Of a stretch of 64,000 bases of DNA, positions 1-64,000 are shown piece after piece. Location: positions 30,153 through 94,152 of the forward strand of contig JAZRJE010000016.1 of the NCBI GenBank assembly GCA_045645645.1. Reading direction: 5' to 3'. The notes beneath the pieces are model-generated. The model did not search any database. It had not been told where the DNA came from and saw only the letters and a list, made by a program, of their open reading frames with translations. Every line of letters starts with the position of its first letter. The stretch's first letter is position 1. This DNA comes from Candidatus Enterousia sp. (GTDB taxonomy: Bacteria > Pseudomonadota > Alphaproteobacteria > Rs-D84). Made by a program: the position numbers and the translations under genes.

Positions 1-346
1 TTTCATAAAATATGAATTTGTCTGTTTTGTAAACAAAAGACTTTTCTGCACAAACCATTTTGCATTTTGTGATTTCTGCCATATTGTCATATTCAAATGG
101 TGTCAGATTTGTGTCTAGCAACAGTACTGTTGCCCCCAAATACCACAATGCAAACATTGTAATTGGAAATTCTGGAATATTGTGTGACAGAATACCAACA
201 ATATCACCTTTTGTTATGCCTGCTTTATCCAATGATGTGGCGCGTGCTTTGACCAGTTCAATAAACTGGGAATATGAAATGTTTTCACGGACCAGATACA
301 GATAGTCAGGGTATTTAGAAGCTGTTTGTTCCAGTAGTTTATACAT
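1..346 (-). CDS. AMP-dependent synthetase/ligase (acyl-CoA synthetase-like), N-terminal fragment running off the window edge
   Basis: Absent from the ORF track because no stop lies in the window. Manual reverse translation from ATG at 346..344 gives MYKLLEQTASKYPDYLYLVRENISYSQFIELVKARATSLDKAGITKGDIVGILSHNIPEFPITMFALWYLGATVLLLDTNLTPFEY. This is the typical N-terminal layout of ANL-superfamily adenylating enzymes. Confidence 0.6.
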   Translation of the reverse strand, partial: MYKLLEQTASKYPDYLYLVRENISYSQFIELVKARATSLDKAGITKGDIVGILSHNIPEFPITMFALWYLGATVLLLDTNLTPFEYDNMAEITKCKMVCAEKSFVYKTDKFIFYE

Positions 347-422
347 GTTCATGTTAAAAATTTCCTTGTTGTTTTTATATTGGACTGACGTTATTATAAC
401 TAAGAAAGAAAGGAAATCAAAC

Positions 423-1193
423 ATGAAAATACTAACGTTAAATATAAACAGTATTCGTGCACATGCGCAAAGTTTTATCGATATTTTACGTGGTGGTGAA
501 TATGATGTAATTATGGTCCAAGAATTGAAAGTTGAAAATGCGTCTTTTCCATATAATTTATTTGATGAATATGGATATAATATAAAGGTGTTTGGACAAA
601 AATCTTGGAATGGGGTGGCTGTGTTTTCAAAATATTCCATAGAAGATGTTGTTTGTGGAATGTCAACGTACCCAGATATTAATGCGCGTTTTATGGAATG
701 TGTTATCGATGGACGTATTCGTGTGATAAATGTTTATATGCCAAATGGTGATACTGTTGAATCACCAAAATTTCCGTATAAATTGGAATGGATGAATGCT
801 TTTACAAAATATATTGAACAATACACAGATTCAGAAGAAGCTGTCATAATAGGTGGGGACTTTAATGTTGCAATTGAAGACAGGGATGTTTGGAAACCTA
901 AAAATTATGAAGGTATTGCAATTGCTGCACCACAGGCACGTGCAATAATGCGTGGTTGGTTAGATATGGGGTGGGCAGATGTGTGGCGTGTGTTGCATCC
1001 AGATGAAACGGGATACACATGGTATGGATATCGTGGACGTGATACGCTTGGTAATAAACAAGGGTTGCGTTTGGATTATTTCCTGTGTAACAAGACGGCA
1101 ATGGAAATGGTAAAATGTTGTGAGGTTGATATTGAACCAAGGTTGGCAGAAAAGCCTACAGATCATTGTGGTTTGATGTTAATGTTGAAATAA
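423..1193 (+). CDS. xth: Exodeoxyribonuclease III / AP endonuclease (EEP fold)
   Basis: MKILTLNINSIRAH..., GGDFNV, LRLDYFL and C-terminal DHCGL motifs. ATG 423 is preferred over the upstream in-frame 345 because homologues start at MKI..N.NS. Confidence 0.9.
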   Translation: MKILTLNINSIRAHAQSFIDILRGGEYDVIMVQELKVENASFPYNLFDEYGYNIKVFGQKSWNGVAVFSKYSIEDVVCGMSTYPDINARFMECVIDGRIRVINVYMPNGDTVESPKFPYKLEWMNAFTKYIEQYTDSEEAVIIGGDFNVAIEDRDVWKPKNYEGIAIAAPQARAIMRGWLDMGWADVWRVLHPDETGYTWYGYRGRDTLGNKQGLRLDYFLCNKTAMEMVKCCEVDIEPRLAEKPTDHCGLMLMLK

Positions 1194-1216
1194 AAATCCC
1201 CATTTTGGGGATTTTT
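1192..1216. terminator. Bidirectional intrinsic terminator between convergent xth and yebC
   Basis: AAAAATCCCC (1192..1201), loop ATTTT, GGGGATTTTT (1207..1216). An A-run and a T-run flank a GC core, so it can act on both strands. Confidence 0.7.
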
Positions 1217-1235
1217 ATTTATTTATTTGTTTGTT

Positions 1236-1952
1236 TTATGCTGCTGCAGTAAATACTTTTTGAACGTCGTCATTTGCATCCAGCGCATCAACCAATTTTT
1301 CGATTTTTGCATATGCTTCATCATCTAAATCCATTGGCATGTTTGGAATCCATGTTAATTCAGCTTGTTCTGGTTCGCCCAGTTTATCAGCTAAGAATTT
1401 TTGTGCGTTGATAAAGTCTTCGGGCTTAGTTGTGATAATAAAGCCTTCTTCACTTGTTTCCAAGTTGTCTGCATTTGCGTCCATGATGATTTCCATCATT
1501 TCATCTTCTGTTTTGCCAATGGATGCAGGGTACATAATCTGACCGGCACGTGTGAACATAAATACAACAGAGCCTTCTTCACCCATGTTGCCACCATTTT
1601 TTGCAAATATATTACGGATTTCTGGCACAGTACGACGTGGGTTGTCTGTCAATGCTTCGACGATGACTGGAACAGCACCTGGACCATATCCTTCGTATCT
1701 AACTGCTTCGTAGTTTTCTGTGTTCGATCCAGACGCTTTTTCTATTGCGCGTTTAATGTTGTCGTTCGGCATAGAATTTTTACGTGCTGTCAAAATGGCT
1801 AAGCGTAAACGTGGGTTGTTGTCTGGGTTTTTATCCCCTAATTTTGCTGCCATTGTGATTTCGCGTGCTAATTTCGTAAACAGACCACTGCGTGCTGCGT
1901 CGGCTGCGCCTTTCTTGTGCTGAATATTATGCCATTTACTGTGTCCACTCAT
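1236..1952 (-). CDS. YebC/PmpR family DNA-binding transcriptional regulator
   Basis: MSGHSKWHNIQHKKGAADAARSGLFTKLAREI... is the invariant YebC N-terminus; full length 238 aa. Confidence 0.9.
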   Translation of the reverse strand: MSGHSKWHNIQHKKGAADAARSGLFTKLAREITMAAKLGDKNPDNNPRLRLAILTARKNSMPNDNIKRAIEKASGSNTENYEAVRYEGYGPGAVPVIVEALTDNPRRTVPEIRNIFAKNGGNMGEEGSVVFMFTRAGQIMYPASIGKTEDEMMEIIMDANADNLETSEEGFIITTKPEDFINAQKFLADKLGEPEQAELTWIPNMPMDLDDEAYAKIEKLVDALDANDDVQKVFTAAA

Positions 1953-2002
1953 ATTTGACCTTTTTATTTAATTAGATTAAAATTACCTCAAAAGGATAAC
2001 AG

Positions 2003-2596
2003 ATGATTGGCAAATTGCAAGGCATAGTTGACTATATCGGTGATGGATATGTAATTTTATTAGTTCATGGTGTTGGGTATAAGGTTTATACACCTGAATA
2101 TCTGACTCATAAATCAACGGTGGAACTGTGGATTGAAACAGTTGTCCGTGAAGATTCTATACGATTGTTTGGGTTTTCTTCATTGGCGTCCCAGGATTTG
2201 TTTAATATGTTGACGGGTGTGTCAGGTGTCGGACCAAAGGTCGCAATGGCTATCTTAGGTACAATAAGTACAGATATGCTTATGTCTGCAATTGCAACAG
2301 GTGATGCTAAAACAATTTCGACAGCACCAGGTGTTGGTAAAAAGGTCGCTGAAAAAATTATTGTTGAATTAAAAAATAAAATCGGTGGTGTGTCAGCAAC
2401 GTTGTTTGCACCAGATGTTGGGGGAGGAACAGGCATGGGGTCTGCGTTGCCAGATTTGTTGATGGCGTTAGAGGCACTTGGCTATCGTCGTTTGGATATC
2501 TTAGAAATGGCACAAAAATTGGTTAATGCAAATCCGACGGCGGATGTTGCGACGTTGGTCCCAATGGCGTTGAAAGAAATAAGTGGAAATAAATAA
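2003..2596 (+). CDS. ruvA: Holliday junction branch migration complex subunit RuvA
   Basis: MIGKLQG...V.GVGY.V, then LTGVSGVGPKVAMAIL and APGVGKKVAEKII helix-hairpin-helix pairs. SD AAAGGA lies upstream. Confidence 0.9.
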   Translation: MIGKLQGIVDYIGDGYVILLVHGVGYKVYTPEYLTHKSTVELWIETVVREDSIRLFGFSSLASQDLFNMLTGVSGVGPKVAMAILGTISTDMLMSAIATGDAKTISTAPGVGKKVAEKIIVELKNKIGGVSATLFAPDVGGGTGMGSALPDLLMALEALGYRRLDILEMAQKLVNANPTADVATLVPMALKEISGNK

Positions 2597-2597
2597 C

Positions 2598-3899
2598 ATG
2601 AATAATAATGATACGATTTTTGCTTTATCAAGTGGACATGGTAAATCAGGGGTTGCGGTTATTCGCATATCGGGCGATAGTCTGCGTGATATATTTGAAA
2701 GGTTTATATGTAAATCAGATATAAAAAATAGATTTGCTTATTTTGTAAATCTGAATGATAAGGCAGGGGAATTGATTGATCAATGCTTGGCGATTTATTT
2801 CCCAGCACCACATTCTTTTACAGGCCAAGATGTTATTGAATTGCATACACATGGTGCGCCAGCTGTTATAAACAAGGTTTTTGAATATTTGTCGTCTTTG
2901 GGTATGCGTATGGCGGAACCTGGTGAATTTTCAAGACGTGCTTTTTATAACAATAAAATGGATTTGGCGGATGTTGATGGATTGGCGGCATTGTTGGATG
3001 CTCAGACTGATCAACAACGCAAACATGCGTTACGTTCGATGTTGGGTCAGGATAGTGAAATTTACAATGCGTGGCGAAATCAAATGGTTGAAATTTCTGC
3101 ATATGCGGTAGCAATGTTGGATTATAGTCCTGATGATTTGCCAGCAAATATTGGTGATACAATTTTTGTTCGCACAAAAAAATTGTATGATGAAATTGGG
3201 ATTGCTTTGCGTGGATATCATACAGCACGTGCAATTCGTGGTGGGGTAAATGTTGCGCTGGTTGGTGAAACAAATGTTGGAAAATCTTCAATGTTTAATT
3301 ATATGGTGGGATCAAATCGTGCAATTGTGTCAGATATTGCAGGAACAACGCGCGATGTTGTGTCGGCGACAATCGATATTGATGGGTATATGGTAAATCT
3401 GTTAGATACAGCTGGAATTCGTGAAACGACGGATGTAATAGAGACAATTGGTATTGAACGTACGAAGTCTGAAATTGAAAATGCAGATATTGTTATTCGT
3501 GTCTATACGCCAGAAAATGTGAAAAATGTTGAATGTGGTCAGAATGAAATTGTTGTAATTAATAAGTCTGATACGACAACAGTATGTGATTGTTCAGATG
3601 TTATTCATACTTCCGTAAAGACTGGATGTGGAATGGAGAAGTTGATGGAGGTTCTGTGTCAAAAAATTCATGAAATGTTTGATGCGCGTGAACATGATTT
3701 ATCAATAAATGCACGTACGAAGGCGTTGTTGGATTTAGCTTATAATGAATTGGAGTGTGCAATAAAGGCAAATGATAATTATGATATTTTTGCAGAACAT
3801 GTGCGTCGTGCTGCAGAAGCAATCGGTAAAATACTGGGGGCCATAACTGCGAACGAAATTCTGGATATGACATTTGGGCAATTATGTTTGGGTAAATAA
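2598..3899 (+). CDS. mnmE: tRNA uridine-5-carboxymethylaminomethyl modification GTPase MnmE
   Basis: DTIFALSSGHGKSGVAVIRISG, G-domain GETNVGKSS and DTAGIRET, and C-terminal FCLGK-type ending (QLCLGK). ATG 2598 lies 1 nt after the ruvA stop; the track ORF starts at an upstream GTG (2583). Confidence 0.9.
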   Translation: MNNNDTIFALSSGHGKSGVAVIRISGDSLRDIFERFICKSDIKNRFAYFVNLNDKAGELIDQCLAIYFPAPHSFTGQDVIELHTHGAPAVINKVFEYLSSLGMRMAEPGEFSRRAFYNNKMDLADVDGLAALLDAQTDQQRKHALRSMLGQDSEIYNAWRNQMVEISAYAVAMLDYSPDDLPANIGDTIFVRTKKLYDEIGIALRGYHTARAIRGGVNVALVGETNVGKSSMFNYMVGSNRAIVSDIAGTTRDVVSATIDIDGYMVNLLDTAGIRETTDVIETIGIERTKSEIENADIVIRVYTPENVKNVECGQNEIVVINKSDTTTVCDCSDVIHTSVKTGCGMEKLMEVLCQKIHEMFDAREHDLSINARTKALLDLAYNELECAIKANDNYDIFAEHVRRAAEAIGKILGAITANEILDMTFGQLCLGK

Positions 3900-3921
3900 A
3901 AATCCCCGTTTGGGGATTTTT
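3898..3921. terminator. Bidirectional intrinsic terminator between convergent mnmE and secB
   Basis: AAAAATCCCC, loop GTTT, GGGGATTTTT. It overlaps the mnmE stop codon. Confidence 0.7.
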
Positions 3922-3928
3922 ATTTAGG

Positions 3929-4354
3929 TTATTTTGCCTGCTTTTGTTCGTATAATTGAGCAAAATCAACAGGTTGCATTGAAAATGCAGGGAACCCAGA
4001 TTCGCTGGTCAAGCGTGTGATTAAGCTGCGTACAGCAGGGAACAACATTGTTGGTACATCGATTAATAAAGTGCGTTTTTTTGCTTCATCGTCTTTTTCT
4101 TCTTCCATTTGAACCAAACCAGAATATGTTGTTTCAATCAAGAATATGGATTTGTCGCCATCGTTTAATTTTGAATGTACTTTTACAATCAAGTCGACCA
4201 TAAATAGATTGTTTTCTGCGCCCTTAACCTGAAGGTCAATATTGATTTCCATTTTGGCCTGGTTGTTTTCTTGTTTGAAAAACAGTTCTGGAACATTTGG
4301 GCTTTCAAAAGAAATATCTTTCAAAAACTGTGAAATGATATTGAATTTTGCCAT
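3929..4354 (-). CDS. secB: Protein-export chaperone SecB
   Basis: 141 aa. MAKFNIISQFLKDISFESPNVPELFF... and FPAVRSLITRLTSESGFPAFSMQPVDF match the SecB family layout. Confidence 0.85.
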   Translation of the reverse strand: MAKFNIISQFLKDISFESPNVPELFFKQENNQAKMEINIDLQVKGAENNLFMVDLIVKVHSKLNDGDKSIFLIETTYSGLVQMEEEKDDEAKKRTLLIDVPTMLFPAVRSLITRLTSESGFPAFSMQPVDFAQLYEQKQAK

Positions 4355-4458
4355 TATTTTATCTCCTTTTCTGGCGGTTCAAGACACTGGACTTATGTTT
4401 GCCTTTTATGATAATATAACATTATAAATTTATTTTACAAGTGGGGGATGGGTAAAAA

Positions 4459-5547
4459 ATGAGAAATTTGGTTTTTTGTGCTTTTTTAGCAATTTGTGCG
4501 GTTTTTGTTTTGGCATCTTGTGATTTGTCTGCACCAACCCAGTCTGTCGATAATTCGGTATTACCATCTAATTTTAAGCGTGTGTCTTATTCGCAAATGC
4601 CAGGGTGGCGTGATGACGATGTGCGATATGCATTGCAGGCTTTTCGAAATTCTTGTAAGGCAAGAATTCAGTACGTCGGTCAGGTGCGACCAGATAAGGA
4701 GTTGTTCGAAGAAAAGTGTCGAATGTTGCCAAGTGCGTCTGCGGATGTAAAGACAATTCGTGCATGGTTCGAATCTCATTTCCAACCATATCAAATATTT
4801 AATGATAATGGTGGCGATAAGGGGACGTACACTGGATATTATTCTCCAATAATCCCTGCGTGTCGTACAAAAACGGCCCAGTGTAATGAGCCACTAATGG
4901 GTATTCCAACAGATGGAAGAAACTATAAGGGTGTTGCAAAAAAAGATATTGTTGAAAAACAAATTGGACGTGTGTTGTATTGGGCAAATATTGTCGATGT
5001 TCAGAATATTCAGATTCAGGGATCTGGTATGTTGAAACTGGAAGATGAAACAAAGGTCAAATTGAATTTTGCAGCAGTAAATGATTTGCCGTTTAAGTCA
5101 ATCGGTGAAGAGTTGCGTCGTCGTGGTATTAAACCTGCTGGTGGATATTCCGCTGATGCAGTTTGGACACATTTGAAACAAAATCCAAAATTGGCACGTG
5201 ATGTAATTTATACTAATCCACGTTATGTTTATTTTTATGAATCAAAACCAGCAGATGTAATTGGAAAATTGGGAACACCATTGTCTAAGATTAGAAGTGT
5301 TGCGATGGATGATGATTTGTATACGTTGGGGTTGCCTGTTTATATTAATACAAACCTATCGGATGGGCGTCCATTTCGCAGGTTGATGATTGCCCAGGAT
5401 ACAGGCAGTGCAATTCGTGGATGGATTCGTGCAGATATATTCTTTGGTTCTGGGGATGAGGCTTATAAGTTAGCACAGGGGCAACATGCCCAGGGGCAGA
5501 TGTTTATTTTGATGCCAAAAGTATATAGTTATGTCAAACCACAATAA
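4459..5547 (+). CDS. mltA: Membrane-bound lytic murein transglycosylase A (MltA-like), lipoprotein/secreted
   Basis: Signal/lipobox-like N-terminus (FVLASCDL). MltA-domain pattern (YYSPII..., NIQIQGSGMLKLEDE) and C-terminal 3D-domain pattern (IAQDTGSAIRG..RADIFFGSGDEA). Confidence 0.8.
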   Translation: MRNLVFCAFLAICAVFVLASCDLSAPTQSVDNSVLPSNFKRVSYSQMPGWRDDDVRYALQAFRNSCKARIQYVGQVRPDKELFEEKCRMLPSASADVKTIRAWFESHFQPYQIFNDNGGDKGTYTGYYSPIIPACRTKTAQCNEPLMGIPTDGRNYKGVAKKDIVEKQIGRVLYWANIVDVQNIQIQGSGMLKLEDETKVKLNFAAVNDLPFKSIGEELRRRGIKPAGGYSADAVWTHLKQNPKLARDVIYTNPRYVYFYESKPADVIGKLGTPLSKIRSVAMDDDLYTLGLPVYINTNLSDGRPFRRLMIAQDTGSAIRGWIRADIFFGSGDEAYKLAQGQHAQGQMFILMPKVYSYVKPQ

Positions 5548-5866
5548 CGATGATAAATTTTTAAAGCGTGTCGCGCGGCCACAAAGTATGGCTGGTGTTA
5601 TGGGGAGCTTTTTGAAAATTTTCGGTATACGTGCGTCGGATTCTGATTTGTCGGCACGTTGGGGTGAAATTATGGGCGCTGATATTGCAAGTCTAGCAGC
5701 GTTGGCGGCAATCAAAAAAATGCGTGATGATAAGTTTAATGTAACTATAAGACCTGTAAATCCAGCGTATACGCTACAATTATCGTATATGGTAGATGAG
5801 ATAAAATCGCGTATAAATAAATATTTTGGTTATGATGCAGTTGGAAAAATAAGTTTTAGAAAATAG
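5531..5866 (+). CDS. DUF721 (DciA-like) domain protein
   Basis: LSARWGEIMGADIASLA...FNVTIRPVNPAYTLQLSYMVDEIKSRINKYFGYDAVGKISFR follows the DUF721 pattern (W..vvG..ia..t.p.....L.v.v.s...a.eL......i..rin...g...v..i.f). It overlaps the mltA end by 17 nt. Confidence 0.55.
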   Translation: MSNHNNDDKFLKRVARPQSMAGVMGSFLKIFGIRASDSDLSARWGEIMGADIASLAALAAIKKMRDDKFNVTIRPVNPAYTLQLSYMVDEIKSRINKYFGYDAVGKISFRK

Positions 5867-5875
5867 GAGATTGGT

Positions 5876-6289
5876 ATGAGGCGTTTCTTTGTATTCTTAG
5901 CGTTCATTTTTGTGTTGGCTTCAATTGATATGTTATGGAATCCATCAGGTAATGGTTGGGCGTTTTTGTGTGAGTTTTTCTTTGTTGATTTGTTGTTTGT
6001 TGTTCTAACTATTCGAGTTGAAAGGGTAACAATAAAAGCTAAAGCTGTAGAAAGAGCAGGCTGGGGCAAAATAAAAAGATATGTTTTTAAAACCGATGAT
6101 GGACGTATCTTGTTAAATGTGCCATATTGGTTTAAGTTTAATACACTTAATTTGTGGAAAAAGATTAAGGTTGGAAACACATATCGAATAAAGACTATGC
6201 GTTTGTTGTTTTTTAGAAATGCATATAATATTTTGTCAGCGACTGAAATTAAAACAAACAAAAAACGTATTGTAAAAAAATCAAAATGA
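5876..6289 (+). CDS. Hypothetical small membrane protein (two predicted TM helices, basic C-terminal tail)
   Basis: Strong SD (AGGAG) 6 nt upstream of the ATG. Hydrophobic segments FFVFLAFIFVLASI and FLCEFFFVDLLFVVLTI. It overlaps the ruvC start by 4 nt. No family recognised. Confidence 0.45.
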   Translation: MRRFFVFLAFIFVLASIDMLWNPSGNGWAFLCEFFFVDLLFVVLTIRVERVTIKAKAVERAGWGKIKRYVFKTDDGRILLNVPYWFKFNTLNLWKKIKVGNTYRIKTMRLLFFRNAYNILSATEIKTNKKRIVKKSK

Positions 6290-6765
6290 CAAAGCGTGTG
6301 TTGGGAATTGACCCAGGACTTTTACATACAGGGTGGGCGGTTGTTGAATCGTGTGGGCAATCGCGCAAATATATCGCCAGTGGTGTGATTTTGCCAAAAA
6401 CATCGTTGCCGATGTCAGAGCGTTTGATGACTATATTTCGAGAGTTAACAAAGATATGTGAAACATTTGAGCCAGATGAGTGCAGTATTGAAATTATTTT
6501 TGTGAATAAAAATCCAAAAACTACATTGATTCTGGGACAGGCACGAAGCGCAGCAATCGTTGCAGTGGCGGATAAAAATATTCCAGTGTTTGAATATGAA
6601 CCAAACGTGATAAAAAAAGCATTAACTGGGGCAGGGCATGCAGATAAATCTGCGGTTGATAAAATGGTGCAAATTTTGTTGCCGATGGCACATCCAAAAA
6701 GTTCAGATGAAGCAGATGCGATTGCAATTGCGCTGGCGCATACGAATATGGTCAAGTTTGTATAA
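6286..6765 (+). CDS. ruvC: Crossover junction endodeoxyribonuclease RuvC
   Basis: RVLGIDPGLLHTGWAVVE (catalytic Asp), EIIFVNKNPKTTLILGQARSA, and SSDEADAIAIALAH (C-terminal acidic catalytic pair). Confidence 0.9.
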   Translation: MTKRVLGIDPGLLHTGWAVVESCGQSRKYIASGVILPKTSLPMSERLMTIFRELTKICETFEPDECSIEIIFVNKNPKTTLILGQARSAAIVAVADKNIPVFEYEPNVIKKALTGAGHADKSAVDKMVQILLPMAHPKSSDEADAIAIALAHTNMVKFV

Positions 6766-6782
6766 ATAAAATTTAATTTTTA

Positions 6783-6791
6783 TGATATAAT
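6783..6791 (+). promoter_or_regulatory. Extended -10 promoter element TGATATAAT, 7 nt upstream of the MFS ATG (leaderless candidate)
   Basis: TGATATAAT followed by TGCTTTC and then ATG at 6799, with no SD in between. The same module recurs at 62183 and, as a variant, at 26657. Confidence 0.45.
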
Positions 6792-6798
6792 TGCTTTC

Positions 6799-7989
6799 AT
6801 GGCAAGGGATAAATATATTTCGGTTAGTAATAAAGTTAATGGGTTTTCATTCGCAAATCTGGGATTGTTTACAGGTTTTGCAGATGGTATTTATAATGCT
6901 GTGTATTCGTTGGTGATTTTGGATATATTTCGTTCGTCAGCGGTTGTTGGTGTTTATGTCGCATTATATTCTGCTTTTTGTTTGGTGGTCGGTTTGTTCG
7001 CTAATGAAATATTTAGAAGGTTCTCAAAAGTTCGCGTGTTTTATTTTGTTTTGTTAATGTTGGCGATTTGTTATGCGATGATGAGTTTTTCTATTTTGCC
7101 AAGAACATTTATAATTCTTGATTTTACCAGCGGTATTGCAGCGGTTTTGGTGGGAATGTTGATACCACTGTTTATGTCTGATTTTTCACGTAATATTGGA
7201 ATGGCACGTCTGAATGCCAGATATCATTTATGGGTGAATATTGGCGCGTTGTTTGCACCGATGTTAGCGGTGGTTGTTGCAGAACATTTTGGAACAAACA
7301 GGTCGGCTTTTTTTGCATCGGCTGTGATATATTTAGCTGCATGGGCAATGTTTAAATATTTTGCCATTGTGCAGCAAGATAAAAAAATTAAACCTGTTAA
7401 TCCCAGACGTACGTTTAAAGCATTGTGGAAAAATACCGTTGCGTTTTTTAAAACCCCAGGGTTAACACGTGCATATTTGGTCAATTTTGGATATTATTCG
7501 CTGCGTGCTTTGCGTGTGCTGTATGTTCCAATTATGGTTATAGAAGCTGGATTTAGTAAAGATACACTTGGGTGGGTTTTGACATTGGGGATTATTCCTT
7601 ATTTATTGCTGAGTGAGACGATGGGAAAATTAGCTAAGCGGTATGGTAATAACTTATGGATGATGTTGGGTTTTTTGTCTTTTGCTGGGTTGGCGGCGTG
7701 TGCGACGGTTGCAACAGGTTATCCTTTGTTGGTGATATTTGTTGCGTGGCAGGTATCGGGTGCGTTGATGGAATCTGTGCATGATTTGTTGTTCTTTGAT
7801 GCGACAAAAAAATCACAGCAAACAAAGTATTACGGGGTGTTTAGAACAAGTGCGAATTTGCCAAGTGTAATTGTTCCTGTTGTTGGGGCGGCGGTGATTT
7901 CTGTGTTTGGTGCAACATCCGCTGTGTGGTGGGTCAGTGCCGCTGTTGGTGTTTTGGCAACGGTTGTTTTGTTGGCAGAAAATAGATAA
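6799..7989 (+). CDS. MFS-type transporter (about 12 TM)
   Basis: 396 aa, hydrophobic throughout with regularly spaced helices. The central loop QQDKKIKPVNPRRTFKALWKN divides it into two 6-TM halves. Confidence 0.7.
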   Translation: MARDKYISVSNKVNGFSFANLGLFTGFADGIYNAVYSLVILDIFRSSAVVGVYVALYSAFCLVVGLFANEIFRRFSKVRVFYFVLLMLAICYAMMSFSILPRTFIILDFTSGIAAVLVGMLIPLFMSDFSRNIGMARLNARYHLWVNIGALFAPMLAVVVAEHFGTNRSAFFASAVIYLAAWAMFKYFAIVQQDKKIKPVNPRRTFKALWKNTVAFFKTPGLTRAYLVNFGYYSLRALRVLYVPIMVIEAGFSKDTLGWVLTLGIIPYLLLSETMGKLAKRYGNNLWMMLGFLSFAGLAACATVATGYPLLVIFVAWQVSGALMESVHDLLFFDATKKSQQTKYYGVFRTSANLPSVIVPVVGAAVISVFGATSAVWWVSAAVGVLATVVLLAENR

Positions 7990-8054
7990 GAATTTCTTGC
8001 TTTTTTTGTGTTTCCTAGCTAAGATTTTATTAAGAAAATAAAGGGGAAAATTAT

Positions 8055-9128
8055 ATGGCGAAAAAAGAAGTGGTAAAAGACGGTGCGCCAGCAAAAAATC
8101 CAGCATTGGAATCTGCGCTGGCACAAATTCAAAAGCAATTTGGTAAAGAAGCAATTATGAAGATGGGTGATGGATCGCAACAGAATATAGAAGCGATTTC
8201 ATCGGGGTCGCTCGGATTGGATATTGCGTTGGGGGTCGGTGGTTATCCAAAGGGACGTATTGTTGAAATTTATGGACCAGAAAGCTCTGGTAAAACAACG
8301 CTGGCGTTGCATGCGGTTGCAGAATCTCAGAAGAAGGGCGGAACCTGTGCGTATATTGATGCTGAAAATGCGTTGGACCCAAGCTATGCAAAAAAATTAG
8401 GTGTAGATGTTTCAAATTTGATTATTTCACAGCCTGATTCAGGGGAACAGGCATTGGAAATTGCAGATACGTTGATTAAGTCTGGGGCGGTTGATGTTGT
8501 GGTAATTGATTCTGTTGCGGCATTGGTGCCAAAGGCTGAATTAGAAGGCAATATAGGGGATTCTTTTGTTGGTACAACAGCACGATTGATGAGTCAGTCA
8601 TTAAAGAAATTGGCGGGTTCGGTATCACGTAGTAATACACTGCTTATCTTTATTAACCAAATCCGTATGAAAATCGGTGTTATGTTTGGTAATCCAGAAA
8701 CAACATCTGGTGGTAATGCGCTGAAATTCTATGCGTCTGTACGTCTGGATATTCGTCGTACTGGTCAGATTAAAGACAAAGAAAATATTGTTGGTAATGA
8801 AACACGTGTTAAAGTGGTTAAAAATAAAGTTGCGCCACCATTCCGTACAGTTGATTTTAAAATCATGTATGGCGAAGGTATTTCCAGAATCAGCGAAATC
8901 TTGGATATGGGTGTCAAATATGATTTGATTGAAAAGGCAGGTAGCTTCTATTCATACAATAGTGAACGTATGGGCCAGGGTGAGGCAAATGCACGTCAAT
9001 GGTTGAAGGATCATCCAGATGTTCAAGAAGAACTGCTGAATAAGATTATGGCACGTTCATCGGGAATTGCCGAAGAAATGACAACGGGACCCGTTGATGA
9101 TGACGATGTAATGCCAACCGAGGAATAA
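8055..9128 (+). CDS. recA: Recombinase RecA
   Basis: [18 protein letters not shown], Walker [40 protein letters not shown], and an acidic C-terminal tail. Confidence 0.97.
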
Positions 9129-9144
9129 ATCAAAGGGGGATAAC

Positions 9145-9165
9145 ATGAAAGATATAGAAGAATAA
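9145..9165 (+). CDS. Mini-ORF 1 downstream of recA (MKDIEE), speculative
   Basis: SD AGGGGGA lies 5-6 nt upstream of ATG 9145. It has 6 codons plus TAA. Below the ORF-track cutoff. Confidence 0.2.
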   Translation: MKDIEE

Positions 9166-9182
9166 AACCAAGGAGGTAAGAT

Positions 9183-9239
9183 ATGCGTGAGACAGAATAT
9201 ATTTATCGAAAAATAAAAAAAGAATCAGATGAATGGTAA
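9183..9239 (+). CDS. Mini-ORF 2 downstream of recA (MRETEYIYRKIKKESDEW), speculative small protein or leader
   Basis: Consensus SD AAGGAGG lies 6 nt upstream of ATG 9183. It has 18 codons plus TAA and is followed 5 nt later by an 11-bp perfect hairpin. Confidence 0.3.
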   Translation: MRETEYIYRKIKKESDEW

Positions 9240-9244
9240 GATTG

Positions 9245-9279
9245 TAATCCCCAGTTGGTGTTTTCACGACTGGGGATTA
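9245..9279. repeat. 11-bp perfect inverted repeat (stem-loop) between the mini-ORFs and the glycosyltransferase cluster
   Basis: TAATCCCCAGT (9245..9255) pairs with ACTGGGGATTA (9269..9279) across a 13-nt loop. It has the ATCCCC/GGGGAT core of the local terminator family but no flanking T-run. Confidence 0.6.
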
Positions 9280-9313
9280 ATTGTCAGGCAACAACAAAAT
9301 AAAAGGATGTTTT

Positions 9314-10210
9314 ATGAATCTTTCAAGAGCATGGGCAATGACTAAAATAATAATGCTGGGGCATGTTTTTAATTGGCCATGGCGTTCACGTGAACATCGT
9401 CGCGCAGTCAGAAGCGATGTTATTTCAAAAATAATCCCACAATATTTTAAAAGATATTTGCCAGCTGCAGCCGCTGTTGTTGAACGTGAGGTAGAAAATA
9501 ACGATAAAAATGACAAGATTTTTACATTGTGGTTGCAGGGTGAAAAGAATGCGCCACCATTGGTAAAGGCTTGCTTTAGAAATATTCGTAAGAACTGTAA
9601 ACAGGAATTGGTTGTCTTGGATATGGATACAGTATTTGATTATATAACACTGCCAAAAGAAATCGTGGACAAGTATAAACGTGGCAAGATTGCGCATGCA
9701 CACTTTGCAGATATTTGTCGTGTTGAACTGTTATATAATCATGGGGGGTATTGGTTGGATTCAACAGGGTTTGCAACTGCGCCAATCCCAAAGTGGATAA
9801 CAGATCAAGATTTCTTTGTTTATATGGCAGGTCAAACAGTTGGCAGCCCATATAGTTTTATGCAAAACTGCTTCATACGTTCGCGTAAAGGGGCTTATTT
9901 ATTAGATGCATGGCGTGCAATGATTTTAGATTACTGGATGCACGAAAATTCAAATTTTGACTATTTTATGCATCAATTGTTGTTTAAGACGATGGTTGAA
10001 AATGATCCACGTGCAAAAAAATACTTTGCACAAATGCCTCATATTGACCAAGATCCAACACATGCATTATGGTGGGCGTATCATGATAAACCTTTTGATA
10101 AAAAAACGTTCGATGATGTGACGTCGGGGGCGTTCTTTCAAAAAACAACATATCACCAAGCGAAAAATCCAATTCCTGGCTCGTTCGCTGATGAAATGAT
10201 TAAAATGTAA
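9314..10210 (+). CDS. Capsular-polysaccharide-synthesis-type glycosyltransferase (Caps_synth/GT32-like)
   Basis: IFTLWLQGEKNAPPLVKACFRNI...HFADICRVELLYNHGGYWLDSTGF matches the WxQG..aP.iV..C and sD..R..LL...GG.W.D pattern. ATG 9314 with SD AAGGA is preferred over TTG 9281. Confidence 0.6.
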   Translation: MNLSRAWAMTKIIMLGHVFNWPWRSREHRRAVRSDVISKIIPQYFKRYLPAAAAVVEREVENNDKNDKIFTLWLQGEKNAPPLVKACFRNIRKNCKQELVVLDMDTVFDYITLPKEIVDKYKRGKIAHAHFADICRVELLYNHGGYWLDSTGFATAPIPKWITDQDFFVYMAGQTVGSPYSFMQNCFIRSRKGAYLLDAWRAMILDYWMHENSNFDYFMHQLLFKTMVENDPRAKKYFAQMPHIDQDPTHALWWAYHDKPFDKKTFDDVTSGAFFQKTTYHQAKNPIPGSFADEMIKM

Positions 10211-10219
10211 GGATTTATA

Positions 10220-11236
10220 ATGCCAGCAATTTCTATTATTATTCCAGTATACAATGTTGAAAAATATTTGCGCAGATGTTTAGACAGTGTCTTGAATCAG
10301 ACTTTCCAGGATTGGCAGGCAATCTGTGTTAATGATGGTAGTCCAGATAACAGCGCTGATATCTTAGATGAATATGCAAAAAAAGATTCCCGATTTGTTG
10401 TTGTAACCAAGAAAAATGGTGGGCTGTCGGACGCACGTAATGCGGCAATTCCGTATGTTAAGGGCGATTATATCATGTATCTGGATAGTGATGATTTTAT
10501 TCATCCACAAACAATGGAAATTGCTTATTCATTGGCGATGCGTGATGGGTCCGATATTGTGTCGTTTACATATGACAGAATTTATCGCCCGCAATTGATG
10601 GTGCGTCATGTGTTAAAGATGGATACAGATAATGTTGTGCCGATGCGTATGCATAAAAAATACAATATTGCCAAAATTAAAACACGTGTGACAGATGATG
10701 TGTTTGAATATGCAACCGAACGGACACATAATAAATTTAATCCAAAACGCAAATGGCTGATTAAGCATTGCCAGGTTTGGAAAAATTTATACAAACGTGA
10801 ACTGATTGAAGACATTCCTTTTATTAAGGGTTTGTTGTTTGAAGACTTCCCTTGGTGGAGTAGGGTTATGTTGCGTAATCCACGTGTAACGATTGCGCCG
10901 TTACCGTTGTATTTTTATATACCTAATTTTGGCGGTATCGTATTAAGTGCAAAGCAGTTACGTATTATGCAAAGTTTATGTCAAGGAATTGCAGATGCGT
11001 ATAGGGCTTATGCGGAATATGCAACAGATTATCAGATGCAAAAATGGAATGCTAATTTTAAGTGGTATTTTATACGTTGGGCATTCAAAAAAATAAAATA
11101 TTTGTCGTCAGATGAAGACTTGGCGGCGGCACGCAAATGCTTTGCTGATTTAGAGCAGCAGGGGGCACTGTCAAATCCGCCGTATAAGTGGGCGACAAAA
11201 ACGCGCAATGAAATTATTAAGTTTATAGGAAAGTAA
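10220..11236 (+). CDS. Family 2 glycosyltransferase
   Basis: ISIIIPVYNVEKYLRRCLDSVLNQTFQDWQAICVNDGSPDNS...NGGLSDARNAAI...YLDSDD is the classic GT2 (GT-A, DxD) N-terminal domain. Confidence 0.85.
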   Translation: MPAISIIIPVYNVEKYLRRCLDSVLNQTFQDWQAICVNDGSPDNSADILDEYAKKDSRFVVVTKKNGGLSDARNAAIPYVKGDYIMYLDSDDFIHPQTMEIAYSLAMRDGSDIVSFTYDRIYRPQLMVRHVLKMDTDNVVPMRMHKKYNIAKIKTRVTDDVFEYATERTHNKFNPKRKWLIKHCQVWKNLYKRELIEDIPFIKGLLFEDFPWWSRVMLRNPRVTIAPLPLYFYIPNFGGIVLSAKQLRIMQSLCQGIADAYRAYAEYATDYQMQKWNANFKWYFIRWAFKKIKYLSSDEDLAAARKCFADLEQQGALSNPPYKWATKTRNEIIKFIGK

Positions 11237-11240
11237 TAAA

Positions 11241-12395
11241 ATGCATATCAAGAAAAAATTGAAGGTAGTATTTTGTTTGCGTGATATGCAGATGGGTGGG
11301 GTGGAATCTGTCTTGGTTCGTATGTTGGAACAGTTGATACAACAAGATGATTTAGAAATAGCCTTTGTATCTTATGTTAAAATAACTGAACCTGTGTATG
11401 CAGAATGGTTCTTGCAACACCCACAAATTAAGACATTTGTCTTATATCCTTGTTCTTGGCTGGGAACGCGATTAAAGCGATTCTTTTTAATACGCTTTTT
11501 TCAGCATTTGATGCGTGATATTTATCGTGATATGCGTCGATTGCTCTTTCGGCATAAAATATTATCGGATGCGGATGTAGTTGTTGATTTCTATGATTTT
11601 GGCTTTAGAAAAGATTTGCGTCGTGTGAATGCTAAACGTATTGCGTGGTGGCATTCGTCTATAAATAAATTTATGAGCAGAAGTTATATAAAATATGTAA
11701 AAAATTATGATTTATTTGTGACTTTGACTGATGGGTTTGTTGATGAATTTAAATCAAGATGGCCAAAATATAAAAATAAAATTGTGCGTGTGTATAATCC
11801 ATTGAATATTGATGATGTGAATAAAAAAATCGCAGATGCAATCGTTCCAGATTATGGAAAGTATTTTGTGTCTGTTGCACGATTGTCAGCGGATAAAGAT
11901 ATAGAAACTGTTTTACAGGCGTTTGATGTATTTTGGAAAAAAAATAATCATCCAGATGTTCGTATGGTGTTTGTTGGTGGCGGAAATATAAAGAAATATC
12001 GTGAAATGGCTGATAAGCTTGATGCGCATTCTAATATAATCTTTGTTGGTGCACAAAAAAATCCATTTGGTTTTATGCGTGGTGCAATGGCACATATCTT
12101 ATCTAGTCGCAGTGAGGGACTTCCTACTGTGTTGTTAGAGGCAATGGCTGTTGGGACTGTGAATATATCATCTGATTGTAAAAATGGACCGCATGAGATA
12201 TTGATGAAAGGTGAGGCAGGGTTGCTGTTTGCACCAGGGGATAGCGATGCGCTGGCACAGCATATGGAAAATGTATGGAAAAACAAGGTGCCTGTTAATC
12301 AAATGATAAAGGTAGCAACAAAATCTTGCGAAAGATTTAGTGTTGAAAATATTATCCCAAGTGTAGTGGAGCTTTTTAAACGCCGGGGGTCTTAA
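11241..12395 (+). CDS. Family 4 (GT-B, Glycos_transf_1) glycosyltransferase
   Basis: The C-terminal half shows VGRLS-like VARLSADKDIE, VGGGN...KLD.., and SSRSEGLPTVLLEAMAVG (EX7E region). Confidence 0.8.
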   Translation: MHIKKKLKVVFCLRDMQMGGVESVLVRMLEQLIQQDDLEIAFVSYVKITEPVYAEWFLQHPQIKTFVLYPCSWLGTRLKRFFLIRFFQHLMRDIYRDMRRLLFRHKILSDADVVVDFYDFGFRKDLRRVNAKRIAWWHSSINKFMSRSYIKYVKNYDLFVTLTDGFVDEFKSRWPKYKNKIVRVYNPLNIDDVNKKIADAIVPDYGKYFVSVARLSADKDIETVLQAFDVFWKKNNHPDVRMVFVGGGNIKKYREMADKLDAHSNIIFVGAQKNPFGFMRGAMAHILSSRSEGLPTVLLEAMAVGTVNISSDCKNGPHEILMKGEAGLLFAPGDSDALAQHMENVWKNKVPVNQMIKVATKSCERFSVENIIPSVVELFKRRGS

Positions 12396-13218
12396 ATCGT
12401 GTCGGAATTTTTACCACTATTTTAATCCCAAGCATATTTGGCTTGTTCCAGGCGTATGGGGCACGAATATATTGCTGCATTATGCGGGCAATTTTAATCC
12501 ATTTTTCGACGTGGGCAGTGCGATTTGTAACGTCGTTTATTGTGCCGTTACCACGACGTTTAAGGTGGTTTACCCAATCTTCGCCACGTTTGGCGGCCTT
12601 GGCGATTAGCATGTCCATATCGACCGCACCAAAGTGCAAAAGGTATAAATTTTTATCAATATGAAAATTATGATTCTTTACACGATGAAATCCAGAACCC
12701 CAAGAAACAGGTTTGTTTAATACAACGGGTTTTGTGTATCGTGTCGATAATAGGGCGTATCCACGTTGTTCTAAAAATGGTTTTGTTGTGTCTAATGGCT
12801 TTTCTTGGTTCATGTGTTGGCCGACGTCCAACCCAAGACCAGACAGGGTTGTGTCAAATTTTTTATTAGATAAATATTCACGTAAAGACATTTTGCAGTT
12901 TGGATCAACAATCAAGAATTCATCACAATCGCAACCGATTACAATATCATATTCTTTAAATAGTTTTTTTGCTAAATCTGACATTAAGCCAATACGATAT
13001 TTGTCGCCAGCGGCACGTGGCATATCGGTGTGAGGTAGTTTTGTGACATGCGCCACACCAGCGTTTTCAGGAATGTTTTGATCTGTGCCATCTAAATAGA
13101 TATAAAGATTTTCGTAACCAAGTTCTTCGCCATAGTATTTTATCCAACGTGATAAAAAGAAATTATCGTTTCTGGCCATTGTAATGGCAGCAATGCGTTT
13201 TGGTGTTTCCTTTGTCAT
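12376..13218 (-). CDS. Glycosyltransferase, GT2-like (Glyco_tranf_2_4-type)
   Basis: IAAITMARNDNFFLSRWIKYYGEELGYENLYIYLDGTDQ and CDCDEFLIV (DxD-like). It overlaps the convergent GT4 gene by 20 nt and the upstream rgpF-like gene by 4 nt (ATGA). Confidence 0.5.
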   Translation of the reverse strand: MTKETPKRIAAITMARNDNFFLSRWIKYYGEELGYENLYIYLDGTDQNIPENAGVAHVTKLPHTDMPRAAGDKYRIGLMSDLAKKLFKEYDIVIGCDCDEFLIVDPNCKMSLREYLSNKKFDTTLSGLGLDVGQHMNQEKPLDTTKPFLEQRGYALLSTRYTKPVVLNKPVSWGSGFHRVKNHNFHIDKNLYLLHFGAVDMDMLIAKAAKRGEDWVNHLKRRGNGTINDVTNRTAHVEKWIKIARIMQQYIRAPYAWNKPNMLGIKIVVKIPTRFKTPGV

Positions 13219-14060
13219 AGACCATCGTTCCTTAGTTTATGTATGGTATACATTAGATTACGCCACATAATTTTTAATGGATTGTGGGTTAATGTTTTCG
13301 ATATATATTCGTTGCCGTATACACGTTGTGCACAACTTAATATAGTTTGACTGATGTCGGAATCGGTGTGGCTTAGAACGTATAACAGTTGTCGTCCCAA
13401 GGCACCATAATGACGTGAAAATGCTAGTTTTTTAATAAAAGGCATTTTTTGTTTATAAAAATATTTAACACGATTGTATATAGAACGTCTGGGGGCAGAA
13501 TAAAGTGCATCCCACGATAAATTGTTTTCTATCAATTTTTTTGTAAAACCATGTTCATAAAATACGGTGACGCTGCCCTTGTCATCGTGATGACGTACAG
13601 ATTGTAACAAATCATTAAACCATTTAGATGTAAATACAGATGTACGCATACCAATAAACCATGATTGAATGTGTGGTGATGTGTGATGTGGGTTCTTTAC
13701 CATGCCAAATGCATCCAAGTTACCCGATTCCATTTTTTCAAAATATGGTGCTAAGTCAAATAGAGGACCATACATAGAATCGTTTACCATGTAAACAAAA
13801 TCGTATTTTTTTATGTCCAGATTTTGATTTGCCCAGTTGTATGCACGCTTGTATGAACCAAAGTCATATTCTTGGTGGCGTTTGGCAATCGTATGTAGCG
13901 TTAATTTGTTTAGTTTATTTGTTTCTGATGCAGGACAATCTGAATCCATACATACAACAATATCTCCAAATTTTGATAGTGCGGATACGTACATAACTAA
14001 TGCGTTGTCGATAATTCCCGCCTTGTCATAGCCAGCAAAAAGAAATAAACGCTTTGTCAT
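13215..14060 (-). CDS. Rhamnan-synthesis protein F (RgpF)-like glycosyltransferase
   Basis: RLFLFAGYDKAGIIDNALVMYVSALSKFGDIVVCMDSD...YDFGSYKRAY...DFVYMVNDSMYGPLF resembles the RgpF family N-terminal pattern. Confidence 0.55.
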   Translation of the reverse strand: MTKRLFLFAGYDKAGIIDNALVMYVSALSKFGDIVVCMDSDCPASETNKLNKLTLHTIAKRHQEYDFGSYKRAYNWANQNLDIKKYDFVYMVNDSMYGPLFDLAPYFEKMESGNLDAFGMVKNPHHTSPHIQSWFIGMRTSVFTSKWFNDLLQSVRHHDDKGSVTVFYEHGFTKKLIENNLSWDALYSAPRRSIYNRVKYFYKQKMPFIKKLAFSRHYGALGRQLLYVLSHTDSDISQTILSCAQRVYGNEYISKTLTHNPLKIMWRNLMYTIHKLRNDGL

Positions 14061-14115
14061 TTTGTTTATATGTCATATGATATACATAAAATATATAAAA
14101 TGCTATGTTTTTATT

Positions 14116-14141
14116 AAAAATTCCCCAAGTGGGGAATTTTT
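14116..14141 (-). terminator. Intrinsic terminator of serS
   Basis: AAAAATTCCCC, loop AAGT, GGGGAATTTTT. It overlaps the serS stop codon. Confidence 0.7.
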
Positions 14142-15417
14142 AATGTTTGCCACCGATCTTGGTTCGGCCACCCATAAGTGCCTGTAATTTTTTGGGAATA
14201 TTTACAGATCCGTCTGGGTTTTGGTGATTTTCAATTACTGGTACAATAGCGCGTGGCAGGGCAATACCAGTGTTGTTTAATGTTGCACAAAATTGCATTG
14301 TGCCATCAGATGCACGGTAACGTGTATTTGTGCGTCTTGCTTGGAATTGACCGATTGATGAACAAGAACCTAATTCACGATATGCGCCTTCGCTGGGGAA
14401 CCATGCTTCGACGTCATGCATTTTAACTTTATTAAAGCCCATGTCGCCAGTACATGCTTCGATAACGCGATATGGTAATTCTAGGTCTTCCATAACTTCG
14501 CACAGGTTATTCAATAAGTGTTCGTGCATTTCATCAGATTGTTCAGGTGTACAATAGATGTATTGTTCAACCTTGTTAAATTGATGTATGCGCACGATTC
14601 CGCGTGTGTCACGACCAGCTGCACCAGCTTCTTTGCGGAAGCATGGTGAAAAACCAGCATATTTTATTGGCAGGTCTTTTTCATTTAATACTTCGTCTGA
14701 ATGCAAAGAGTTTAATATAATTTCTGCTGTTCCTGCCAGACATCGGTCTGTATCTGTTAACATAAATACATCGTTGTTCATAACAGCAGGGTCGGATCCC
14801 ATAAAATGCCCTGCATTAAAGATTGTTTGTGGTTTGGTAATAGATGGACAGTTTACAAATGTAAAATCTTTTGCAATCAGTTTTTGTAATACATATGTTT
14901 GAATGGCAAGTTCTAATTCGGCTGCTTCGCCAAACAGTGCATATGTTCGTGTGCCACAAATAGCTGCTATTTTTTCAGGTTTCCACCAGCCGTTCATTTC
15001 TAATAAATCCCATTGCGCACGTGGGGTGAAATCAAATTCACGTGGTGTGCCAATACGGCGGACTTCAATGTTGTCTTTATCATCGTTTCCAAATGGAACT
15101 GTGTTTGCTGGAATTTGTGGAACGCGGTGTAATAAATCGTCAAGTTGTGCTTCTTTCTCAGCCAGTTCTGCCATGTCCGCAGCGATTTCATTTGCAATTT
15201 CTTTGCTGCGCGCAATCAAGGGGGCGCGATCAGTCGCAGTCGGAATCTCGCGAGTAATTTTATTTTTTTCTGCTGTTTTATTTTGGGTAATAGTTTTTAA
15301 TTCACGTACGCGTATATCTAAAGCCAAGATTTCATCGGTATAGTCTTGGATTCCTTTGACTTGGCAGGCGTGTTTTACTTTGTCTGCGTTTTCACGAATA
15401 AACTTAATGTCTAACAT
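14140..15417 (-). CDS. serS: Serine--tRNA ligase
   Basis: MLDIKFIRENADKV..., an N-terminal coiled-coil arm, and class II motifs (FRKEAGAAGRDTRGIVRIHQFNKVE; NNTGIALPRAIVPVIENHQNPDGSVNIP). ATG 15417 with SD AAGGGA is preferred over TTG 15450. Confidence 0.95.
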   Translation of the reverse strand: MLDIKFIRENADKVKHACQVKGIQDYTDEILALDIRVRELKTITQNKTAEKNKITREIPTATDRAPLIARSKEIANEIAADMAELAEKEAQLDDLLHRVPQIPANTVPFGNDDKDNIEVRRIGTPREFDFTPRAQWDLLEMNGWWKPEKIAAICGTRTYALFGEAAELELAIQTYVLQKLIAKDFTFVNCPSITKPQTIFNAGHFMGSDPAVMNNDVFMLTDTDRCLAGTAEIILNSLHSDEVLNEKDLPIKYAGFSPCFRKEAGAAGRDTRGIVRIHQFNKVEQYIYCTPEQSDEMHEHLLNNLCEVMEDLELPYRVIEACTGDMGFNKVKMHDVEAWFPSEGAYRELGSCSSIGQFQARRTNTRYRASDGTMQFCATLNNTGIALPRAIVPVIENHQNPDGSVNIPKKLQALMGGRTKIGGKH

Positions 15418-15666
15418 GTTTGTGTCCCTTATGGATTTGTTGTGTTGCAATGTATTGTATGAAATATTAAGAAAAAGTACATAAATAAATTATTCCCCCA
15501 ATGGGGATGAATATGAACTAAAAAAAGTGATTTTTTTTATCATTTCATTATGAATTATAAAAGTTTTTATAAAAAAAATCAACATAATCATATGTGCCGA
15601 ATTTGTTTGCATAGGATTATTTTATTGTGTATGCTTGTGCCATAAATATTGCAAGGAAGGTTTATT

Positions 15667-16569
15667 ATGTATGATGTTATTATTTTAGGGTCTGGACCAG
15701 CAGGGTTGACGGCGGCATTGTATGCAGCACGTGCAAATAAAAAAACTATTGTATTGGGTGGTGATAGACTGGGCGGACAAATGGCAGGAATTGCACAATT
15801 GGAAAATTATCCTGGGTGGGCAGGTTCTGGAATGGCGTTGGCAGAATTTATGAAAAATCAGGCAGAGGCTTTTGGGGCTGAAATAGTGTTTGTGTCTGCC
15901 AAGAATATATCAGGTGATGCAGAAAGTGGTTTTGTAGTTAAGGTAGAAGGTGGTAAAGAATATAATGGACGCAGCGTTATTGTTGCAACAGGAGCATCAC
16001 CACGTAAACTGGAAATAGCTGGCGCTCGTGAATTTATGGGGCGGGGCGTTTCTTATTGTGCGACGTGTGATGGATTCTTTTATAGTGGGCGTAGTGTTAT
16101 TGTGTTGGGGGGTGGAAACAGTGCGCTGAATGATGCGTTGTATTTGGCTGATTTGGCAAAGTCTGTTAAGATTGTGTACAGAAAATCTGAATTTTTTAGA
16201 GCAGAGGCTGTCTTGCGTGAACGGGTCGCGCAACGTGATAATATAGAATGTATATTTAATACTGATTTGGAAAAAATTGAGGCAAAACCAGATTCAGATG
16301 ATGGTGAATTGATTGTTACCACAACAGGTGGTGATAAAATGGTTGTAGATGGTGTATTCGTTGCTATCGGACATGAGGCAAATACTGATTATCTGACCGA
16401 AAATATAAAACGGGATTCTATGGGGCGTTTGGCGCCAGGTGCGTTGCCTGCTGGTATGTTTGTTGCGGGGGATGTACATTCTGGTATAAAAATGCAGATC
16501 GCAACAGCGGTGGGAACAGGGTGTACAGCTGCGATGGATGCTGTTGCGTATTTGAATCAAATGTCGTAA
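15667..16569 (+). CDS. trxB: Thioredoxin-disulfide reductase
   Basis: YDVIILGSGPAGLTAALYAARA (FAD GxGxxG), the redox-active CATCDG motif, and VLGGGNSALNDALYL (NADPH site). SD AAGGAAGG lies upstream of ATG 15667. Confidence 0.9.
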   Translation: MYDVIILGSGPAGLTAALYAARANKKTIVLGGDRLGGQMAGIAQLENYPGWAGSGMALAEFMKNQAEAFGAEIVFVSAKNISGDAESGFVVKVEGGKEYNGRSVIVATGASPRKLEIAGAREFMGRGVSYCATCDGFFYSGRSVIVLGGGNSALNDALYLADLAKSVKIVYRKSEFFRAEAVLRERVAQRDNIECIFNTDLEKIEAKPDSDDGELIVTTTGGDKMVVDGVFVAIGHEANTDYLTENIKRDSMGRLAPGALPAGMFVAGDVHSGIKMQIATAVGTGCTAAMDAVAYLNQMS

Positions 16570-16571
16570 AT

Positions 16572-16596
16572 AAAAATCGGGTGATGCCCGATTTTT
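16572..16596. terminator. Bidirectional intrinsic terminator between convergent trxB and the J-domain gene
   Basis: AAAAATCGGG, loop TGATG, CCCGATTTTT. Confidence 0.7.
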
Positions 16597-17098
16597 ATTT
16601 TTTGCCAAAGTGTTTTTTTAATATTTCGTATGCTGCAGATATACGTGCAAATTCAGTGGCAGCATTTTGTTTGTCTGCTGCTGTGTCTGGATGGTATTTT
16701 TTGGCTAAAGTACGATATTTTATACCAACTTCGCGCCATGTTGCAGATATGCCAAGATCAAATATTTTTAATGCAGATACAACATTAGTTGGCAGTTTGC
16801 TTTTAACAGGAATTTTATCGAACTTTGAACGGCCTGTGATGAAATCGTTTATAAACTTTGCATAATCGTTTGCGTCAGTATTTGCTGTTTGTTTGTCTTT
16901 TAACGGTGTGCCAAATGTTTCACGTTCCCAATCGTCTTCGATTTCGTCAGGTGTCATATCGGCATAGTAATTCCAGTTTTTATTATATTCTGCTGCATGT
17001 TCAGGACAGAAAAACCAATAGTCACGTAATTCACGTGATTTTGGAGCACGACATGTGCCTGCTTTGGTGCAACCAGGTTTATCGCATTTTTTTATCAT
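16595..17098 (-). CDS. J-domain (DnaJ-like) protein with Cys-rich N-terminus
   Basis: C-terminal J domain LGISATWREVGIKYRTLAKKYHPDTAAD (HPD motif). N-terminal CDKPGCTKAGTCRAP...FFCPEHAAEYN. Confidence 0.7.
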   Translation of the reverse strand: MIKKCDKPGCTKAGTCRAPKSRELRDYWFFCPEHAAEYNKNWNYYADMTPDEIEDDWERETFGTPLKDKQTANTDANDYAKFINDFITGRSKFDKIPVKSKLPTNVVSALKIFDLGISATWREVGIKYRTLAKKYHPDTAADKQNAATEFARISAAYEILKKHFGKK

Positions 17099-17102
17099 AA
17101 TT

Positions 17103-17963
17103 TTATTCTTCCTTGGATTGTGATAATGGATGATGTTTTTTGACGGTTTCTTGTAATTGTTCTGGCATTACGTGGGTGTATATTTGCGTTGTTGAAATGT
17201 CTTCGTGACCTAACATTGTTTGTATTGCCCGCAGGTTTGCGCCCCCAGCTAATAAATGTGAAGCAAAAGAGTGACGAAGAACATGGGGTGATACACGACT
17301 TGGATCTATGCCAGATAAAATAGCACATTTTTTTAAAATCTTGAAAAATCCGTCGCGTGTTATGTGACCAGACTTTCCATTGGATGGAAATACGTATTTG
17401 GATTCTGGGTTGTCACGGGTTTTTAGCCATTTGTTTAAAGCGTTTATTGCATCTTTGTGCATGGGGACAATTCTTTCTTTGGCTCCTTTGCCATGAATTA
17501 GTAATTTATCACCAAGTATCGCAGTAATTGGTAGTTCGCAAAGCTCTGAAACACGCAGACCAGAAGCGTAAAGTAGTTCTATCATTGCACGTAAACGTAC
17601 GTTTGTTTTTATGTCGCTTGCGGATGATATTAATAAATCTATTTCTTCCATGGACAAAAACTTTGGAAGTGGACGCGCCTTTTTTGGCAGTTCCAGATTC
17701 GCTGCAGGATTATGGCTAATAATTTTTTCTAGCATTAAAAATTTATAAAAATTTCGTAGCGCTGATGTTTTTCGTGCAATAGAACTTGCTTTGTCTGGCA
17801 GGGCAGATAAATATTTTTGTATAGCAACAGAGTCTGCCTTAATTAATCCGCCAGGAATCAAATTGTTTGCCTGAGTTAAATCAGAATTATATGCAGATAT
17901 TGTTTTCTGACTGCGACCACGTTCGGCAGCTAAGGCTTCTAAAAATATTTCTATATAATTCAT
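17103..17963 (-). CDS. xerD: Site-specific tyrosine recombinase XerD (XerC/D family)
   Basis: FLEALAAERGRSQKTISAYNSDL, ASGLRVSEL (catalytic R), HVLRHSFASHLL (HxxR), LGHEDISTTQIYTHV (catalytic Y). No flanking att-like repeats or phage genes. Confidence 0.8.
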   Translation of the reverse strand: MNYIEIFLEALAAERGRSQKTISAYNSDLTQANNLIPGGLIKADSVAIQKYLSALPDKASSIARKTSALRNFYKFLMLEKIISHNPAANLELPKKARPLPKFLSMEEIDLLISSASDIKTNVRLRAMIELLYASGLRVSELCELPITAILGDKLLIHGKGAKERIVPMHKDAINALNKWLKTRDNPESKYVFPSNGKSGHITRDGFFKILKKCAILSGIDPSRVSPHVLRHSFASHLLAGGANLRAIQTMLGHEDISTTQIYTHVMPEQLQETVKKHHPLSQSKEE

Positions 17964-18094
17964 GGGTAAATGACAATTTCATTCATGTGCTGTGTTGGGG
18001 CAAAAGATATCAGCATTAGTACTAATACAATCAATATAAAAGCCCATATTAAAAATTTGCGAAAATTTGGGTTGTTTTTCCTTTTCAGTGGCAT
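17960..18094 (-). CDS. Small (44 aa) single-TM protein, translationally coupled to xerD (speculative)
   Basis: Manual translation: MPLKRKNNPNFRKFLIWAFILIVLVLMLISFAPTQHMNEIVIYP. SD AAGGTGA lies 4 nt upstream of ATG 18094. Its TGA overlaps the xerD ATG (ATGA). Below the ORF-track cutoff. Confidence 0.4.
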   Translation of the reverse strand: MPLKRKNNPNFRKFLIWAFILIVLVLMLISFAPTQHMNEIVIYP

Positions 18095-18104
18095 AGATTC
18101 ACCT

Positions 18105-19163
18105 TTATATAGTATCAAAACTGTTTATAAATATTGCTGAACCTGCGATAATTATTAATGGTGGTGCAATAATTGCTAAGGCAGGTGGCAGAATGCCAGT
18201 TGCACCCAATGCATTAAACATATTGGTTAAGAAGTAAACAGCAAAACATGTAATTATGCCAATGCTGAATTTTACCCCGAAACTGTAATTGCGTCGTTGT
18301 TTTGTTTGTGAAAAAGCAACCCCTAATGTTGCCATTGCAATCATGGTTATGGGTAAAAACAGTAGTGTCCATAGTTGTACTAAATGGCCGCGAACAGGTA
18401 CACCGATATTGGACATTTTTTCAATAAATTTGGGTAGTTGCCAGAACGATATCTGGTCTGGTTGCAAATATCTGTCAAGTACGGTTTGTGGGGTTATCAT
18501 GGTTGTAATGTGCCAATCAGTTTTTGTTTTGTTTTGGTCGCTGCTCCAGACTGTTGCATTGCTGGCGCTTAGACCTTCGTCAGATAGGCAAACCGTTTGT
18601 GCTGTTATGTGTTCTGTTAGTTTAAAAGATGAATCTTGTAAAAATACTGTACTGTTTTCAAATAATAATATATTGCCAGATTTGTGCATGGCGTCCGCGT
18701 TTAATGTAATGAAGCCTGATTTTGATGCTTCTCGTAACCAGATTTGATTGTCGACTAATTTAAGGTGATTTGGTGTTATGTTTTTTGCGCTGATGCTGAC
18801 AGAATATGGGTTTATCAATGTCGTTGCAACAATACCGATTATTGCAGCACCAACAAAAAATGGGCGCGTAGATTGGTATGGGGAAAGACCTGCGCTGGAT
18901 ATTATAATGCCTTCGCTGGATTTGGTAAGGTTGTATGAGGCCAAAAGAGTGCCCATAAATACCGCTAGTGGTAAAAATAATGGAACGTATTCTAATAATC
19001 GTACCCATGATTCGTATAATGCAGCTATCGCTGTTGGGTTGGATGGTAAACGCTCAACGAATGTAACAGCTAAAATGATCCCGCATACAACAAGCATTAC
19101 CAGAAAGAAACCGCTAAAAAAGCGACGTAGTAAAAATTTGGTCAAAATATTTATTCTAAACAT
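18105..19163 (-). CDS. LPS export ABC transporter permease, LptF/LptG (YjgP/YjgQ) family
   Basis: 352 aa. Topology is 3 TM, then a periplasmic beta-jellyroll-like insert, then 3 TM. N-terminal ILTKFLLRRFFSGFFLV pattern is typical of the family. Confidence 0.75.
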   Translation of the reverse strand: MFRINILTKFLLRRFFSGFFLVMLVVCGIILAVTFVERLPSNPTAIAALYESWVRLLEYVPLFLPLAVFMGTLLASYNLTKSSEGIIISSAGLSPYQSTRPFFVGAAIIGIVATTLINPYSVSISAKNITPNHLKLVDNQIWLREASKSGFITLNADAMHKSGNILLFENSTVFLQDSSFKLTEHITAQTVCLSDEGLSASNATVWSSDQNKTKTDWHITTMITPQTVLDRYLQPDQISFWQLPKFIEKMSNIGVPVRGHLVQLWTLLFLPITMIAMATLGVAFSQTKQRRNYSFGVKFSIGIITCFAVYFLTNMFNALGATGILPPALAIIAPPLIIIAGSAIFINSFDTI

Positions 19164-19254
19164 ATTATGTGAATTATAGCTTGCTTATTTCCTAATTGCA
19201 AAATTAAAATGAATTCTTATAATCATGGGTGAAAAATATATATGAGGATACATC

Positions 19255-19725
19255 ATGGAAAAAAAACCAATATCACGTACGGGTTTTGATAATTTGATTA
19301 AGGAATTAAAAGATTTAAAGGAAAATCAGAGACCTGAGATATTAAAAACTGTACAGTGGGCAAGGTCGTTGGGGGATTTGTCCGAAAATGCAGATTATAG
19401 TGCTGCAAAAGAAAAACAACGACAAATAGACAAAAGAATCCAGTTTATAGAGGGTGTTATAGAAAATGCAGCTATTGTAGATGTAGAGTCTTTGACTGGA
19501 AACCGTGTGGTGTTTGGTGCGCGTGTTACCGCAGAGGATGAAGATGGCAATATTATGCAATGTCGGATTTTGTCTGATATTGAATCTGATGGACGTACGG
19601 TAATTTCTTGTACGTCACCTGTTGGACGTGCGATGATTGGTCGGTGTGTTGGTGATACGTGTGTGGTTAAATTGCCAAGTGGCGAAAGAGAATATGAAAT
19701 TTTAGAAGTAAAGTTCAAGGATTAA
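19255..19725 (+). CDS. greA: Transcription elongation factor GreA
   Basis: ISRTGFDNLIKELKDLKENQRPEI...ARSLGDLSENADYSAAKEKQ (acidic coiled-coil tip) and the C-terminal S.SP.G.A.iG motif (SPVGRAMIG). Confidence 0.9.
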   Translation: MEKKPISRTGFDNLIKELKDLKENQRPEILKTVQWARSLGDLSENADYSAAKEKQRQIDKRIQFIEGVIENAAIVDVESLTGNRVVFGARVTAEDEDGNIMQCRILSDIESDGRTVISCTSPVGRAMIGRCVGDTCVVKLPSGEREYEILEVKFKD

Positions 19726-19742
19726 AAGTATAAGTTAAAGTA

Positions 19743-21521
19743 ATGTCTGTACGTGTTTTGCCCGATTTTTTAATTAACCAAATTGCCGCAGGAGAGGTGG
19801 TAGAAAGGCCTGCTAGTGTGGTGAAAGAACTGGTGGAAAACGCATTGGATGCGGGGGCGGATCAGATAGTTATAGATGTTGTTGATGGAGGGCGTACCTT
19901 AATTAGTGTGATTGATAATGGGGCAGGTATGTCGTGTGATGATCTGCAAAGGTCTGTTATGCGTCATGCGACATCTAAGTTGCCAACGGATGATTTGTTA
20001 AATATTAATTTTATGGGGTTTCGAGGTGAGGCACTGCCGTCTATTGCGTCGGTATCAGATATGGAAATAGATACTTGCAACGGTATAGATTCAAATGGTT
20101 GGCATTTGGATTGTAATACCATGGTGGTAAAACCATCAGACTGGGATTCTGGAACACGTATTCGGGTTCGAAACTTGTTTGGGCGTACACCTGCAAGATT
20201 GAAATTTTTGCGAGGCGATAGGGCAGAATTGATGTCTGTGTTAGAAGTTGTAAAGCGTTTGGCGATGGCGCGTACAGATGTCGGATTTGTGCTGAATAAT
20301 AAGTGGCGTTTTCCAAAAGGCCAAGATTTGTTAGAACGTATCATAGCAGTTATGGGCGATGATGTGCGTGATCGTATGTTGGATATAGATGCGGAGTCAA
20401 TATCCAATTCAGGTTTAAAGCTGTCTGGTTTTATTTCAGAACCGACCTTGCGTCGCGCGTCTGGTATTGATCAATATTTATTTGTAAATGGACGTCCTGT
20501 TAAGGATAAGGTTTTGGTTGGGGCCTTGCGTGCTGCGTATATGGATGTTATGCATGCGCGTGAATTTCCGCTGTGTGCGTTGTATTTAAATATGGATTCA
20601 CATGCAGTGGATGTCAATGTGTCGCCAGCTAAGACGGAAGTGCATTTTCTGGAACCGTCACATGTTCGCGCTTTTATGATTAAGACGTTGCGTAATAAAT
20701 TAGCACAAACAATGGTTCAGGTTGCGCCAGAACAACCTGTTTTGGCGAATATTAATCGTGATGCTAGCTTGCGGGAAGCAAGTGATAAAAAATCTACGTT
20801 TGTTTTTAGGACAAATGAAGTTGCGCCTGCAAAGTTTGATTTTGGTCTGATACCTGGGGCATTTAGGGTCGCATCAAGGTCTTTTCAGGATACGCAAATT
20901 TCCCAGAAACAAAGCGTACAGAATGATTTAACTGTCTCTGATGTGGCGGGTGAAGTTGATTTGCCGTTGGGACGTGTTGTAGGGCAAATTTGTAATAGGT
21001 ATATTGTTTCACAAACTTCTGATGCGATGATTGTTGTTGATCAGCATGCTGCACATGAACGTATAACGTATGAAAAGTTGCGTAATCATGCGATAAAAAG
21101 TCAACCTTTGTTAACACCAATTATTGTTCATGTTCGTGAAGAAGATGTTGTTGCGATATTATGTGTGGCTGATGAAATGAGAGCGTCTGGCTTGTATGTT
21201 GATGCTTTTGGTGATGACGCGGTAGCTATTTTTGAAAAACCAGCTGATTGGGATTTAGATTGGGAAAATTTAATGAAATCAATATCTGATGAAGTTCGAT
21301 CTAATGGACATTCGTCGCAATTGCATGAAAAATTGCATTTAAAACTGGCGAATTATGCGTGTCATCATTCTGTGCGGGCGGGACAAAAATTAGACTATAA
21401 TCAAATGGATGCTTTGTTGCGTGATGTTGAAAATACGCAGCGGGCGGGACAATGTAATCATGGGCGGCCTGTTTATAAGGTTATTCCGTTGACGGAAATT
21501 GATGTGTGGTTCGAAAGGTAG
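19743..21521 (+). CDS. mutL: DNA mismatch repair endonuclease MutL
   Basis: LPDFLINQIAAGEVVERPASVVKELVENALDAGA (GHKL ATPase) and FMGFRGEALPSIASVS. The C-terminal endonuclease-type motifs DQHAAHERITYE and ACHHSVRAG are present. Confidence 0.9.
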   Translation: MSVRVLPDFLINQIAAGEVVERPASVVKELVENALDAGADQIVIDVVDGGRTLISVIDNGAGMSCDDLQRSVMRHATSKLPTDDLLNINFMGFRGEALPSIASVSDMEIDTCNGIDSNGWHLDCNTMVVKPSDWDSGTRIRVRNLFGRTPARLKFLRGDRAELMSVLEVVKRLAMARTDVGFVLNNKWRFPKGQDLLERIIAVMGDDVRDRMLDIDAESISNSGLKLSGFISEPTLRRASGIDQYLFVNGRPVKDKVLVGALRAAYMDVMHAREFPLCALYLNMDSHAVDVNVSPAKTEVHFLEPSHVRAFMIKTLRNKLAQTMVQVAPEQPVLANINRDASLREASDKKSTFVFRTNEVAPAKFDFGLIPGAFRVASRSFQDTQISQKQSVQNDLTVSDVAGEVDLPLGRVVGQICNRYIVSQTSDAMIVVDQHAAHERITYEKLRNHAIKSQPLLTPIIVHVREEDVVAILCVADEMRASGLYVDAFGDDAVAIFEKPADWDLDWENLMKSISDEVRSNGHSSQLHEKLHLKLANYACHHSVRAGQKLDYNQMDALLRDVENTQRAGQCNHGRPVYKVIPLTEIDVWFER

Positions 21522-21585
21522 TATTTTCCCTTTACTTTTCTAGGTTTTTTTACTATTGTGCCAATATTAAATAAGGAGAAATTAT

Positions 21586-21900
21586 ATGGAACAAACAGCA
21601 GTTGTTGTCGATAATGTTGCACAAAATGCCGTCTCAACCCAACAGGGTAGTGTGTGGGGTATGGTGCTGTATTTAGTTGTTGTATTTGGGATAATCTATT
21701 TGTTGATGGTGCGTCCAAATAAAAAACGTATGGCTGAATATCAGAAAATGTTAGATGCTTTACAGGTGGGTAATCGTGTTATGGCCGCTGGTATTTATGG
21801 GATAATTAAAAAAATTAACGATAAAACAATTGAATTGGAAGTCGCAAAAGGCGTTGTTATTGAAGTGAATAAAAACGCTGTGGCGTCTGTTGAACAGTAA
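21586..21900 (+). CDS. yajC: Preprotein translocase subunit YajC
   Basis: Single TM, then LLMVRPNKKRMAEYQKMLDALQVGNRV....GIYG.I (YajC signature). Immediately upstream of secD. Confidence 0.85.
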   Translation: MEQTAVVVDNVAQNAVSTQQGSVWGMVLYLVVVFGIIYLLMVRPNKKRMAEYQKMLDALQVGNRVMAAGIYGIIKKINDKTIELEVAKGVVIEVNKNAVASVEQ

Positions 21901-21911
21901 AGGGTTTGGGT

Positions 21912-23468
21912 ATGTTTAAAAAACTGGCTATTATTTTCACAGCAGTATTTTGTGTTTTGTTGGCGGTGCCGACAATGGCGCCAAATTTAGCGCCTTATTT
22001 TCCGTCGTGGATTAAACCTGTGCCGCTGGGATTGGATTTAAAAGGGGGGGCGCAACTTTTATTAGAAGTTGATACCGATACAATGTTTCAGGAAAAAGCA
22101 GAACAATTGTATGAAGAAACACGAAGTGCATTAATTAATCGTGATAAGGGGGTTATTCGCTTCTCTAATTTGCGTAATCATGACGGTGTTGTGTCTATGA
22201 TTATTCGTGATGAAAACCAGGTTGGTGATGCAAAGGGACGTTTGAAAAGTACGTTTGGTAATACTGTTGATATTACATCCAGTGGAAAAACAATTACTTT
22301 GTCATATAGCGATGCTCAAAAGGCACAGATGACGAAAGATGCGCTGGCACGCAGTATAGAAATTGTACGTCGTCGTATCGATGCTTTGGGAACAAAAGAA
22401 CCATCTATTCAAAGTCAAGGTGGTAAGTATATTATGGTGCAATTGCCAGGTGTTGATAATCCAGAACATATTAAGCAACTGATTGGGCAGACTGCAAAAA
22501 TGACGTTTCATTTGGTAAATGAAAATGTTGCGCCTGATTTGGTTGCGGCAGGGCGTGCGCCAAATGGTACGGAAATATTACCATATATGGATATGCCAGA
22601 GCAAAAAGTGGCTGTTTATTCACGTGTAGAAGTGTCAGGTGAAGCGCTGAAAGATTCGCAGGCAGATTATGATCAAAATAATATGCCTGTTGTGACGACT
22701 GTGTTTGATGCAACTGGTGCACGAAAGTTTGCGCGTTTAACCACAGAACATGTAAATGAAAGATTTGCAATTGTTTTGGACGGCAAAGTTTTATCCGCAC
22801 CAACGATTCGTGAACCAATACCTGGTGGTCGTGGACAAATTTCTGGTGGATTTTCGCTGCAGGGGGCCAAAGATTTAGCTGTTTTGTTGCGTTCTGGGGC
22901 ATTGCCTGCACCGCTGACTGTTATCGAAGAACGTACCGTTGGTGCGGGTTTGGGGGCAGATACGATTGAACGTGGTAAAATAGGAGCAATTGTTGGGGTG
23001 ATATTTATCTTTATATTCTTAATATTCACCTATCGTATATTTGGGGTTTTGGCCAGTATTACATTGGTGGTTAATCTGGGGATGATCATTGGTTTGACGG
23101 CATTGTTCGGTGCAACGCTTACATTGCCTGGTATCGCAGGTATAGTTTTGACGCTGGGGATGGCTGTGGACGCAAATATTTTGCCGTATGAACGTATCAG
23201 AGATGAAGTTCGGGCAGGTGTTCCAACGTTGCGTGCTGTTAATATGGGGTTTGATCGGTCTTTGAAAACTGTCTTGGATGGAAATTTGACCACACTTATT
23301 TGTGCTCTTGTTCTGTTCCAGTTTGGCGCAGGACCAATTCGTGGATTTGCAGTTACGTTATCAATCGGTATCTTGACAACGTTATTTACGTGTGTATGGT
23401 TGGCCAAGGTTTTAATTGATTGGTATATGAACGGAAAGAATAAAAAGATTGGTTTTGTAAAACAATAA
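21912..23468 (+). CDS. secD: Protein translocase subunit SecD
   Basis: LGLDLKGGAQLLLEVD, a large periplasmic domain, and a C-terminal 6-TM bundle with LTLPGIAGIVLTLGMAVDANIL. ATG 21912; the track ORF starts at TTG 21906. Confidence 0.9.
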   Translation: MFKKLAIIFTAVFCVLLAVPTMAPNLAPYFPSWIKPVPLGLDLKGGAQLLLEVDTDTMFQEKAEQLYEETRSALINRDKGVIRFSNLRNHDGVVSMIIRDENQVGDAKGRLKSTFGNTVDITSSGKTITLSYSDAQKAQMTKDALARSIEIVRRRIDALGTKEPSIQSQGGKYIMVQLPGVDNPEHIKQLIGQTAKMTFHLVNENVAPDLVAAGRAPNGTEILPYMDMPEQKVAVYSRVEVSGEALKDSQADYDQNNMPVVTTVFDATGARKFARLTTEHVNERFAIVLDGKVLSAPTIREPIPGGRGQISGGFSLQGAKDLAVLLRSGALPAPLTVIEERTVGAGLGADTIERGKIGAIVGVIFIFIFLIFTYRIFGVLASITLVVNLGMIIGLTALFGATLTLPGIAGIVLTLGMAVDANILPYERIRDEVRAGVPTLRAVNMGFDRSLKTVLDGNLTTLICALVLFQFGAGPIRGFAVTLSIGILTTLFTCVWLAKVLIDWYMNGKNKKIGFVKQ

Positions 23469-23486
23469 ATGCAAAGGGGAAATGTT

Positions 23487-24350
23487 ATGAAACTGCATTT
23501 TATGAAATATCGTAATTTATCATACGTCATTTCAGCGGTATTGCTGGTGGTATCAGTGGTTTCGCTGATGGTGCGTGGATTAAACTATGGAATCGATTTT
23601 TCTGGTGGTATTTCGATGGAGGTAACACCAGTTGTAGAATCTATGACCATTGATAAGATGCGTTCCGAACTGTCGGAATTTAATCCAGAATTACAACAAA
23701 TTGATGGTAAGTCGATACTGATTCGTATTGGTTTGCCAAAAGGGGTGACAGATACGCAGCAAAATGAACGGGTGGCAGAGATAAAAAATATCTTGGGTGA
23801 TGATGTTCAGTATGCACAAGTACAAATTGTTGGACCAAAAATTGGTGGCGAATTGGTACAAGGTGGTATCCTTGCTATATTGTTCGCATTTTTGATGATG
23901 GCGGTTTATGTATGGGTTCAGTATCGTGGCGGATATGCTGTGGGTGCATTGGTATCTTTGGCCCTGGATTTTATGTTAATGTTTGGTTTTTATTCTGTAG
24001 TAGGGCTAGAGTTTAATCAGACAGCAATCGCAGTTATTTTGACTGGTATAGGTTATTCTATTAATGATAAGGTCGTAAATTATGATCGTATCGAAGAAAA
24101 TGTGAAAAAATATCATAAAATGCCAATGCCAGAACTGATTGATTTGTCTATTAATGAAATGTTCCGGCGTACAATGATGACAAGTGTTTCTACATTGTTG
24201 GCAATGTTGGGATTGTTCTTGTTTAGTGGAGAAGTCCTGCGCGAGTTCGCAATCGCAATGACGTTTAGTATTGTTATGGGAACGTTTACAAGTATTTATA
24301 TTTCTAACGTTGTTTTGTTAAACTTTGATTTGCGTGGGGAAAATAAATAG
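23487..24350 (+). CDS. secF: Protein translocase subunit SecF
   Basis: LNYGIDFSGGISMEV, GPKIGGELVQ, GYSINDKVVNYDRIEEN. ATG 23487 has SD AAAGGGGA; an alternative ATG at 23469 abuts the secD stop. Confidence 0.9.
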   Translation: MKLHFMKYRNLSYVISAVLLVVSVVSLMVRGLNYGIDFSGGISMEVTPVVESMTIDKMRSELSEFNPELQQIDGKSILIRIGLPKGVTDTQQNERVAEIKNILGDDVQYAQVQIVGPKIGGELVQGGILAILFAFLMMAVYVWVQYRGGYAVGALVSLALDFMLMFGFYSVVGLEFNQTAIAVILTGIGYSINDKVVNYDRIEENVKKYHKMPMPELIDLSINEMFRRTMMTSVSTLLAMLGLFLFSGEVLREFAIAMTFSIVMGTFTSIYISNVVLLNFDLRGENK

Positions 24351-24391
24351 TCTTTTAGTGCGTGTGTGTCGCATCAGCCAAGGGGGAAATT

Positions 24392-25900
24392 ATGAGAATG
24401 CTGAAAAAAATCGTAGTCTTGTTTGCCATATTTGGTATTGCTTGGGGTGCACACGCAGAAAGCTTGTTTTTTGAAGACGAACCTGTTCAAGATGGTATTC
24501 GTGTTTTTGATGTTTCTAAAAACTTCGCAGAAATATACCAAAAGTTGGACAGTATAAATTGGGCAGGTAAAAATATTAATATTGCTATTGAAAGTATCGA
24601 GAATTTAGATAAATCAGCACATGTTGCTGCGACAGATGAACGGGTCGTTCTGGTTTGGGGGGATGATATAATTGCAAATTATCCACGACCTGAGCCACGT
24701 GATTGGAAGGCGTTTGGTGAAATTACAACTGCTTTAATTTTGAAAATGCGTCAAGTAGATCCTTATTTGCGTGGTTTGTCTGAAAGTGCGATGTATCAAG
24801 CTGTTGTAGATAGTTTAATGCAGGGAATAGATGAAAAAGGACGTTACATATTTTCAACCGATGCGGAAATCGCAGAAGATGGACGCATTTTAACTAGTGT
24901 TGGATTGGAAGGTGTACGTGATAATCGGGGAAATTTTCGTGTAATCGGTGTTTTTAAGGATTCGCCAGCAGATGTGGCTGGTATTCGTGCGAATGACTTG
25001 ATTGTAAAAATCAATGGTGTGAATGTTGAGCGCATGACAGATGGTCAGCTGGGGGCTGTGATGTCTGGGTTTAATTCTGGTACATCTAAGGTACATTTGT
25101 TGTCCGCAAGTGGGGAACGCGACGTTGTTTTGCGACGCGCAACAGTAATTTTAGCAGATGCGGATGTTGTGCACCGTGATTCACGTGATACAGGGGGGAT
25201 TCTAGAAATAATATTGCATCGTATATCGAATAATGCGGTGGCAATAGTTAACGAAGCATTAGTAAGATATCCAGATATATCAGGAATTGTTTTTGATTTG
25301 CGTGCTGCAACAGGTGATGATGAAAAGGCTGCCGCAAAATTAGCAGGGTTGTTTATTGGGCAAAAACCAGTTATGCGTATAGCAGAAACTGCTATGGAAG
25401 AAGTTGAGGTTGTTCCAGGTGGTAATGCTGTAACGGATGTACCAATGGTTGTTTTAATGTCTAATATGACACAGGGAACAGCTGAAGCTGTGGTTGCAGC
25501 AATATATGAAAATCGGCGTGGTGTTTTAGTGGGGACGCCAACGGCTGGTAATGCACGTATTGCATCTCGTGTTGGGTTGAGTAATGGTGGTGCTTTAGAA
25601 TTGCTTAATAAATCCATAAAAACTGGAACAGGGCGTGCATTAGATGGACGCGGAATTTTTCCGATAGTATGTTTGTCTAATATTCGATCAACACAACAAC
25701 AGAATGCGTTTTTCTTGAATGTCTTGAATAACGATTTTCATGCCCAAGATTTTAATAAGGATTCCGCAATTGAACCTGCTGTTATAAGAAAGGGGTGCCC
25801 AGTTATTGTTAGTGGTTCAGATGAAGATGCACTGTCTGCGGCAGTAGCGGCTAAGATTTTAACAGATAAAAAAGTCTATAGTAGGTTAATCGCAGAATAA
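24392..25900 (+). CDS. S41 (C-terminal processing peptidase)-like protein with PDZ domain; catalytic dyad apparently substituted
   Basis: Signal peptide. PDZ segment GVFKDSPADVAGIRANDLIVKINGVNVERM. S41 core pattern IVFDLRAATGDD...VVLMSNMTQGTAEAVVAAIYENRRGVLVGTPTAGNA, where the canonical form is ..GSASASE....VGE.TFGKG. Confidence 0.65.
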   Translation: MRMLKKIVVLFAIFGIAWGAHAESLFFEDEPVQDGIRVFDVSKNFAEIYQKLDSINWAGKNINIAIESIENLDKSAHVAATDERVVLVWGDDIIANYPRPEPRDWKAFGEITTALILKMRQVDPYLRGLSESAMYQAVVDSLMQGIDEKGRYIFSTDAEIAEDGRILTSVGLEGVRDNRGNFRVIGVFKDSPADVAGIRANDLIVKINGVNVERMTDGQLGAVMSGFNSGTSKVHLLSASGERDVVLRRATVILADADVVHRDSRDTGGILEIILHRISNNAVAIVNEALVRYPDISGIVFDLRAATGDDEKAAAKLAGLFIGQKPVMRIAETAMEEVEVVPGGNAVTDVPMVVLMSNMTQGTAEAVVAAIYENRRGVLVGTPTAGNARIASRVGLSNGGALELLNKSIKTGTGRALDGRGIFPIVCLSNIRSTQQQNAFFLNVLNNDFHAQDFNKDSAIEPAVIRKGCPVIVSGSDEDALSAAVAAKILTDKKVYSRLIAE

Positions 25901-25910
25901 GGGTTTGATT

Positions 25911-26612
25911 ATGTTTTTAACAAATGATAATAAAATGATGTGGCGTCGGTTAATCTGGGCGACATTGATTACAGGGGTAATTGTCTTTGTGGGGGTATGT
26001 TGCTTAGATGTATATATATATATGATTGCAACTTATATTAGTAATTGGAATTTGTGGCATGTTATAGGTAAGGTTTTCGATGCTAAAAATTGGTTGATTG
26101 TTACATTTGTTGTTCTTGGTGGGTATGGTGTAAAAAGACTTGTAAAAACAATGCAATCAATACGGAATCATGAAATTCGCTTTAATTTGGTTGATGTTTC
26201 AAGAAATTTTTTTCTAAAGACCAAAACAAGCAATGCTTTTTTGATGTTTAGCAGTGTTTTTTGTGCTTGTTTGACTGCTTGGGGGTTGAAGATTTTAATT
26301 GCACGTTTGCGACCTGTGTTTGTTATGTCTGGTCAAATTCCAGAGTTTAATCGTTTTGCTTGGGAATGGCACTCAATGCCATCTGGACATACTATTGTTA
26401 CATTCGCTGGATTGGTTATGATAGGTATGTTGGCACCAAAGTTTAAACCGTTGACGTGGACTATTGCGTGTGTGGTTGGACTGTCGCGTATTTGTATTGG
26501 TGCACATTGGTTTAGTGATGTTATATTAGGGGCTTTTTTGGGGATGGTTATAGCAGATTTTATAAAATGCTTATTGTTAAAAAAAACGAAATCTGCTTTG
26601 GCTAATAGATAA
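25911..26612 (+). CDS. PAP2-superfamily membrane phosphatase
   Basis: Tripartite PAP2 motif: KILIARLRP, PSGHT, SRICIGAHWFSDV. Multiple TM helices. Confidence 0.75.
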   Translation: MFLTNDNKMMWRRLIWATLITGVIVFVGVCCLDVYIYMIATYISNWNLWHVIGKVFDAKNWLIVTFVVLGGYGVKRLVKTMQSIRNHEIRFNLVDVSRNFFLKTKTSNAFLMFSSVFCACLTAWGLKILIARLRPVFVMSGQIPEFNRFAWEWHSMPSGHTIVTFAGLVMIGMLAPKFKPLTWTIACVVGLSRICIGAHWFSDVILGAFLGMVIADFIKCLLLKKTKSALANR

Positions 26613-26656
26613 AAAACTGGTGATATATTTATCGCCTGTTTTTTTAGTGTAATTTG

Positions 26657-26665
26657 TGATAATAT
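26657..26665 (+). promoter_or_regulatory. Extended -10-like element TGATAATAT, 7 nt upstream of the ftsK ATG (leaderless candidate)
   Basis: TGTGATAATAT, then ACATACC, then ATG 26673. No SD. Confidence 0.35.
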
Positions 26666-26672
26666 ACATACC

Positions 26673-28946
26673 ATGAATACGAAATCTAGATTTTTACCAG
26701 AGCGTGTATCTGGTGCATTGAAAAATTTTGCATGGCGCATTTTTGGCGCATGCTTGATGGTTGTAGGAATCTGTTTGGTTTGGACGTTGTTTTTTCATAA
26801 CCCTTATCTAGATGGTTTTGCAACAGCAAGCACATTTGGAAATCAATCTTTTTTGGGCAATATTGCAGGTTTTTTACGTTATGTAATCGGGTTTGTGCCA
26901 TCATTATTTGTGTTCTTGTGTATGGTGCGTGGTGGGTTGGCACTGATGATGGTTTGGACAGAAGAAGGAAGTCCAGAATATGACATGTTGCGTGGTTTTG
27001 TTGCAACAGGTATGGGGGCTGCTGCTGTTGGGGTGTTGTTTCCGTCAGCTACATTTGGTGGATTAGCAGGGGCGATTGTTGCGTCTGATGTTGGTGGATT
27101 TTTGGGAACCTGGGGCGGTGTATTGTGTGGTCTGGTGTTGCTGTCGGGATTTGTTTTGATTGGTTCTAGATTGTTACATATTAAATGGGCTTACGTAAGG
27201 GGAACAGCGCAATATTTTTGGCGTGGTGTATGTTGGGTTTTAGCATTGTTTCATTTGTCGGATAATGTGCCTTGTTGTAAGAAATTTATTAGTGATACAG
27301 AGAATAAAGAAAGCGATTGTGCGGTGGAAGAAAACGCAGAAGAATCTGATGATTCAGATAACGTTGCTGAAGACAAAAAGCGTACAACAAAGAAACGCGC
27401 AACGCGTGCAATTAGTGCAATCAGTACTGTGTCCAGACCTGTTGTTGCAATGAGTGAATATCCGTTGCCAGATCCAAAATTTTTGGAAAAATCAAATTTT
27501 GGTAAATGTGTTGTTACACCAGAATTAAAGCAAAATGCAAAGAATATGGAGGTTCATTTTGCTCAATATGGTGTACATGGTCGTGTTGTTGGAATCAAAC
27601 CTGGTCCTGTTGTGACGTTGTACGAATTTATGCCAGATGAAGGTACGCGTATGACGGATGTCAATAAAACTGTGACGGATATGGTGCGTGCAATGGCAAC
27701 AGAAAATATCCGTATTGCTCATATTCCACGTACACAATTGATTGGTGTTGAGATGGTTAACCTAAATCGACAAACGGTACGCTATCGTGGTTTGATTGAT
27801 AATCCTTTGTTTACTGAATCTAAGTATAAAATACCGTTGGCGTTGGGGGTAGATATCGGCGGAAATCCAATGTATTTTGATTTAGCAAAAATGCCACATA
27901 TGATGATTGCGGGACGTACAGGTTCTGGAAAGTCTGTGTTTGTTCAATCTATTATTACGTCAATCGTTTATCATTTTACGCCAGATAAATGTAAATTAAT
28001 GATTATTGATCCAAAAGGGGTAGATTTTGGATTTTGGGATGAAATTCCGCACTTAATTACACCTATTGTGAAACAGGATCCTGCGCCAGCTGTTAATGCA
28101 CTAAAGTGGGCTGTGCGCGAAATGGAAGAGCGTTATAAACAGTTACAGGTTTTAAATGCGCGTAATATTGAAAACTATAATGAAATGGCAGCACAGAAAC
28201 GAGCAGCTGGAGAAAAGCTAACAAAACAGGTTGCTGTTGGTACAGATGAAGAAACAGGGGAATTGTTGTTTGAAACGCAAGAAGTAGATTTGTCTGATAT
28301 GCCGTACATTGTCATTATTATTGACGAGGTTGCTGATTTGATGAGCTTGGCCCGTAAAGAGGTGGAAGCCTGTGTTCAGCGTATTGCTCAAAAGGCACGT
28401 GCTGCGGGTATACATTTGATTATGGCAACACAGCGACCAGACGCAACAACAATTACTGGTGTTATCAAGGCTAATTTCCCAACACGTATTTCTTTCCAGG
28501 CACGTAGCAGAATAGACAGTACGACATGCCTGGGTGAGGGTGGGGCTGAAAACTTGTTAGCAATGGGGGATATGTTGTTCAGTGAAGCTGGACGAATACC
28601 TGTGCGTATACATGGTGCATATATAGATGATAATGAATTGACCAGAATAGGAAATTTCTTGCGGGCACAGGGAACGCCAGAATATGCGTCTGGGGTTACA
28701 GATGGCGAAGAAACACTTGTAACTGCAAATCAGGCGCCATCAGCGGCAGAAGTTAAAGCAGAAAAAAATGCAGACCTGTATGAACAAGCAAAGGAAGTTG
28801 TGATTCGTGATAAAAAACCGACTATATCTTATGTCCAACGAAGATTGGGTGTTGGTTATAATAAGGCTGCTGGTTTTATTGAACGCATGGAACAAGAAGG
28901 TATTGTCAGCGCACCAGATGCTAGTGGAAAACGTCAGGTTTTATGA
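26673..28946 (+). CDS. ftsK: DNA translocase FtsK
   Basis: N-terminal 4-5 TM, an acidic/basic linker, motor domain (MPHMMIAGRTGSGKSV Walker A; IVIIIDEVADLM Walker B; HLIMATQRP) and a C-terminal gamma winged helix (ISYVQRRLGVGYNKAAGFIERMEQEGIV). Confidence 0.92.
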   Translation: MNTKSRFLPERVSGALKNFAWRIFGACLMVVGICLVWTLFFHNPYLDGFATASTFGNQSFLGNIAGFLRYVIGFVPSLFVFLCMVRGGLALMMVWTEEGSPEYDMLRGFVATGMGAAAVGVLFPSATFGGLAGAIVASDVGGFLGTWGGVLCGLVLLSGFVLIGSRLLHIKWAYVRGTAQYFWRGVCWVLALFHLSDNVPCCKKFISDTENKESDCAVEENAEESDDSDNVAEDKKRTTKKRATRAISAISTVSRPVVAMSEYPLPDPKFLEKSNFGKCVVTPELKQNAKNMEVHFAQYGVHGRVVGIKPGPVVTLYEFMPDEGTRMTDVNKTVTDMVRAMATENIRIAHIPRTQLIGVEMVNLNRQTVRYRGLIDNPLFTESKYKIPLALGVDIGGNPMYFDLAKMPHMMIAGRTGSGKSVFVQSIITSIVYHFTPDKCKLMIIDPKGVDFGFWDEIPHLITPIVKQDPAPAVNALKWAVREMEERYKQLQVLNARNIENYNEMAAQKRAAGEKLTKQVAVGTDEETGELLFETQEVDLSDMPYIVIIIDEVADLMSLARKEVEACVQRIAQKARAAGIHLIMATQRPDATTITGVIKANFPTRISFQARSRIDSTTCLGEGGAENLLAMGDMLFSEAGRIPVRIHGAYIDDNELTRIGNFLRAQGTPEYASGVTDGEETLVTANQAPSAAEVKAEKNADLYEQAKEVVIRDKKPTISYVQRRLGVGYNKAAGFIERMEQEGIVSAPDASGKRQVL

Positions 28947-29035
28947 TAAGATTTGATGATTAAAATAGGAATATGTTTGTAGATAAATAATTGTTGTATA
29001 TGGGGGAAAAGTTCTTGGTTTTTAGTGGTGGGTTG

Positions 29036-29044
29036 TGTTATAAT
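29036..29044 (+). promoter_or_regulatory. Extended -10 promoter element TGTTATAAT upstream of the OMP gene
   Basis: TGTTATAAT lies 22 nt upstream of ATG 29067, with SD AAAGGAG in between. Confidence 0.4.
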
Positions 29045-29066
29045 TTTTATCAAAAGGAGTTTTAAT

Positions 29067-30311
29067 ATGAAAAAGCAATTATCTTGGGTTGTATTATCTG
29101 TTGCGATGTTTAGTATGACACCTGTGTTTGGGGCAACAAATTCAGGGGTTCGTGGTGCGTCTAGTGCTGATTTGACCAGTGCACCAGCAACACGTACGCG
29201 TGAAAATGTAAACTATCAAAAATATCAAACACGTACAACAACACGTACATATAAACAGTCAGATGGTGGCGATTTGTACTATACGCAGCCGTCTAAGCGC
29301 AGTGATTTATATAAAGAATATGAAGGCGCATCTTCTTCGTCTGCAAAGGCTTCGAAAAATACAGTACGTACAACACGCAGTGAAAAGATTATTACAAAGT
29401 TAAATCGTAAATACTATCTGGCGCATCCATTCTTTCAGCCTTTGGCAGGGAATTTTGGTTCTATAACTGATTTTTCTTATACACAGGGTGGATTTGATTT
29501 TGATCTGCCACTGACATTGGTAAGCGGTATTGATCCAGATGTACAGATTCCTTTTGCTGGTGGGGAATGGAAATCTAATACTTTTTCTATAAAAGAAGAT
29601 TTTAGCTATGGTATTACGGATCGTGTTGCGGTTGTTGCGATGGCGCGATTTGATAAGGCTGATTATGAATTCAAATATGAATTCAGTACAGGTGATAGTG
29701 CTGCAAGCAAAATGGATGACAGTGCCTTGAATGTGTTTGGTATTGGTGCACAGTGGCGAATGATTGATAATCCATCATGGATTGCAATGGGATCTGTGTA
29801 TTATCAAAACCAAAAGGATTTCTCAAACAACCTTATTATGGAATTAAAGGCAGGGTATAAGGTTGCACGTTCCACTATATATGGATTGGCACGTGGTTGG
29901 TATTTAGACTTTGATGGAAATTCATATGGTGCGTTTGTAGATAACGATGAAGAAATGTTCTATATCGCATATGATACAGATGTAGATAGTTCGTTCTATT
30001 TTGAAGGTGGATTGGGCGTATTCAGTGTATTAAATGAAGATTGGACATTGAATGTTGAAGGTATCTTTGGGGCGTATGACTGGCATAACCAGGCATCTGT
30101 AAAGGCAGCATTGGGTTGGCAACCAAATGATTGGTTCGCATTAAATCTGTATGCTAAATCATCTGTTTATGACAGTGCAGATGGTAAGGATTTAAATGTT
30201 TATTTACAACAGGCGAATATGGGCTTGGATTCTTTGGGGTTGATTGGTACCGCAAAGGTTGATGGCAATAAAGAAATGTCATTAGGTGTTCAGGCTATAT
30301 TCCACTTTTAA
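29067..30311 (+). CDS. Predicted outer-membrane beta-barrel protein with T/R/S-rich N-terminal extension
   Basis: Sec signal peptide (MKKQLSWVVLSVAMFSMTPVFGA). Alternating hydrophobic/polar strands in the C-terminal ~280 aa. Terminal aromatic residue (..GVQAIFHF). ATG 29067 with SD. Confidence 0.5.
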   Translation: MKKQLSWVVLSVAMFSMTPVFGATNSGVRGASSADLTSAPATRTRENVNYQKYQTRTTTRTYKQSDGGDLYYTQPSKRSDLYKEYEGASSSSAKASKNTVRTTRSEKIITKLNRKYYLAHPFFQPLAGNFGSITDFSYTQGGFDFDLPLTLVSGIDPDVQIPFAGGEWKSNTFSIKEDFSYGITDRVAVVAMARFDKADYEFKYEFSTGDSAASKMDDSALNVFGIGAQWRMIDNPSWIAMGSVYYQNQKDFSNNLIMELKAGYKVARSTIYGLARGWYLDFDGNSYGAFVDNDEEMFYIAYDTDVDSSFYFEGGLGVFSVLNEDWTLNVEGIFGAYDWHNQASVKAALGWQPNDWFALNLYAKSSVYDSADGKDLNVYLQQANMGLDSLGLIGTAKVDGNKEMSLGVQAIFHF

Positions 30312-30322
30312 AAAAATGGGAT

Positions 30323-30358
30323 AAAATCCGTCCCCCAAATAAAGGGGACGGAAATTTT
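30323..30358 (+). terminator. Intrinsic terminator after the first OMP gene
   Basis: TCCGTCCCC (30327..30335) pairs with GGGGACGGA (30344..30352), flanked by AAAA and AATTTT. Confidence 0.65.
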
Positions 30359-30384
30359 ATTGAATCGGAGAGAGGATTAAAATC

Positions 30385-31086
30385 ATGTGTAAATATTTAT
30401 CTGCGTTTTTATTTGGAACGTTATTAACATATTCAGCAACAGCAAATATTCTGGAACATGATACTTCTGATCCGCTGTATATGTTGAAAACGCAAGAGGT
30501 TCTATCTGAGTCAACTGCATCATTTGGACGTGATATTTTGCGTTTCGGTGAAACTTTGTCTTATGGTTTAAATGACAGGATAAGTGTATCTGCGAATGTA
30601 AACTATCAAATTGATTTTTCTGGGGAAAATGATGGGTTTACCAGTACAGATTTAGGTTTTGTTTATCGTGCAGGCATCTCTGATACGTTTATTTCAGATG
30701 TCTTAGGTGGCTTTAAATTCGGAGGCAGTCGTAATGTTCGTACGCCATGGTATGCAGATTCTACGTACTATGTTGGTTGGCGTTTTGGACGTCAGTGGGC
30801 AGGGGTGACGTTAGCTGGGACAATCCAATCAAATTGGATTTTTGATGATGAACGTGGTATGGCATATATTGATTTTGTTCCAGAAGCATACTTTAGATTT
30901 GATCCTGTTTGGCGGTTGGGCTTAAATGCGATTTTACGTAAAGCGACAACACCATCATTTAATGAAGAATGGATTGGTGCAAAGCTGGTTCGTCAATTTG
31001 GACGTACGCAATATGTTGGTCATATTGATTATGAGTTTGAACATGATGATGTGCAAATTGGCGCTAAGGTAAACATCTTGTTCTAA
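30385..31086 (+). CDS. Predicted small outer-membrane beta-barrel protein
   Basis: Signal peptide MCKYLSAFLFGTLLTYSATA, alternating beta-strand pattern, C-terminal ..GAKVNILF. Confidence 0.45.
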   Translation: MCKYLSAFLFGTLLTYSATANILEHDTSDPLYMLKTQEVLSESTASFGRDILRFGETLSYGLNDRISVSANVNYQIDFSGENDGFTSTDLGFVYRAGISDTFISDVLGGFKFGGSRNVRTPWYADSTYYVGWRFGRQWAGVTLAGTIQSNWIFDDERGMAYIDFVPEAYFRFDPVWRLGLNAILRKATTPSFNEEWIGAKLVRQFGRTQYVGHIDYEFEHDDVQIGAKVNILF

Positions 31087-31194
31087 AAATAAAATTTAAT
31101 GATATAAACGCACATTTGCTTGTAATACATGTAGTATTTATACACCAGTTTTACTGGTTTTATGTGCGCTTTATTGTAAGAAGCTTGTGATATT

Positions 31195-32469
31195 TTAATC
31201 TTGGTCTGAATTTATTTTGTGGCGCAGGTTGTCCCAGTATTCAAGGCGTTTTTTGATTTCGCGCTCAAAACCGCGTTCAACAGGGTAGTAAAATTTTTGA
31301 CGTCCTAAAGATTCTGGAAAACAATTTTGGCCAGAAAATCCAGTTGCTGTATCTGGGTCGTATATATATCCAGCATTGTATCCCAGATTTTTCATCATTT
31401 TTGTTGGTGCGTTTAATATGTTTTTTGGGGGCATTAAGCTGCCTGTTTCACGGGCCATAGCGTATGCGGCTTTTTGTGCCTTGTAATTTCCGACGCTTTT
31501 TGGTGCAGTGCCTAAGTATATAACCAGTTGTGTTAATGCTAGGTCGCCTTCTGGGCTGCCCAGTCTTTCGTATGCCTGCCATGCTGCGATTGCAATTTGT
31601 AACGCATTTGGATCTGCTAAACCAATGTCTTCAACGGCGAAACGTGTCAGGCGACGAAATATGTACATTGGATCTTGGCCAGATGTCATCATACGTGCCG
31701 TCCAATATAACGCAGCGTCTGTATCACTGGCACGCAGTGATTTATGAACTGCGGATATTAAATTATAGTGTTCGTCACCTTTTTTGTCTGATAGTGGGGC
31801 ACGTTTTTGTACTGTGTTGTCCAGTTCGTCTGGATTTAAGTCTTTTTTGAAGTTTGCATTATGTAAATATTCAACTGTATTTAATAAAAAGCGTGCATCA
31901 CCATCTGCCATTTGAGCTAAATGTATGCGTGCCGCATCGTTCAAGGGCAAGTGACAAGATAAAAATTCTTCGGCGCGCCCAATCAGTGTTAATAAATCTT
32001 CGGTGGACAGTGGTTGCAAAACACCAACGTGACAACGCGACAGTAACGCGTTGTTTAAATTAAAACTTGGGTTTTCAGTTGTTGCGCCCATGAATACAAC
32101 GGTACCATCTTCTAGGTACGGTAGCAGGGTGTCTTGTTGTGTTTTATTAAAGCGGTGAATTTCATCTATGAATAATAGTGTGTTGCGACCAATATCACGA
32201 TTCATTCGTGCTGCATCCATTGCTTTCTTTATATCCGCAGTTCCTGAAAATACTGCTGACATTGGAACAAAGTCCATGTCGACTGAGTTTGCTAGTGCGC
32301 GTGCAATTGTTGTTTTTCCGCAGCCAGGAGGACCCCATAAAATTAAATTTGATAGCTTTTTATTATCAACCATACGACGGACTAAACCGTTTTCACCCAG
32401 CAATGTTATTTGTCCTACAACGTCGTCAATTGTATTTGGGCGCATTAAGTCGGAAAGTGGTCTGGTCAT
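31195..32469 (-). CDS. rarA: Replication-associated recombination protein A (RarA/MgsA AAA+ ATPase)
   Basis: RPLSDLMRPNTIDDVVGQ, LILWGPPGCGKTT, LFIDEIHRFNKTQQD, ATTENPSF.LN.ALLSR, SLRASDTDAALYW, DIGLADP. Confidence 0.92.
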   Translation of the reverse strand: MTRPLSDLMRPNTIDDVVGQITLLGENGLVRRMVDNKKLSNLILWGPPGCGKTTIARALANSVDMDFVPMSAVFSGTADIKKAMDAARMNRDIGRNTLLFIDEIHRFNKTQQDTLLPYLEDGTVVFMGATTENPSFNLNNALLSRCHVGVLQPLSTEDLLTLIGRAEEFLSCHLPLNDAARIHLAQMADGDARFLLNTVEYLHNANFKKDLNPDELDNTVQKRAPLSDKKGDEHYNLISAVHKSLRASDTDAALYWTARMMTSGQDPMYIFRRLTRFAVEDIGLADPNALQIAIAAWQAYERLGSPEGDLALTQLVIYLGTAPKSVGNYKAQKAAYAMARETGSLMPPKNILNAPTKMMKNLGYNAGYIYDPDTATGFSGQNCFPESLGRQKFYYPVERGFEREIKKRLEYWDNLRHKINSDQD

Positions 32470-32502
32470 GGTTTTACTGTGCTTTTATTTAATGTTTATT
32501 TG

Positions 32503-32511
32503 TGATATAAT
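32503..32511 (+). promoter_or_regulatory. Extended -10 promoter element TGATATAAT upstream of mucR
   Basis: TGTGATATAAT lies 30 nt upstream of the TTG start at 32542. SD GGGGG lies in between. Confidence 0.45.
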
Positions 32512-32541
32512 TATTCTATTAAAAAAACAGGGGGTTGGCAA

Positions 32542-32904
32542 TTGGTAAATGTAAATAAAAGTTCAGAATTTGCGCTGGCGGTTGCGAATCTGGCAGCGGC
32601 AGCAATTGCTGCTAATCCAGAATTAACAATGGAAGTGGCTGTTAAACAAGCACGTGAAATTTTACGTGGGGCATCTGTTACACCACAGCAAATTGAGGAT
32701 TCTATTCAACCTGATAAGATTCAATGTTTGGAAGATGGTACATGGCATGTGATGTTGCGTCGCTATGTTAAGCGAAAATTTAACATGACACCTGAGCAGT
32801 ACAGAGAAAAATGGGGATTGCCAGTGGATTATCCTTTTGTTGCACCAGCATATGCACGTAAACGTTCAAAAATTGCAAAAAAAACAGGATTAGGAAAAAA
32901 ATAA
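32542..32904 (+). CDS. MucR/Ros family transcriptional regulator, zinc-ligand-deficient variant
   Basis: The C-terminal half is near-identical in pattern to Ros/MucR: MTPEQYREKWGLPVDYPFVAPAYARKRSKIAKKTGLG. The zinc-finger segment reads CLEDGTWHVMLRRYVKRKF instead of CLECG....LKRHL..HH. TTG start. Confidence 0.85.
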   Translation: MVNVNKSSEFALAVANLAAAAIAANPELTMEVAVKQAREILRGASVTPQQIEDSIQPDKIQCLEDGTWHVMLRRYVKRKFNMTPEQYREKWGLPVDYPFVAPAYARKRSKIAKKTGLGKK

Positions 32905-32905
32905 A

Positions 32906-34750
32906 ATGTCAGAAAAGTTTGAGAAAATTGTTAATGCACCTCATCGTGCATTCGGACGCGCTAAAGATAAGTTGATACGTCAAAAATGGCCAGAAGATAC
33001 TAAGATGCGTGCTGGACATATGGCAAAAATTAGTGGGTTGGGGTTGGCTCAATTTATTTCTTGGGTAACTAAATATTTTGTGTTGGATAATCATTTGACG
33101 CGTAAATTAGAAGACTTATTTGCAAAGATTAGGGTGGTTGATAAAAATAATCAAGAGAAGCTGTGGCGTAAGTTTATAAAAAACAATCCAAATTTTGTTG
33201 GACACATAGTTTATTATATGATGATCGTATTGACTGCTGCTGGGGTGGATTTGTCAAAAGATGATAATCCTGTCCAGGAAACTGTTAAAGAGTGGACTGT
33301 GGATTCTAATGATGATGAAGAAAAAAAAGAAAATTCTATAAATTTATTTTACAAGGATTCAAGTATAAAAGATATTAATAATACAGTAGCTCATCTGAAT
33401 GCGATAAGTACAAATCAGCCACGTTCACAATTTGTTAAGCAGACGCTTGATGAATACTGGAATGAAATAGCAGTTGTTTTAACAGAGCTTGAAACATATC
33501 GAGCTGTACCAAAATTACAAGCTGGAGAATCTAGGTATACTAATGGTTTGGGATTGACCTGGTATTACTGGTATGATGATAAAGGAGTGTTGCACCAGCG
33601 AGCAAATCAGAAAAATAATACACCAAAACTGATAAAAAGTCAGGTTTATGAGCAAGTGCGAAGGCATTTAATAAAAGAAACATTGCCTGCATTATATAAT
33701 GCGATTAAAGATTATGATAATATTACGCCACAAATGAGAATTGCGTTGATAATGGTTGGGTATCAACGATCAACAGATATGAAGTATATTGCAAAAAAAT
33801 TGTCCGTAGCTAAGAACGTACAAGAGGTTGCAGATGCTTTTGCAGATGTGTCTAGTGTGCCAAAAAAATGGCGTCAAGGTACGTTAATTAGACGGTACAC
33901 TTGTGCGATGTATGCAATTGGGGCAATAAGTACAGAACAGTTCTTGGATTGGTCACGAGATTCTTTCTCAATGATAAACATTAATACTGTATATAAGAAT
34001 GGTCATTTTATTATTTCACAGGAAAATATCGAATATCTGTTGAGTCGTAGTAGATCATCTAATGATACTGTACGTGAATTTTTGTCTGATTTTGGTATGG
34101 GACATAAAATTGTAACAGATATAAAGTCTTTAAATAAAAAGTTTAATTTTGATAAAAATGCTAATGATTCTATATATGAAAAATCAATGGCTGTGGTAAA
34201 TAAAGCAGATAGAAAGTTTAAAAAAGCAAAATATAAAGAGGCAGAAAGATTGTATACTGAAGCCTTGGAATTAAACCCAGATAACATGGAAGCTTATAGT
34301 TCATTGGCTTTAACATATAAAAAGCTGGGCGATCAATATAAATCAGAGGAATATTATCAAAAGTGTATTAAGGTAGTGGTCGATTGTAATGGACGAATGA
34401 ATTCAAATAGAAATGTGTTACTGGATCATCGTGTTAAGGCAATGACTTACTATAATGCAGGATTGGCTCGTCAGGAAATTGGACATATCGCAAAAGAAAG
34501 TGGTGATTTTCAAAAAGCAAAAGAACAGTATCTGTTGGCGCAAAAGAATTTTAGAACAGCAAAAGAAAATGCAAAAATGGTGGATATGGATGTAGATATT
34601 CTTGAGCTTTATGAACATTCAATGGAAGGTATAAAGAAAAATATTGATGCTATTAAAAAGCTTGCTTTTGTCGAGTCTTCAATAAAGTTGAAAAATAAAT
34701 CTAGTATAATGGATTTATCAAAAATACATATTGATAAATATAAGGCATAG
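32906..34750 (+). CDS. Large hypothetical protein: N-terminal cytoplasmic segment, one TM, lysozyme-like (GH24-type pattern, tentative) central region, C-terminal TPR repeats
   Basis: Starts 1 nt after the mucR stop. TM at FVGHIVYYMMIVLTAAGV. The central region LTELETYRAVP...YTNGLGLT...ITPQMRIALIMVGYQ...GTLIRRYTCAMYAIG mirrors the phage-lysozyme pattern E..r..aY.d..G..T.G.G.T...aL.sf.yN.G...GL..RR..E. C-terminal TPR-like KYKEAERLYTEALELNPDNMEAYSSLALTYKKLGDQYKSEEYYQKCI. Confidence 0.5.
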   Translation: MSEKFEKIVNAPHRAFGRAKDKLIRQKWPEDTKMRAGHMAKISGLGLAQFISWVTKYFVLDNHLTRKLEDLFAKIRVVDKNNQEKLWRKFIKNNPNFVGHIVYYMMIVLTAAGVDLSKDDNPVQETVKEWTVDSNDDEEKKENSINLFYKDSSIKDINNTVAHLNAISTNQPRSQFVKQTLDEYWNEIAVVLTELETYRAVPKLQAGESRYTNGLGLTWYYWYDDKGVLHQRANQKNNTPKLIKSQVYEQVRRHLIKETLPALYNAIKDYDNITPQMRIALIMVGYQRSTDMKYIAKKLSVAKNVQEVADAFADVSSVPKKWRQGTLIRRYTCAMYAIGAISTEQFLDWSRDSFSMININTVYKNGHFIISQENIEYLLSRSRSSNDTVREFLSDFGMGHKIVTDIKSLNKKFNFDKNANDSIYEKSMAVVNKADRKFKKAKYKEAERLYTEALELNPDNMEAYSSLALTYKKLGDQYKSEEYYQKCIKVVVDCNGRMNSNRNVLLDHRVKAMTYYNAGLARQEIGHIAKESGDFQKAKEQYLLAQKNFRTAKENAKMVDMDVDILELYEHSMEGIKKNIDAIKKLAFVESSIKLKNKSSIMDLSKIHIDKYKA

Positions 34751-34783
34751 TTTTAGATATTACTTATTCAAAGGAAAAATGAT

Positions 34784-36811
34784 ATGAAAGTTTATGTTGA
34801 TATACATGATAGGCGATGGAAAAAGTATAAACTTGATTTTGAAAAAATTATATCGGCGTTGAATTTGCCCGAATATAATGAATCAGAAGTCTCGATTGTA
34901 TTGACGGATGATTCTGAAATTCATATGCTTAATCGCGAATATCGTGGTATTGATAAACCAACGAATGTTTTATCTTTTGAGCTGGGTGATGATATCTTGT
35001 TGGGGGATATTTATATATCAATCGATACAGTTGTGAAAGAAGCTAAATTAGCAAAGATATCAGTTGAAGAACACACTGCACATATGGTTGTGCATGGTGT
35101 GTTGCATTTGATGGGGTATGATCATTTGAATGACAGGCAGGCAAAAAAAATGGAAGCAAAAGAAATAAAAATATTGGATAAATTAGGAATAAAAAATCCA
35201 TATGAATCAGATGATGAGTTTGTTTGTTCTGACGCATCGTGTTGTCCAGGGGCCGGACTGTTTGCGTTTTTGAATAGACTGAAAATTCGTGAGGATGGAT
35301 TTTGGCAATATGCGCTGTACGCAGTATTTGGTGGGCTGGCTGCATTTGGGTTTGCTCCATTTAATATGTGGTGGTTAACAATTTTGTGTTTTATGGGGGC
35401 TTATTGGTTGACTGTTCGCGGAGCTAAAAAACTTGGTTTTTGGAGTGCTTTTTTACGTGTCCTACCTTTTGGCGCAATGTATGGTATTTCTATGTTTTGG
35501 TGGGTGCTTAATTCAATATATGTTGCGCCAGAATTAACAACACAGTATGCTTTTTGGACCGTTCCTGGATTGATTGGGTTGGGGGTTGCTGGTGCCTTTA
35601 TTTTTGGGATTCCTTTTGCTTTTTTGCGTTATGTTCGTATGTGTTCGGCTGCGCGTCCATTCTTTTTTGCGGGGATCTGGACATTCGTTTTGTGGTTGCG
35701 TGAATGGGTGTTTACAGGATTTCCATGGAATCCAATTGCAAATATTTCAATGCCATTCCCAATGCTGGTTAATTCAATGTCTTTGTGGGGGGCATTGGGA
35801 TTATCTTTTATAATTATTGGTTTTGTTGGAGCTGCTGTAGAAGTTTTGCGTAAATATCGCAGTCGTTCTACATTTGGAACGTTGCTTGTTTTTATTGTTT
35901 TGTTAGTGGTCGGTTTATTTGCAGGTTACGAAAATATGCAAAGATCAGATAGTGGGGCAAATATGAAGCCGCAAATGATTCGCGTTGTTCAGCCTGCATC
36001 TTCCCAGGAACAAAAGGCGACACATAACCGTGAACAGGCAATGAAAAATGCTGAAAAAAATTTACGTGATTTATTGTTCTTGGGGGTTGGAGATGCACGT
36101 GCGGATTTAGTAGTATATCCAGAAACATCATACCCATTTGTAATTGTTGAGGGTGATCAAATGCCATTAGCAACAGCTTTGGGAACAAATGTTGTTATTG
36201 GAGCCTCTACGTATAATCCTGCAGTTGGTGTTCAAAATTCTTTAGTTGTTGCAGATAAAAATGGCCAGATTTTAAGCGTATACAGCAAATCTCATCTGGT
36301 GCCTTTTGGTGAATATAGACCATTAGGATTTTTGCCAGGCCCAGTAAATTTAGTGCCAGGAGATGGACCAGAAATGGTTAGTTTAAATGTGTCTGGACGG
36401 GATTTTGTTTTTGTGCCAGCAATTTGTTATGAAATTATTTTTTCTGATTCTTTGGTACCATGTGCGGCAGGGTTGTCGGTGGATGCAATTATAAATATTA
36501 CAAATGATAACTGGTTTGGACGGACACCAGGCACATATCAGCATTTGGATATGGTTCGCAGATATGCAATAGAATCGGGGTTGCCGATTGTACGTGCAAA
36601 TTATTCAGGAATAAGTGCGTTCGTTGCGGCAGATGGTTCGATAATTGATAGCTTGCCCATTGGTGCGTCTGGGCATATTGATGGTTTTGTGTGGGGGGCA
36701 CATATGACACCATATCGTATGATTGGTATGAACTGGTGGATTATAATGATCTTAGCATTTGCAGGATTGTCTGCATTGGTCATGAATACGATTGATAAAA
36801 AAGAGAGATGA
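34784..36811 (+). CDS. In-frame fusion: rRNA maturation endoribonuclease YbeY (aa 1 to ~150) plus apolipoprotein N-acyltransferase Lnt (aa ~165-675)
   Basis: YbeY: IHMLNREYRGIDKPTNVLSF and the zinc motif HGVLHLMGYDH, ending ..LDKLGIKNPYE. With no stop or ATG it then continues into Lnt: multi-TM N-terminus, CN-hydrolase domain (DLVVYPETSYPF; SKSHLVPFGEY; VPAICYE), and a final TM. Confidence 0.8.
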   Translation: MKVYVDIHDRRWKKYKLDFEKIISALNLPEYNESEVSIVLTDDSEIHMLNREYRGIDKPTNVLSFELGDDILLGDIYISIDTVVKEAKLAKISVEEHTAHMVVHGVLHLMGYDHLNDRQAKKMEAKEIKILDKLGIKNPYESDDEFVCSDASCCPGAGLFAFLNRLKIREDGFWQYALYAVFGGLAAFGFAPFNMWWLTILCFMGAYWLTVRGAKKLGFWSAFLRVLPFGAMYGISMFWWVLNSIYVAPELTTQYAFWTVPGLIGLGVAGAFIFGIPFAFLRYVRMCSAARPFFFAGIWTFVLWLREWVFTGFPWNPIANISMPFPMLVNSMSLWGALGLSFIIIGFVGAAVEVLRKYRSRSTFGTLLVFIVLLVVGLFAGYENMQRSDSGANMKPQMIRVVQPASSQEQKATHNREQAMKNAEKNLRDLLFLGVGDARADLVVYPETSYPFVIVEGDQMPLATALGTNVVIGASTYNPAVGVQNSLVVADKNGQILSVYSKSHLVPFGEYRPLGFLPGPVNLVPGDGPEMVSLNVSGRDFVFVPAICYEIIFSDSLVPCAAGLSVDAIINITNDNWFGRTPGTYQHLDMVRRYAIESGLPIVRANYSGISAFVAADGSIIDSLPIGASGHIDGFVWGAHMTPYRMIGMNWWIIMILAFAGLSALVMNTIDKKER

Positions 36812-36816
36812 TAAAA

Positions 36817-37023
36817 TTAGTGTCGCATAACCTGATTTAAAATCCATACGCGAATCGCAGATGATAGATTTTGGTCAGGTTTGCGTGTGTTATCTATTTC
36901 GCATATAATTGATGCAACTGACATATTGCGACCATCTGCGATGCGTTTTAATATTTCCAGAAATTCTGGTTCTAAGGTAATGCTGGTTTGGTGACCTGAT
37001 AAAGATACAGATATTTTTTTCAT
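36817..37023 (-). CDS. Ribbon-helix-helix protein (RHH_4/PF13467-like)
   Basis: KKISVSLSGHQTSITLEPEFLEILKRIADGRNMSVASIICEIDNTRKP.QNLSSAIRVWIL matches the pattern S.rl.GH.TSisLE..FW..L..iA...g.S...Li..ID......NLSSAlRvfvL. ATG 37023 lies 5 nt after the upstream stop; alternative ATG at 37053. Confidence 0.6.
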   Translation of the reverse strand: MKKISVSLSGHQTSITLEPEFLEILKRIADGRNMSVASIICEIDNTRKPDQNLSSAIRVWILNQVMRH

Positions 37024-37028
37024 GTGAT

Positions 37029-37463
37029 TTAATATTTCCCTGCTATTAAGCAATCAGTCATTGCCCGATATGGGTTGTCATATTTTCGCAGTATGCGCAG
37101 TGATAAATTGTCCAGCATATAACATGTCCCAAATGCATCAAATGCAAACCAAAACAGGTCGTTGCGACCAAATACCGTTTTACCAACTGTTCCAGGCAGG
37201 CCAGATATATCACGATTTATTTCCAATATACTGGGAACTGGGTTTCGTGGCCCGTTTTCAATTTCTTTTGGTCCAAATATATATCCAGAATCCAGTGATA
37301 TCCCGCCACAGTTTGTATAAAAATCCGTCATGAATGCAGGTAATATTGCTGCACGTAGATGTTGAAGATTGGAATTTGTTTGTCTTATTTCTGAATCAGT
37401 TGCACGTGGTGCAATTTTTGCACCGCGTGCAGATATAGCTGATAAAAATTCTTTGCTATTCAT
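37029..37463 (-). CDS. SUKH-1 / SMI1-KNR4 family-like protein (immunity-protein fold)
   Basis: SEIRQTNSNLQHLRAAILPAFMTDFYTNCGGISL..GYIFGP and C-terminal FWFAFDAFGTCYMLD match the SUKH hallmark (ie.aE..lg..LP..y..fl...NGg......l; f.fa.dg.Gn.y.lD). Confidence 0.55.
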   Translation of the reverse strand: MNSKEFLSAISARGAKIAPRATDSEIRQTNSNLQHLRAAILPAFMTDFYTNCGGISLDSGYIFGPKEIENGPRNPVPSILEINRDISGLPGTVGKTVFGRNDLFWFAFDAFGTCYMLDNLSLRILRKYDNPYRAMTDCLIAGKY

Positions 37464-37477
37464 CTTTTTTTGCTTTT

Positions 37478-37978
37478 TTATTCCCGCCCATCTGCCAGTT
37501 GTGCTGCCATTTGGGCCAGTCGGTCTTCGGTTGCGTTGCCACCGTCACCACCACCAGCGGTGTGTGCAGGCAGATATATCTTTTTTGCTGGGCTTGGTAA
37601 CCAAATTGTTTCTGCGTCGTTTTGCATAATTATAAATTGATCTAATTTTTGGCTGTATGGAAACGTCCAGCACATAAACATATTGTCCACTTCAAGTTTC
37701 CCGCCCCATGTTAGAGGAACACGAAGTCGGAATGATATGTTATTTGGTATATTGTGGCCCATAAGAAGGGCCATAAACTCATCTTGGCTAAGGTTCATGA
37801 ATGCCAGTTCTTGTACCGAATCAGTCAGATATGATGTAAATGTATGACACAGTTGTTTATATTGTTTGAACCAATCTGGTGATAGGCTGGTTGGGGTGGG
37901 GTGAATTTCAATTACTGGCATGTCACTCATCCCCATGTCAGACAGTATCTTTTCTGCCATTGATTGGTTTAGTTGCAT
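37478..37978 (-). CDS. Hypothetical protein with degenerate colicin-type HNH-like core (tentative) and Gly-rich acidic tail
   Basis: 166 aa. SD AGGGAA lies 7 nt upstream of the ATG. Its start overlaps the upstream stop (TAATG). SFRLRVPLTWGGKLEVDNMFMCWTFP resembles HH..P[IL]S..GG.....DN[IM]....P, with the His positions replaced. Confidence 0.5.
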   Translation of the reverse strand: MQLNQSMAEKILSDMGMSDMPVIEIHPTPTSLSPDWFKQYKQLCHTFTSYLTDSVQELAFMNLSQDEFMALLMGHNIPNNISFRLRVPLTWGGKLEVDNMFMCWTFPYSQKLDQFIIMQNDAETIWLPSPAKKIYLPAHTAGGGDGGNATEDRLAQMAAQLADGRE

Positions 37979-38880
37979 TACAGTTTCCCTATGTAGTCAA
38001 TGACGGTTGATATGTATTCTGAATATGCATCAAAATTACCATCGTCATCCGCTGTTAATGGCGGATTTGTGTGTTCCTTCATATAATCACGTACAGATTG
38101 CAGTGTGTCAAATATTAATATGTCTGATGTGTGCGAATCTGCGACGTCTGTTGCATGCAGGATAAATGGTATAACGTGTATTTCAACGTCATCTAGTGTG
38201 TCAGAAAATATTTGGGTTAATTTGCTTACACAAGAATGCATTTGCTGGGTTGAAATGCCCGTCGCCCCAAGGTATAAAATCTCGTCAGTGCCGATTGCTA
38301 GTACTGACATTTGGATTCCATTGATGCGCGGTTCTTTCTTTATAATGTAGTGGGCAAGAGAAAATATTTCGCGCAACTTTTCGTTATCTTGGGTATGTAA
38401 TGTTTGTTGTGCAGGTTGCGTTGTTTGTGTGTATGATGCGTTTACAACTGCTGTGTTTTGTGCGGGCGCAAATGTATTTGATGGCGCAATATTTAAACGT
38501 GGTGGACGTATAAGCGTGGGTGTTTCTATCTTTGGTTGTTCAAAGGCAGGTGTTTGTATCGGTTGTGAAACTTGCTGTTGGGATACAGGTGTCGGCGGTG
38601 TTGATTTCGTAATGTTTTTTTTAGATGGTCTAATCTTACGAAAACGAGGACGTATCAGTAAGTACAGACCAAATAGCGTTATAATTGTTGCGGCAACAAA
38701 TGAAAAATAAAACCAAAAACTGATTGGGGTACGTGTTGCCTGTTGCATGGCAAGATATTCCCAATGTGTACTTGAAAACAGGTTAAATCCGAATCGGGTG
38801 TTAAACCAAAAGCAGGTTCCTAATGTTGCACCAAGCAACCAAAGTACGCCAAGTAATATATTTTCAATCTTTCTGTTCAT
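37978..38880 (-). CDS. Hypothetical membrane protein (2 TM, Q/P/T-rich linker, unknown C-terminal domain)
   Basis: ATG 38880 (MNRKIENILLGVLWLLGATLGTCFWF...) is preferred over the track start 39012. Second TM at FWFYFSFVAATIITLFGLYLLI. Low-complexity segment TPPTPVSQQQVSQPIQTPAFEQPKIETPTLIRPP. C-terminal ~130 aa are globular. Confidence 0.55.
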   Translation of the reverse strand: MNRKIENILLGVLWLLGATLGTCFWFNTRFGFNLFSSTHWEYLAMQQATRTPISFWFYFSFVAATIITLFGLYLLIRPRFRKIRPSKKNITKSTPPTPVSQQQVSQPIQTPAFEQPKIETPTLIRPPRLNIAPSNTFAPAQNTAVVNASYTQTTQPAQQTLHTQDNEKLREIFSLAHYIIKKEPRINGIQMSVLAIGTDEILYLGATGISTQQMHSCVSKLTQIFSDTLDDVEIHVIPFILHATDVADSHTSDILIFDTLQSVRDYMKEHTNPPLTADDDGNFDAYSEYISTVIDYIGKL

Positions 38881-38890
38881 TATGATTTTT

Positions 38891-38913
38891 ATTGTATCAT
38901 ATTTATGATAAAC
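38891..38913. promoter_or_regulatory. Back-to-back divergent extended -10 elements (TGATACAAT on the minus strand, TGATAAACT on the plus strand)
   Basis: Minus strand: TGATACAAT (38899..38891), 10 nt from ATG 38880. Plus strand: TGATAAACT (38905..38913), 11 nt from ATG 38925. Neither gene has an SD. Confidence 0.4.
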
Positions 38914-38924
38914 TAAAAAGTGTA

Positions 38925-39599
38925 ATGATAGATTTAAATTCTTTTTTTTCTGATATTGATGGGCATGCTGGTGTATGGTGTGGTGTAGATACAAAAGGTG
39001 CAGATTTAGCACGGATGGTTGAATTTATAACAGAACAAAAAATTCACGATTTATCTGTGTTGCCAGAAGTTGTCCCTGTTGTTTGGCCATGGTTGGAAAA
39101 AATTGATGTTAATATCTTGGGACGTTTTTATTTGGGTGATGATACCATTAATACAGATGTGATTTCTGATTTGACTGTGCAGATAAATAAGTCTTTTAAG
39201 CATGGTGCAAATGGTGCAATGGTTTTTGTGCGGTATAAAAATCTGCATGATATGGTGGCACAGGTAGCGTTCGTACGTGATGATTTGTTCTTTAATCGCG
39301 AGTTAATTATTGGTGTCGATATTGGGGATATCGATTCGAATCAATGGGGTGATTTGTTCGAAAACCTAAGGCGGATAAATGCATCGGCGGTAATGTTTGC
39401 ATTGACAAAGGATATGGGTAAAAAATCGGACTTTGTGGGGCGGGTGTATGGGATGCTGAACGCGTGGGATGCTGAATTTAACGGGACATTGCATTTTGCG
39501 TTGGGCAACAGCGCAGAACGAATCGACCAGGCGCAAAGATTGGTTGCATCAATGCGGCCCGATTTGATGTCTGGATTGCGAATTTGGGTAAATTATTAA
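38925..39599 (+). CDS. Hypothetical protein (possible aldolase-type TIM-barrel layout, very tentative)
   Basis: 224 aa from ATG 38925. IDGHAGVWCGVDTKGADLARMVEFITEQKIHDLSVLPEVVPVVWPWL..IDVNILGRFYLG loosely resembles the DeoC-family N-terminal beta/alpha pattern. No confident family assignment. Confidence 0.4.
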   Translation: MIDLNSFFSDIDGHAGVWCGVDTKGADLARMVEFITEQKIHDLSVLPEVVPVVWPWLEKIDVNILGRFYLGDDTINTDVISDLTVQINKSFKHGANGAMVFVRYKNLHDMVAQVAFVRDDLFFNRELIIGVDIGDIDSNQWGDLFENLRRINASAVMFALTKDMGKKSDFVGRVYGMLNAWDAEFNGTLHFALGNSAERIDQAQRLVASMRPDLMSGLRIWVNY

Positions 39600-40219
39600 G
39601 CGTTTTTTAAGATTAAATATTTTGGGGCATCTGTGCCGGCCTTGTTTTTATGCTGATAACGCGTTTGAATAATTTCCATGTCTGGAATTGTTGCAACCAG
39701 GGATGTTGATTTTATTTGTTCCAATATCCAATCAAAATATTCCCAATGATCTGTGCCGATTATTATTTCGCCATTTGTGGATAAAAACTTTGATAATAAA
39801 TTTAAGAATTCAGCGGACAGTAATCGGCGTTTTTCATGTCTGGCCTTGGGCCAGGGGTCGGGGTGTAAGACCCAGATTTGTTCGAATTTTGAATCTGTTT
39901 CGCGCAAAAAATCCCGCACATCATCAGGCCAAATGCGAATACCAGAATATTCATCCAAAATCCGATTCGATTTTTCATCGGTTATTGCGGACAGCAAAGA
40001 TGCAACACCGTTCATAAATGGTTCGGCGCCGATTATGATTTTATCCGGGTTATTGCGTGCCAGGTCGCGCACATGTTCGCCCGCACCAAAGCCAATTTCA
40101 AGTATGTCGCCCGTTGTTGGTTTTATGGTTGGTAAAACCGTGTCAATCAGTGTTGATTGACGGGTGGATAATTTTTTGCCGTGACGGCGTCCAAATGTTC
40201 TTATTTCTTGTGTTTCCAT
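39596..40219 (-). CDS. trmB: tRNA (guanine46-N7)-methyltransferase TrmB
   Basis: FGRRHGKKLSTRQ, LEIGFGAGEH (SAM motif), IIGAEPF.NGVA, VLHPDPWPKARHEKRRL. ATG 40219; an upstream GTG at 40252 is possible. Confidence 0.85.
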   Translation of the reverse strand: METQEIRTFGRRHGKKLSTRQSTLIDTVLPTIKPTTGDILEIGFGAGEHVRDLARNNPDKIIIGAEPFMNGVASLLSAITDEKSNRILDEYSGIRIWPDDVRDFLRETDSKFEQIWVLHPDPWPKARHEKRRLLSAEFLNLLSKFLSTNGEIIIGTDHWEYFDWILEQIKSTSLVATIPDMEIIQTRYQHKNKAGTDAPKYLILKNA

Positions 40220-40267
40220 AGTTTTAGTATAGAATTGAGTTTTGTAAAACACAAGGAATATATAGAT

Positions 40268-40981
40268 ATGGCCGAGTATCCAGAAGTTATTAGTCTAATA
40301 GACAGTGGTTGGAATGATACAGAACCCGTTTACTGTGTTCGTGGTGATTTTAGTGGGGGAATGTATAAGCCAATAGGGGCTAATCAGATGATTGCCAACG
40401 AATTGTATGGTGCCATAAATGCGAACCGTGATTTTTTTAGACCGTGGTTGCCATGGGTTGATTCTGTGAAAAGTCCGGCAGATGAAATGCCAATTGTGGA
40501 ATCATTGGCCGACAGAACGACATGTAAATATTATCTGCGACTGAACGGGTGGTTGACGGGCGTGGTTGGCGTTGTTCGTGAAGATAAAAATACCGGGACG
40601 ATGGAAATAGGATATTGGCATGATCCACGATATAATGGTCATGGGGTTATGACGTGGGCCGTGGGCAAGGCTGAAATGTTATGTTTTTTGTATGGTGATG
40701 CGAAAAAAGTGGAAATTCGTTGTGCCACAGAAAATAAGCGCTCGCGTCGGATTCCAGAACGTTTGGGGTACAGACAAGAATGTATTTTACCGGCGGCGGA
40801 AAAAATGCCGTCGGGTGTGGTTCATGATATTGTTGTGTATTCTAAAACATTGTCCGAATGGCTAGAGAGACCAACGGGATTACAAAATGTGGTTTGGATT
40901 TGGCCCCCGAAAAGTTATCTTTATCAATGGGAAAAGTATCACAAATTGAAATCAGAATGGGAAAAAGGGAAACAAAAATGA
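40268..40981 (+). CDS. GNAT family N-acetyltransferase (RimJ/RimL-like) with ~40-aa C-terminal extension
   Basis: IGYWHDPRYNGHGVMTWAVGKAEMLCF...VEIRCATENKRSRRIPERLGYRQE. Its TGA overlaps the gltX ATG (ATGA at 40978). Confidence 0.7.
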   Translation: MAEYPEVISLIDSGWNDTEPVYCVRGDFSGGMYKPIGANQMIANELYGAINANRDFFRPWLPWVDSVKSPADEMPIVESLADRTTCKYYLRLNGWLTGVVGVVREDKNTGTMEIGYWHDPRYNGHGVMTWAVGKAEMLCFLYGDAKKVEIRCATENKRSRRIPERLGYRQECILPAAEKMPSGVVHDIVVYSKTLSEWLERPTGLQNVVWIWPPKSYLYQWEKYHKLKSEWEKGKQK

Positions 40982-42555
40982 GAACGGGTTTATCAAAAGA
41001 CTTAATCGCACGTGTATTGGGTGCGGCACCAAAATATACACTGGATGAATTAGAAGAAAAATTTCCGGCGCGCAATTTGCCAGATGGTGCAATGGTGACA
41101 CGTTTTGCCCCCAGTCCAACAGGTTATATGCATATTGGTGGATTGTATGGTGCGTTGATAGACTGTAAATTGGCCCAGCAATCTGGCGGTGTCTTTATGC
41201 TGCGAATCGAAGATACGGATACTAAGCGTGAGGTTGCAGATGCTGTTAATATCATAAATGCGTCTATGGACCGATTCGGTTTAAAATATAATAATGTTGA
41301 AAGTTATGGCCCTTATTATCAATCACAGCGCAAAGATATTTATCATTCTGTTGTTGCGCATTTGTTGGAAAATGGTATGGCTTATCCATGTTTTTTAAGT
41401 GCAGAAGATATGGAACAAATACGCGAAAATCAAAAGGCAGCTGGCTTTGCAACTGGGATTTATGGCGAATTTGCGCGCGATCGTGATTTAAGCGAAGATG
41501 AAATTCTTGCGCGTTTGGATAATGGTGAAATCCCGTCTATACGCCTGTATTCAACTGGTAATCCAGAACAGCGTGTGTTTTGCAAAGATGCGGTTCGTGG
41601 CTCAATCGGATTCCCAGAAAATAACGAAGATATTGTTTTAATCAAATCAAATGATGGATTACCAACATATCATTTTGCACACTTGTGTGATGACCACTTT
41701 ATGCGTACAACGCACGTTATTCGTGGTGAAGAATGGTTGCCATCATTGCCATTGCATGTGCAATTGTTCCGTATGATGGGGTGGAATGCGCCATTGTATA
41801 TTCATACATCAACTATCGATAAAATTGATGAGGAGACGGGTAAGCAACGTAAACTGTCCAAACGCAAAGATCCAGAAGCAAATGTTGCGTTTTTCCTGGA
41901 AGCGGGCTGGCCAGTTGAAGCAGTGATTGAATATTTGGGTAATATTGCAGCATCGGGCTATGAAGAAGCTAAAATGAAGGGGCAGGTTAAATCATTCTGG
42001 GATTATGAAATGCGTGCCAAAAAGATTCCTATGTCGGGGGCATTGTTTGATATGAAAAAACTGGAATGGTGGGCCAAGGAATTTATTGGGGCGCTGTCGG
42101 TGTCAGAATTGGTTGCGCGTGTAGTCGCTTGGGCAAAAGAATATGGTTCGGACGTTAACAAAATGCAGGTTGCAGACGAATCGTATCTGACCGCTGTTTT
42201 GGGTATTGAGCGTGATAATCCAAAGCGTGTACGTAAAGACTTTATCACTTGGTCCCAGACGTTGGAAAATGTTGCATTTTTCTGGGACGAATTGTTTGTT
42301 CCAAATACTGAATATGAATTTAATAATGGTGTATTAAAAGCATTTTTAGAAACGTATAACGAATCGGACGACAAGGATTCTTGGTGGGCAAAAATTGTTG
42401 CTGTTGCCGAATCGTTGGGTGTTAAAAACGGCGATGTTGCAATGAATCTGCGTGTGGCATTGTCGGGTCGCACAAATACGCCAGACCTGTATTCAATTAT
42501 GTCGGTTATGGGCGGGGAACGTGTAATCAAACGAATCGAAGGAGCGATCAAATGA
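40978..42555 (+). CDS. gltX: Glutamate--tRNA ligase
   Basis: VTRFAPSPTGYMHIGG (HIGH), RIEDTD, PTYHFAHLCDDHFMRTTHVIRGEEW, KLSKRK (KMSKS). ATG 40978 is chosen because homologues begin shortly before the HIGH motif. Confidence 0.9.
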   Translation: MRTGLSKDLIARVLGAAPKYTLDELEEKFPARNLPDGAMVTRFAPSPTGYMHIGGLYGALIDCKLAQQSGGVFMLRIEDTDTKREVADAVNIINASMDRFGLKYNNVESYGPYYQSQRKDIYHSVVAHLLENGMAYPCFLSAEDMEQIRENQKAAGFATGIYGEFARDRDLSEDEILARLDNGEIPSIRLYSTGNPEQRVFCKDAVRGSIGFPENNEDIVLIKSNDGLPTYHFAHLCDDHFMRTTHVIRGEEWLPSLPLHVQLFRMMGWNAPLYIHTSTIDKIDEETGKQRKLSKRKDPEANVAFFLEAGWPVEAVIEYLGNIAASGYEEAKMKGQVKSFWDYEMRAKKIPMSGALFDMKKLEWWAKEFIGALSVSELVARVVAWAKEYGSDVNKMQVADESYLTAVLGIERDNPKRVRKDFITWSQTLENVAFFWDELFVPNTEYEFNNGVLKAFLETYNESDDKDSWWAKIVAVAESLGVKNGDVAMNLRVALSGRTNTPDLYSIMSVMGGERVIKRIEGAIK

Positions 42556-43289
42556 CACAATCAAAACGGGCGCGAATCAAAGCGGTAAAAAAAGATGCAC
42601 ATGCATCAAAATTATTAAAGGTTTTACGTGCAACTGGATTGTTCCGCTGGGAAAAACCATCGACACACGCTGAAGAGGTTGTGAATATTTTAACGCATGG
42701 AATTGGAATCGGTTTGGCAATTGCGGCATTGACTTTGTTGGTTGTTTTTGCTGGTTTAAAAGGTGATGCGTGGGCAATTGTATCATGTGCGATTTTTGGT
42801 GTGACGATGATAACCCTGTATTTCGGGTCAACAATGTGTCATGCGATGATTGGTAAAAAGCATGAGTGCTTTTTTGAGGTTTGGGACAGCGTTGCAATTT
42901 ATGCTTTGATTGCGGGGACATATACGCCGTTTTTGTTGGTTAATTTGCGTGGATTTCTGGGGTGGGTTGTGTTTGCAATCCTGTGGGGAATTGTGTTGTT
43001 TGGATCGTATATGAAGATTAAAAATCCACGTCAGCAACCAAAATGGATGGTTGGATTATATGTGGCGATGGGTTGGACATTGGTATTTATTTTGCCAGCA
43101 ATGATTCGCACTATCCCAGCCCGTGGTATGTGGTTTATTTTGGCTGGTGGATTAGCATACACGATTGGTGTGATATTCTATCTGTGGCGTCGTATGAAGT
43201 TTTCACATGCGGTTTGGCATCTGTTTGTAATTGGGGGCAGTGTGTGCTTCTTTTTTGCAGTGCTGTTCGGGTGTATATTGGATTTGTAA
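42552..43289 (+). CDS. Hemolysin III / PAQR family channel protein
   Basis: 7-TM protein with NILTHGIG, STMCHA, and SHAVWHLFVIGGS motifs. Its ATG overlaps the gltX stop (ATGA). Confidence 0.85.
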   Translation: MTQSKRARIKAVKKDAHASKLLKVLRATGLFRWEKPSTHAEEVVNILTHGIGIGLAIAALTLLVVFAGLKGDAWAIVSCAIFGVTMITLYFGSTMCHAMIGKKHECFFEVWDSVAIYALIAGTYTPFLLVNLRGFLGWVVFAILWGIVLFGSYMKIKNPRQQPKWMVGLYVAMGWTLVFILPAMIRTIPARGMWFILAGGLAYTIGVIFYLWRRMKFSHAVWHLFVIGGSVCFFFAVLFGCILDL

Positions 43290-43394
43290 AAAGAATTTGC
43301 GAGGCGAGGGAGGGTGAGCGACCGTGGCAATCCAGTAAATATAATCAAATTATAAATCTTGATTTCGCCGAAAAATAGGCGTATGGTAATCATC

Positions 43395-43451
43395 ATGAAA
43401 CAAATTTATATGTTCTTTACAACTACTACTACAACCCCGTTGGGGGTGTAA
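43395..43451 (+). CDS. Candidate Thr-rich leader peptide upstream of thrS (MKQIYMFFTTTTTTPLGV)
   Basis: An 18-codon ORF with six consecutive Thr codons (ACA ACT ACT ACT ACA ACC, 43419..43436). A hairpin ACAACCCC-GTT-GGGGGTGT spans the last Thr codons through the stop. It ends 82 nt before the thrS ATG. Confidence 0.4.
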   Translation: MKQIYMFFTTTTTTPLGV

Positions 43452-43533
43452 TTTCTGTATTGCGGCGAACCGCTTAAATTCTTATAATCAATCAGTCAAA
43501 AAAATAATAAAAAAACACTAAGGGACAGTTATT

Positions 43534-45267
43534 ATGTCATATGATATTGAAATTATTCGTCACTCACTGGCGCATGTTATGGCGGCGGCGGTAAAAAAAT
43601 TACACCCAGATGTTAAATTCGCAGGTGGACCAGCAATTGAAAATGGGTTTTATTACGATTTTGATACAGAATATCGTTTTTCCGAAGAAGACTTTGCTAA
43701 AATTGAAAAAGAAATGCGCGATTTGATTAAGTCAAATGGGCGCTTTGAACAACGCAATGTGTCAATTGATGAAGCCAAAGAAATTTTTGCAGCGCAACCA
43801 TACAAAATGGAATGGTTGAACGAATATGATGCAGCGGGTGAAGCTTTGTCTATTTATACTTTCCGTGATTTTGTTGACCTGTGTCGCGGACCACACGTTG
43901 AATCATCCAAAGATTTACCACGTGATGCTTTCAAAATCCGCAGTGTTGCTGGTGCATACTGGAAGGGTGACGCAAAAAATAAAATGTTACAGCGTATCTA
44001 TGTTGATGCGTTTGCAACGAAAGAAGAATTAGATAATTTCCTGAAGATGCAGGAAGAGGCCGCCGCGCGCGATAACCGCAAATTGGGTAAAGATATGGAT
44101 TTGTTCCATTTCGAACCAGAATATGCACCAGGGGCTGTGTTCTGGCACGACAAGGGATATAGAATTTATCGTCGTTTAATAGAATATGTACGTCATCGTC
44201 AAGAATTAGCAGGATACCAGGAAATTTCAACACCAGCGGTTATGGACAGATGTTTGTGGGAACGGTCTGGGCACTGGGCGAAATATGGTGAACACAATTA
44301 TTCTGGTAAAACCCAAGATGGCAAAGTGTTCTGTATTAAGCCTATGTCATGTCCAGGTGGAATGTTAGTGTTTGGACATGGTTTGCGTTCATACAAAGAT
44401 TTGCCATTATATATGGCCGAATTTGGCAAGGTTCATCGCTATGAAGCAGCAGGTGGTTTGTCGGGTTTGATGCGCGTTCGTGAATTTACCCAGGACGATG
44501 CACATATTTTCTGTACAGAAGAACAGCTGGAAGAAGAGGTTGTTAAAATCTTGCGCTTTATCAAAGATATTTACGGTAAATTCGGATTTGATAAAATTAC
44601 AATGAAATTGGCTACACGAAAAGAATCTGAATTCCGTATCGGTTCAGATGAAATCTGGGACAAAGCCGAAGGTGCATTGAAACATGCGCTGGAATCAAAT
44701 GGTATTGAATTCGAAATCGCAGAAGGAGATGCTGCATTCTATGGTCCGAAAATCGATAACTATCTGCGTGATTCAATGGGACGTGTATGGCAGTGCGGTA
44801 CGGTGCAATTGGATATGAATTTGCCAGAACGATTCGATTTGAGTTATGTCGGTGAAGATGGCGAAAAACATCGTCCGATTATGTTGCATCGTGCAATGCT
44901 GGGGTCGATTGAACGCTTTATGGGAATCTTGCTGGAATCAACAGGTGGAAATTTACCTTTGTGGTTGAGTCCAGAGCCAGTTGTTGTCACACCAATTTCA
45001 GAAAAACATGCAGAATATGCAAACGAAGTTGTAGCAGCTCTGCGTGCGGTGGGCGTAAATACACGTGCAGATTTGCGTGATGAAAAAGTGAACTATAAGA
45101 TTCGTGAACTGTCGTTGGCAAAAACACCAATAATCGCTGTTGTTGGTGAAAAAGAAATGGCAGACAAAATGGTAACACTGCGTCGTTTGGGACAAGAAAA
45201 ACAGGAATCTATGCCACTGGCAGAATTTGTTGAAATGATGAAGAATGCTGTAAAGATGCCAATGTAA
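43534..45267 (+). CDS. thrS: Threonine--tRNA ligase (lacks the N-terminal TGS domain)
   Basis: Starts directly at the editing (N2) domain: IIRHSLAHVMAAAVKKLHPDVKFAGGPAIENGFYYDFD. Class II core (FGKVHRYEAAGGLSGLMRVREFTQDDAHIF; the second H of HRAMLGSIERF is the expected Zn site) and an anticodon-binding domain. Confidence 0.95.
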   Translation: MSYDIEIIRHSLAHVMAAAVKKLHPDVKFAGGPAIENGFYYDFDTEYRFSEEDFAKIEKEMRDLIKSNGRFEQRNVSIDEAKEIFAAQPYKMEWLNEYDAAGEALSIYTFRDFVDLCRGPHVESSKDLPRDAFKIRSVAGAYWKGDAKNKMLQRIYVDAFATKEELDNFLKMQEEAAARDNRKLGKDMDLFHFEPEYAPGAVFWHDKGYRIYRRLIEYVRHRQELAGYQEISTPAVMDRCLWERSGHWAKYGEHNYSGKTQDGKVFCIKPMSCPGGMLVFGHGLRSYKDLPLYMAEFGKVHRYEAAGGLSGLMRVREFTQDDAHIFCTEEQLEEEVVKILRFIKDIYGKFGFDKITMKLATRKESEFRIGSDEIWDKAEGALKHALESNGIEFEIAEGDAAFYGPKIDNYLRDSMGRVWQCGTVQLDMNLPERFDLSYVGEDGEKHRPIMLHRAMLGSIERFMGILLESTGGNLPLWLSPEPVVVTPISEKHAEYANEVVAALRAVGVNTRADLRDEKVNYKIRELSLAKTPIIAVVGEKEMADKMVTLRRLGQEKQESMPLAEFVEMMKNAVKMPM

Positions 45268-45283
45268 TTTTAAGGGGGATAAT

Positions 45284-45424
45284 ATGAGAAAAATTATGTT
45301 GTTGGTTGTGCTGGTGATGCCATTTGTGCTGTCAGCATGTTCCAAAACGTGTGAGGTTGAGCCAATCGTAGAAGAAAATCATAAACTGATTGTGCCACCA
45401 AACTTTGGACAGATGCCAAAATAA
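45284..45424 (+). CDS. Small lipoprotein (46 aa), DUF3035-like
   Basis: Manual translation: MRKIMLLVVLVMPFVLSACSKTCEVEPIVEENHKLIVPPNFGQMPK. Lipobox LSAC, SD AAGGGGGA 4 nt upstream, and an L.VPP.F motif as in small alphaproteobacterial lipoproteins. Below the track cutoff. Confidence 0.5.
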   Translation: MRKIMLLVVLVMPFVLSACSKTCEVEPIVEENHKLIVPPNFGQMPK

Positions 45425-45431
45425 TGATATA

Positions 45432-45467
45432 AGAGGCATGAGGGGTAAAAGTCATGTCTCTTTTTTT
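45432..45467 (+). terminator. Intrinsic terminator of the thrS-lipoprotein unit
   Basis: AGAGGCATGA (45432..45441) pairs with TCATGTCTCT (45452..45461) over 10 bp including one G-U. A T7 run follows. Confidence 0.7.
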
Positions 45468-45498
45468 ATTCTATCTGTTTGGTTATTCGTTTCTTTTG

Positions 45499-45507
45499 TG
45501 ATATAAT
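45499..45507 (+). promoter_or_regulatory. Extended -10 promoter TGATATAAT with TTGGTT -35 at 17-nt spacing (SPOR gene)
   Basis: TTGGTT (45479..45484), 17 nt, TATAAT (45502..45507), preceded by TG. SD GGGGGGA precedes ATG 45544. Confidence 0.55.
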
Positions 45508-45543
45508 GTATCGAGAGAATTTCATAAATGGGGGGATTTTACC

Positions 45544-46296
45544 ATGAACGATGATAACTTAGATTTATTAGATTTAGATGATGGAACTTCAATGGATGCG
45601 TTGCCTGAGGCTACGCCGTTTGCAGCACCAAGACCAAAGAAACCATGGTTGCTATTGACGGTTGGTTTGTTTGTTATTGTTTTGGCGACGTATGTTATTA
45701 TTCGTACTGTTGGTGGATCTTCATCTTCATCGATAGAGGTGGATTTGGATGTGCCTGCGATTGTTGTTGATGGAAAAACAACACCAGATATGAATGTTAT
45801 GCCACCAATGCCAGTGCCACAACCAGTTGCTCAGCCAAAGCCACAGCAATTACCACCGCAGCCTGTTGTGCAACCACAGCCTGTTCAACCAACACCTGGT
45901 GTTCCAGTGCGTGTCATTGAAGAAAGAAAGGATGTTACATTTAATCCTGTTGTTAAGCCTGTAGAAAAACCAGTTGTGAAACCAAAACCGAAACCTGCAC
46001 CAAAACCAGCAGCTAAGCAAGTTGTTAAAAAGAATGCTACGGGTGTGAGTGCTTCTGCATGGTATGTTCAGTTTGGTTCGTATAGTACGCGCGCTTTGGC
46101 AGAAAATGCGCAACGTCAAATGCGTAATGCGCACCAAAGTTTGTTCCAAGGGCAGCAGTTTGTTATATTGGCAGCTCAGTTAAAAAATGGTACAACAACA
46201 TATCGTTTGCGTGTCGCTTTCAAAACATCTGCTGATGCAAATGGATTTTGTCGAAATGCAAAGTCAGATGGTTTGGATTGTTATGTCGCAAGATAA
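45544..46296 (+). CDS. SPOR domain protein (septal peptidoglycan binding) with P/Q/K-rich linker
   Basis: One TM (WLLLTVGLFVIVLATYVII). Low-complexity PQPVAQPKPQQLPPQPVVQPQPVQP and KPVVKPKPKPAPKPAAK. C-terminal SPOR pattern WYVQFGSYSTRALAENAQRQ...YRLRVAFKTSADANGFCRNAKSDGLDCYV. Confidence 0.75.
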   Translation: MNDDNLDLLDLDDGTSMDALPEATPFAAPRPKKPWLLLTVGLFVIVLATYVIIRTVGGSSSSSIEVDLDVPAIVVDGKTTPDMNVMPPMPVPQPVAQPKPQQLPPQPVVQPQPVQPTPGVPVRVIEERKDVTFNPVVKPVEKPVVKPKPKPAPKPAAKQVVKKNATGVSASAWYVQFGSYSTRALAENAQRQMRNAHQSLFQGQQFVILAAQLKNGTTTYRLRVAFKTSADANGFCRNAKSDGLDCYVAR

Positions 46297-46311
46297 TCAA
46301 AGGGGATAAAT

Positions 46312-46500
46312 ATGAGACTGGGATGGACCGAAATAATTTTAATCGTTGTCTTGGTTATGGTTTTGTTTATGAGTAACAAAATTCCAGGGATGATGCGTAA
46401 TTTGGCGGATGGAATAAATGTCTTCAAAAAGGAGTTAAAAGACACAAAAAAAACTGAAGCCAAAAAAATAAATGCAAAAAAATCAGTCAAAAAGAAATAA
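46312..46500 (+). CDS. tatA: Sec-independent protein translocase subunit TatA/E
   Basis: 62 aa. GWTEIILIVVLVMVLFMSNKIPGMMRNLADGINVFKKEL matches the TatA pattern (TM, hinge, amphipathic helix, F.K). It is unlinked from tatBC at 61180. Confidence 0.8.
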   Translation: MRLGWTEIILIVVLVMVLFMSNKIPGMMRNLADGINVFKKELKDTKKTEAKKINAKKSVKKK

Positions 46501-46505
46501 AAATT

Positions 46506-46529
46506 TCCCCTAATATAGGGGATTTTTTT
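46506..46529 (+). terminator. Intrinsic terminator of tatA
   Basis: TCCCCTA, loop ATA, TAGGGGA, followed by a T7 run. Confidence 0.7.
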
Positions 46530-46555
46530 GTTCGTTGAATAAAAAATACAACGAC

Positions 46556-46577
46556 AAAAAGTGCGCCTTTGGCGCAC
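46556..46577 (-). terminator. Intrinsic terminator of rpsT
   Basis: GTGCGCC (46561..46567) pairs with GGCGCAC (46571..46577). On the minus strand it is followed by TTTTTGTCG. Confidence 0.7.
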
Positions 46578-46599
46578 AAATTTGTTTGCGTTCTACGCA

Positions 46600-46860
46600 T
46601 TAAGCCATTTTGGAAACTTTTTTAGCCAAGCGAGAAATTTTACGTGCCGCACGTTGCTTTGGCATGATTTTACCAGCAGATTTCATGATCTTGCTTTCTG
46701 CATTACGTGCCGCAACTGTTGCCGCAGCTTTATCGCCAGATGCAACCGCAACCAAAGCTTTTTTTGTAGCTGTTTTAACAGCACTGCGACGTGATGTATT
46801 AATAGCGTTTTTCTTGGCTGATACCAAAATTCTTTTTTCTGATGACTTATGATTTGCCAC
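46600..46860 (-). CDS. rpsT: 30S ribosomal protein S20
   Basis: MANHKSSEKRILVSAKKNAINTSRRSAVKTATKK... is the canonical S20 N-terminus. 86 aa, highly basic. Confidence 0.95.
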   Translation of the reverse strand: MANHKSSEKRILVSAKKNAINTSRRSAVKTATKKALVAVASGDKAAATVAARNAESKIMKSAGKIMPKQRAARKISRLAKKVSKMA

Positions 46861-46933
46861 TTTATTTTCCTTTTATTTTCGTCATGTTTTTGTTATTTTA
46901 TAGAAAAGAAACATAAAATCAAGGAAAAATAAC

Positions 46934-47524
46934 ATGATAGTTTACGTATTTGCAATAATTATAGCTTATTTGTTGGGTGCTATCCCTATGGGGTTGTTGT
47001 TTACAAAATTAATGGGTAAGGGGGATTTGCGAAAAGTAGGTAGTGGTAATATTGGTGCAACTAATGTTATGCGTGTTGGTGGATTGCGTATGGCTGGGCT
47101 TGTTTGGGTGTTAGATATGTTGAAAGCAATTGGGGCTGTATTTATTGGATGCTGGATTAGTGGTGTCGCATTTGGTGCGTGGTGTGGTTTCTTTGCTATT
47201 GTCGGACACTGTTATCCTGTTTGGTTGAAATTTCATGGTGGAAAAGGAATTTCGTCGTTGTTTGGTGTTTTGTTAGCAATCAGTCCAGTGGCTTTCTTGG
47301 TGTGTGGTTTGGAATGGTTGCTGGTCGCATTGACATCGGGTATTTCTTCATTAGGAGCTGTTGTTGTGTTTTGCTTAATTCCTGCTTTAGGATTCGCAAT
47401 TAATAGCTCTGTTGGGTGGCCCTTTTTGTGCATAGGATTGTTGTGTATGTGGCGTCATCGTGCAAATGTCGGACGATTGATTTCTGGAACTGAATCGAAA
47501 ATTGAATGGAAGTGGAAAAAGTAA
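46934..47524 (+). CDS. plsY: Glycerol-3-phosphate acyltransferase PlsY
   Basis: YLLGAIPMGLLFTK, D.RK.GSGNIGATNV.R, HCYPVWLKFHGGKG. 196 aa, multi-TM. Confidence 0.9.
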   Translation: MIVYVFAIIIAYLLGAIPMGLLFTKLMGKGDLRKVGSGNIGATNVMRVGGLRMAGLVWVLDMLKAIGAVFIGCWISGVAFGAWCGFFAIVGHCYPVWLKFHGGKGISSLFGVLLAISPVAFLVCGLEWLLVALTSGISSLGAVVVFCLIPALGFAINSSVGWPFLCIGLLCMWRHRANVGRLISGTESKIEWKWKK

Positions 47525-47528
47525 ATGT

Positions 47529-47556
47529 TGGGGCGCATGCCCCATTGTTTGTTTTT
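47529..47556 (+). terminator. Intrinsic terminator of plsY
   Basis: TGGGGC, loop GCAT, GCCCCA, followed by TTGTTTGTTTTT. Confidence 0.65.
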
Positions 47557-47581
47557 ATGTCTTTATTTTTATGTGATTTTG

Positions 47582-47590
47582 TGGTATAAT
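47582..47590 (+). promoter_or_regulatory. Extended -10 promoter element TGGTATAAT
   Basis: TGGTATAAT lies 28 nt upstream of ATG 47619. SD AGGGGA lies in between. Confidence 0.45.
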
Positions 47591-47618
47591 AACGCAAAGA
47601 ACATAGGGGATGTAGGTT

Positions 47619-48482
47619 ATGAAAGCATTAGTTGCGTTATTAGCAGTTTTTTCTGTGTATGTGTCTGCGTTTGCGGCAACACCTGAAAGTGGACGTGGAC
47701 GTGCGTCTATGGCGTATCAGATGGATTCGCGTGCAGCTGCATCAAAGCGTCAAATAGAGCATATTGCTGCGACTAATAATGTGAATAATGATGTTCAAAA
47801 GCCGCAAGATACAGAAAAAACAGAGGAAGAAGTTAAGCCAGAAGTTGTACCACAAAAGGATATGCGTGAACGTGAAAAGGCTGCTTGTATTAATAATAAT
47901 ATAGGAGTTGGGGCAACTTTTGTTTGGGCTTCTAGATATAGTAATGTCGCAAGTTATTCTTCGATGGTTGAAGATTTAGAAAACCCTGAAAACAATGTTT
48001 GTTTTGTAAAGGTTGAATTAAAATCTGATGATACACGTATAAATCTATCGGATATACCGACAAAGTATTTTGTTATGGAGGAAGGTATTACATGTGGTGC
48101 GTGGGCAAATGAAGAATCTTTAAAATCAAAGATTTTGGATGCTAAGAAAAAAGGGCGTACATGGGCCACTGTTGGTGGAGTTGTTGGTGGTGCTGGTATT
48201 GGTGTGGGCGCAATGGAATTGTTTGGAAATAAATTGATTGGTGGTGCGGTTGAAGGTCAGGCGGCATTAAGTGGTACAGAACTGTTGTGTTCACAGATGA
48301 AAGTTTTAAAACAAGAGAAGTCTTCGAAATATTATGATATTGTCGATGCGCTGAAGAATTTGAAAAAATATTGTGAGGAGACAGATTGGCCAAATGGTGA
48401 GATGCCAGCTGAATGTAAGCCAAGCTCAGATGATAAAGAAAACTTTAGAGGATTTGATTATAAAACCTTATTGGCTTGCTAG
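47619..48482 (+). CDS. Secreted hypothetical protein with Gly-rich hydrophobic segment; shares motifs with the protein at 51313..53190
   Basis: Signal peptide MKALVALLAVFSVYVSAFAA. Segments WATVGGVVGGAGIGVGAMEL and SKYYDIVDALKNLKKYCEETD have counterparts SIAGVVLGTAGGLITS and TKYASILSIIMRIKEYCTDPN in the 51313 gene. Confidence 0.5.
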   Translation: MKALVALLAVFSVYVSAFAATPESGRGRASMAYQMDSRAAASKRQIEHIAATNNVNNDVQKPQDTEKTEEEVKPEVVPQKDMREREKAACINNNIGVGATFVWASRYSNVASYSSMVEDLENPENNVCFVKVELKSDDTRINLSDIPTKYFVMEEGITCGAWANEESLKSKILDAKKKGRTWATVGGVVGGAGIGVGAMELFGNKLIGGAVEGQAALSGTELLCSQMKVLKQEKSSKYYDIVDALKNLKKYCEETDWPNGEMPAECKPSSDDKENFRGFDYKTLLAC

Positions 48483-48485
48483 AAT

Positions 48486-48515
48486 AAAAATCCCCATCAA
48501 GGGGATTTAATTTTT
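48486..48515 (+). terminator. Intrinsic terminator (AAATCCCC/GGGGATTT family)
   Basis: AAATCCCC (48488..48495), loop ATCAA, GGGGATTT (48501..48508), followed by AATTTTT. Confidence 0.65.
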
Positions 48516-48555
48516 GTCTTTTATTATTATATTTATATCAACTATACTTTTTGTT

Positions 48556-49572
48556 ATGAAAGATGTGTTTAATAAGTTGCTGATTTTGCGTACCCCAGGA
48601 ATTGGACCTGTGCGATATAACGCTTTAGTAAAAAAATTTGGGTCTGTTGATGCCGCCGCAGAAAGTTTAAAATTAGATGCAACACATATGGATATGGTGC
48701 GTCGGGAAATGGATATGGCGCAAAAGCTAAATATACATTATATTTCAGATGATGACGAAAGGTATCCCAGTAATTTGCGTTCAATAGAAAATCATTCGCC
48801 AGTTATAACAGTGCGGGGAAATTTGGATGTCTTAAATATGCCATTGGTTTCAATGGTTGGAACACGACATGCGACAGCTGCTGGGATGAATTTTATCGCT
48901 GATATTGCAGGAGAGTTTGTAAAAAATAAATTTTGTGTGGTTTCGGGTATGGCGATGGGGACAGATGCTGCGGCACATCGTGGTGCTTTGCGCGCAGGTG
49001 GAAATACTGTTGCGGTTTTGGCGGGGGGCGCAGATTATATTTGGCCATTAGAAAACGAATCGTTATATTGGGATATCGTTCAAAATGGTGCAATTGTTAG
49101 TGAGATGCCTGTTGGGTTTAAACCTGTTGCAACAAATTTTGTTCAAAGGAATCGAATCGTTGCGGCTTTGGGAAATTTTTTGATTCTGGGTGAAGCTGAT
49201 ATGAAGTCTGGTTCTATGACAACAGCACGATTCGCAAAAGAATATGAAAAAACAGTATATGCAATACCATCGCATCCGTCAGACCCCCGCAGTTCTGGGC
49301 CGAATTCATTGATTAAGTCAGGACATGCTGTGTTGTGTTTGGGACCAGAAGATTTTTTCGAAATAGGTAAAGAGTCAGATGGTAAAGATGAAAATAAAAT
49401 AAATAATATAAAAGAAAATCTTCTTATCGATGCGATTGGGTCGATTCCTGTATCAGAATCTGTATTGGCAGAGGTTGTCAAAAAATCTGTTTCGGAAATA
49501 AAAGCCGATTTGGTTGTCTTGGAACTGCAGGGGTTTGTGCGGAAAGTTGATGGCGGATATGTTCGTGCATAA
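48556..49572 (+). CDS. dprA: DNA-processing protein DprA (Smf)
   Basis: LLILRTPGIGPVRYNALVKKFGS, VSMVGTRHATAAG, VVSGMAMGTDAAAHRGAL, VAVLAGGAD..YP.EN, MPVGFKP....F.QRNRIVAAL, and a C-terminal winged helix (LELQGFV). ATG 48556. Confidence 0.85.
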   Translation: MKDVFNKLLILRTPGIGPVRYNALVKKFGSVDAAAESLKLDATHMDMVRREMDMAQKLNIHYISDDDERYPSNLRSIENHSPVITVRGNLDVLNMPLVSMVGTRHATAAGMNFIADIAGEFVKNKFCVVSGMAMGTDAAAHRGALRAGGNTVAVLAGGADYIWPLENESLYWDIVQNGAIVSEMPVGFKPVATNFVQRNRIVAALGNFLILGEADMKSGSMTTARFAKEYEKTVYAIPSHPSDPRSSGPNSLIKSGHAVLCLGPEDFFEIGKESDGKDENKINNIKENLLIDAIGSIPVSESVLAEVVKKSVSEIKADLVVLELQGFVRKVDGGYVRA

Positions 49573-49923
49573 CTTTTTGTATGTATATACAGTGTATATA
49601 CAAATGGCGAAAAACAGCCAAAAAAACGAATCGTTGTCAAAAAAATAAATGTTAAAAATCGGTTTAATATTGGTTGTAAAACGAAATTAATCTTATACAT
49701 TATCAGACGTATCCAAAACGATAGAAATATCAAAAAAAATAGGTGCGTATATTCTTGGGGAAGGAAATAAGCACCAAAGCGAGAGAGTGAAAGTTAAAGC
49801 TAACAAAAACACTAAATTTTTTCAGAACTGTGTTGGAAAAATTTAGCGTTTTTGTGCAGGTGTCTTTTGCAATCTAAACGCAGGGGATACATTGGCGAAA
49901 ACAGGAAGGAAAGGAGAAAAAGA

Positions 49924-51210
49924 ATGCAGATGATGGCGACAAAACAAATGATAAACGTAGATGTTATCAAGGGTGCAATCGCTGAAAAAATTGATGCTGC
50001 TGGATTTACTTCTTGGATCGCCCCGATTGCATTTGAGGTTGAAAATAACATATTGAATTGCGGTGTGCAAAATCAGTTTTCTTTTAATTATGTTAAAAAT
50101 GCGTACGGAACAGTTTTGGAAAGTGTTGCACAGACATTTGGTTTGAATTTAAATTTGTTTGTTGGTAGTGCAAAACATACAGTTGTTGCAAAAGTTGCTG
50201 CTGTTGCGAATGATAATAATACACAGTCTTTTACGCCTGCGGTTGTTGAATCAAATGTTGTGGCGTTTGATTCTTTTGTTGCAACAGATGATAATTTGTT
50301 TGTTTTGTCTGCGTGCAAAAAAGTTGCGGCTGGTGTGGTTGCTTTTTCGCCATTGTATATTCATGGTACAGCTGGTTGTGGTAAGTCTTTGCTGGCAAGT
50401 TGTATTAAATCTGCAGCAGCTGGTCGTGTAATCATGATGAATGGTGGACAGTTCGTTTCTGAATTTACACGCAGTTTGCATGATCGCACAGTATTTGCTT
50501 TTAAAGATTACTGTCGTAACTGTGATACTTTTATTTTAGATGATGTGCAAAGCTTGGCTGGAAAAAAGGCGACAATGGACGAATTCTTGCAGTTGGTTAT
50601 TGATTTGAAAGCTGCTGGAAAAAATGTTGTGCTGACAGCAAATGTTGCACCAAACAATTTAACAGGGTTTGATCGTCGTGCACAGTCTTTGTTGGCATCA
50701 GGTTTGGTTGCAGATGTTGTAGCACCAAATACGCATGTAAAGTCTGTTTTGTTGCGTCGGGCAGGGGTTGCAGTAGACGTTGCAGATGCTTTGTCTGTAC
50801 GTATTGCAAATGATGGACATTTGGTTGCTGGTGTTGTGACAAAAATCAAGACATATTCTGAATTGATGGGGGCGGCTGTTGATATGGCTGTTGCATCACG
50901 TCTGTTGGCAGATACATTGGAATCTGCTAAAACACCATTAGCAATGGTAAAGGCTATGTGTGAAAAGTTGGGGGTTTCTTATGATGCAGTATGTGGTGCG
51001 GGACGTAGTCGTAACTTGGTTTTGGCTCGTCAGACAATGATGGCAGTATTAAAGGGTGCAACAAGTTTGTCTTTGGCGGAGATTGGAAATTATGTTGGTG
51101 GACGTGATCATGCAACTGTTTTGTATGCGATTCGTCAGATTGAAAAGCAGAAAGCAACAGATTTGGTTTTGAATGCGCAAATTAATCAACTGATTAATGA
51201 ATGCAAGTAA
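49924..51210 (+). CDS. dnaA: Chromosomal replication initiator protein DnaA (divergent)
   Basis: FDSFV....N..., YIHGTAGCGKSLL (Walker A), FILDDVQSLAGKKATMDEF (Walker B/sensor), VVLTAN..P, and domain IV RSRNLVLARQTMMAVLK....SLAEIGNYVGGRDHATVLYAIRQIE. SD AAGGAG precedes ATG 49924. Confidence 0.9.
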   Translation: MQMMATKQMINVDVIKGAIAEKIDAAGFTSWIAPIAFEVENNILNCGVQNQFSFNYVKNAYGTVLESVAQTFGLNLNLFVGSAKHTVVAKVAAVANDNNTQSFTPAVVESNVVAFDSFVATDDNLFVLSACKKVAAGVVAFSPLYIHGTAGCGKSLLASCIKSAAAGRVIMMNGGQFVSEFTRSLHDRTVFAFKDYCRNCDTFILDDVQSLAGKKATMDEFLQLVIDLKAAGKNVVLTANVAPNNLTGFDRRAQSLLASGLVADVVAPNTHVKSVLLRRAGVAVDVADALSVRIANDGHLVAGVVTKIKTYSELMGAAVDMAVASRLLADTLESAKTPLAMVKAMCEKLGVSYDAVCGAGRSRNLVLARQTMMAVLKGATSLSLAEIGNYVGGRDHATVLYAIRQIEKQKATDLVLNAQINQLINECK

Positions 51211-51246
51211 AAAAATCCCCCTTATCCTTCCTTGGGGGATTTTTTT
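51211..51246 (+). terminator. Intrinsic terminator of dnaA; copy A of a ~35-nt palindromic element
   Basis: AAAAATCCCCC, loop TTATCCTTCCTT, GGGGGATTTTT. The loop is near-identical to the reverse complement of the loop at 53237..53248. Confidence 0.7.
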
Positions 51247-51312
51247 AGTTTTTGTTTTGTTGTTACGTGATTTTATGATAGAATACATGTGATATTATAC
51301 GGGGGGATTACA

Positions 51313-53190
51313 ATGAAAAAAATTTTATCCTTGGTTGTTGGGTTGATGTTTGTTGTGCCAGCTGTGGCAGATGATGGTAGTGGAATGATGCAGGGAATGG
51401 TTGTACCATTGTCAAAGTCTTCACACGATAGTGGGGCAAAAGCACCCGCATTTCAGAAAGGTTGTGGGATTAATGCTGTTAAGCAGTCTGGTTTCCAAAA
51501 TAAGGATGATAACGAATTCTTGTATGAGAGTGAATCTGTTTATGATATGGTTCCTGATGAAAATGGAACGTATTTAAATTTACCTGGTAGGGTTTGGGAA
51601 TGTGATAATGAATACTGTACTAATCGAACGGTTGTTCAGGCGCCTGCAGGACATTATTTTAAGGGGATTAAACAGACGAAAGAAAATTGGTATAGGTGTT
51701 GGGAAGATGAATGGCACCCGTTTGCATGTGGTGAAGGATATATAAGTTTTGATGGTACGCAACAAGCAACAGATGATGAGTTCTTGTATTCGGATAAAGC
51801 TTCTTTTGAAGCAGCACAAAAGGCTAGTCAACTGGGACAAGATGGGGTGGAAGTATCTGGACAGGTTTGGGAATGTGATAATCGTCATTGTTTAGGACGC
51901 AGTACTAAGAGTATGCCAGCAGGACACTATTTTAAGGGTCAACGAATCGATCAGCCTGTTGAATATAGATGTTATATTGGCGTAGAAGACAGATGGGAAC
52001 CTGTGGTTCAAAATGTTGCCAAGACATGTGGAGAGACTTATATTAGTTTTGATGGAACACAGGGGGCAAAGGATGATGAATTTCTGTATTCTAATAAGGC
52101 TGCATATGATAAAGCTTCAGATGCGCATAGACTAGGTCAAGATGGCGCGGATAATCTGGGGGGATTGGTGTATGAGTGTGATAATGATCATTGCAACAAT
52201 GGAATGATACAACATATGCCGCAAGGTCATGTATTTGAAGGGGTTGTTGTTCAAGAAAAAAGGAGCTATTTGTGCAAAAGTAATATTGCTGGTGCAGATA
52301 GATGGGTTCTGGCTTTAGATCTAGATGATGGTAATGCTGGTGGTACACAGCCTGTGAAAAAAACATGTCGTGAAAAGCGTGGTACAGTAATTGGTAAAGC
52401 ATGTTGTGATGTGCCAGGGCAGGAAGCGTCTTACGATGCGTTGAATGATAAGTGTATCTGTAATGGTAATAAAGATTTTGTTATTGAAAATGAGCGTGGT
52501 GTTTGTAAACCCCGTGGGGGAACAGTTGTTTCAGTTGAATGTCCAGCAGGCAGCAGTGAAGCATACATCACAAACGAATCGTGTATTGGTAAAGGAACTT
52601 TTGAATGTACGTTAACGTCAAATGATGGTGTGACATGTCTATGTGGAAAATGCGTGCCAGAAGAAGATGGTGGTAATGATGAAATTGTTACCCCGTTTGA
52701 ATGTGATGCATTTTTATTAGCACAGATTAATAAATGGGAACAGGAATGCAGTGATGATACGAAATATGCATCCATACTGTCGATAATTATGCGTATTAAG
52801 GAGTATTGTACGGACCCAAATAGAAATCAAACGGGATTTGAGACATTGTATAATTCGTTGTTGCTGTTGAATCCAGAACAATGTGCGGAAAATATGATTG
52901 CTGTTATCGGATATGCAACAGGTCAGGTTCAGTCAGCGGTATCGGATTTGCAAGGATTGGTGTCAACACTAGAAGTTAAAAAATGGAAATCTGCAGAAGG
53001 TAAATTTAACACTGCGCGTTTGGCGTCAGATTCAATTGCTGGTGTTGTTTTGGGAACTGCTGGTGGATTGATTACAAGTAATGTTGTAAAGAAGCATCAA
53101 GTGAAAGAGGGGTTTGAAGATTTAAAGTGCACCATTGGTGGCCAGACGGTTGCATCGTATGGTGATGAATTTATGGTTGGTGTCCAATAA
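51313..53190 (+). CDS. Secreted Cys-rich protein with three ~90-100-aa tandem repeats and a Gly-rich hydrophobic C-terminal segment
   Basis: Signal peptide MKKILSLVVGLMFVVPAVA, with SD GGGGGGA upstream. Repeat unit C.E.YISFDGTQ...DDEFLY....(V)WECDN..C.....MPAGHYFKG....Y.C....RW occurs three times. It is followed by a Cys-dense module (CCDVPGQ...CICNG...CLCGKC). Confidence 0.6.
   Translation: MKKILSLVVGLMFVVPAVADDGSGMMQGMVVPLSKSSHDSGAKAPAFQKGCGINAVKQSGFQNKDDNEFLYESESVYDMVPDENGTYLNLPGRVWECDNEYCTNRTVVQAPAGHYFKGIKQTKENWYRCWEDEWHPFACGEGYISFDGTQQATDDEFLYSDKASFEAAQKASQLGQDGVEVSGQVWECDNRHCLGRSTKSMPAGHYFKGQRIDQPVEYRCYIGVEDRWEPVVQNVAKTCGETYISFDGTQGAKDDEFLYSNKAAYDKASDAHRLGQDGADNLGGLVYECDNDHCNNGMIQHMPQGHVFEGVVVQEKRSYLCKSNIAGADRWVLALDLDDGNAGGTQPVKKTCREKRGTVIGKACCDVPGQEASYDALNDKCICNGNKDFVIENERGVCKPRGGTVVSVECPAGSSEAYITNESCIGKGTFECTLTSNDGVTCLCGKCVPEEDGGNDEIVTPFECDAFLLAQINKWEQECSDDTKYASILSIIMRIKEYCTDPNRNQTGFETLYNSLLLLNPEQCAENMIAVIGYATGQVQSAVSDLQGLVSTLEVKKWKSAEGKFNTARLASDSIAGVVLGTAGGLITSNVVKKHQVKEGFEDLKCTIGGQTVASYGDEFMVGVQ
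51460..52317 (+). repeat. Three intragenic tandem repeats (about 270-300 nt each) within the Cys-rich protein gene
   Basis: Repeat landmarks DDNEFLYE (aa 73), DDEFLYSD (aa 162) and DDEFLYSN (aa 262) of the track ORF. Each is followed by WECDN/YECDN, then AGHYFKG/QGHVFEG, then Y.C...RW. The nucleotide level is also similar (gatgatgagttcttgtattc versus gatgatgaatttctgtattc). Confidence 0.8.
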
Positions 53191-53219
53191 AAATCCCCCC
53201 CAAACAGGGGGATTTTTTT
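53189..53219 (+). terminator. Intrinsic terminator of the Cys-rich protein gene
   Basis: AAAAATCCCCC, loop CCAAACA, GGGGGATTTTTTT. Confidence 0.7.
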
Positions 53220-53226
53220 GTGTAAT

Positions 53227-53259
53227 AAAAATCCCCAAGGAAGGAAATGGGGATTTTTT
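53227..53259 (-). terminator. Intrinsic terminator of dksA; copy B (inverted) of the ~35-nt palindromic element
   Basis: AAAAATCCCC, loop AAGGAAGGAAAT, GGGGATTTTTT. Its reverse complement nearly matches the element at 51211..51246. Confidence 0.7.
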
Positions 53260-53267
53260 ATAACAAC

Positions 53268-53699
53268 TTAATTCTTACGACTTTCGTATTCTTCTTGTTC
53301 TTCAATTGTCATTGTAGCTAACGGACGTGCTATCATACGTTTAATACCGATTTCATCACCAGATACAACACTGAATCCGTATGTACCATTATCAATGCGT
53401 TCCAAGGCTGCATTTATTTTTTGTAGTAATTTATTGTTACGCTCTGATATGCGTAAATCCATAGTTATATCTTGGTTGTATGCAGCATTGTCCGATTCGT
53501 CACCGACACCAGCAGCTTCGGTCTTTTCTGCTAATCGCACTGCGCTTAATACTTCGTCGCGTTCGCTAAGCAGTTCGTCGCGTTGGGTTGTTAATAACTG
53601 ATAAAAGTATGCCAGCTGTTCTGGACACATGTATGGTTCAGATACTTTTGGCTTATAATTAGATGCTAGTTCAATTGTTCTGTAGTTAGCTGTTGCCAT
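53268..53699 (-). CDS. dksA: RNA polymerase-binding transcription factor DksA, Cys-less (zinc-independent type)
   Basis: YMCPEQLAYFYQLL, coiled-coil tip DESDNA (DxxDxA). In the C-terminal YGFSVVSGDEIGIKRMIARPLATMTIEEQ, the canonical CxxC...CxxC is replaced by S..S and T..E. Confidence 0.85.
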   Translation of the reverse strand: MATANYRTIELASNYKPKVSEPYMCPEQLAYFYQLLTTQRDELLSERDEVLSAVRLAEKTEAAGVGDESDNAAYNQDITMDLRISERNNKLLQKINAALERIDNGTYGFSVVSGDEIGIKRMIARPLATMTIEEQEEYESRKN

Positions 53700-54012
53700 T
53701 TTGTAATTCCTTTATCCATTCGATAACTGTGTCTTCATCCATCAGACCACTGCGTGCTTCAATTAATTCACCGTTCTTAAATGCCAGTACAGATGGAATG
53801 CTACGAATACCGTATTTAGCAGGTGTACGTCGATTCGTTTCATCAATTTCGAATTTTACAAAATTTACAGCAGGTATTTTTTCAGATACACTTTCAAAAA
53901 TTGGGCCAAACATACGGCATGGACCGCACCATGATGCCCAAAAATCAACCAGCGTAATACCATTGTCAATCATTGTGTCAAATGTAGTATCGTTTGCATG
54001 TGATAGTGCCAT
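53686..54012 (-). CDS. trxA: Thioredoxin
   Basis: VDFWASWCGPCRMFGP active site. 108 aa. IRSIPSVLAFKNGE. Its 3' end overlaps the dksA start by 14 nt. Confidence 0.95.
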   Translation of the reverse strand: MALSHANDTTFDTMIDNGITLVDFWASWCGPCRMFGPIFESVSEKIPAVNFVKFEIDETNRRTPAKYGIRSIPSVLAFKNGELIEARSGLMDEDTVIEWIKELQNGNS

Positions 54013-54086
54013 GTTTTTCTCCTTATACTTATTGATATTTAGCGAGAGTGTATTATAATCGCCGTAAAATGCAAGAGAAAAACAAA

Positions 54087-55178
54087 ATGAATAAATTCAT
54101 GTACTTAGATGCAGCTGCAAGTATGCTAAAAAGTGATGCTGTAATCAATGCACAGACTGATTTTCTGTGCAATCATTATGCTAATGCAGGACGAGGAGTC
54201 TGTGCAAGATCAACATATGTTGATAATATGTTGACGGATGTAAGACATCGGGTGGCTGAATTTATGAATTCGAATCTAGAAAATATTGTTTTTACGTCTG
54301 GTACAACAGATGCAATGAATCGAATCGCTCATATTTTAAATTTGCAACCAGATGTGATTGTTGCTGTTTCTGATTTGGATCATCATAGTGCACGTGTGCC
54401 CTTTGAAATGTCAGGATCTAAGGTCGTTGTGTGCCCGCTGGATGATAATCTGAATATTGATATAGATAGTATACCTTTTGCGGATGTCTTTGTTATAACT
54501 GCGATGTCTAATGTTTTAGGAGTGGCTCAGAATGTTACAGAGATTGTTCGGGAGGCTCATCAGAAAAACCCAAATGTAATAACAATTGTTGATGCGGCAC
54601 AATATGTTGTTCATGATAAAATAGATGTGAAAAAATGGAATGCGGATTTCGTTGTGTGGTCAGGACATAAAATTGGCAGCGATACAGGTGTTGGGGTTAT
54701 GTATATAAAAAATCCGAATCGGTTTAGACCAGATAAATTCGGTGGTGGAATGGTAAATACGGTGGCACAAGATGGATCTATTTCATTTGTAAATCCACCT
54801 GAGTCATTTGAGGCAGGGACTTTGCCATTAACGCAAATTTTTGGACTGGGATTTGCGATTGATGAAATTGAAAAAAATAGACCAGATTTAGGTTTAATAA
54901 AATATTTGTATGACGAAATGAAAAAAATTAATCGTGTAAAAATAATTTCATCACGTGATGCAGCAATGTTGTCTTTTGTTGTGGATGATATGCATGTGTT
55001 GGATTTTGGGATGATGCTTGGTGCGCATAATGTTTGTGTGCGTGTCGGAAATATGTGTGCGTCATGGATTCATAAAAAGTTAAAATTAGATGGTACTGTT
55101 CGTGTATCAATTGGTGCGTATAATACTCGCGATGAAGTGAAGAAATTTATAAATATTGTTCAAGGAATTATAAAATGA
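54087..55178 (+). CDS. sufS: Cysteine desulfurase (class V aminotransferase, SufS-like, short form)
   Basis: YLDAAAS, FTSGTTDAMN, DAAQ, PLP-lysine motif SGHKIGSDTGVGV, and catalytic-Cys region RVGNMCAS. The start is ambiguous (ATG 54087 or 54069; GTG 54048). Confidence 0.8.
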   Translation: MNKFMYLDAAASMLKSDAVINAQTDFLCNHYANAGRGVCARSTYVDNMLTDVRHRVAEFMNSNLENIVFTSGTTDAMNRIAHILNLQPDVIVAVSDLDHHSARVPFEMSGSKVVVCPLDDNLNIDIDSIPFADVFVITAMSNVLGVAQNVTEIVREAHQKNPNVITIVDAAQYVVHDKIDVKKWNADFVVWSGHKIGSDTGVGVMYIKNPNRFRPDKFGGGMVNTVAQDGSISFVNPPESFEAGTLPLTQIFGLGFAIDEIEKNRPDLGLIKYLYDEMKKINRVKIISSRDAAMLSFVVDDMHVLDFGMMLGAHNVCVRVGNMCASWIHKKLKLDGTVRVSIGAYNTRDEVKKFINIVQGIIK

Positions 55179-55489
55179 CGATTACACGAGAATGTGTTAT
55201 TGATGCAATTAAGACTGTATATGATCCAGAAATTCCAGTTAATATCTGGGATTTAGGATTGATATATGGGGTTGATATTAAAGAAGATGAAATTGTAATT
55301 ACAATGACTTTTACTAGTCCGACCTGTCCGATGATGGAAGAGCTGATGGCGCAATTAAAAGATACAGTGCAGGCAGTTGTTGGTAATTTGAAAGTACGTG
55401 TTGATTTAGTTTGGGATCCACCATGGGATCTATCAAAAATGTCTGATGTGGCACGGTTGGAATTGGATTTGACAGAGCAGGGGTGGTAG
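55175..55489 (+). CDS. DUF59 / SufT-like Fe-S cluster assembly protein
   Basis: VIDAIKTVYDPEIPVNIWDLGLIYGVDI....V.ITMTFTSPTCPM is the DUF59 hallmark. It overlaps the sufS stop by 4 nt. Confidence 0.8.
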   Translation: MTITRECVIDAIKTVYDPEIPVNIWDLGLIYGVDIKEDEIVITMTFTSPTCPMMEELMAQLKDTVQAVVGNLKVRVDLVWDPPWDLSKMSDVARLELDLTEQGW

Positions 55490-55493
55490 TAGA

Positions 55494-55856
55494 ATGACAT
55501 ATTCTGAAATGAAAAATATTTTAATGGCAATTTCTGACCCTGTTGAAAAATTAGAAATGGTTATGGATTTTGGGCGTTTGTTAAGTCCTGTGCCTGATGG
55601 GGCGCTATGTTCTGAAATTTTGGGGTGCGCATCACATGTCGAAATTTGTCGTTATAATAATATTTTTTTTGCACGTGCCGATTCGGCATTGGTGCGTGGC
55701 ATAGTTATGATTTTAATTGAAATGCTGCGTGGTAAGACTGTGGATGAAATTAAGCAAACTGATATAAATGCAGAATTTAAAGAATTGAATATAAATTTGG
55801 GAGCAGGACGTTTGAACGGGCTTAATTCTATGATTAGTTTTTTTCATAATTTATGA
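55494..55856 (+). CDS. sufE: SufE-like cysteine desulfuration (sulfur acceptor) protein
   Basis: 120 aa. EKLEMVMDFGR.L.P........SEILGCASHVEI (conserved Cys) and ADSALVRGIVMILIEML.GKT..EI. Confidence 0.7.
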   Translation: MTYSEMKNILMAISDPVEKLEMVMDFGRLLSPVPDGALCSEILGCASHVEICRYNNIFFARADSALVRGIVMILIEMLRGKTVDEIKQTDINAEFKELNINLGAGRLNGLNSMISFFHNL

Positions 55857-55874
55857 TAAAATGCATAAGAGCAA

Positions 55875-56195
55875 TTGGGGGAGGACGTGTTAAGTGAAGA
55901 TGAGAAAATGTTTCATATAGGTATTTGGGCATTGTGTGCAGTCTTGTTTTTGACTATTGGATTACAAGTTTGTTACAGAACGCAGAATCGCACAAGAAAT
56001 CATGTGCGTAACCAGATTGTTGCCACCCAAAAGCAAATTGCTGATGCTGCAACACGTTTTGAAGGGTTTAAACGACCAGAAAGTTTACGAAACTTGGTCA
56101 GTGGTGTGGTGCCAAACGCCGCACCAATAGGTTATCAAAAATCTGTTTATATTAATGATTTGCCAGATAGGGAACAAAAAAATACAGATGTTTAA
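55875..56195 (+). CDS. Small single-TM protein upstream of ftsI (FtsL-like position)
   Basis: TM at IGIWALCAVLFLTIGLQV, followed by a coiled-coil-like segment. Its stop overlaps the ftsI ATG region. The start is uncertain (TTG 55875, GTG 55887, ATG 55908). Confidence 0.45.
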   Translation: MGEDVLSEDEKMFHIGIWALCAVLFLTIGLQVCYRTQNRTRNHVRNQIVATQKQIADAATRFEGFKRPESLRNLVSGVVPNAAPIGYQKSVYINDLPDREQKNTDV

Positions 56196-57813
56196 CGTTG
56201 GACAGGATATTTTTAAACGTGGTTTTTCTGGATTGCGTGGAGACGTTGACGGTCGTGGACGTATGCATACCGTGTATTTCTGGTTACGGTTGGCGTTTGT
56301 TGCGTTTGTTGGATGTACACTGTTTTACGGGATTGCAGGCAGTGATAAAACAAGGCGTGCAGTTGCGGATGGTTCATGGGCTGTTCATCGTGCAGATATT
56401 GTTGACAGAAATGGTGATATTTTAGCTAAAAATATTGCTTCTGGTCATGTGGTTTTGCGTAATAAATTAGTGAAGGATAAGGAAGCTGTGGCAGCAATGA
56501 TTCATCAGGTGTTTCCTTATGAATATTCTTTAAAAGATGCATTAGATTTGGTTTATTCATCACGCAGAAATATATATCTAAAAAAATATGCAAGTGAACA
56601 TCAGCGTAGCTTGGTGGGTAAAGCACGATTGCCAGGATTAGAAATTGAAACCGTACAAGATAGAAAATATCCTAAGGGACGTATGTGTTCTCATGCGGTT
56701 GGATTTGTTAGTGGCGATGGTCGTGGACTGGAAGGTGCAGAGCGGACATATAATAAGTATTTGACAGAAAATAAAGATGCCTTGCAATTGTCATTGGATG
56801 CACGTGTGCAAGCTGTGTTTTATGACCAGCTGTCAATTGCTATGCAGACATATCGGGCAAAGGCTGCAATGGGTATGTTGATGAATTCGCGTACTGGGGA
56901 AATTGTGGCAATGGTGTCATTGCCAGATTATGATCCAGAAAATATTTCTTTGGATCCAGCACGAAATCGTATGTTTATGCCAATGCGTGGTGTGTTTGAA
57001 ATGGGATCAATATTTAAGATATTTAATACTGCGCTGGCGTTAGAGAATGGTATTAATAAAGAGTATTATGTAAAAGAACCTTTCCCAATAGAAGATAAGT
57101 TTGGGCGTGTTGTTCACAGGGTTAAGGATATTCGTAGTTTTAAACCACCAAGACCAAATTTGACAATTGAAGAAATTATGGTGCATTCATGTAATGTTGG
57201 TAGTGCGCAGATTGCGTTGGATTTACCAGATGGTGCACAGAAGGAATTTTTTGAAAAATTGCACTTTGATGATGCTTTAGATTTAGAATTTGGGCGGACA
57301 GAACGTAGTTTAATGCCACAAAAATGGGGGCCTGTTGAGCGTGCAACTTTATCATATGGTCATGGTATGAGTGTTACACCAATGCATTTGATGCTGGGGG
57401 TGAATGCCGTTACTAATGGTGGTATTTATATTTATCCAACATTGCAAAAACGTGGCTTGGGTGTTGTGCGTGGTGAACGGGTCTTGGATTCGGATATATC
57501 GGCTCGTCTGCGTAAGATTATGGTGCGTGTCAATGAAGAGACAAGTGGTAAAAAGGCACGTGTTGCTGGTATCGAGATTGGTGGAAAAACAGCAACCGCA
57601 GAAAAGTATAGCAATGGAAAGGTGGACAACAAACGCAATTTAACCGCATATGTAGGTATATTTCCCGCAAATGCACCACAATATACAATCTTGGTAATTT
57701 TAGATGAACCTCAGGCAACCAAGGATTCTTGGGGGTGGAAGACGGCCGCATGGAACGCCGTGCCAACAACTGGTAAGATTTTAGACAGTATACTGCCGTT
57801 GCTATTTAAATAA
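56188..57813 (+). CDS. ftsI: Peptidoglycan D,D-transpeptidase FtsI (class B PBP)
   Basis: N-terminal TM, dimerisation domain (R..I.DRNG..LA), and transpeptidase motifs GSIFK (SxxK), HSCN (SxN) and GKTATA (KTG variant). Confidence 0.85.
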   Translation: MFNVGQDIFKRGFSGLRGDVDGRGRMHTVYFWLRLAFVAFVGCTLFYGIAGSDKTRRAVADGSWAVHRADIVDRNGDILAKNIASGHVVLRNKLVKDKEAVAAMIHQVFPYEYSLKDALDLVYSSRRNIYLKKYASEHQRSLVGKARLPGLEIETVQDRKYPKGRMCSHAVGFVSGDGRGLEGAERTYNKYLTENKDALQLSLDARVQAVFYDQLSIAMQTYRAKAAMGMLMNSRTGEIVAMVSLPDYDPENISLDPARNRMFMPMRGVFEMGSIFKIFNTALALENGINKEYYVKEPFPIEDKFGRVVHRVKDIRSFKPPRPNLTIEEIMVHSCNVGSAQIALDLPDGAQKEFFEKLHFDDALDLEFGRTERSLMPQKWGPVERATLSYGHGMSVTPMHLMLGVNAVTNGGIYIYPTLQKRGLGVVRGERVLDSDISARLRKIMVRVNEETSGKKARVAGIEIGGKTATAEKYSNGKVDNKRNLTAYVGIFPANAPQYTILVILDEPQATKDSWGWKTAAWNAVPTTGKILDSILPLLFK

Positions 57814-57857
57814 TTTTCTATTATAATAAGCCTGATAATAAAAAAAGAGTAAAGTGC

Positions 57858-59606
57858 GTGAAAAAAATAGTAGAAAAATCCATGCTGGGGCAAGCATGGG
57901 TGTTGCCAGTGTATTCAGAAGTAGATGAATTTGATAAAGATGATTTGGTTAATAAGATATTAATCAGTCGAGGGGTTTTGAATGTAGAAAAGTTTTTAAA
58001 TCCCAGTATCAAAGAATATATGCCAAATCCGTCGGTGTTGTCTGATATGGATAAGGCTGCTTCTATTATAGCAGATGCGGTTCTTGCTGGAGATAAAATC
58101 GCTGTTTATGGTGATTATGATGTTGATGGTATCACGTCAACCGCTATTTTTGTAAAGTATCTGCAGGCGATAGATGCAGATGTCATATGGCATTTACCCA
58201 CGCGTGAAGGGGAAGGGTATGGTTTGAATGTGGCTGCAATTGATGAAATTGTAGCATCTGGTGCGAAATTATTGATTACAGTTGATTGTGGTATCAGTGG
58301 AAATGTTGAAGTTAAACATGCTATAGAATGTGGATTGCGTGTCGTTGTTACTGATCATCATTCGCCAGATGCTGTGTTGCCAGATGCAGATGCTATTGTT
58401 AACCCAAAGCGTACAGATGATAAATCTGATTTACAATATTTGGCTGGTGTTGGTGTTGCTTTCTTGACATTGGTGGCTGTTAATAGAGAATTAAAATCTA
58501 GAAATTTATCACCAGATATTAGAGAAAAGTTGGATGCTATTAATTTATTGAATTATATGGATTTGGTGGCATTGGGAACGATTTGTGACACAATGCCGTT
58601 GGTTGGTTTAAATCGTGCATTTGTTGCAACAGGACTGAAAGTTCTGGGGTTGCGACAGAATCTGGGATTGCGTGTTTTGATGGATGTTGCTGGTATAAAA
58701 AAACCATCTGTTTATGCAGCAGGATTTGCACTGGGACCAAGATTAAATGCAGCAGGTCGGTTAGATTCTGCGTCGCCAGCACTAGAATTATTGTTGACTG
58801 ATAATCCTCTAATTGCTCATGATTTGGCAGAAAAGTTACATCGTATGAACCAAGAACGCATAGATATTCAAAATGCGATTATGCTGCGTGTAACAGAGAT
58901 GGCAGAACATTGCTGTGCAAATGGTAATTGTAGTTTGTTTTTATGTGGTGATAATTGGCATGGTGGTGTGATGGGGATTATTGCAGGACGCTGTAAGGAT
59001 AAGTATAATTTACCATCATGTGTCGCAACAAAGTCAGATGGCGTTATTAATGGGTCTGGACGTTCAATTCCAGGGGTTGATTTAGGTAAGATTATTCATG
59101 ATGCTTTGGCGGCAGGTATTGTTTCAGAAGGTGGAGGGCATGCAGCGGCGGCGGGATTTTCTTTGCCTGCGGAAAATGAACAGGCGTTTTGTAAATTCTT
59201 AGAAAATGCAGTGCGTGAACAATTGAATGGTCATGCCCCAGAAAGAGAAATTTTGGTTGATGCGCAAATGGATGCAGGTGGTGCAACAATGCGTTTGATT
59301 AAAAAATTAAATGCATTAGAGCCTTTTGGACAGGGAAATCCAGAGCCGACATTGGTATTGTATGGTGCGTCATTGCGGCATGTTGCTGTTATGGGCAGTG
59401 GGGCTCATTTGCGCGGAACTGTTGCAACCAGTGCAGGTACAAATTTGTCTTTTGTTGGGTTTAATTTGGTCGGTACACCTGTTGGGGATTTTTTACTGGA
59501 CGATGGTAATATCAACGCTAAAATACTAATGTTGGGAAAATTAAAAGAAAACGAATATAATGGACGGGTGACGGCACAGTTTGTTGTAGAGGATATTGCG
59601 GTATAG
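57858..59606 (+). CDS. recJ: Single-stranded-DNA-specific exonuclease RecJ
   Basis: IAVYGDYDVDGITS, LLITVDCGIS, VVVTDHH (DHH), DLVALGTICDTMPL, LGPRLNAAGRL, GGGHAAAAG (DHHA1). GTG start. Confidence 0.9.
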   Translation: MKKIVEKSMLGQAWVLPVYSEVDEFDKDDLVNKILISRGVLNVEKFLNPSIKEYMPNPSVLSDMDKAASIIADAVLAGDKIAVYGDYDVDGITSTAIFVKYLQAIDADVIWHLPTREGEGYGLNVAAIDEIVASGAKLLITVDCGISGNVEVKHAIECGLRVVVTDHHSPDAVLPDADAIVNPKRTDDKSDLQYLAGVGVAFLTLVAVNRELKSRNLSPDIREKLDAINLLNYMDLVALGTICDTMPLVGLNRAFVATGLKVLGLRQNLGLRVLMDVAGIKKPSVYAAGFALGPRLNAAGRLDSASPALELLLTDNPLIAHDLAEKLHRMNQERIDIQNAIMLRVTEMAEHCCANGNCSLFLCGDNWHGGVMGIIAGRCKDKYNLPSCVATKSDGVINGSGRSIPGVDLGKIIHDALAAGIVSEGGGHAAAAGFSLPAENEQAFCKFLENAVREQLNGHAPEREILVDAQMDAGGATMRLIKKLNALEPFGQGNPEPTLVLYGASLRHVAVMGSGAHLRGTVATSAGTNLSFVGFNLVGTPVGDFLLDDGNINAKILMLGKLKENEYNGRVTAQFVVEDIAV

Positions 59607-59609
59607 ATT

Positions 59610-60566
59610 ATGGAACAAAATATAAAAAACTTTGTAGAAAAGATTAAGTGTGCAAAAAAAATTGCAATTATGGGACATAAGAATCCTGATGGTGATTCAT
59701 ATTGTAGTGTGTTGGCATTGGCGAAATTAATTGAATTAAATTATGGTGTGCGACCATTATGTGTTTATGATGGAAATATACCAGAATATTTAGATGAAAT
59801 GCCTTTGCGTAGTTGGATAAAATACTATGAACGTGTTGATTTGACAGAGGTATATGATTTGGCTGTTTTGCTTGATTATGGAACACCAAAGCATATTGGT
59901 GGGCCACAGCCGATAGTCGCGAATTCTTGTTTCGTGGTGGAAATAGATCATCATCAAAATAATGAACATTTAGGGGATTTGTGTATTAATGATGAAACCG
60001 CTTCTGCAACAGGTCAGATTTTGTTTGATATTATGAAGAAGGCGCATTGGAAATACGATAAAGATGTGCTGGATTTATTGGCAACAGCAATTATTACAGA
60101 TACTGGAGAATTTAGATTTGTTCGTGATAGTCGCGTCATGCAGATAATGGGTGAATTGGTAGATGATGGGGTTGTGTTGCGCCACTTGTTTGAATGTTTG
60201 CGTAATAAACCACGTAAATCTATCGTTGTTGAAGCGGTTGCAGCATCACGTGCGGAATTTTTGTTTAAAGGACGGCTTGCAATCGCTGTTGTGCCACATA
60301 AGGACTATAAGTATTTGGATGGACGTGGTGATACTGTATTGAACTTGTTAGGTTCCATAAAGGGGTTGGAATATATTGCTTTGTTGAAAGAACAAAAAGA
60401 AAATCAGACAGGGGTTTCGTTACGTAGTCGTGGATTACCGATTAATCATATTGCTGAAGCTTTGGGTGGTGGTGGACACACATGTGCAGCGGGGGCTGTT
60501 GTAAACGATTCGATTGAAAATGTTAGAAGTCGTATAGTTGAATTGTTTCAAAAGGAAGTAAAATGA
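59610..60566 (+). CDS. DHH/DHHA1 phosphoesterase, NrnA-like (oligoribonuclease / pAp phosphatase)
   Basis: IAIMGHKNPDGDSYCS, EIDHHQNN (DHH), ITDTGEFRF, GGGGHTCAAG (DHHA1). It starts 3 nt after recJ. Confidence 0.8.
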   Translation: MEQNIKNFVEKIKCAKKIAIMGHKNPDGDSYCSVLALAKLIELNYGVRPLCVYDGNIPEYLDEMPLRSWIKYYERVDLTEVYDLAVLLDYGTPKHIGGPQPIVANSCFVVEIDHHQNNEHLGDLCINDETASATGQILFDIMKKAHWKYDKDVLDLLATAIITDTGEFRFVRDSRVMQIMGELVDDGVVLRHLFECLRNKPRKSIVVEAVAASRAEFLFKGRLAIAVVPHKDYKYLDGRGDTVLNLLGSIKGLEYIALLKEQKENQTGVSLRSRGLPINHIAEALGGGGHTCAAGAVVNDSIENVRSRIVELFQKEVK

Positions 60567-61174
60567 AAAAAATCTTAGTGTTTATACTTTGTTTTGTTAT
60601 ATGTGCAGCAAATGCCGGGGTTGATAAAGGGCTTGTTGGTAGCGCAGAAAAATATTTGAATTCTATATCTGGTTTGTCTGGTAAGTTTATTCAGAATGCA
60701 AATGGACGTAAAGAGCAGGGGGATTTTGCAATGTTACGTCCAGGACGTGTCAGATTAGATTATGACAATATGCCAATTCAACTTATTTCTGATGGGGCGG
60801 ATTTGTATTTTTTTGATAAGTCTTTGGATCAGATAACAACTGTGCCGTTGACCAGTACGCCTGCGGGTATTTTGGTGCGGAAAAATATAGATTTACAAAA
60901 TGCGGATATTAATGTTGTTGAAACCCAGGAAGCAAATAATACTTTTTCACTAAAAATGAATTTAAAAGGTCAGGAAGGGTTAGGGTATATGGTCGTTGTT
61001 TTTGATAAAAAACCAATCAAATTAAATTCGTGGTCTGTTGTCGATGCAACTGGTGCAAAAACAGATGTTATGTTTGATGGCTTGATAGAAAAAACAAAGT
61101 TTGGACGTGATTATTTTCAAATTCAAAGACATAAAACGATTAGCACCAGTGGCGGTGATGATTATTATGACTAA
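60563..61174 (+). CDS. lolA: Outer-membrane lipoprotein carrier protein LolA
   Basis: Signal peptide. LSGKFIQ......EQGDFAMLRPGRVRLDY fits the LolA pattern (l.g.F.Q.......sG.....rPgkfRw.Y). It overlaps the upstream stop by 4 nt. Confidence 0.7.
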   Translation: MKKILVFILCFVICAANAGVDKGLVGSAEKYLNSISGLSGKFIQNANGRKEQGDFAMLRPGRVRLDYDNMPIQLISDGADLYFFDKSLDQITTVPLTSTPAGILVRKNIDLQNADINVVETQEANNTFSLKMNLKGQEGLGYMVVVFDKKPIKLNSWSVVDATGAKTDVMFDGLIEKTKFGRDYFQIQRHKTISTSGGDDYYD

Positions 61175-61179
61175 ATAAT

Positions 61180-61473
61180 ATGTTTGGTATAAGTTGGGCT
61201 GAATTTTTACTTGTTTTATTAATAGCTGTGCTGGTTATTCCTGCACGCATGTGGCCAGATGTTGCAAAATTTTTAGCACGTGCGGTAAAGTTTGTACGTG
61301 CAGTGGTGTGGAAAATTACAGATGCATCAGAAAAAATTAAAGAACAAATTGAGCGTGAAACACCAATAGATGATTTGTTAAAAACAACAACAAATGATTT
61401 GTTAGCAGATATTTCGGAACCAATAAAAAATAGTAGAAAAAAAACTGTAAAAAGAATCGGGGGAAAAAAGTGA
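61180..61473 (+). CDS. tatB: Sec-independent protein translocase subunit TatB
   Basis: MFGISWAEFLLVLLIAVLVIPARMWPDVAKFLARAVKFVR is the TatA/B family N-terminus, with a longer charged tail. Directly upstream of tatC. Confidence 0.8.
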   Translation: MFGISWAEFLLVLLIAVLVIPARMWPDVAKFLARAVKFVRAVVWKITDASEKIKEQIERETPIDDLLKTTTNDLLADISEPIKNSRKKTVKRIGGKK

Positions 61474-62177
61474 AAAAAATGACCCTGATGCAGCATTTTG
61501 CAGAAATGAGACGCAGAATAATATGGACTGCTTTGATTTTTATAGTGGCTTTTGTTGTTGGTTTATATTTTGCATCTGATTTTCAAATATTGTTAACGAA
61601 GCCTTTGTTGGGCGTTTGGCCAGATGGTACTTTGTTATATAGTGGTTTGTCTGATGGTATGATGATTGACTTATCGCTGGGGTGGCTGTTTGGACTGATG
61701 GTTTGTGTTCCTGTTGTTTTATGGCACGTGTGGGCTTTTGTTGTGCCAGGACTAAAAAATAAAGAACGTAAGTTTATTTGGCCGTTTTTGATTGCGTCAC
61801 CATTTTTGTTTGTGCTGGGGGTTGTTTTTGCTTTTTATATTTTGTTCCCTGTAGTATTTAAGTTTTTTGTAGAGTTAAATATGTCTGCACCAGTGCCTGC
61901 AGTGATTGTTCCAAACGCACGTGATTATTTGGCGGGGGCGATTGGATTGCTGAAAATATTTGGGTTAGCATTTCAACTGCCTTTGGTAATCATTTTGTTA
62001 AATAGAATTGGTGTTTTAGGACGCGGGCACCTAATTCAAATGCGTAGATATGCAATTGTTTTTATTGCGCTTGTTGCCGCTGTTTTGACGCCACCAGATA
62101 TTGTGAGTCAGATTTTATTAGCTGTTCCGTTATGGCTATTATTTGAAATTAGTATTTTGTTCATGCGACGTGACTGA
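61470..62177 (+). CDS. tatC: Sec-independent protein translocase subunit TatC
   Basis: MTLMQHFAEMRRRIIW, 6 TM, GLKNKERKF, LTPPDIVSQILLAVPL. It overlaps tatB by 4 nt. Confidence 0.9.
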   Translation: MKKMTLMQHFAEMRRRIIWTALIFIVAFVVGLYFASDFQILLTKPLLGVWPDGTLLYSGLSDGMMIDLSLGWLFGLMVCVPVVLWHVWAFVVPGLKNKERKFIWPFLIASPFLFVLGVVFAFYILFPVVFKFFVELNMSAPVPAVIVPNARDYLAGAIGLLKIFGLAFQLPLVIILLNRIGVLGRGHLIQMRRYAIVFIALVAAVLTPPDIVSQILLAVPLWLLFEISILFMRRD

Positions 62178-62182
62178 TTTTA

Positions 62183-62191
62183 TGATATAAT
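62183..62191 (+). promoter_or_regulatory. Extended -10 promoter element TGATATAAT, 6 nt upstream of the ATG (leaderless candidate)
   Basis: TTTTATGATATAATTGACTT-ATG closely parallels TTTTATGATATAATTGCTTTC-ATG at 6779..6801. No SD. Confidence 0.45.
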
Positions 62192-62197
62192 TGACTT

Positions 62198-63529
62198 ATG
62201 AGAAAAATCAAATTGATTTTTTGCTTGGCTTTGACGCCAGTGTTAATAGGGTGTGATTTGCAGCCAAAGATTATGGCTTTGCCAGATACTGTTGGTGATT
62301 TTATTTCAGTACGGTATCCAGCATTGTTGGCGGATCCAAATACAAATCCAGAAATTTATGCATCTGCGGCAACAGACTATGGTATATATGCATCACCAGA
62401 TTTATATGGTTCCGATGATGCAGGGCGTGATGAATATGTTGTGTATGCCTCGGTTGATGATTATATTGTTCCACCCCAAGATGAAGAATTAAGTGTCGAA
62501 GAAAAAACAGTGGTTGTTGCTGAATATGTGACACCAGATTCTGAACAACATACAGAAGATTATTTGCATGTGCCGATGTATGGGCCTGTGAAGAAGATAG
62601 ATGAAAATGTAATTGTTGTTGAGCGCGGTGATACAATGTTTTCTTTGGCAAAACGTTATGCAACGTCGGTTCAGGAATTGGAAAAAATGAATTCTTTAAG
62701 TCAACCATATGTCTTGTCAGTGGGACAGCGTTTAAGTGTTCCAGCAATTCCAAATGATAGTAAGGTTGCGGTTAAAAAGAATCCTGAGGATGAGCCAAAT
62801 ATAATCGCTGTACCAGAAAAAAAACCAACTGGTGTTCAAACTATGACAAAGGTCGCACTGGTAGATGTTAACGTCAGTGCGGGGGATACATTATATTCAA
62901 TATCACGTAAATATTCGGTGCCCGTTAATGATTTAGCTGTGTTGAATAATTTAAAAGCGCCATTTAATTTATCTGTAGGGCAAAAGTTAAAAGTTCCAGA
63001 TTTAGCAAAAGCTAATGTGAAAAAGGTGGTTGCGAAATCTGATGATAAAAAGCTTGTTGCTAAAACGGAAAAGGTGACTGTGGCTGCAAATCAAGAAAAT
63101 AAAAAAATTTCTTCTGATCCATCAAAAAAATTGCCAACGATTACAGCACGTTCTTCATCTAAATTTGCTTGGCCAGTTCGTGGTAAGATTTTGTCGCAGT
63201 ATGGTGCAAAATCAAATGGATTGTTTAATGATGGTATAAATATTAGTGCAACAAAGGGAACACAGGTTAAGGCGGCTGAGAATGGTGTTGTTGCATATGC
63301 TGGAAACGAAGTTAAAGGTATGGGAAATCTGATAATTGTCCAACATGCTGGTGGGTGGATGACTGTTTATGCGCATATGGACTCGTTAGCGGTAAAGCGT
63401 GGTACACGCGTTAATGTTGGACAACAAATAGGAACTGTTGGTGAAACAGGAAAGGTTGATGTGCCACAATTGCATTTTGAAATTCGAAAAGGAACAAAGG
63501 CTTATAATCCGTCTGCATATTTAAAGTAG
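62198..63529 (+). CDS. LysM-domain M23 metallopeptidase lipoprotein (NlpD-like)
   Basis: Lipobox LIGC. Two LysM repeats (VERGDTMFSLAKRYATSVQELEKMNSL; VSAGDTLYSISRKYSVPVNDLAVLNNL). M23 core GINISATKGTQVKAAENGVV.YAG........GNLIIVQH.GGWMTVYAHM, HLHFEIR. Confidence 0.88.
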   Translation: MRKIKLIFCLALTPVLIGCDLQPKIMALPDTVGDFISVRYPALLADPNTNPEIYASAATDYGIYASPDLYGSDDAGRDEYVVYASVDDYIVPPQDEELSVEEKTVVVAEYVTPDSEQHTEDYLHVPMYGPVKKIDENVIVVERGDTMFSLAKRYATSVQELEKMNSLSQPYVLSVGQRLSVPAIPNDSKVAVKKNPEDEPNIIAVPEKKPTGVQTMTKVALVDVNVSAGDTLYSISRKYSVPVNDLAVLNNLKAPFNLSVGQKLKVPDLAKANVKKVVAKSDDKKLVAKTEKVTVAANQENKKISSDPSKKLPTITARSSSKFAWPVRGKILSQYGAKSNGLFNDGINISATKGTQVKAAENGVVAYAGNEVKGMGNLIIVQHAGGWMTVYAHMDSLAVKRGTRVNVGQQIGTVGETGKVDVPQLHFEIRKGTKAYNPSAYLK

Positions 63530-63600
63530 TTTGTGAATAGTGTCGTATAAATTCATACCACCCCATTATGATACAGTTGTATTGAATATGGGGGATTTTT

Positions 63601-64000
63601 ATGAAAAAAATTTATGTTTGGATTTTATTTGTTTGCTTAATTGCAATTGCTGTTGGATATATCTTGTATCGATATCAGCGGGGGCGTGCGATAAATCAGA
63701 AGTATGTTGCGCCTGTAAATGTTAATAAAATTGAAATAGTTGATATAAATTCTTTGGAAGAACGTGCAAAAAAGGTCATCCCACATGGTGGTTTTGATTA
63801 TATAGCGGGTGGGGCAGAAACAGAACAAACATTGCGTCGAAATATATCTGCTTTTGACGATGTTGATATTGTGCCACGTGTTTTGCGTGGGGTTGATAAA
63901 CCTGATTTGAATACTTCTATATTAGGGATTGATATATCATTACCTGTAATTGTTGCGCCCGCAGCGGCACATGGTTTGGCGCATGTTTCAGCTGAAGCAG
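63601..64000 (+). CDS. FMN-dependent alpha-hydroxy acid dehydrogenase/oxidase (lactate/glycolate oxidase family), N-terminal fragment with predicted TM anchor
   Basis: Absent from the track because it runs off the window. Manual translation: MKKIYVWILFVCLIAIAVGYILY...INSLEERAKKVIPHGGFDYIAGGAETEQTLRRNISAFDDVDIVPRVLRGVDKPDLNTSILGIDISLPVIVAPAAAHGLAHVSAEA. SD GGGGGA upstream. Confidence 0.75.
   Translation, partial: MKKIYVWILFVCLIAIAVGYILYRYQRGRAINQKYVAPVNVNKIEIVDINSLEERAKKVIPHGGFDYIAGGAETEQTLRRNISAFDDVDIVPRVLRGVDKPDLNTSILGIDISLPVIVAPAAAHGLAHVSAEA

Follow-up and report, generated by a model that had tools for sequence, protein, structure and literature searches.

A conserved gene cluster of genome-reduced gut Alphaproteobacteria encodes a putatively disarmed relative of HNH toxins and a YrhA-like partner

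The window analysed here is a stretch of 64,000 nt from Candidatus Enterousia sp. (assembly GCA_045645645.1, contig JAZRJE010000016.1, positions 30,153 to 94,152 of the forward strand). It contains four tightly packed minus-strand genes, g1 to g4, and a divergent gene, div, across a 44-nt spacer (Table 1). The g1/g2 junction is a 1-nt TAATG overlap, and gaps of 14 nt and 5 nt separate g2 from g3 and g3 from g4, respectively. The initial annotation of this DNA had described the same four ORFs and spacings, a number of peptide motifs, and two mirrored -10 elements. The ORF coordinates and the sequence agree with the first of these points, all of the quoted motifs are found in the translations, and both -10 elements can be seen, each 10 nt from its respective ATG.

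Table 1. Features of the cluster (coordinates are those of the window)
Feature	Position	Strand	Extent	Description
g1	37978..38880	-	ORF, 300 aa, ATG 38880	Predicted inner-membrane protein
g2	37478..37978	-	ORF, 166 aa	Cytoplasmic protein; YhhZ-type HNH (His-Me finger) homologue, active site replaced
g3	37029..37463	-	ORF, 144 aa	Cytoplasmic protein; remote relative of the YrhA family
g4	36817..37023	-	ORF, 68 aa, ATG 37023	RHH_4 ribbon-helix-helix protein
Control region	38881..38924		44 nt	Between g1 and div
div	38925..39599	+	224 aa	Conserved orphan protein, divergent from the operon

The order g1-g2-g3-g4 is kept in all 85 related loci, and the TAATG-type 1-nt overlap of g1 and g2 in 66 of about 79. 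Full-length homologues number in the hundreds for each of the four genes, and g2 is encoded by at least 196 species representatives of one lineage, all counts referring to cluster-bearing genomes. In most of the 85 loci the cluster lies between trmB/gltX and ybeY::lnt, and it adjoins ybeY::lnt even in a relative with no more than 39% identity in g2. Its GC content is unremarkable, and it appears to be vertically inherited. Purifying selection on all five genes is strong, median dN/dS being 0.056 for g2 (the lowest), 0.077 for g3, 0.088 for g4, 0.148 for g1 and 0.161 for div. The locus is a core unit, with div facing g1-g2-g3-g4, of genome-reduced gut Alphaproteobacteria of the Candidatus Enterousia / Rs-D84 type, core status being judged from MAGs; Enterousia genomes measure 0.75-1.0 Mb (PMC12306168). 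These observations do not agree with the earlier proposal of an orphan accessory insertion: when the interval from lnt to trmB is compared across relatives the four genes form a syntenic cluster, identical in order in 85 of 85 loci, found in at least 196 species-level genomes and in distant relatives, and free of any GC anomaly. Nor do they fit the accompanying idea of a conflict module, since a dN/dS of about 0.06 for g2 is the opposite of what a fast-evolving cassette would show and the active site of its product is lost (see below). Polymorphic toxin systems have a variable, patchy, mobile and fast-evolving distribution; here position and order are fixed and dN/dS ranges from 0.06 to 0.16.

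On the evidence of profile alignment, g2 has a beta-beta-alpha-Me core that is homologous to YhhZ-type HNH (His-Me finger) nucleases. A profile of the g2 family (A3) aligned with residues 253-385 of Escherichia coli YhhZ in hhalign (98.6%, E=5e-16, 130 columns), and an HMM built from the lineage only matched residues 220-349 of an HNH endonuclease of IncHI plasmids (26.9 bits). The AF2 model of g2 (pLDDT 85.8) contains strands at residues 81-85 and 100-104 followed by a helix at 105-118, and the Foldseek lists for this model consisted mostly of HNH proteins, the matches being weak (all E>=0.09). At the end of beta1, where the general-base His would be expected, 82 of 83 sequences have Arg (Arg84 in the window) and the remaining one has Lys; in place of the metal-binding His (of P-Y/F-H, in the alpha-helix) there is Ser in 79 (Ser109 in the window), Ala in three and Gly in one. 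The neighbouring His beside the metal-binding position is found in only 53 of the 83, the window having Tyr, while the structural Asn (Asn99) is kept in every one. Enterobacterial proteins and relatives of g2 outside the lineage do have the catalytic His, the relatives keeping VH..PYH. Thus the initial annotation, in which g2 was taken to be HNH-like with its catalytic His residues substituted, is confirmed by both the YhhZ alignment and the residue counts. The g2 protein, 166 aa in length, has no N-terminal, trafficking or secretion domain, and the GGxGGNxTxDR motif of its C-terminal tail is invariant. The loss of the active site, as read from these alignments, argues against a working DNase toxin. 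It does not prove that all catalysis or toxicity has been lost; His-Me nucleases with a Tyr substitution exist (PMC5714182), and the invariant Arg/Asp pattern of g2 could underlie other chemistry.

The g3 protein matched the YrhA family model NF038335 over profile positions 12-137 of 150 (E=1.7e-7, 31.2 bits), and all 32 homologues tested matched it as well (best E=2e-8). Because its score lies below the curated cut-off of 55 bits, g3 is best regarded as a remote relative of YrhA rather than as a member of the family; YrhA of E. coli K-12 scores 82 bits. The family is a putative source of immunity to YhhZ-type HNH nucleases, as their partner. In addition, a broad alphaproteobacterial g3 HMM matched three YrhA proteins at 15-20 bits. 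A g3-like gene directly follows every g2-like gene examined, whether in the relatives, in E. coli or on plasmids. The earlier reading of g3 as an immunity-type partner therefore has a basis in its relationship to a family encoded right after HNH toxins. A SUKH fold may also be present, to judge from weak matches to Pfam SMI1_KNR4 (E=0.051, in one of 32 sequences) and, as the sole PDB match of the g3 profile, to 2ICG (Lin2918; E=0.42), which we take to be a SUKH structure; inspection by eye shows LP..(F/Y)...GG and hydrophobic-D motifs. Taken together, the alignments of both proteins trace g2 and g3 to an ancestral pair consisting of a YhhZ-type HNH DNase toxin domain and a YrhA-family partner.

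The RHH_4 assignment of g4 made at the outset was confirmed by a strong match to PF13467 (E=6.9e-22, 77.7 bits against a cut-off of 25), in which residues 2-64 align with profile positions 2-66 of 67; g4 has no domain beyond RHH_4. It is present in 84 of the 85 loci and in two distant cassettes (L092 and L094), and presumably represses the divergent promoter pair. In the spacer, TGATACAAT, a TGn-extended -10 for g1, ends 10 nt ahead of the g1 ATG, and TGATAAACT, its mirrored TGn-extended counterpart for div, ends 10 nt ahead of the div ATG at 38925. The two -10 boxes, which are putative promoters, stand back to back and jointly make up a candidate operator, the palindrome TATCAT-N4-ATGATA (38895..38910). 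In 71 of 80 loci the spacer measures 42-44 nt, and its sequence hardly varies; its 22-mer TTTATCAYAAATATGATAYAAT is found exactly in 53 of 85 loci, with one copy per locus and one in the window, where shuffles give an expectation of 0 matches. Searches of Pfam, NCBIfam and PDB gave no match for div, which is adjacent and divergent in 82 of 85 loci and has a homologue 3 kb away in L092. In this lineage div is part of the conserved unit.

Since g2 is of HNH type, g3 is related to YrhA and g4 is an RHH_4 protein, the resemblance to toxin/immunity systems reflects real common descent. Of the toxin/immunity logic put forward in the initial annotation, the part concerning ancestry thus stands, whereas the active, accessory conflict module is not supported. 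It could still be that the cassette works as a toxin-immunity or addiction module, with g2 acting as a poison, either through tight binding to DNA or through non-canonical chemistry, g3 neutralizing it, g4 autoregulating, and loss of the cassette killing the cell. Such a module would be in line with the ancestry of g2 and g3 as HNH toxin and YrhA partner, toxin-antitoxin (TA) operons typically combine an RHH regulator with tight coupling, and addiction could explain retention in small genomes. We nevertheless consider it unlikely, because both catalytic and metal-binding His are replaced in 83 of 83 g2 sequences, g2 is the most constrained of the genes, and at least 196 species share one fixed position and order, unlike the mobile, patchy TA and polymorphic-toxin loci. 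Moreover, PADLOC gave no matches at the locus, the Pfam and NCBIfam searches gave none to TA families, and TA logic has no place for a conserved membrane partner or for a divergent partner gene.

In that membrane partner, g1, two segments (residues 8-26 and 58-76) are hydrophobic; after them come eight K/R residues, in keeping with the positive-inside rule, and a T/P/Q-rich linker in which an RPPRL motif is conserved. This agrees with the two transmembrane helices and Q/P/T-rich linker noted before. The loop between the helices, FGFNxFSxxHWxY, is conserved and predicted to be periplasmic, and the C-terminal domain (about residues 165-300) is predicted to be cytoplasmic. This domain, which the initial annotation had left unassigned, may be a degenerate PD-(D/E)XK/NERD-like fold, as suggested by weak matches. 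The AF2 model of residues 160-300 (pLDDT 88.6) has a predicted alpha-beta-beta-beta-alpha-beta fold, and its Foldseek matches were almost exclusively PD-(D/E)XK nucleases, none at E<=0.001, led by the R2 RLE domain (prob 0.99, E=6.9e-3) and followed by Cdn1, NucS and Bax1. Among the g1 homologues, of which 260 were found, Pfam NERD matched one of 31 sequences (E=0.016), and longer homologues contain a NERD-like W...SPV insert. The D...(D/E)xK motif is absent from the window's g1, which reads GIQMSVLAIGTDEILYLGAT: beta2 does not end in Asp, and beta3 carries no (D/E)xK. Of this motif, the sequences of distant homologues retain only the first Asp.

Beyond the lineage, g1 travels with HNH/YrhA-type pairs, the g1-g2-g3 triad being linked in other Alphaproteobacteria. 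There the triad is built around a type IV secretion system (T4SS) coupling protein (T4CP): in related gut Alphaproteobacteria, His-retaining relatives of g2 lie directly downstream of the T4CP and are flanked by g1-like and g3-like genes, and g1-like genes flank the T4CP in these loci. When such a relative was used in tblastn, 458 plasmids were matched, on which an 'HNH endonuclease' and then a 'YrhA family protein' are annotated. Orphan immunity genes are known for other effector families, and one can imagine that the cluster is a defensive island of this kind, in which g3 guards against the His-containing, T4CP-linked HNH effectors of competitors and the disarmed g2 serves as a scaffold, chaperone or decoy for g3. 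Whereas the intact relatives beside T4SS coupling proteins, each with its own g3-like gene, would supply such effectors, this seems improbable to us: immunity proteins engaged in an arms race usually diversify, but g3 has a dN/dS of 0.077 and 37 invariant columns, the higher conservation of g2 than of g3 is not needed of a mere scaffold, and g1, div and the fixed position are left unexplained.

The same relatives bring to mind a link with secretion, in which g2 would be a non-catalytic effector recognized via its GGxGGNxTxDR...GR tail and exported by a T4SS encoded elsewhere, with g3 as chaperone or immunity protein and g1 as membrane adaptor. The tail motif G-GG-x4-DR is indeed common to lineage g2 and the T4CP-linked relatives, g1-like genes accompany the T4CP, and genome-reduced Rs-D84 bacteria have been proposed to depend on other cells (PMC12306168). 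However, neither T4CP nor any other T4SS gene was found in the 64-kb window (tblastn) or within +/-8 kb of the 85 loci, and the RHH-linked cassettes examined (this lineage, L092 and L094) are all without T4CP, so that we regard a role in secretion as very unlikely. Hcp, Rhs and VgrG were likewise absent from the window (tblastn) and from the 85 loci.

The catalytic residues have been lost, yet the cassette is fixed and strongly conserved in tiny genomes, and it has therefore probably been repurposed for a cellular job. Our best explanation, put forward tentatively and at slightly less than an even chance, is that a toxin-immunity pair has been exapted and that the products now form a membrane-tethered complex without nuclease activity, autoregulated by the RHH protein and with a housekeeping-type role, rather than an active weapon or addiction system. 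In such a complex g2 would no longer cut DNA, and its former active-site face may be kept for binding nucleic acid or a partner. Linkage and coupling suggest that g2, g3 and the tethered domain of g1 could assemble in the cytoplasm at the inner membrane, and such a g1-g2-g3 complex is in keeping with g1 and g2 being translationally coupled. The RHH_4 protein would repress both promoters, which are probably leaderless, through the conserved palindrome. With these presumed roles for g2, the complex and g4, the module would amount to a toxin-immunity cassette exapted for a role of the housekeeping type; our leading guess is that it handles DNA or the nucleoid at the membrane, or that it has a regulatory task. 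It is possible, if rather doubtful, that an ancient triad of NERD-like membrane protein with two transmembrane helices, HNH effector domain and YrhA-like partner lost its nuclease chemistry and its T4SS coupling protein and was then exapted to an indispensable core function in genomes of <1 Mb. If this is true, an interbacterial weapon would have been domesticated and turned to housekeeping, for example as a membrane-tethered apparatus for DNA or nucleoid handling or as an RHH_4-controlled regulatory complex.

Among known systems, the closest points of comparison are HNH/YrhA pairs. YhhZ of E. coli carries Hcp plus HNH, and presumably belongs to the experimentally tested Hcp-ET1 class (HNH-DNases) of type VI secretion (T6SS) effectors. 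A review describes this class without naming YhhZ (PMC6099711), and YhhZ has been classed as a His-Me finger toxin of group 32 (PMC5714182). The g2 family aligns with the C-terminal HNH domain of YhhZ, g3 matches the YrhA model, and the order is the same, a nuclease domain followed by a small partner of about 145-165 aa. In contrast to YhhZ-YrhA, g2 lacks Hcp or any other trafficking domain and has its catalytic and metal-binding His replaced, g3 reaches 31 bits against a 55-bit cut-off, and the lineage cluster has additional genes, for a NERD-like membrane protein and an RHH_4 protein together with the divergent div, and is chromosomally fixed and conserved rather than variable. The HNH endonuclease and YrhA pair of IncHI plasmids such as pSHV12-1301491, which adjoins trhG/trhH, shares the downstream YrhA-family gene, its nuclease is matched directly by the lineage g2 HMM, and its linkage to conjugation/T4SS genes resembles that of the alphaproteobacterial T4CP-linked relatives. 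However, the plasmid nuclease keeps VHHK...PYH and has a 220-aa N-terminal extension, and the plasmid-borne pair has no g1-like or RHH_4 partner; we know of no functional test of it. The X-Tfe/X-Tfi pairs of Xanthomonas and Stenotrophomonas are bacteria-killing T4SS effector/immunity pairs (see PMC6536674, PMC6759196). Only the His-containing relatives are analogous to them, in that virD4/T4CP is directly followed by a gene resembling an effector and by its small partner. There is no XVIPCD domain, and the window cassette differs further in having no T4CP and a seemingly dead active site. Type II TA modules with an RHH antitoxin consist of two genes, and the toxin is neutralized by the RHH protein itself; the lineage has four co-oriented genes, with RHH_4 as a separate 68-aa protein. 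The g1 C-terminal domain may be comparable to NERD and PD-(D/E)XK domains in its predicted fold, its Foldseek matches and the NERD match of one homologue, but it lacks the canonical D...(D/E)xK residues and is joined to a two-helix transmembrane anchor by a long low-complexity linker. Finally, inactive His-Me finger domains have been kept for binding in Smad MH1 and in the nuclease-like domain of ENPP (PMC5714182). Although these eukaryotic domains have no sequence relationship to g2 and did not arise from a toxin-immunity pair, they offer a mechanistic model for it, in which the His-Me scaffold would be retained after loss of the catalytic His and might serve to bind DNA.

The four packed minus-strand ORFs described in the initial annotation were recovered from the sequence, with a TAATG overlap between g1 and g2 followed by gaps of 14 and 5 nt, and all the peptide motifs quoted there are encoded in the window. 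The 1-nt overlap is conserved in 66 of about 79 loci, which suggests that translation of g1 and g2 may be coupled. Hydrophobic segments were found in none of the products of g2, g3, g4 and the divergent gene. Among the neighbouring genes, YbeY (PF02130), an rRNA-maturation RNase, and Lnt (LNT_N plus CN_hydrolase), an apolipoprotein N-acyltransferase, are fused in one ORF; since the same fusion is called in five related loci (L001-L005, 596-670 aa), it is lineage-wide and no assembly artefact. A nearby 614-aa protein carries TPR repeats at its C-terminus, and its homologues in L001-L004 show a faint Phage_lysozyme match and have an adjoining Ros/MucR regulator gene. The longest ORF of a GNAT-type acetyltransferase gene opens at GTG 40181 and overlaps the 5' end of trmB, on the opposite strand, by about 70 nt; as the gene is called at 185 aa in relatives, its true start probably lies further downstream.

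Coordinates of the genes of the window and of compared loci
Feature	Record	Coordinates	Strand	Remarks
g1 (two-TM membrane protein)	window	37978..38880	-	300 aa from ATG 38880
g2 (HNH-like)	window	37478..37978	-	166 aa
g3 (YrhA-like)	window	37029..37463	-	144 aa
g4 (RHH_4)	window	36817..37023	-	68 aa from ATG 37023
Divergent gene	window	38925..39599	+	conserved 224-aa orphan
TPR-repeat protein	window	32906-34750	+	614 aa
ybeY::lnt fusion	window	34784-36811	+	675 aa
trmB	window	39596-40252	-	
GNAT-type acetyltransferase	window	40181-40981	+	longest ORF
K-12 yrhA	L086	7039-8310		interrupted by IS1E
Plasmid HNH/YrhA pair	L096 (NZ_CP107078.1)	3377-4930		
Plasmid HNH/YrhA pair	L097 (NZ_CP031568.1)	4359-5936		
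T4CP-linked locus	L090	5145-11719		
T4CP-linked locus	L091	3332-9527		
T4CP-linked locus	L098	3-4945		
T4CP-linked locus	L099	1149-7477		
T4CP-linked locus	L100	1-1741		

Homologues number in the hundreds (436 for g2, 730 for g3 and 260 for g1, nearly all full length), which rules out chance ORFs, and nearly all belong to gut MAGs labelled 'Alphaproteobacteria bacterium' or Candidatus Enterousia. When each GTDB species was represented by a single genome, g2 proved to be encoded in 196 of the species representatives, and loci were retrieved from the best 80 of these. In tblastn comparisons the g1-g2-g3-g4 order and orientation were identical in 85 of 85 related loci; g4 was detected in 84, the exception being a contig end, the divergent gene adjoined the operon in 82, and trmB/gltX flanked one side in 75-79 and the ybeY::lnt fusion the other in 78. 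The same five genes lie beside ybeY::lnt in a distant 'Rickettsiales bacterium' MAG whose g2 is 39% identical. The GC content of the cluster (0.38-0.41) shows no anomaly with respect to its flanks (0.38-0.43), and g2 is as well conserved at the amino-acid level over the 80 species (56-84% identity) as YbeY-Lnt (49-79%). Median dN/dS values, computed from eight independent close pairs, are 0.056 for g2, 0.077 for g3, 0.088 for g4, 0.148 for g1 and 0.161 for the divergent gene. The initial view of the operon as an orphan accessory insertion is refuted for this lineage by synteny, GC content, dN/dS and core distribution, and the first three rule out recent horizontal transfer as well. As judged from MAG sequences, on which the whole analysis is based, the cluster is core and under strong purifying selection. 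Genomes of Candidatus Enterousia (order Rs-D84) measure 0.75-1.0 Mb (PMC12306168), and that study is also the source of the MAG behind one of the compared loci (L018, isolate KS320-82). A genome of this kind has about 900 genes, and a cluster kept in it under such constraint does something useful.

The product of g2 found no match in curated family libraries (Pfam, NCBIfam, PADLOC, PHROGs), its profile had no significant match among PDB sequences, and a member-by-member Pfam scan of its superfamily, which is small (only 73 representative clusters in an exhaustive profile search), gave nothing useful. The motif of distant members, VH(L/I)K-P-x-E-Y-G-G-x5-N-L-x-L-I-x-T-H-P-(Y/F)-H-x-x-I-H, nevertheless reads as a typical His-Me finger signature, and the superfamily profile and E. 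coli K-12 YhhZ (residues 253-385) align over 130 columns (98.6% probability, E=5e-16). YhhZ, which has an Hcp domain at its N-terminus and whose residues 322-343 weakly match Pfam HNH, has been classed among the His-Me finger polymorphic-toxin proteins (PMC5714182); the Hcp-fused 'HNH-DNase' class, described at class level and not by naming YhhZ, degrades target DNA and has cognate immunity proteins (PMC6099711). An HMM built from this lineage only also matches plasmid-encoded 'HNH endonuclease' proteins, one from an IncHI conjugative plasmid (residues 220-349, at 26.9 bits) and one from a Kosakonia plasmid, such local runs being quoted in bits because their E-values refer to very small target sets. 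Colicin/pyocin DNases, with whose HNH core g2 had initially been aligned by eye, are ruled out as closest relatives, the YhhZ-type HNH domain being far closer. The AF2 model of g2 (pLDDT 85.8) has the expected core (beta81-85, beta100-104, alpha105-118); Foldseek against PDB and BFVD returned no match at E<=0.001, and its lists are headed by Cas8-HNH and phage HNH proteins, thematically consistent but only at E>=0.09.

Active-site positions were compared across this lineage in 83 distinct sequences of g2. The general-base His is replaced by Arg in 82 and by Lys in one, the metal-binding His by Ser in 79, Ala in three and Gly in one, and the third His of alphaproteobacterial relatives by Asp in every sequence; the structural Asn is retained in 83/83. 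Seventy-eight sequences carry a C-terminal GGxGGNxTxDR tail, a G-GG-x4-DR version of which is common to distant relatives. Together with the YhhZ alignment, these counts uphold the description of g2 as an HNH-type protein with substituted catalytic His, and the HNH catalytic residues have evidently been lost in this lineage.

The product of g3 matches the NCBIfam model NF038335 ('YrhA family') over nearly its full length at E=1.7e-7, scoring 31 bits where the cut-off is 55, and so do 32 of the 32 g3 homologues tested (best E=2e-8). In E. coli, yrhA overlaps the end of yhhZ and its product scores 82 bits on this model; the plasmid gene after the HNH endonuclease is annotated 'YrhA family protein' by RefSeq. 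In K-12, RefSeq annotation places the IS1E interruption of yrhA right after yhhZ, and the two YrhA fragments jointly span the whole model. When the g3 profile was widened to include distant homologues from Alphaproteobacteria, it matched three YrhA proteins of enterobacteria at 15-20 bits; the narrow HMM gave nothing significant against the same three, nor did hhalign support an alignment of the narrow profile with a single K-12 YrhA fragment, and the link is drawn from the NCBIfam model and the broader profile. On this footing g3 is a remote relative of the partner of YhhZ-type HNH nucleases. Its SUKH membership is putative: Pfam SMI1_KNR4 was matched at E=0.051 in one of 32 sequences, the g3 profile returned among PDB sequences 2ICG alone, which we take to be a SUKH member, at a non-significant E=0.42, and a literature search on YrhA and SUKH found nothing relevant. 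As a pair, g2 and g3 are homologous to an HNH-toxin/partner pair, a kinship that lends some appeal to the original idea of an active, non-canonical toxin-immunity module; with the active site substituted throughout the lineage, we consider that idea unlikely.

The two N-terminal TM helices predicted for g1 correspond to hydrophobic segments at residues 8-26 and 58-76, and because eight K/R residues follow them, ahead of a T/P/Q-rich linker, the C-terminal domain should be cytoplasmic. Conserved motifs are FGFNxFSxxHWxY in the loop of the TM hairpin and RPPRL in the linker. Neither scans of Pfam, NCBIfam, PADLOC and PHROGs nor a profile search of PDB sequences gave a significant match to g1. 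For the AF2 model of residues 160-300 (pLDDT 88.6), Foldseek (PDB) returned nothing at E<=0.001; nearly all matches are PD-(D/E)XK nucleases, which is thematically consistent, the best being an R2 restriction-like endonuclease (prob 0.99, E=6.9e-3) and others being Cdn1, NucS/EndoMS, Bax1, Card1, Cap4, cap-snatching endonucleases and type II restriction enzymes. One g1 homologue touches Pfam NERD (E=0.016), and longer homologues carry a NERD-like '...W...SPV...' insert. The protein itself lacks the canonical D...(D/E)xK residues, and its modelled domain probably has a degenerate nuclease-like fold. The RHH_4 assignment of g4 holds, at 77.7 bits against a cut-off of 25; literature on PF13467 yielded nothing relevant.

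Mirrored extended -10 elements are present as had been reported, TGATACAAT ending 10 nt upstream of the g1 ATG and TGATAAACT 10 nt upstream of the divergent-gene ATG at 38925. The spacer between the two genes is nearly invariant, at 42-44 nt in 71 of 80 loci, and its 22-mer TTTATCAYAAATATGATAYAAT is exact in 53 of 85 loci, with one copy per locus and one in the window where shuffles predict 0. Within this 22-mer, two TGn-extended -10 boxes stand back to back and make up the palindrome TATCAT-N4-ATGATA; each predicted box lies 9-10 nt from its start codon, so that leaders would be very short or absent. We infer that the conserved element is a promoter pair combined with an RHH_4 operator. A sigma-70 -35/-10 scan called no promoter at the spacer, since these promoters would have no -35 box. 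The divergent-gene protein found no match in Pfam, NCBIfam, PADLOC, PHROGs or PDB-sequence searches, and a member-by-member Pfam scan of its homologues gave nothing useful; its K, D, D and R residues that are invariant, together with a hydrophobic pattern that alternates, hint that it may be an enzyme.

Related cassettes also occur beyond this lineage. Some resemble that of the window, with g1-like, short g2-like (without catalytic His), g3-like and RHH_4 genes; these RHH-linked cassettes lie in differing chromosomal neighbourhoods (L092/L093 and L094/L095), and in L092 a divergent-gene homologue is found 3 kb away. Others have a single g1-like gene or a pair of them, followed in order by the gene for a VirD4/TraG-type coupling protein (T4CP), a long g2-like gene and a g3-like gene. 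The long g2-like product retains the catalytic His and has a P/Q-rich region and MWDWS at its N-terminus. These T4CP-linked loci, from uncultured Alphaproteobacteria, encode two-TM NERD-like protein(s) and a YrhA-like protein of 143-151 aa. In L100 the upstream ORF, cut by the contig end, is the C-terminus of the T4CP; two TrbL/VirB6-like genes lie close by in L090, and no other T4SS genes within 6 kb in L099. A bare g2-like/g3-like pair is present in L088. The g1-g2-g3 triad is linked across architectures, as an evolutionary unit extending beyond this lineage. In this small sample, loss of the catalytic His accompanies RHH_4 and the lack of a T4CP (this lineage, L092, L094), in contrast to the five T4CP-linked loci, which keep it. 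The existence of T4CP-linked relatives makes it conceivable that the operon is an orphan-immunity island against T4CP-linked effectors, which we find as improbable as an active toxin-immunity module. Export of g2 by a T4SS as a non-catalytic effector, with a chaperone and an adaptor, would likewise draw on these relatives; the 64-kb window encodes no T4CP, and we rate this less probable still.

Tentatively, we favour a joint reading in which the module has been exapted as a non-nucleolytic, membrane-tethered complex: having no DNase-weapon or addiction role, it would be non-catalytic, probably binding nucleic acid or a partner; g1 would tether it to the inner membrane, g4 would autoregulate it, and the divergent gene would be linked to it in function. 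The remaining weight goes to explanations outside those considered here. The evolutionary history of the cassette is, at the sequence level, well supported.

Toxin-immunity cassettes are usually viewed as selfish, mobile and fast-evolving. This one, in contrast, is disarmed, fixed at one chromosomal site and under housekeeping-level constraint, which would surprise the specialist, and its host genomes are among the smallest of gut bacteria, where dispensable genes get lost. If the exaptation reading is true, it would provide a clear case of a nuclease weapon turned to another use, define four unannotated protein families (g1, g2, g3 and the divergent gene, none of them present as a Pfam family) and a conserved regulatory element, and draw attention to an uncharacterised module of uncultured Alphaproteobacteria that has a T4SS coupling protein at its centre. 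The cassette also offers an entry point to Candidatus Enterousia / Rs-D84 biology.

What we have not seen described is the combination as a whole: a disarmed toxin-immunity pair together with a membrane NERD-like protein and RHH_4, its fixation as a core operon in genomes below 1 Mb, and the sister architecture around a T4SS coupling protein. The components themselves are of known kinds: a His-Me finger toxin domain, a YrhA-type partner, a NERD-like fold and an RHH protein. In E. coli yhhZ-yrhA, an HNH-domain gene is followed by a YrhA-type partner just as g2 is by g3, although YhhZ differs in its N-terminal Hcp domain. IncHI-type conjugative plasmids carry an 'HNH endonuclease' and 'YrhA family protein' pair in the transfer region, beside trhG/trhH, and tblastn places the nuclease domain in 458 plasmid records, of which 433 are typed as conjugative.

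Follow-up and report, generated by a model that had tools for sequence, protein, structure and literature searches.

Organization of the thrS locus

The window, a 64,000-nt stretch of Candidatus Enterousia sp. DNA, carries the threonyl-tRNA synthetase gene thrS on the plus strand (43520..45267; Shine-Dalgarno (SD) sequence AAGGGA at 43520-25, CDS at 43534-45267, 577 aa). The product contains the tRNA_SAD editing, class II core and anticodon-binding domains, and the N-terminal TGS domain is absent. Within the 244-nt spacer upstream of the gene (43290-43533) lies a leader mini-ORF of 18 codons plus a TAA stop (plus strand, 43395..43451; ATG 43395-43397, TAA 43449-43451), putatively translated from a leaderless mRNA into the peptide MKQIYMFFTTTTTTPLGV. 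Thr accounts for 6/18 codons, arranged as the run ACA ACT ACT ACT ACA ACC (plus strand, 43419..43436), the presumed sensor of Thr-tRNA(Thr). The mini-ORF ends 82 nt before the thrS ATG (43534). Re-reading of the window confirmed the ORF from ATG 43395, its six Thr codons and both distances as originally described; the description of the spacer as ORF-free holds loosely, with mechanical ORFs in other frames overlapping it.

The end of the mini-ORF coincides with hairpin 1, the stem-loop of a candidate terminator, T1 (plus strand, 43431..43449; 5' arm ACAACCCC at 43431-38, loop GTT(G), 3' arm GGGGGTGT at 43442-49). The earlier observation that the last Thr codons serve as the left arm of this hairpin was borne out. 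The 5' arm comprises the last two Thr codons and the CC of the Pro codon, the 3' arm comprises the Gly and Val codons, and the stop codon lies right against the stem; the fold of the window sequence has an energy of -11.2 kcal/mol and a single bulged A. A U-rich tail, AATTTCTGTATT, follows next to the stem (plus strand, 43450..43461). Hairpin 1 is flagged by a terminator scan, and gene-end terminators of this genome, for example the one after serS, have the same build of CCCC-loop-GGGG and U tract. With this predicted build T1 would correspond to the intrinsic terminator of classical attenuators. The U tract is interrupted (UUUCUGUAUU), and T1 may be weak.

Two promoter-like elements flank the mini-ORF. 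P1, of the sigma-70 type, lies upstream (plus strand, 43359..43387) and consists of the -35 element TTGATT (43359-64), a 17-nt spacer and the -10 element TATGGT (43382-87), which ends 7 nt before the mini-ORF ATG. The position of this promoter suggests that transcription starts at P1. The internal promoter P2 (plus strand, 43460..43488) has the -35 element TTGCGG (43460-65), a 17-nt spacer and the -10 element TATAAT (43483-88). A second hairpin, GCGG-CGAA-CCGC (hairpin 2; plus strand, 43462..43473), lies within the -35 element and spacer of P2. P2 and hairpin 2 had been placed one position too far downstream (43461-89 and 43463-74, respectively).

Conservation among thrS loci

The window was compared with 46 Enterousia-type thrS loci with readable upstream DNA (47 in all), whose ThrRS identity ranges from 77-98%. 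Identical-protein look-ups to extend the window returned 3-kb contigs only. Judged from the window alone, a run of at least five Thr codons is only mildly unexpected, with 0.17 such runs expected per 64 kb in Markov-1 simulations, and the local fold at the leader is not exceptional (z = -1.3). The feature stands out beyond chance because it is kept in 46/46 related loci, where orthologous mini-ORFs of 16-21 codons with 4-8 Thr were found, in agreement with the check proposed in the original prediction. The mini-ORF is kept before thrS although the upstream gene differs between loci, and it is absent from 32/32 thrS loci of a sister group at 60% identity.

The compared loci hold 44 distinct mini-ORFs, each with 4-8 Thr codons. 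At the upstream positions of the run ACT (60), ACA (87), ACC (8) and ACG (11) are all used, so that the variation of the Thr run is synonymous. Counted back from the Pro codon, the frequency of Thr is 100% at positions -1 and -2, 95% at -3, 86% at -4, 80% at -5, 75% at -6 and 25% at -7; conservation thus rises towards the hairpin, which fits a role of the proximal codons in masking it. The stem-forming codons are frozen among the 44 distinct ORFs (ACC 44/44, GGG 44/44), both being rare in thrS, and the leader Pro codon is never CCA, though CCA makes up 17/21 of the Pro codons in thrS. This pattern shows that codon-level selection acts on the leader and holds the stem codons fixed against the codon bias. 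The reading frame, start and stop of the leader are conserved as well, which is consistent with translation of the ORF.

The core of hairpin 1, A-CCCC/GGGG-U, is invariant in 45/45 aligned sequences, and the loop varies; the folding energy across loci averages -10.1 kcal/mol (range -8.5 to -12.4). In every locus the 12 nt after the hairpin contain 5-8 T, among which the TT of TTTCT never varies.

P1 is equally constant. The pattern TTGnnn-17-TAnnnT was found in 47/47 loci, with a spacer of exactly 17 nt in each of the 47/47, and ends 6-10 nt before the first in-frame ATG. The missing SD sequence, raised earlier as a caveat, is for this reason not a weakness of the mini-ORF, which is probably leaderless.

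The suspected promoter between the mini-ORF and thrS is likewise upheld by comparison. The P2 pattern, TTGCnn, 16-18 nt and (T/A)A(T/A)AAT, occurs in 47/47 loci with TTGC and AAT as invariant columns, and the spacer measures 17 nt in 39/47. P2 is likely the basal promoter of thrS, which very probably has a start site downstream of 43451 in addition to P1. A thrS start mapping only downstream of 43451 had been proposed as evidence against leader control; this is too strict, a start at P2 being expected beside the one at P1.

The arms of hairpin 2 co-vary between loci (GCGG/CCGC, GCGA/UCGC, GCGU/ACGC, GCGC/GCGC, GCAC/GUGC). Its closing pairs are G.U, its loop measures 4-9 nt and its mean z is -2.1 against spacer shuffles. 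The co-variation and the G.U pairs argue that plus-strand RNA begun upstream crosses P2. Hairpin 2 had been considered as a terminator; in most lineages no U tract follows it, it sits within a promoter whose 17-nt spacing is fixed, and the terminator candidate is instead hairpin 1 with its U-rich tail. A dimeric protein site was rejected in view of the loop length of 4-9 nt and the use of G.U pairs. A general feature of such promoters was also rejected, since other TTGC-type promoter-like sites in the window have no comparable stem. One comparably stable stem at a TTGC-type site, at 58981 inside a coding region, was treated as chance.

The serS cassette and other synthetase genes

A sister cassette precedes serS on the minus strand of the window (15490..15582). 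Its promoter, TTGATT (15582-77), 17 nt and TATAAT (15559-54), stands 10 nt from a leader ORF (minus strand, 15543-15490) that encodes MIKKITFFSSYSSPLGE*, in which Ser codons replace the Thr codons. The leader hairpin, UCCCC-AUUG-GGGGA (minus strand, about 15507-15494), is followed by TAA and a U-rich tail. The serS ATG lies at 15417, and the product carries the Pfam domains Seryl_tRNA_N and tRNA-synt_2b. Orthologous Ser-rich leaders were found at 12/75 serS loci and in addition at loci L082, L005 and L007 (at least 15 related loci). In these leaders the last codon of the run is TCC, Glu (GAA) takes the place of Val (GUG), and the outer stem pair is U-A, not A-U. In serS leaders with a more distant P2, hairpin 1 is again followed by a U-rich tail, and no convincing P2 was seen on inspection of the serS cassette of the window. 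Since the leader occurs in a minority of serS loci (12/75), the cassette is dispensable.

The exchange of Thr codons before thrS for Ser codons before serS, each matching the downstream enzyme, is the strongest evidence for the element. No such cassette precedes gltX in the window, and no other synthetases were found among the 20 window ORFs that were Pfam-scanned, a set that included all the largest and left out about 40 smaller ones. The flanks of 160 fetched loci contain no Ala- or Pro-run cassette.

Searches for other regulatory architectures

Rfam 15 cmscan of positions 42800-44000 at E <= 10 gave four spurious matches and no T-box or amino-acid leader family, Thr_leader included; for the whole window at the gathering threshold there were zero matches to tRNA or any other RNA family. 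The mutually exclusive terminator/antiterminator pair for which a folding check had been suggested was not found in 45 orthologues: RNAalifold returned hairpin 1 only, with no covariation. When constrained folding masks its partner, the 5' arm of hairpin 1 has 0.4 of 5 nt in alternative pairing, and the 3' arm engages only in weak G.U pairing with the following AUUUCU. The short ORF of cognate codons directly upstream of the gene, a mark of classical attenuators, is present before thrS and, in its Ser version, before serS; because no mutually exclusive terminator/antiterminator pair is formed, the thrS element is not a classical attenuator. The original idea of a leader-peptide attenuator is accordingly retained in part. 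A cis-acting leader ORF of Thr codons acting on thrS is strongly supported by its conservation, by the synonymous variation of the Thr codons and by the serS cassette with Ser codons, and the classical form of attenuation falls away.

No operator of the E. coli thrS type was found. The loops of both hairpins (3-9 nt) are variable and contain no conserved anticodon-like triplet or anticodon-arm mimic, and the hairpins lie 45-100 nt upstream of the thrS SD. A reading of the leader product as a RiPP or other small peptide was set aside, there being no modifying enzymes nearby and the run matching the downstream synthetase. Pairing of the 5'-terminal AUGAAA with the U tract, inspected by eye, showed no co-variation.

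The element fits a descriptive class in which a leaderless ORF has cognate codons overlapping a single hairpin and U's, with no antiterminator; "leader ORF overlapping lone terminator" is a grouping based on architecture rather than homology, with an unsettled mechanism (PMC1262725, PMC8079986). Metatranscriptome contigs of related strains span 43418-43637 and thus T1, P2 and the start of thrS, which counts weakly for the reading favoured below; DNA carry-over is possible, and contigs from the RNA runs also cover DNA upstream of P1, so that they are silent on transcript starts or stops.

Proposed mechanism and alternatives

It is very probable that the bacterium monitors charged tRNA through a pared-down leader-peptide switch. 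The favoured reading, put at somewhat better than even, is that the region acts in cis as a sensor of charged tRNA(Thr) on transcripts from P1, as a leaderless, single-hairpin, homeostatic attenuator with P2 as a basal promoter. We infer that the ORF is translated from a leaderless start, that transcripts terminate at T1 or read through into thrS and, most of all, which sign the response takes. Transcription from P1 (43359-87) would begin at the ATG at 43395 or no more than about 3 nt from it, and a 70S ribosome would translate the 18-codon leader without a Shine-Dalgarno sequence. The codons ACA ACC and the first two bases of the Pro codon would supply the 5' arm of the CCCC/GGGG hairpin, which with its U-rich tail would form the weak intrinsic terminator T1. 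The decision would depend on whether the Thr codons carry a ribosome by the time RNA polymerase arrives at about 43458: with the arm free the hairpin would form and the transcript would stop, and with the arm masked the polymerase would run through P2 into thrS. In the homeostatic direction, a ribosome awaiting Thr-tRNA on the hairpin-proximal Thr codons would mask the arm, giving read-through and more ThrRS. P2 (43460-88) would provide a basal level independent of the sensor, and the Ser-codon version of the cassette would control serS in its turn. Enterousia is without amino-acid biosynthesis (PMC12306168), which makes the synthetase gene the only plausible target of a Thr sensor.

Several points stand against this mechanism. 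Among them are the lack of an antiterminator, the interrupted U tract of T1 and the presence of the serS leader at a minority of loci. The conserved P2 alone could account for thrS transcription. Furthermore, a ribosome in lock-step with the polymerase, roughly 28-34 nt behind the RNA 3' end, would already cover the 5' arm when the polymerase is at the U tract, so that read-through would follow from fast translation and termination from a stall at the first Thr codons. This kinetic expectation runs opposite to the favoured homeostatic direction, and sequence alone does not decide which way the response goes.

The leader may instead be a translation-coupling checkpoint, at which P1 transcripts get as far as thrS only if a ribosome close behind the polymerase covers the 5' arm of T1. 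Under a shortage of Thr-tRNA the ribosome would lag at the first Thr codons, the hairpin would form, P1 transcripts would stop and expression from P2 would be left. Such an outcome is what the geometry predicts for a single hairpin without an antiterminator. About 39 nt separate the first Thr codon (43419) from the expected release point (about 43458), near the minimal ribosome-polymerase spacing, and with the stop codon directly against the stem a translating ribosome would be expected to suppress termination, in line with published work on the distance between stop codons and terminators; the conserved P2 would supply the safety floor that such a circuit needs. However, this response would not be homeostatic, since less synthetase would be made when charged tRNA is scarce, a positive feedback unlike every characterised synthetase control. 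It would also leave the essential serS of the window, with no convincing P2, hanging on a self-extinguishing circuit, and it relies on the distal Thr positions, which are the least conserved. It is regarded as unlikely, though as the best of the alternatives.

Homeostasis could also be reached by another route, considered distinctly improbable, in which hairpin 1 does not itself decide the outcome but is a pause or synchronising element, and a ribosome held up on the Thr run, which is rich in C and poor in G, blocks Rho loading on the leader RNA or shields the 5' end from RNases, so that stalling would raise the amount of full-length or stable thrS mRNA. Precedents are tnaC, where a ribosome blocks Rho, and ermC, where a stalled ribosome stabilises the mRNA. 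In its favour, the response would go the expected way and the timing paradox would not arise. Between 43411 and 43438 the leader contains ten C and not a single G, many lineages have a 5' UTR rich in A and C and poor in G, and hairpin 2 could be a pause site or a 5' protective stem. On the other hand, ACN repeats are poor YC-type Rho sites, and the model offers no explanation for a terminator-like U tail or for so strictly placed a stop codon. No rho gene was found in the window or the fetched loci, which covers only those parts of the genomes and says nothing on the rest.

Very improbable is an arrangement with no regulation in cis, in which P2 is the sole thrS promoter and P1, the mini-ORF and T1 are a separate unit encoding a hydrophobic Thr-rich peptide or a small RNA acting in trans. 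P1, the ORF and T1 do form a complete unit, P2 is conserved in 47/47 loci, and rnTrpL of Sinorhizobium, another alphaproteobacterium, shows that an attenuator-derived small RNA can act elsewhere in trans (PMC6614838). The match of Thr before thrS and Ser before serS would remain unexplained, as would the constant position of the unit next to the synthetase gene whatever lies upstream and the co-varying plus-strand hairpin downstream of T1 inside P2.

Translational attenuation, in which the U-rich leader pairs with the thrS SD until a stalled ribosome frees it, as for mycobacterial polycysteine leaderless sORFs (bioRxiv 10.1101/834739), is hardly credible, for although the MFE fold of the window pairs GUUCUUUAC with the SD region UAAGGGACA, no long-range helix is conserved, the unpaired probability of the SD and start across 45 orthologues is 0.49, and 0.51 when a ribosome sits on the run (Wilcoxon p = 0.32), and SD accessibility is alike in P1 and P2 transcripts (0.49 vs 0.55).

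With the homeostatic, single-hairpin sensor retained as the favoured reading for thrS, a wider proposal can be made tentatively, as one that is more probably wrong than right. Enterousia may hold a modular family of minimal attenuators in which only the codon run is swapped for each class II synthetase. The unit would consist of a promoter, a leaderless ORF, a cognate NCC codon fused to a CC...GG terminator stem and a second promoter bearing a hairpin. The codon would be ACC in the case of thrS and UCC in that of serS; for alaS and proS the predictions are GCC and CCC, respectively. If such a unit senses charged tRNA homeostatically with no antiterminator, it needs a mechanism not yet described for leader peptides. 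As a candidate, a parked ribosome could mask the arm directly while the polymerase dwells at, or is handed over between, T1 and the adjoining P2.

Comparison with known systems

Textbook accounts of synthetase-gene control offer, to our knowledge, only three solutions: the T-box, protein autoregulation and the pheM attenuator. Synthetase genes preceded by leader peptides have been described before, in the form of pheM and of a predicted thrL-thrS leader of Streptomyces, and the Enterousia element is a variant of these. It adds a well-supported alphaproteobacterial case of a synthetase gene wired to a run of its own codons, with the thrS/serS pair as a natural codon-swap control. An uncultured, genome-reduced gut symbiont unable to make amino acids would thus keep dedicated sensors of tRNA charging. 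Being compact, the cassette is a candidate part where expression is to respond to Thr or Ser, and it could mark leader genes that have so far escaped annotation in metagenome-assembled genomes.

The pheM leader of E. coli pheST links synthetase transcription to the supply of charged tRNA and is likewise a short ORF of cognate codons directly upstream of a synthetase gene. It is led by an SD sequence and has a mutually exclusive terminator and antiterminator, whereas the Enterousia ORF is probably leaderless with one hairpin and no antiterminator; in Enterousia, moreover, the terminator arm is built from the very codons that do the sensing, and between terminator and gene stands a second promoter. 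The E. coli thrL leader (Rfam Thr_leader) also uses a run of Thr codons as a read-out of Thr-tRNA charging, but it controls Thr biosynthesis, has Ile codons too and forms classical alternative structures. Feedback control of thrS is known from the E. coli operator, a mimic of the tRNA-Thr anticodon arm that mediates translational autorepression, and from the Firmicute T-box; the Enterousia element gives no T-box match and has no conserved anticodon-like triplet in its loops. The pyrBI attenuator of E. coli likewise has a single terminator hairpin in or at the end of a leader ORF. There a closely following ribosome prevents termination and the signal is UTP-dependent pausing of the polymerase; unlike the Enterousia leader, it has no codon run and no cognate-codon logic. 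Mycobacterial polyCys sORFs are also leaderless with a codon run for one amino acid, and ribosome stalling on them regulates the downstream gene (10.1101/834739). Their control is translational, by pairing of the codon run with the downstream SD, a pairing that was not found in the Enterousia orthologues. pheM is cited as a gamma-proteobacterial example (PMC1262725).

Further parallels come from the Actinomycetota. Leaderless thrL-thrS, alaL-alaS, leuL2-leuS and trpL2-trpS leaders are predicted in S. lividans TK24 (PMC8079986), and trpS and leuS attenuators in other Streptomyces (PMC1262725). Attenuation of thrS by Thr-tRNA, called an unusual solution in the original prediction, is therefore less unprecedented than it appeared (PMC8079986; PMC1262725). 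The Streptomyces ThrL peptide, MKRVRPFLETTPGFVPAR, also contains Thr-Thr-Pro-Gly, and one hairpin with no clear antiterminator follows, as in Enterousia. This leader of an unrelated phylum has two Thr codons and no U-rich stretch after the hairpin, compared with 4-8 Thr codons in Enterousia; no internal promoter or second hairpin is described for it, and it is documented in a single genome with RNA-seq, against a comparison of 47 genomes and a Ser paralogue for the Enterousia element. In actinobacterial ilvB leaders the regulatory Ile/Val/Leu codons overlap a terminator stem and poly-U with no obvious antiterminator, as in Enterousia (PMC1262725); they control biosynthetic operons, not a synthetase. 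Their mode of regulation is described as unclear by the authors, and mutation of the candidate codons of the S. coelicolor ilvB leader was without effect (PMC1262725). The Enterousia element is very small, at about 65 nt with one hairpin and no antiterminator, and its size makes it a clean test bed for how a leader ORF with a lone terminator senses amino-acid supply, and in which direction, the same question that has already been raised for the actinobacterial leaders.

The thrS leader region

A mini-ORF of 18 codons, MKQIYMFFTTTTTTPLGV, extends on the plus strand from an ATG at 43395 to a TAA at 43449-51 and contains a run of six consecutive Thr codons (43419-36). The thrS ATG (43534, plus strand) lies 82 nt past its stop codon. 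In hairpin 1, the final two Thr codons together with the two leading bases of the Pro codon make up the 5' arm (ACAACCCC, 43431-38), which pairs with the 3' arm GGGGGTGT (43442-49) in a fold of -11.2 kcal/mol with one bulged A. These elements and their spacing were re-read from the sequence and agree with those given in the original prediction of a Thr-codon leader-peptide attenuator for thrS. A second hairpin and an internal promoter, P2, are likewise present, although their coordinates had been placed one base too far to the right; the correct positions are 43462-73 and 43460-88, respectively. Seen in the window alone, the leader is not compelling, because about 0.17 runs of at least five Thr codons are expected by chance per 64 kb and the local fold is ordinary (z = -1.3). 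On its 5' side in the window, thrS has gltX and a gene of the haemolysin-III family; the gene in this place differs in other genomes.

Conservation and codon usage

Eighty loci from species-representative genomes were retrieved with the ThrRS protein. Forty-eight are Enterousia-type (ThrRS 77-98% identical) and come from metagenome-assembled genomes of gut and rumen that bear the label Candidatus Enterousia or unclassified Alphaproteobacteria; the other 32 are the next relatives, a sister group whose ThrRS is only about 60% identical and is longer by an N-terminal domain. In Enterousia (order Rs-D84), genomes measure about 0.75-1.0 Mb and amino-acid biosynthesis is missing (PMC12306168). The Thr-run mini-ORF whose conservation in relatives was to be checked is present in all 46 Enterousia-type loci with readable upstream DNA, as in the window, and in none of the 32 sister-group loci upstream of thrS. 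It has 16-21 codons, 4-8 of them for Thr, ends in Thr-Thr-Pro-x-Gly-Val-stop (one extra codon in four lineages, Gly for Val in one) and stops 73-114 nt before thrS. The Enterousia ThrRS (577 aa, CDS 43534-45267) begins at the editing domain and has no N-terminal TGS domain, while the sister-group enzymes have about 60 more N-terminal residues; among the sampled loci, loss of the TGS domain and presence of the leader coincide.

Among the 44 distinct ORFs, non-stem Thr positions use all four codons (ACT 60, ACA 87, ACG 11, ACC 8). Within the stem, the last Thr codon is invariably ACC and the Gly codon invariably GGG, both minor codons in thrS, and the Pro codon is never CCA, the codon used for 17 of the 21 prolines of thrS. 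The loop position shows no such constraint and encodes L, A, T, F, W or V. This pattern of synonymous variation outside the stem and fixed codons inside it indicates two overlaid selections, one on amino-acid or tRNA identity in the run and one on base-pairing in the stem. Conservation of Thr climbs towards the hairpin, with 100, 100, 95, 86, 80, 75 and 25% at positions -1 to -7.

Promoters and hairpins

All 47 loci have a sigma-70-type promoter whose spacer is exactly 17 nt and which ends 6-10 nt 5' of the first in-frame ATG; in the window this promoter, P1, is TTGATT-17-TATGGT (43359-87, plus strand). If transcription starts 6-8 nt after the -10 element, the 5' UTR would be only 0-3 nt long and the leader mRNA therefore leaderless. 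The missing Shine-Dalgarno (SD) sequence, a caveat of the original prediction, is indeed missing; the geometry of P1, with a probably leaderless mRNA, accounts for it, so that it no longer counts as a weakness.

Hairpin 1 has an invariant A-CCCC/GGGG-U core across the orthologues, a variable loop and a mean stability of -10.1 kcal/mol, with U at 5-8 of the next 12 nt. A simple terminator scan flags it, and with its U-rich tail it looks like a terminator, the candidate T1. Gene-end terminators of the same genome are built alike; the one after serS reads AAUUCCCC-ACUU-GGGGAAUU followed by UUUAAUAAAA. They are short CCCC-loop-GGGG hairpins between A and U runs, often bidirectional (14110-14133 on the minus strand, 46506-46522, 48488-48508, 53195-53212), and a terminator scan of 36000-55000 gave 33 sites against 14.5 expected. 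A C within the U tract of the leader is nearly invariant in the window and its orthologues. The tail is more than the upstream part of P2, because it still directly follows the hairpin in those serS leaders in which the internal promoter is 25 nt more distant.

P2 (43460-88, plus strand), suspected from the window sequence, is conserved in 47 of 47 loci as TTGCnn, a spacer of 16-18 nt (17 in 39 of the 47) and (T/A)A(T/A)AAT, with invariant TTGC and AAT columns. Hairpin 2 (43462-73) lies inside its -35 element and spacer. The arms co-vary (GCGG/CCGC, GCGA/UCGC, GCGU/ACGC, GCGC/GCGC, GCAC/GUGC), the loop ranges from 4 to 9 nt, G.U closing pairs are frequent and stability exceeds that of shuffled spacers (mean z = -2.1). 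Its G.U pairs and variable loop speak for a structure in plus-strand RNA and against a protein-binding palindrome, and such an RNA could only originate upstream of P2. No comparable stem occurs at other TTGC-type promoter-like sites in the window, save a chance match in a coding region at 58981. In most lineages hairpin 2 has no following U tract.

The serS sister cassette

A scan of the window for short ORFs that open a few nucleotides behind a promoter found one further case, on the minus strand (15490-15582). It consists of the promoter TTGATT-17-TATAAT, a 10-nt gap, the leader ORF MIKKITFFSSYSSPLGE opening at ATG 15543, the hairpin UCCCC-AUUG-GGGGA, TAA and a U-rich tail. The gene behind it, with its ATG 72 nt beyond the leader (15417-14140, minus strand), encodes Seryl_tRNA_N and class II core domains and is serS. 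The design is that of the thrS leader with a different codon run: TCC takes the place of ACC as last cognate codon, and GAA that of GUG behind Gly, so that the outer stem pair A-U becomes U-A. Ser-rich leaders of the same form were found at 12 of 75 serS loci from metagenomes and at L082, L005 and L007; several also have a TTGCGN-hairpin-TATAAT module. That the run changes naturally from Thr to Ser in step with the enzyme encoded behind it is the strongest evidence for its reading the charged tRNA of that amino acid. AGT, TCA and TCC, the Ser codons of the leader, fall in different codon boxes, and the serS leader therefore probably samples several tRNA-Ser isoacceptors. The cassette is absent before gltX, the third synthetase gene of the window.

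Most serS loci from related metagenomes (L084-L092, L101-L158) have no Ser leader, and the cassette has therefore been gained or lost repeatedly. There, serS either lies less than about 20 nt behind a thioredoxin-reductase-like gene, which resembles the pyridine nucleotide-disulphide oxidoreductase adjoining serS in the window, or has a single TTGATT-17-TATAAT promoter instead.

Other features of the window

In a 675-codon ORF (34784-36811, plus strand), a YbeY endoribonuclease domain (residues 15-134) is joined to the apolipoprotein N-acyltransferase domains LNT_N and CN_hydrolase; the ORF represents a gene fusion or else two genes that run together with no stop between them. A non-coding gap of 279 nt lies before dnaA (49852-51210; region 49573-51210), and for this reason a replication origin may lie nearby. 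Pfam gave no match at E <= 0.001 for the ORFs at 51289-53190 (633 codons), 29025-30311 (428 codons) and 37029-37463 (minus strand, 143 codons). The whole window (1-64000) contains no tRNA genes and, at the gathering threshold, no Rfam family.

Proposed mechanism

In the proposed mechanism, ribosome occupancy of the Thr codons would set the fate of P1 transcripts. With the 5' arm of T1 free, the transcript would end at about 43458; with the arm masked, polymerase would read through into thrS, and P2 would provide an expression floor. No Rfam family matched the thrS leader region. The mutually exclusive terminator and antiterminator pairs to be sought by folding were found in neither consensus nor constrained folds: the consensus fold is hairpin 1 only, and the constrained folds leave the 5' arm without an alternative partner and the 3' arm with only weak G.U pairing to the AUUUCU that follows. 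With the 5' arm masked, pairing of the freed GGGGGU (43442-43457 region) by G.U wobbles with this conserved AUUUCU past the stop is seen in constrained folds of 22 of 47 loci. Predicted accessibility of the thrS ribosome-binding site is unaltered by a stalled ribosome (0.49 versus 0.51, p = 0.32) and differs little between P1 and P2 transcripts (0.49 versus 0.55). Contigs assembled from public RNA runs of related strains cover T1, P2 and the thrS start, but also DNA 5' of P1.

The favoured direction is homeostatic, with scarce Thr-tRNA leading to masking and more ThrRS, because to our knowledge every characterised synthetase control is homeostatic, because the serS cassette of the window has no convincing P2 as a safety net, and because Thr conservation increases towards the hairpin. 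A ribosome coupled in lock-step to RNA polymerase lies about 28-34 nt behind the RNA 3' end, a spacing known from expressome structures, and would therefore already be over 43431-38 by the time polymerase reached the U tract; one that stopped at the first or second Thr codon would leave the 5' arm uncovered. With one hairpin and no antiterminator, this geometry makes first-pass kinetics predict read-through upon fast translation and termination upon an early stall, opposite to the homeostatic direction. One of three explanations must then hold. The switch may have this inverse logic, as the geometry favours; polymerase may dwell at or before T1 for a time that lets a ribosome park on proximal codons; or the true output may be a factor or RNA stability. 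Actinobacterial leaders overlapping lone terminators pose the same mechanistic question (PMC1262725).

Comparison with known systems

A classical attenuator is ruled out, since the defining antiterminator is absent, and the thrS leader also fails the tests for a T-box, an operator mimic and an SD-sequestering attenuator. The one class that it matches, a descriptive one, is that of a leaderless leader ORF overlapping a lone terminator. Leader-peptide control of synthetase genes is established for pheM-pheST. It has been predicted for Streptomyces trpS and leuS (PMC1262725), and RNA-seq of S. lividans led to the annotation of leaderless leaders before alaS, leuS, trpS and thrS (PMC8079986). The S. 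lividans thrL, MKRVRPFLETTPGFVPAR, likewise contains Thr-Thr-Pro-Gly (PMC8079986). Mycobacterial leaderless polycysteine sORFs act translationally (10.1101/834739). In full-text literature searches, no such element was found described for Enterousia, for Alphaproteobacteria at large or upstream of serS. The leader is real and, by comparative criteria, functional; very probably it senses cognate tRNA for thrS, and serS has a paralogue of it. New relative to the known systems are the lineage, the sensing codon built into the stem of T1, the modular exchange of Thr and Ser, and the conserved second promoter with its embedded RNA hairpin.
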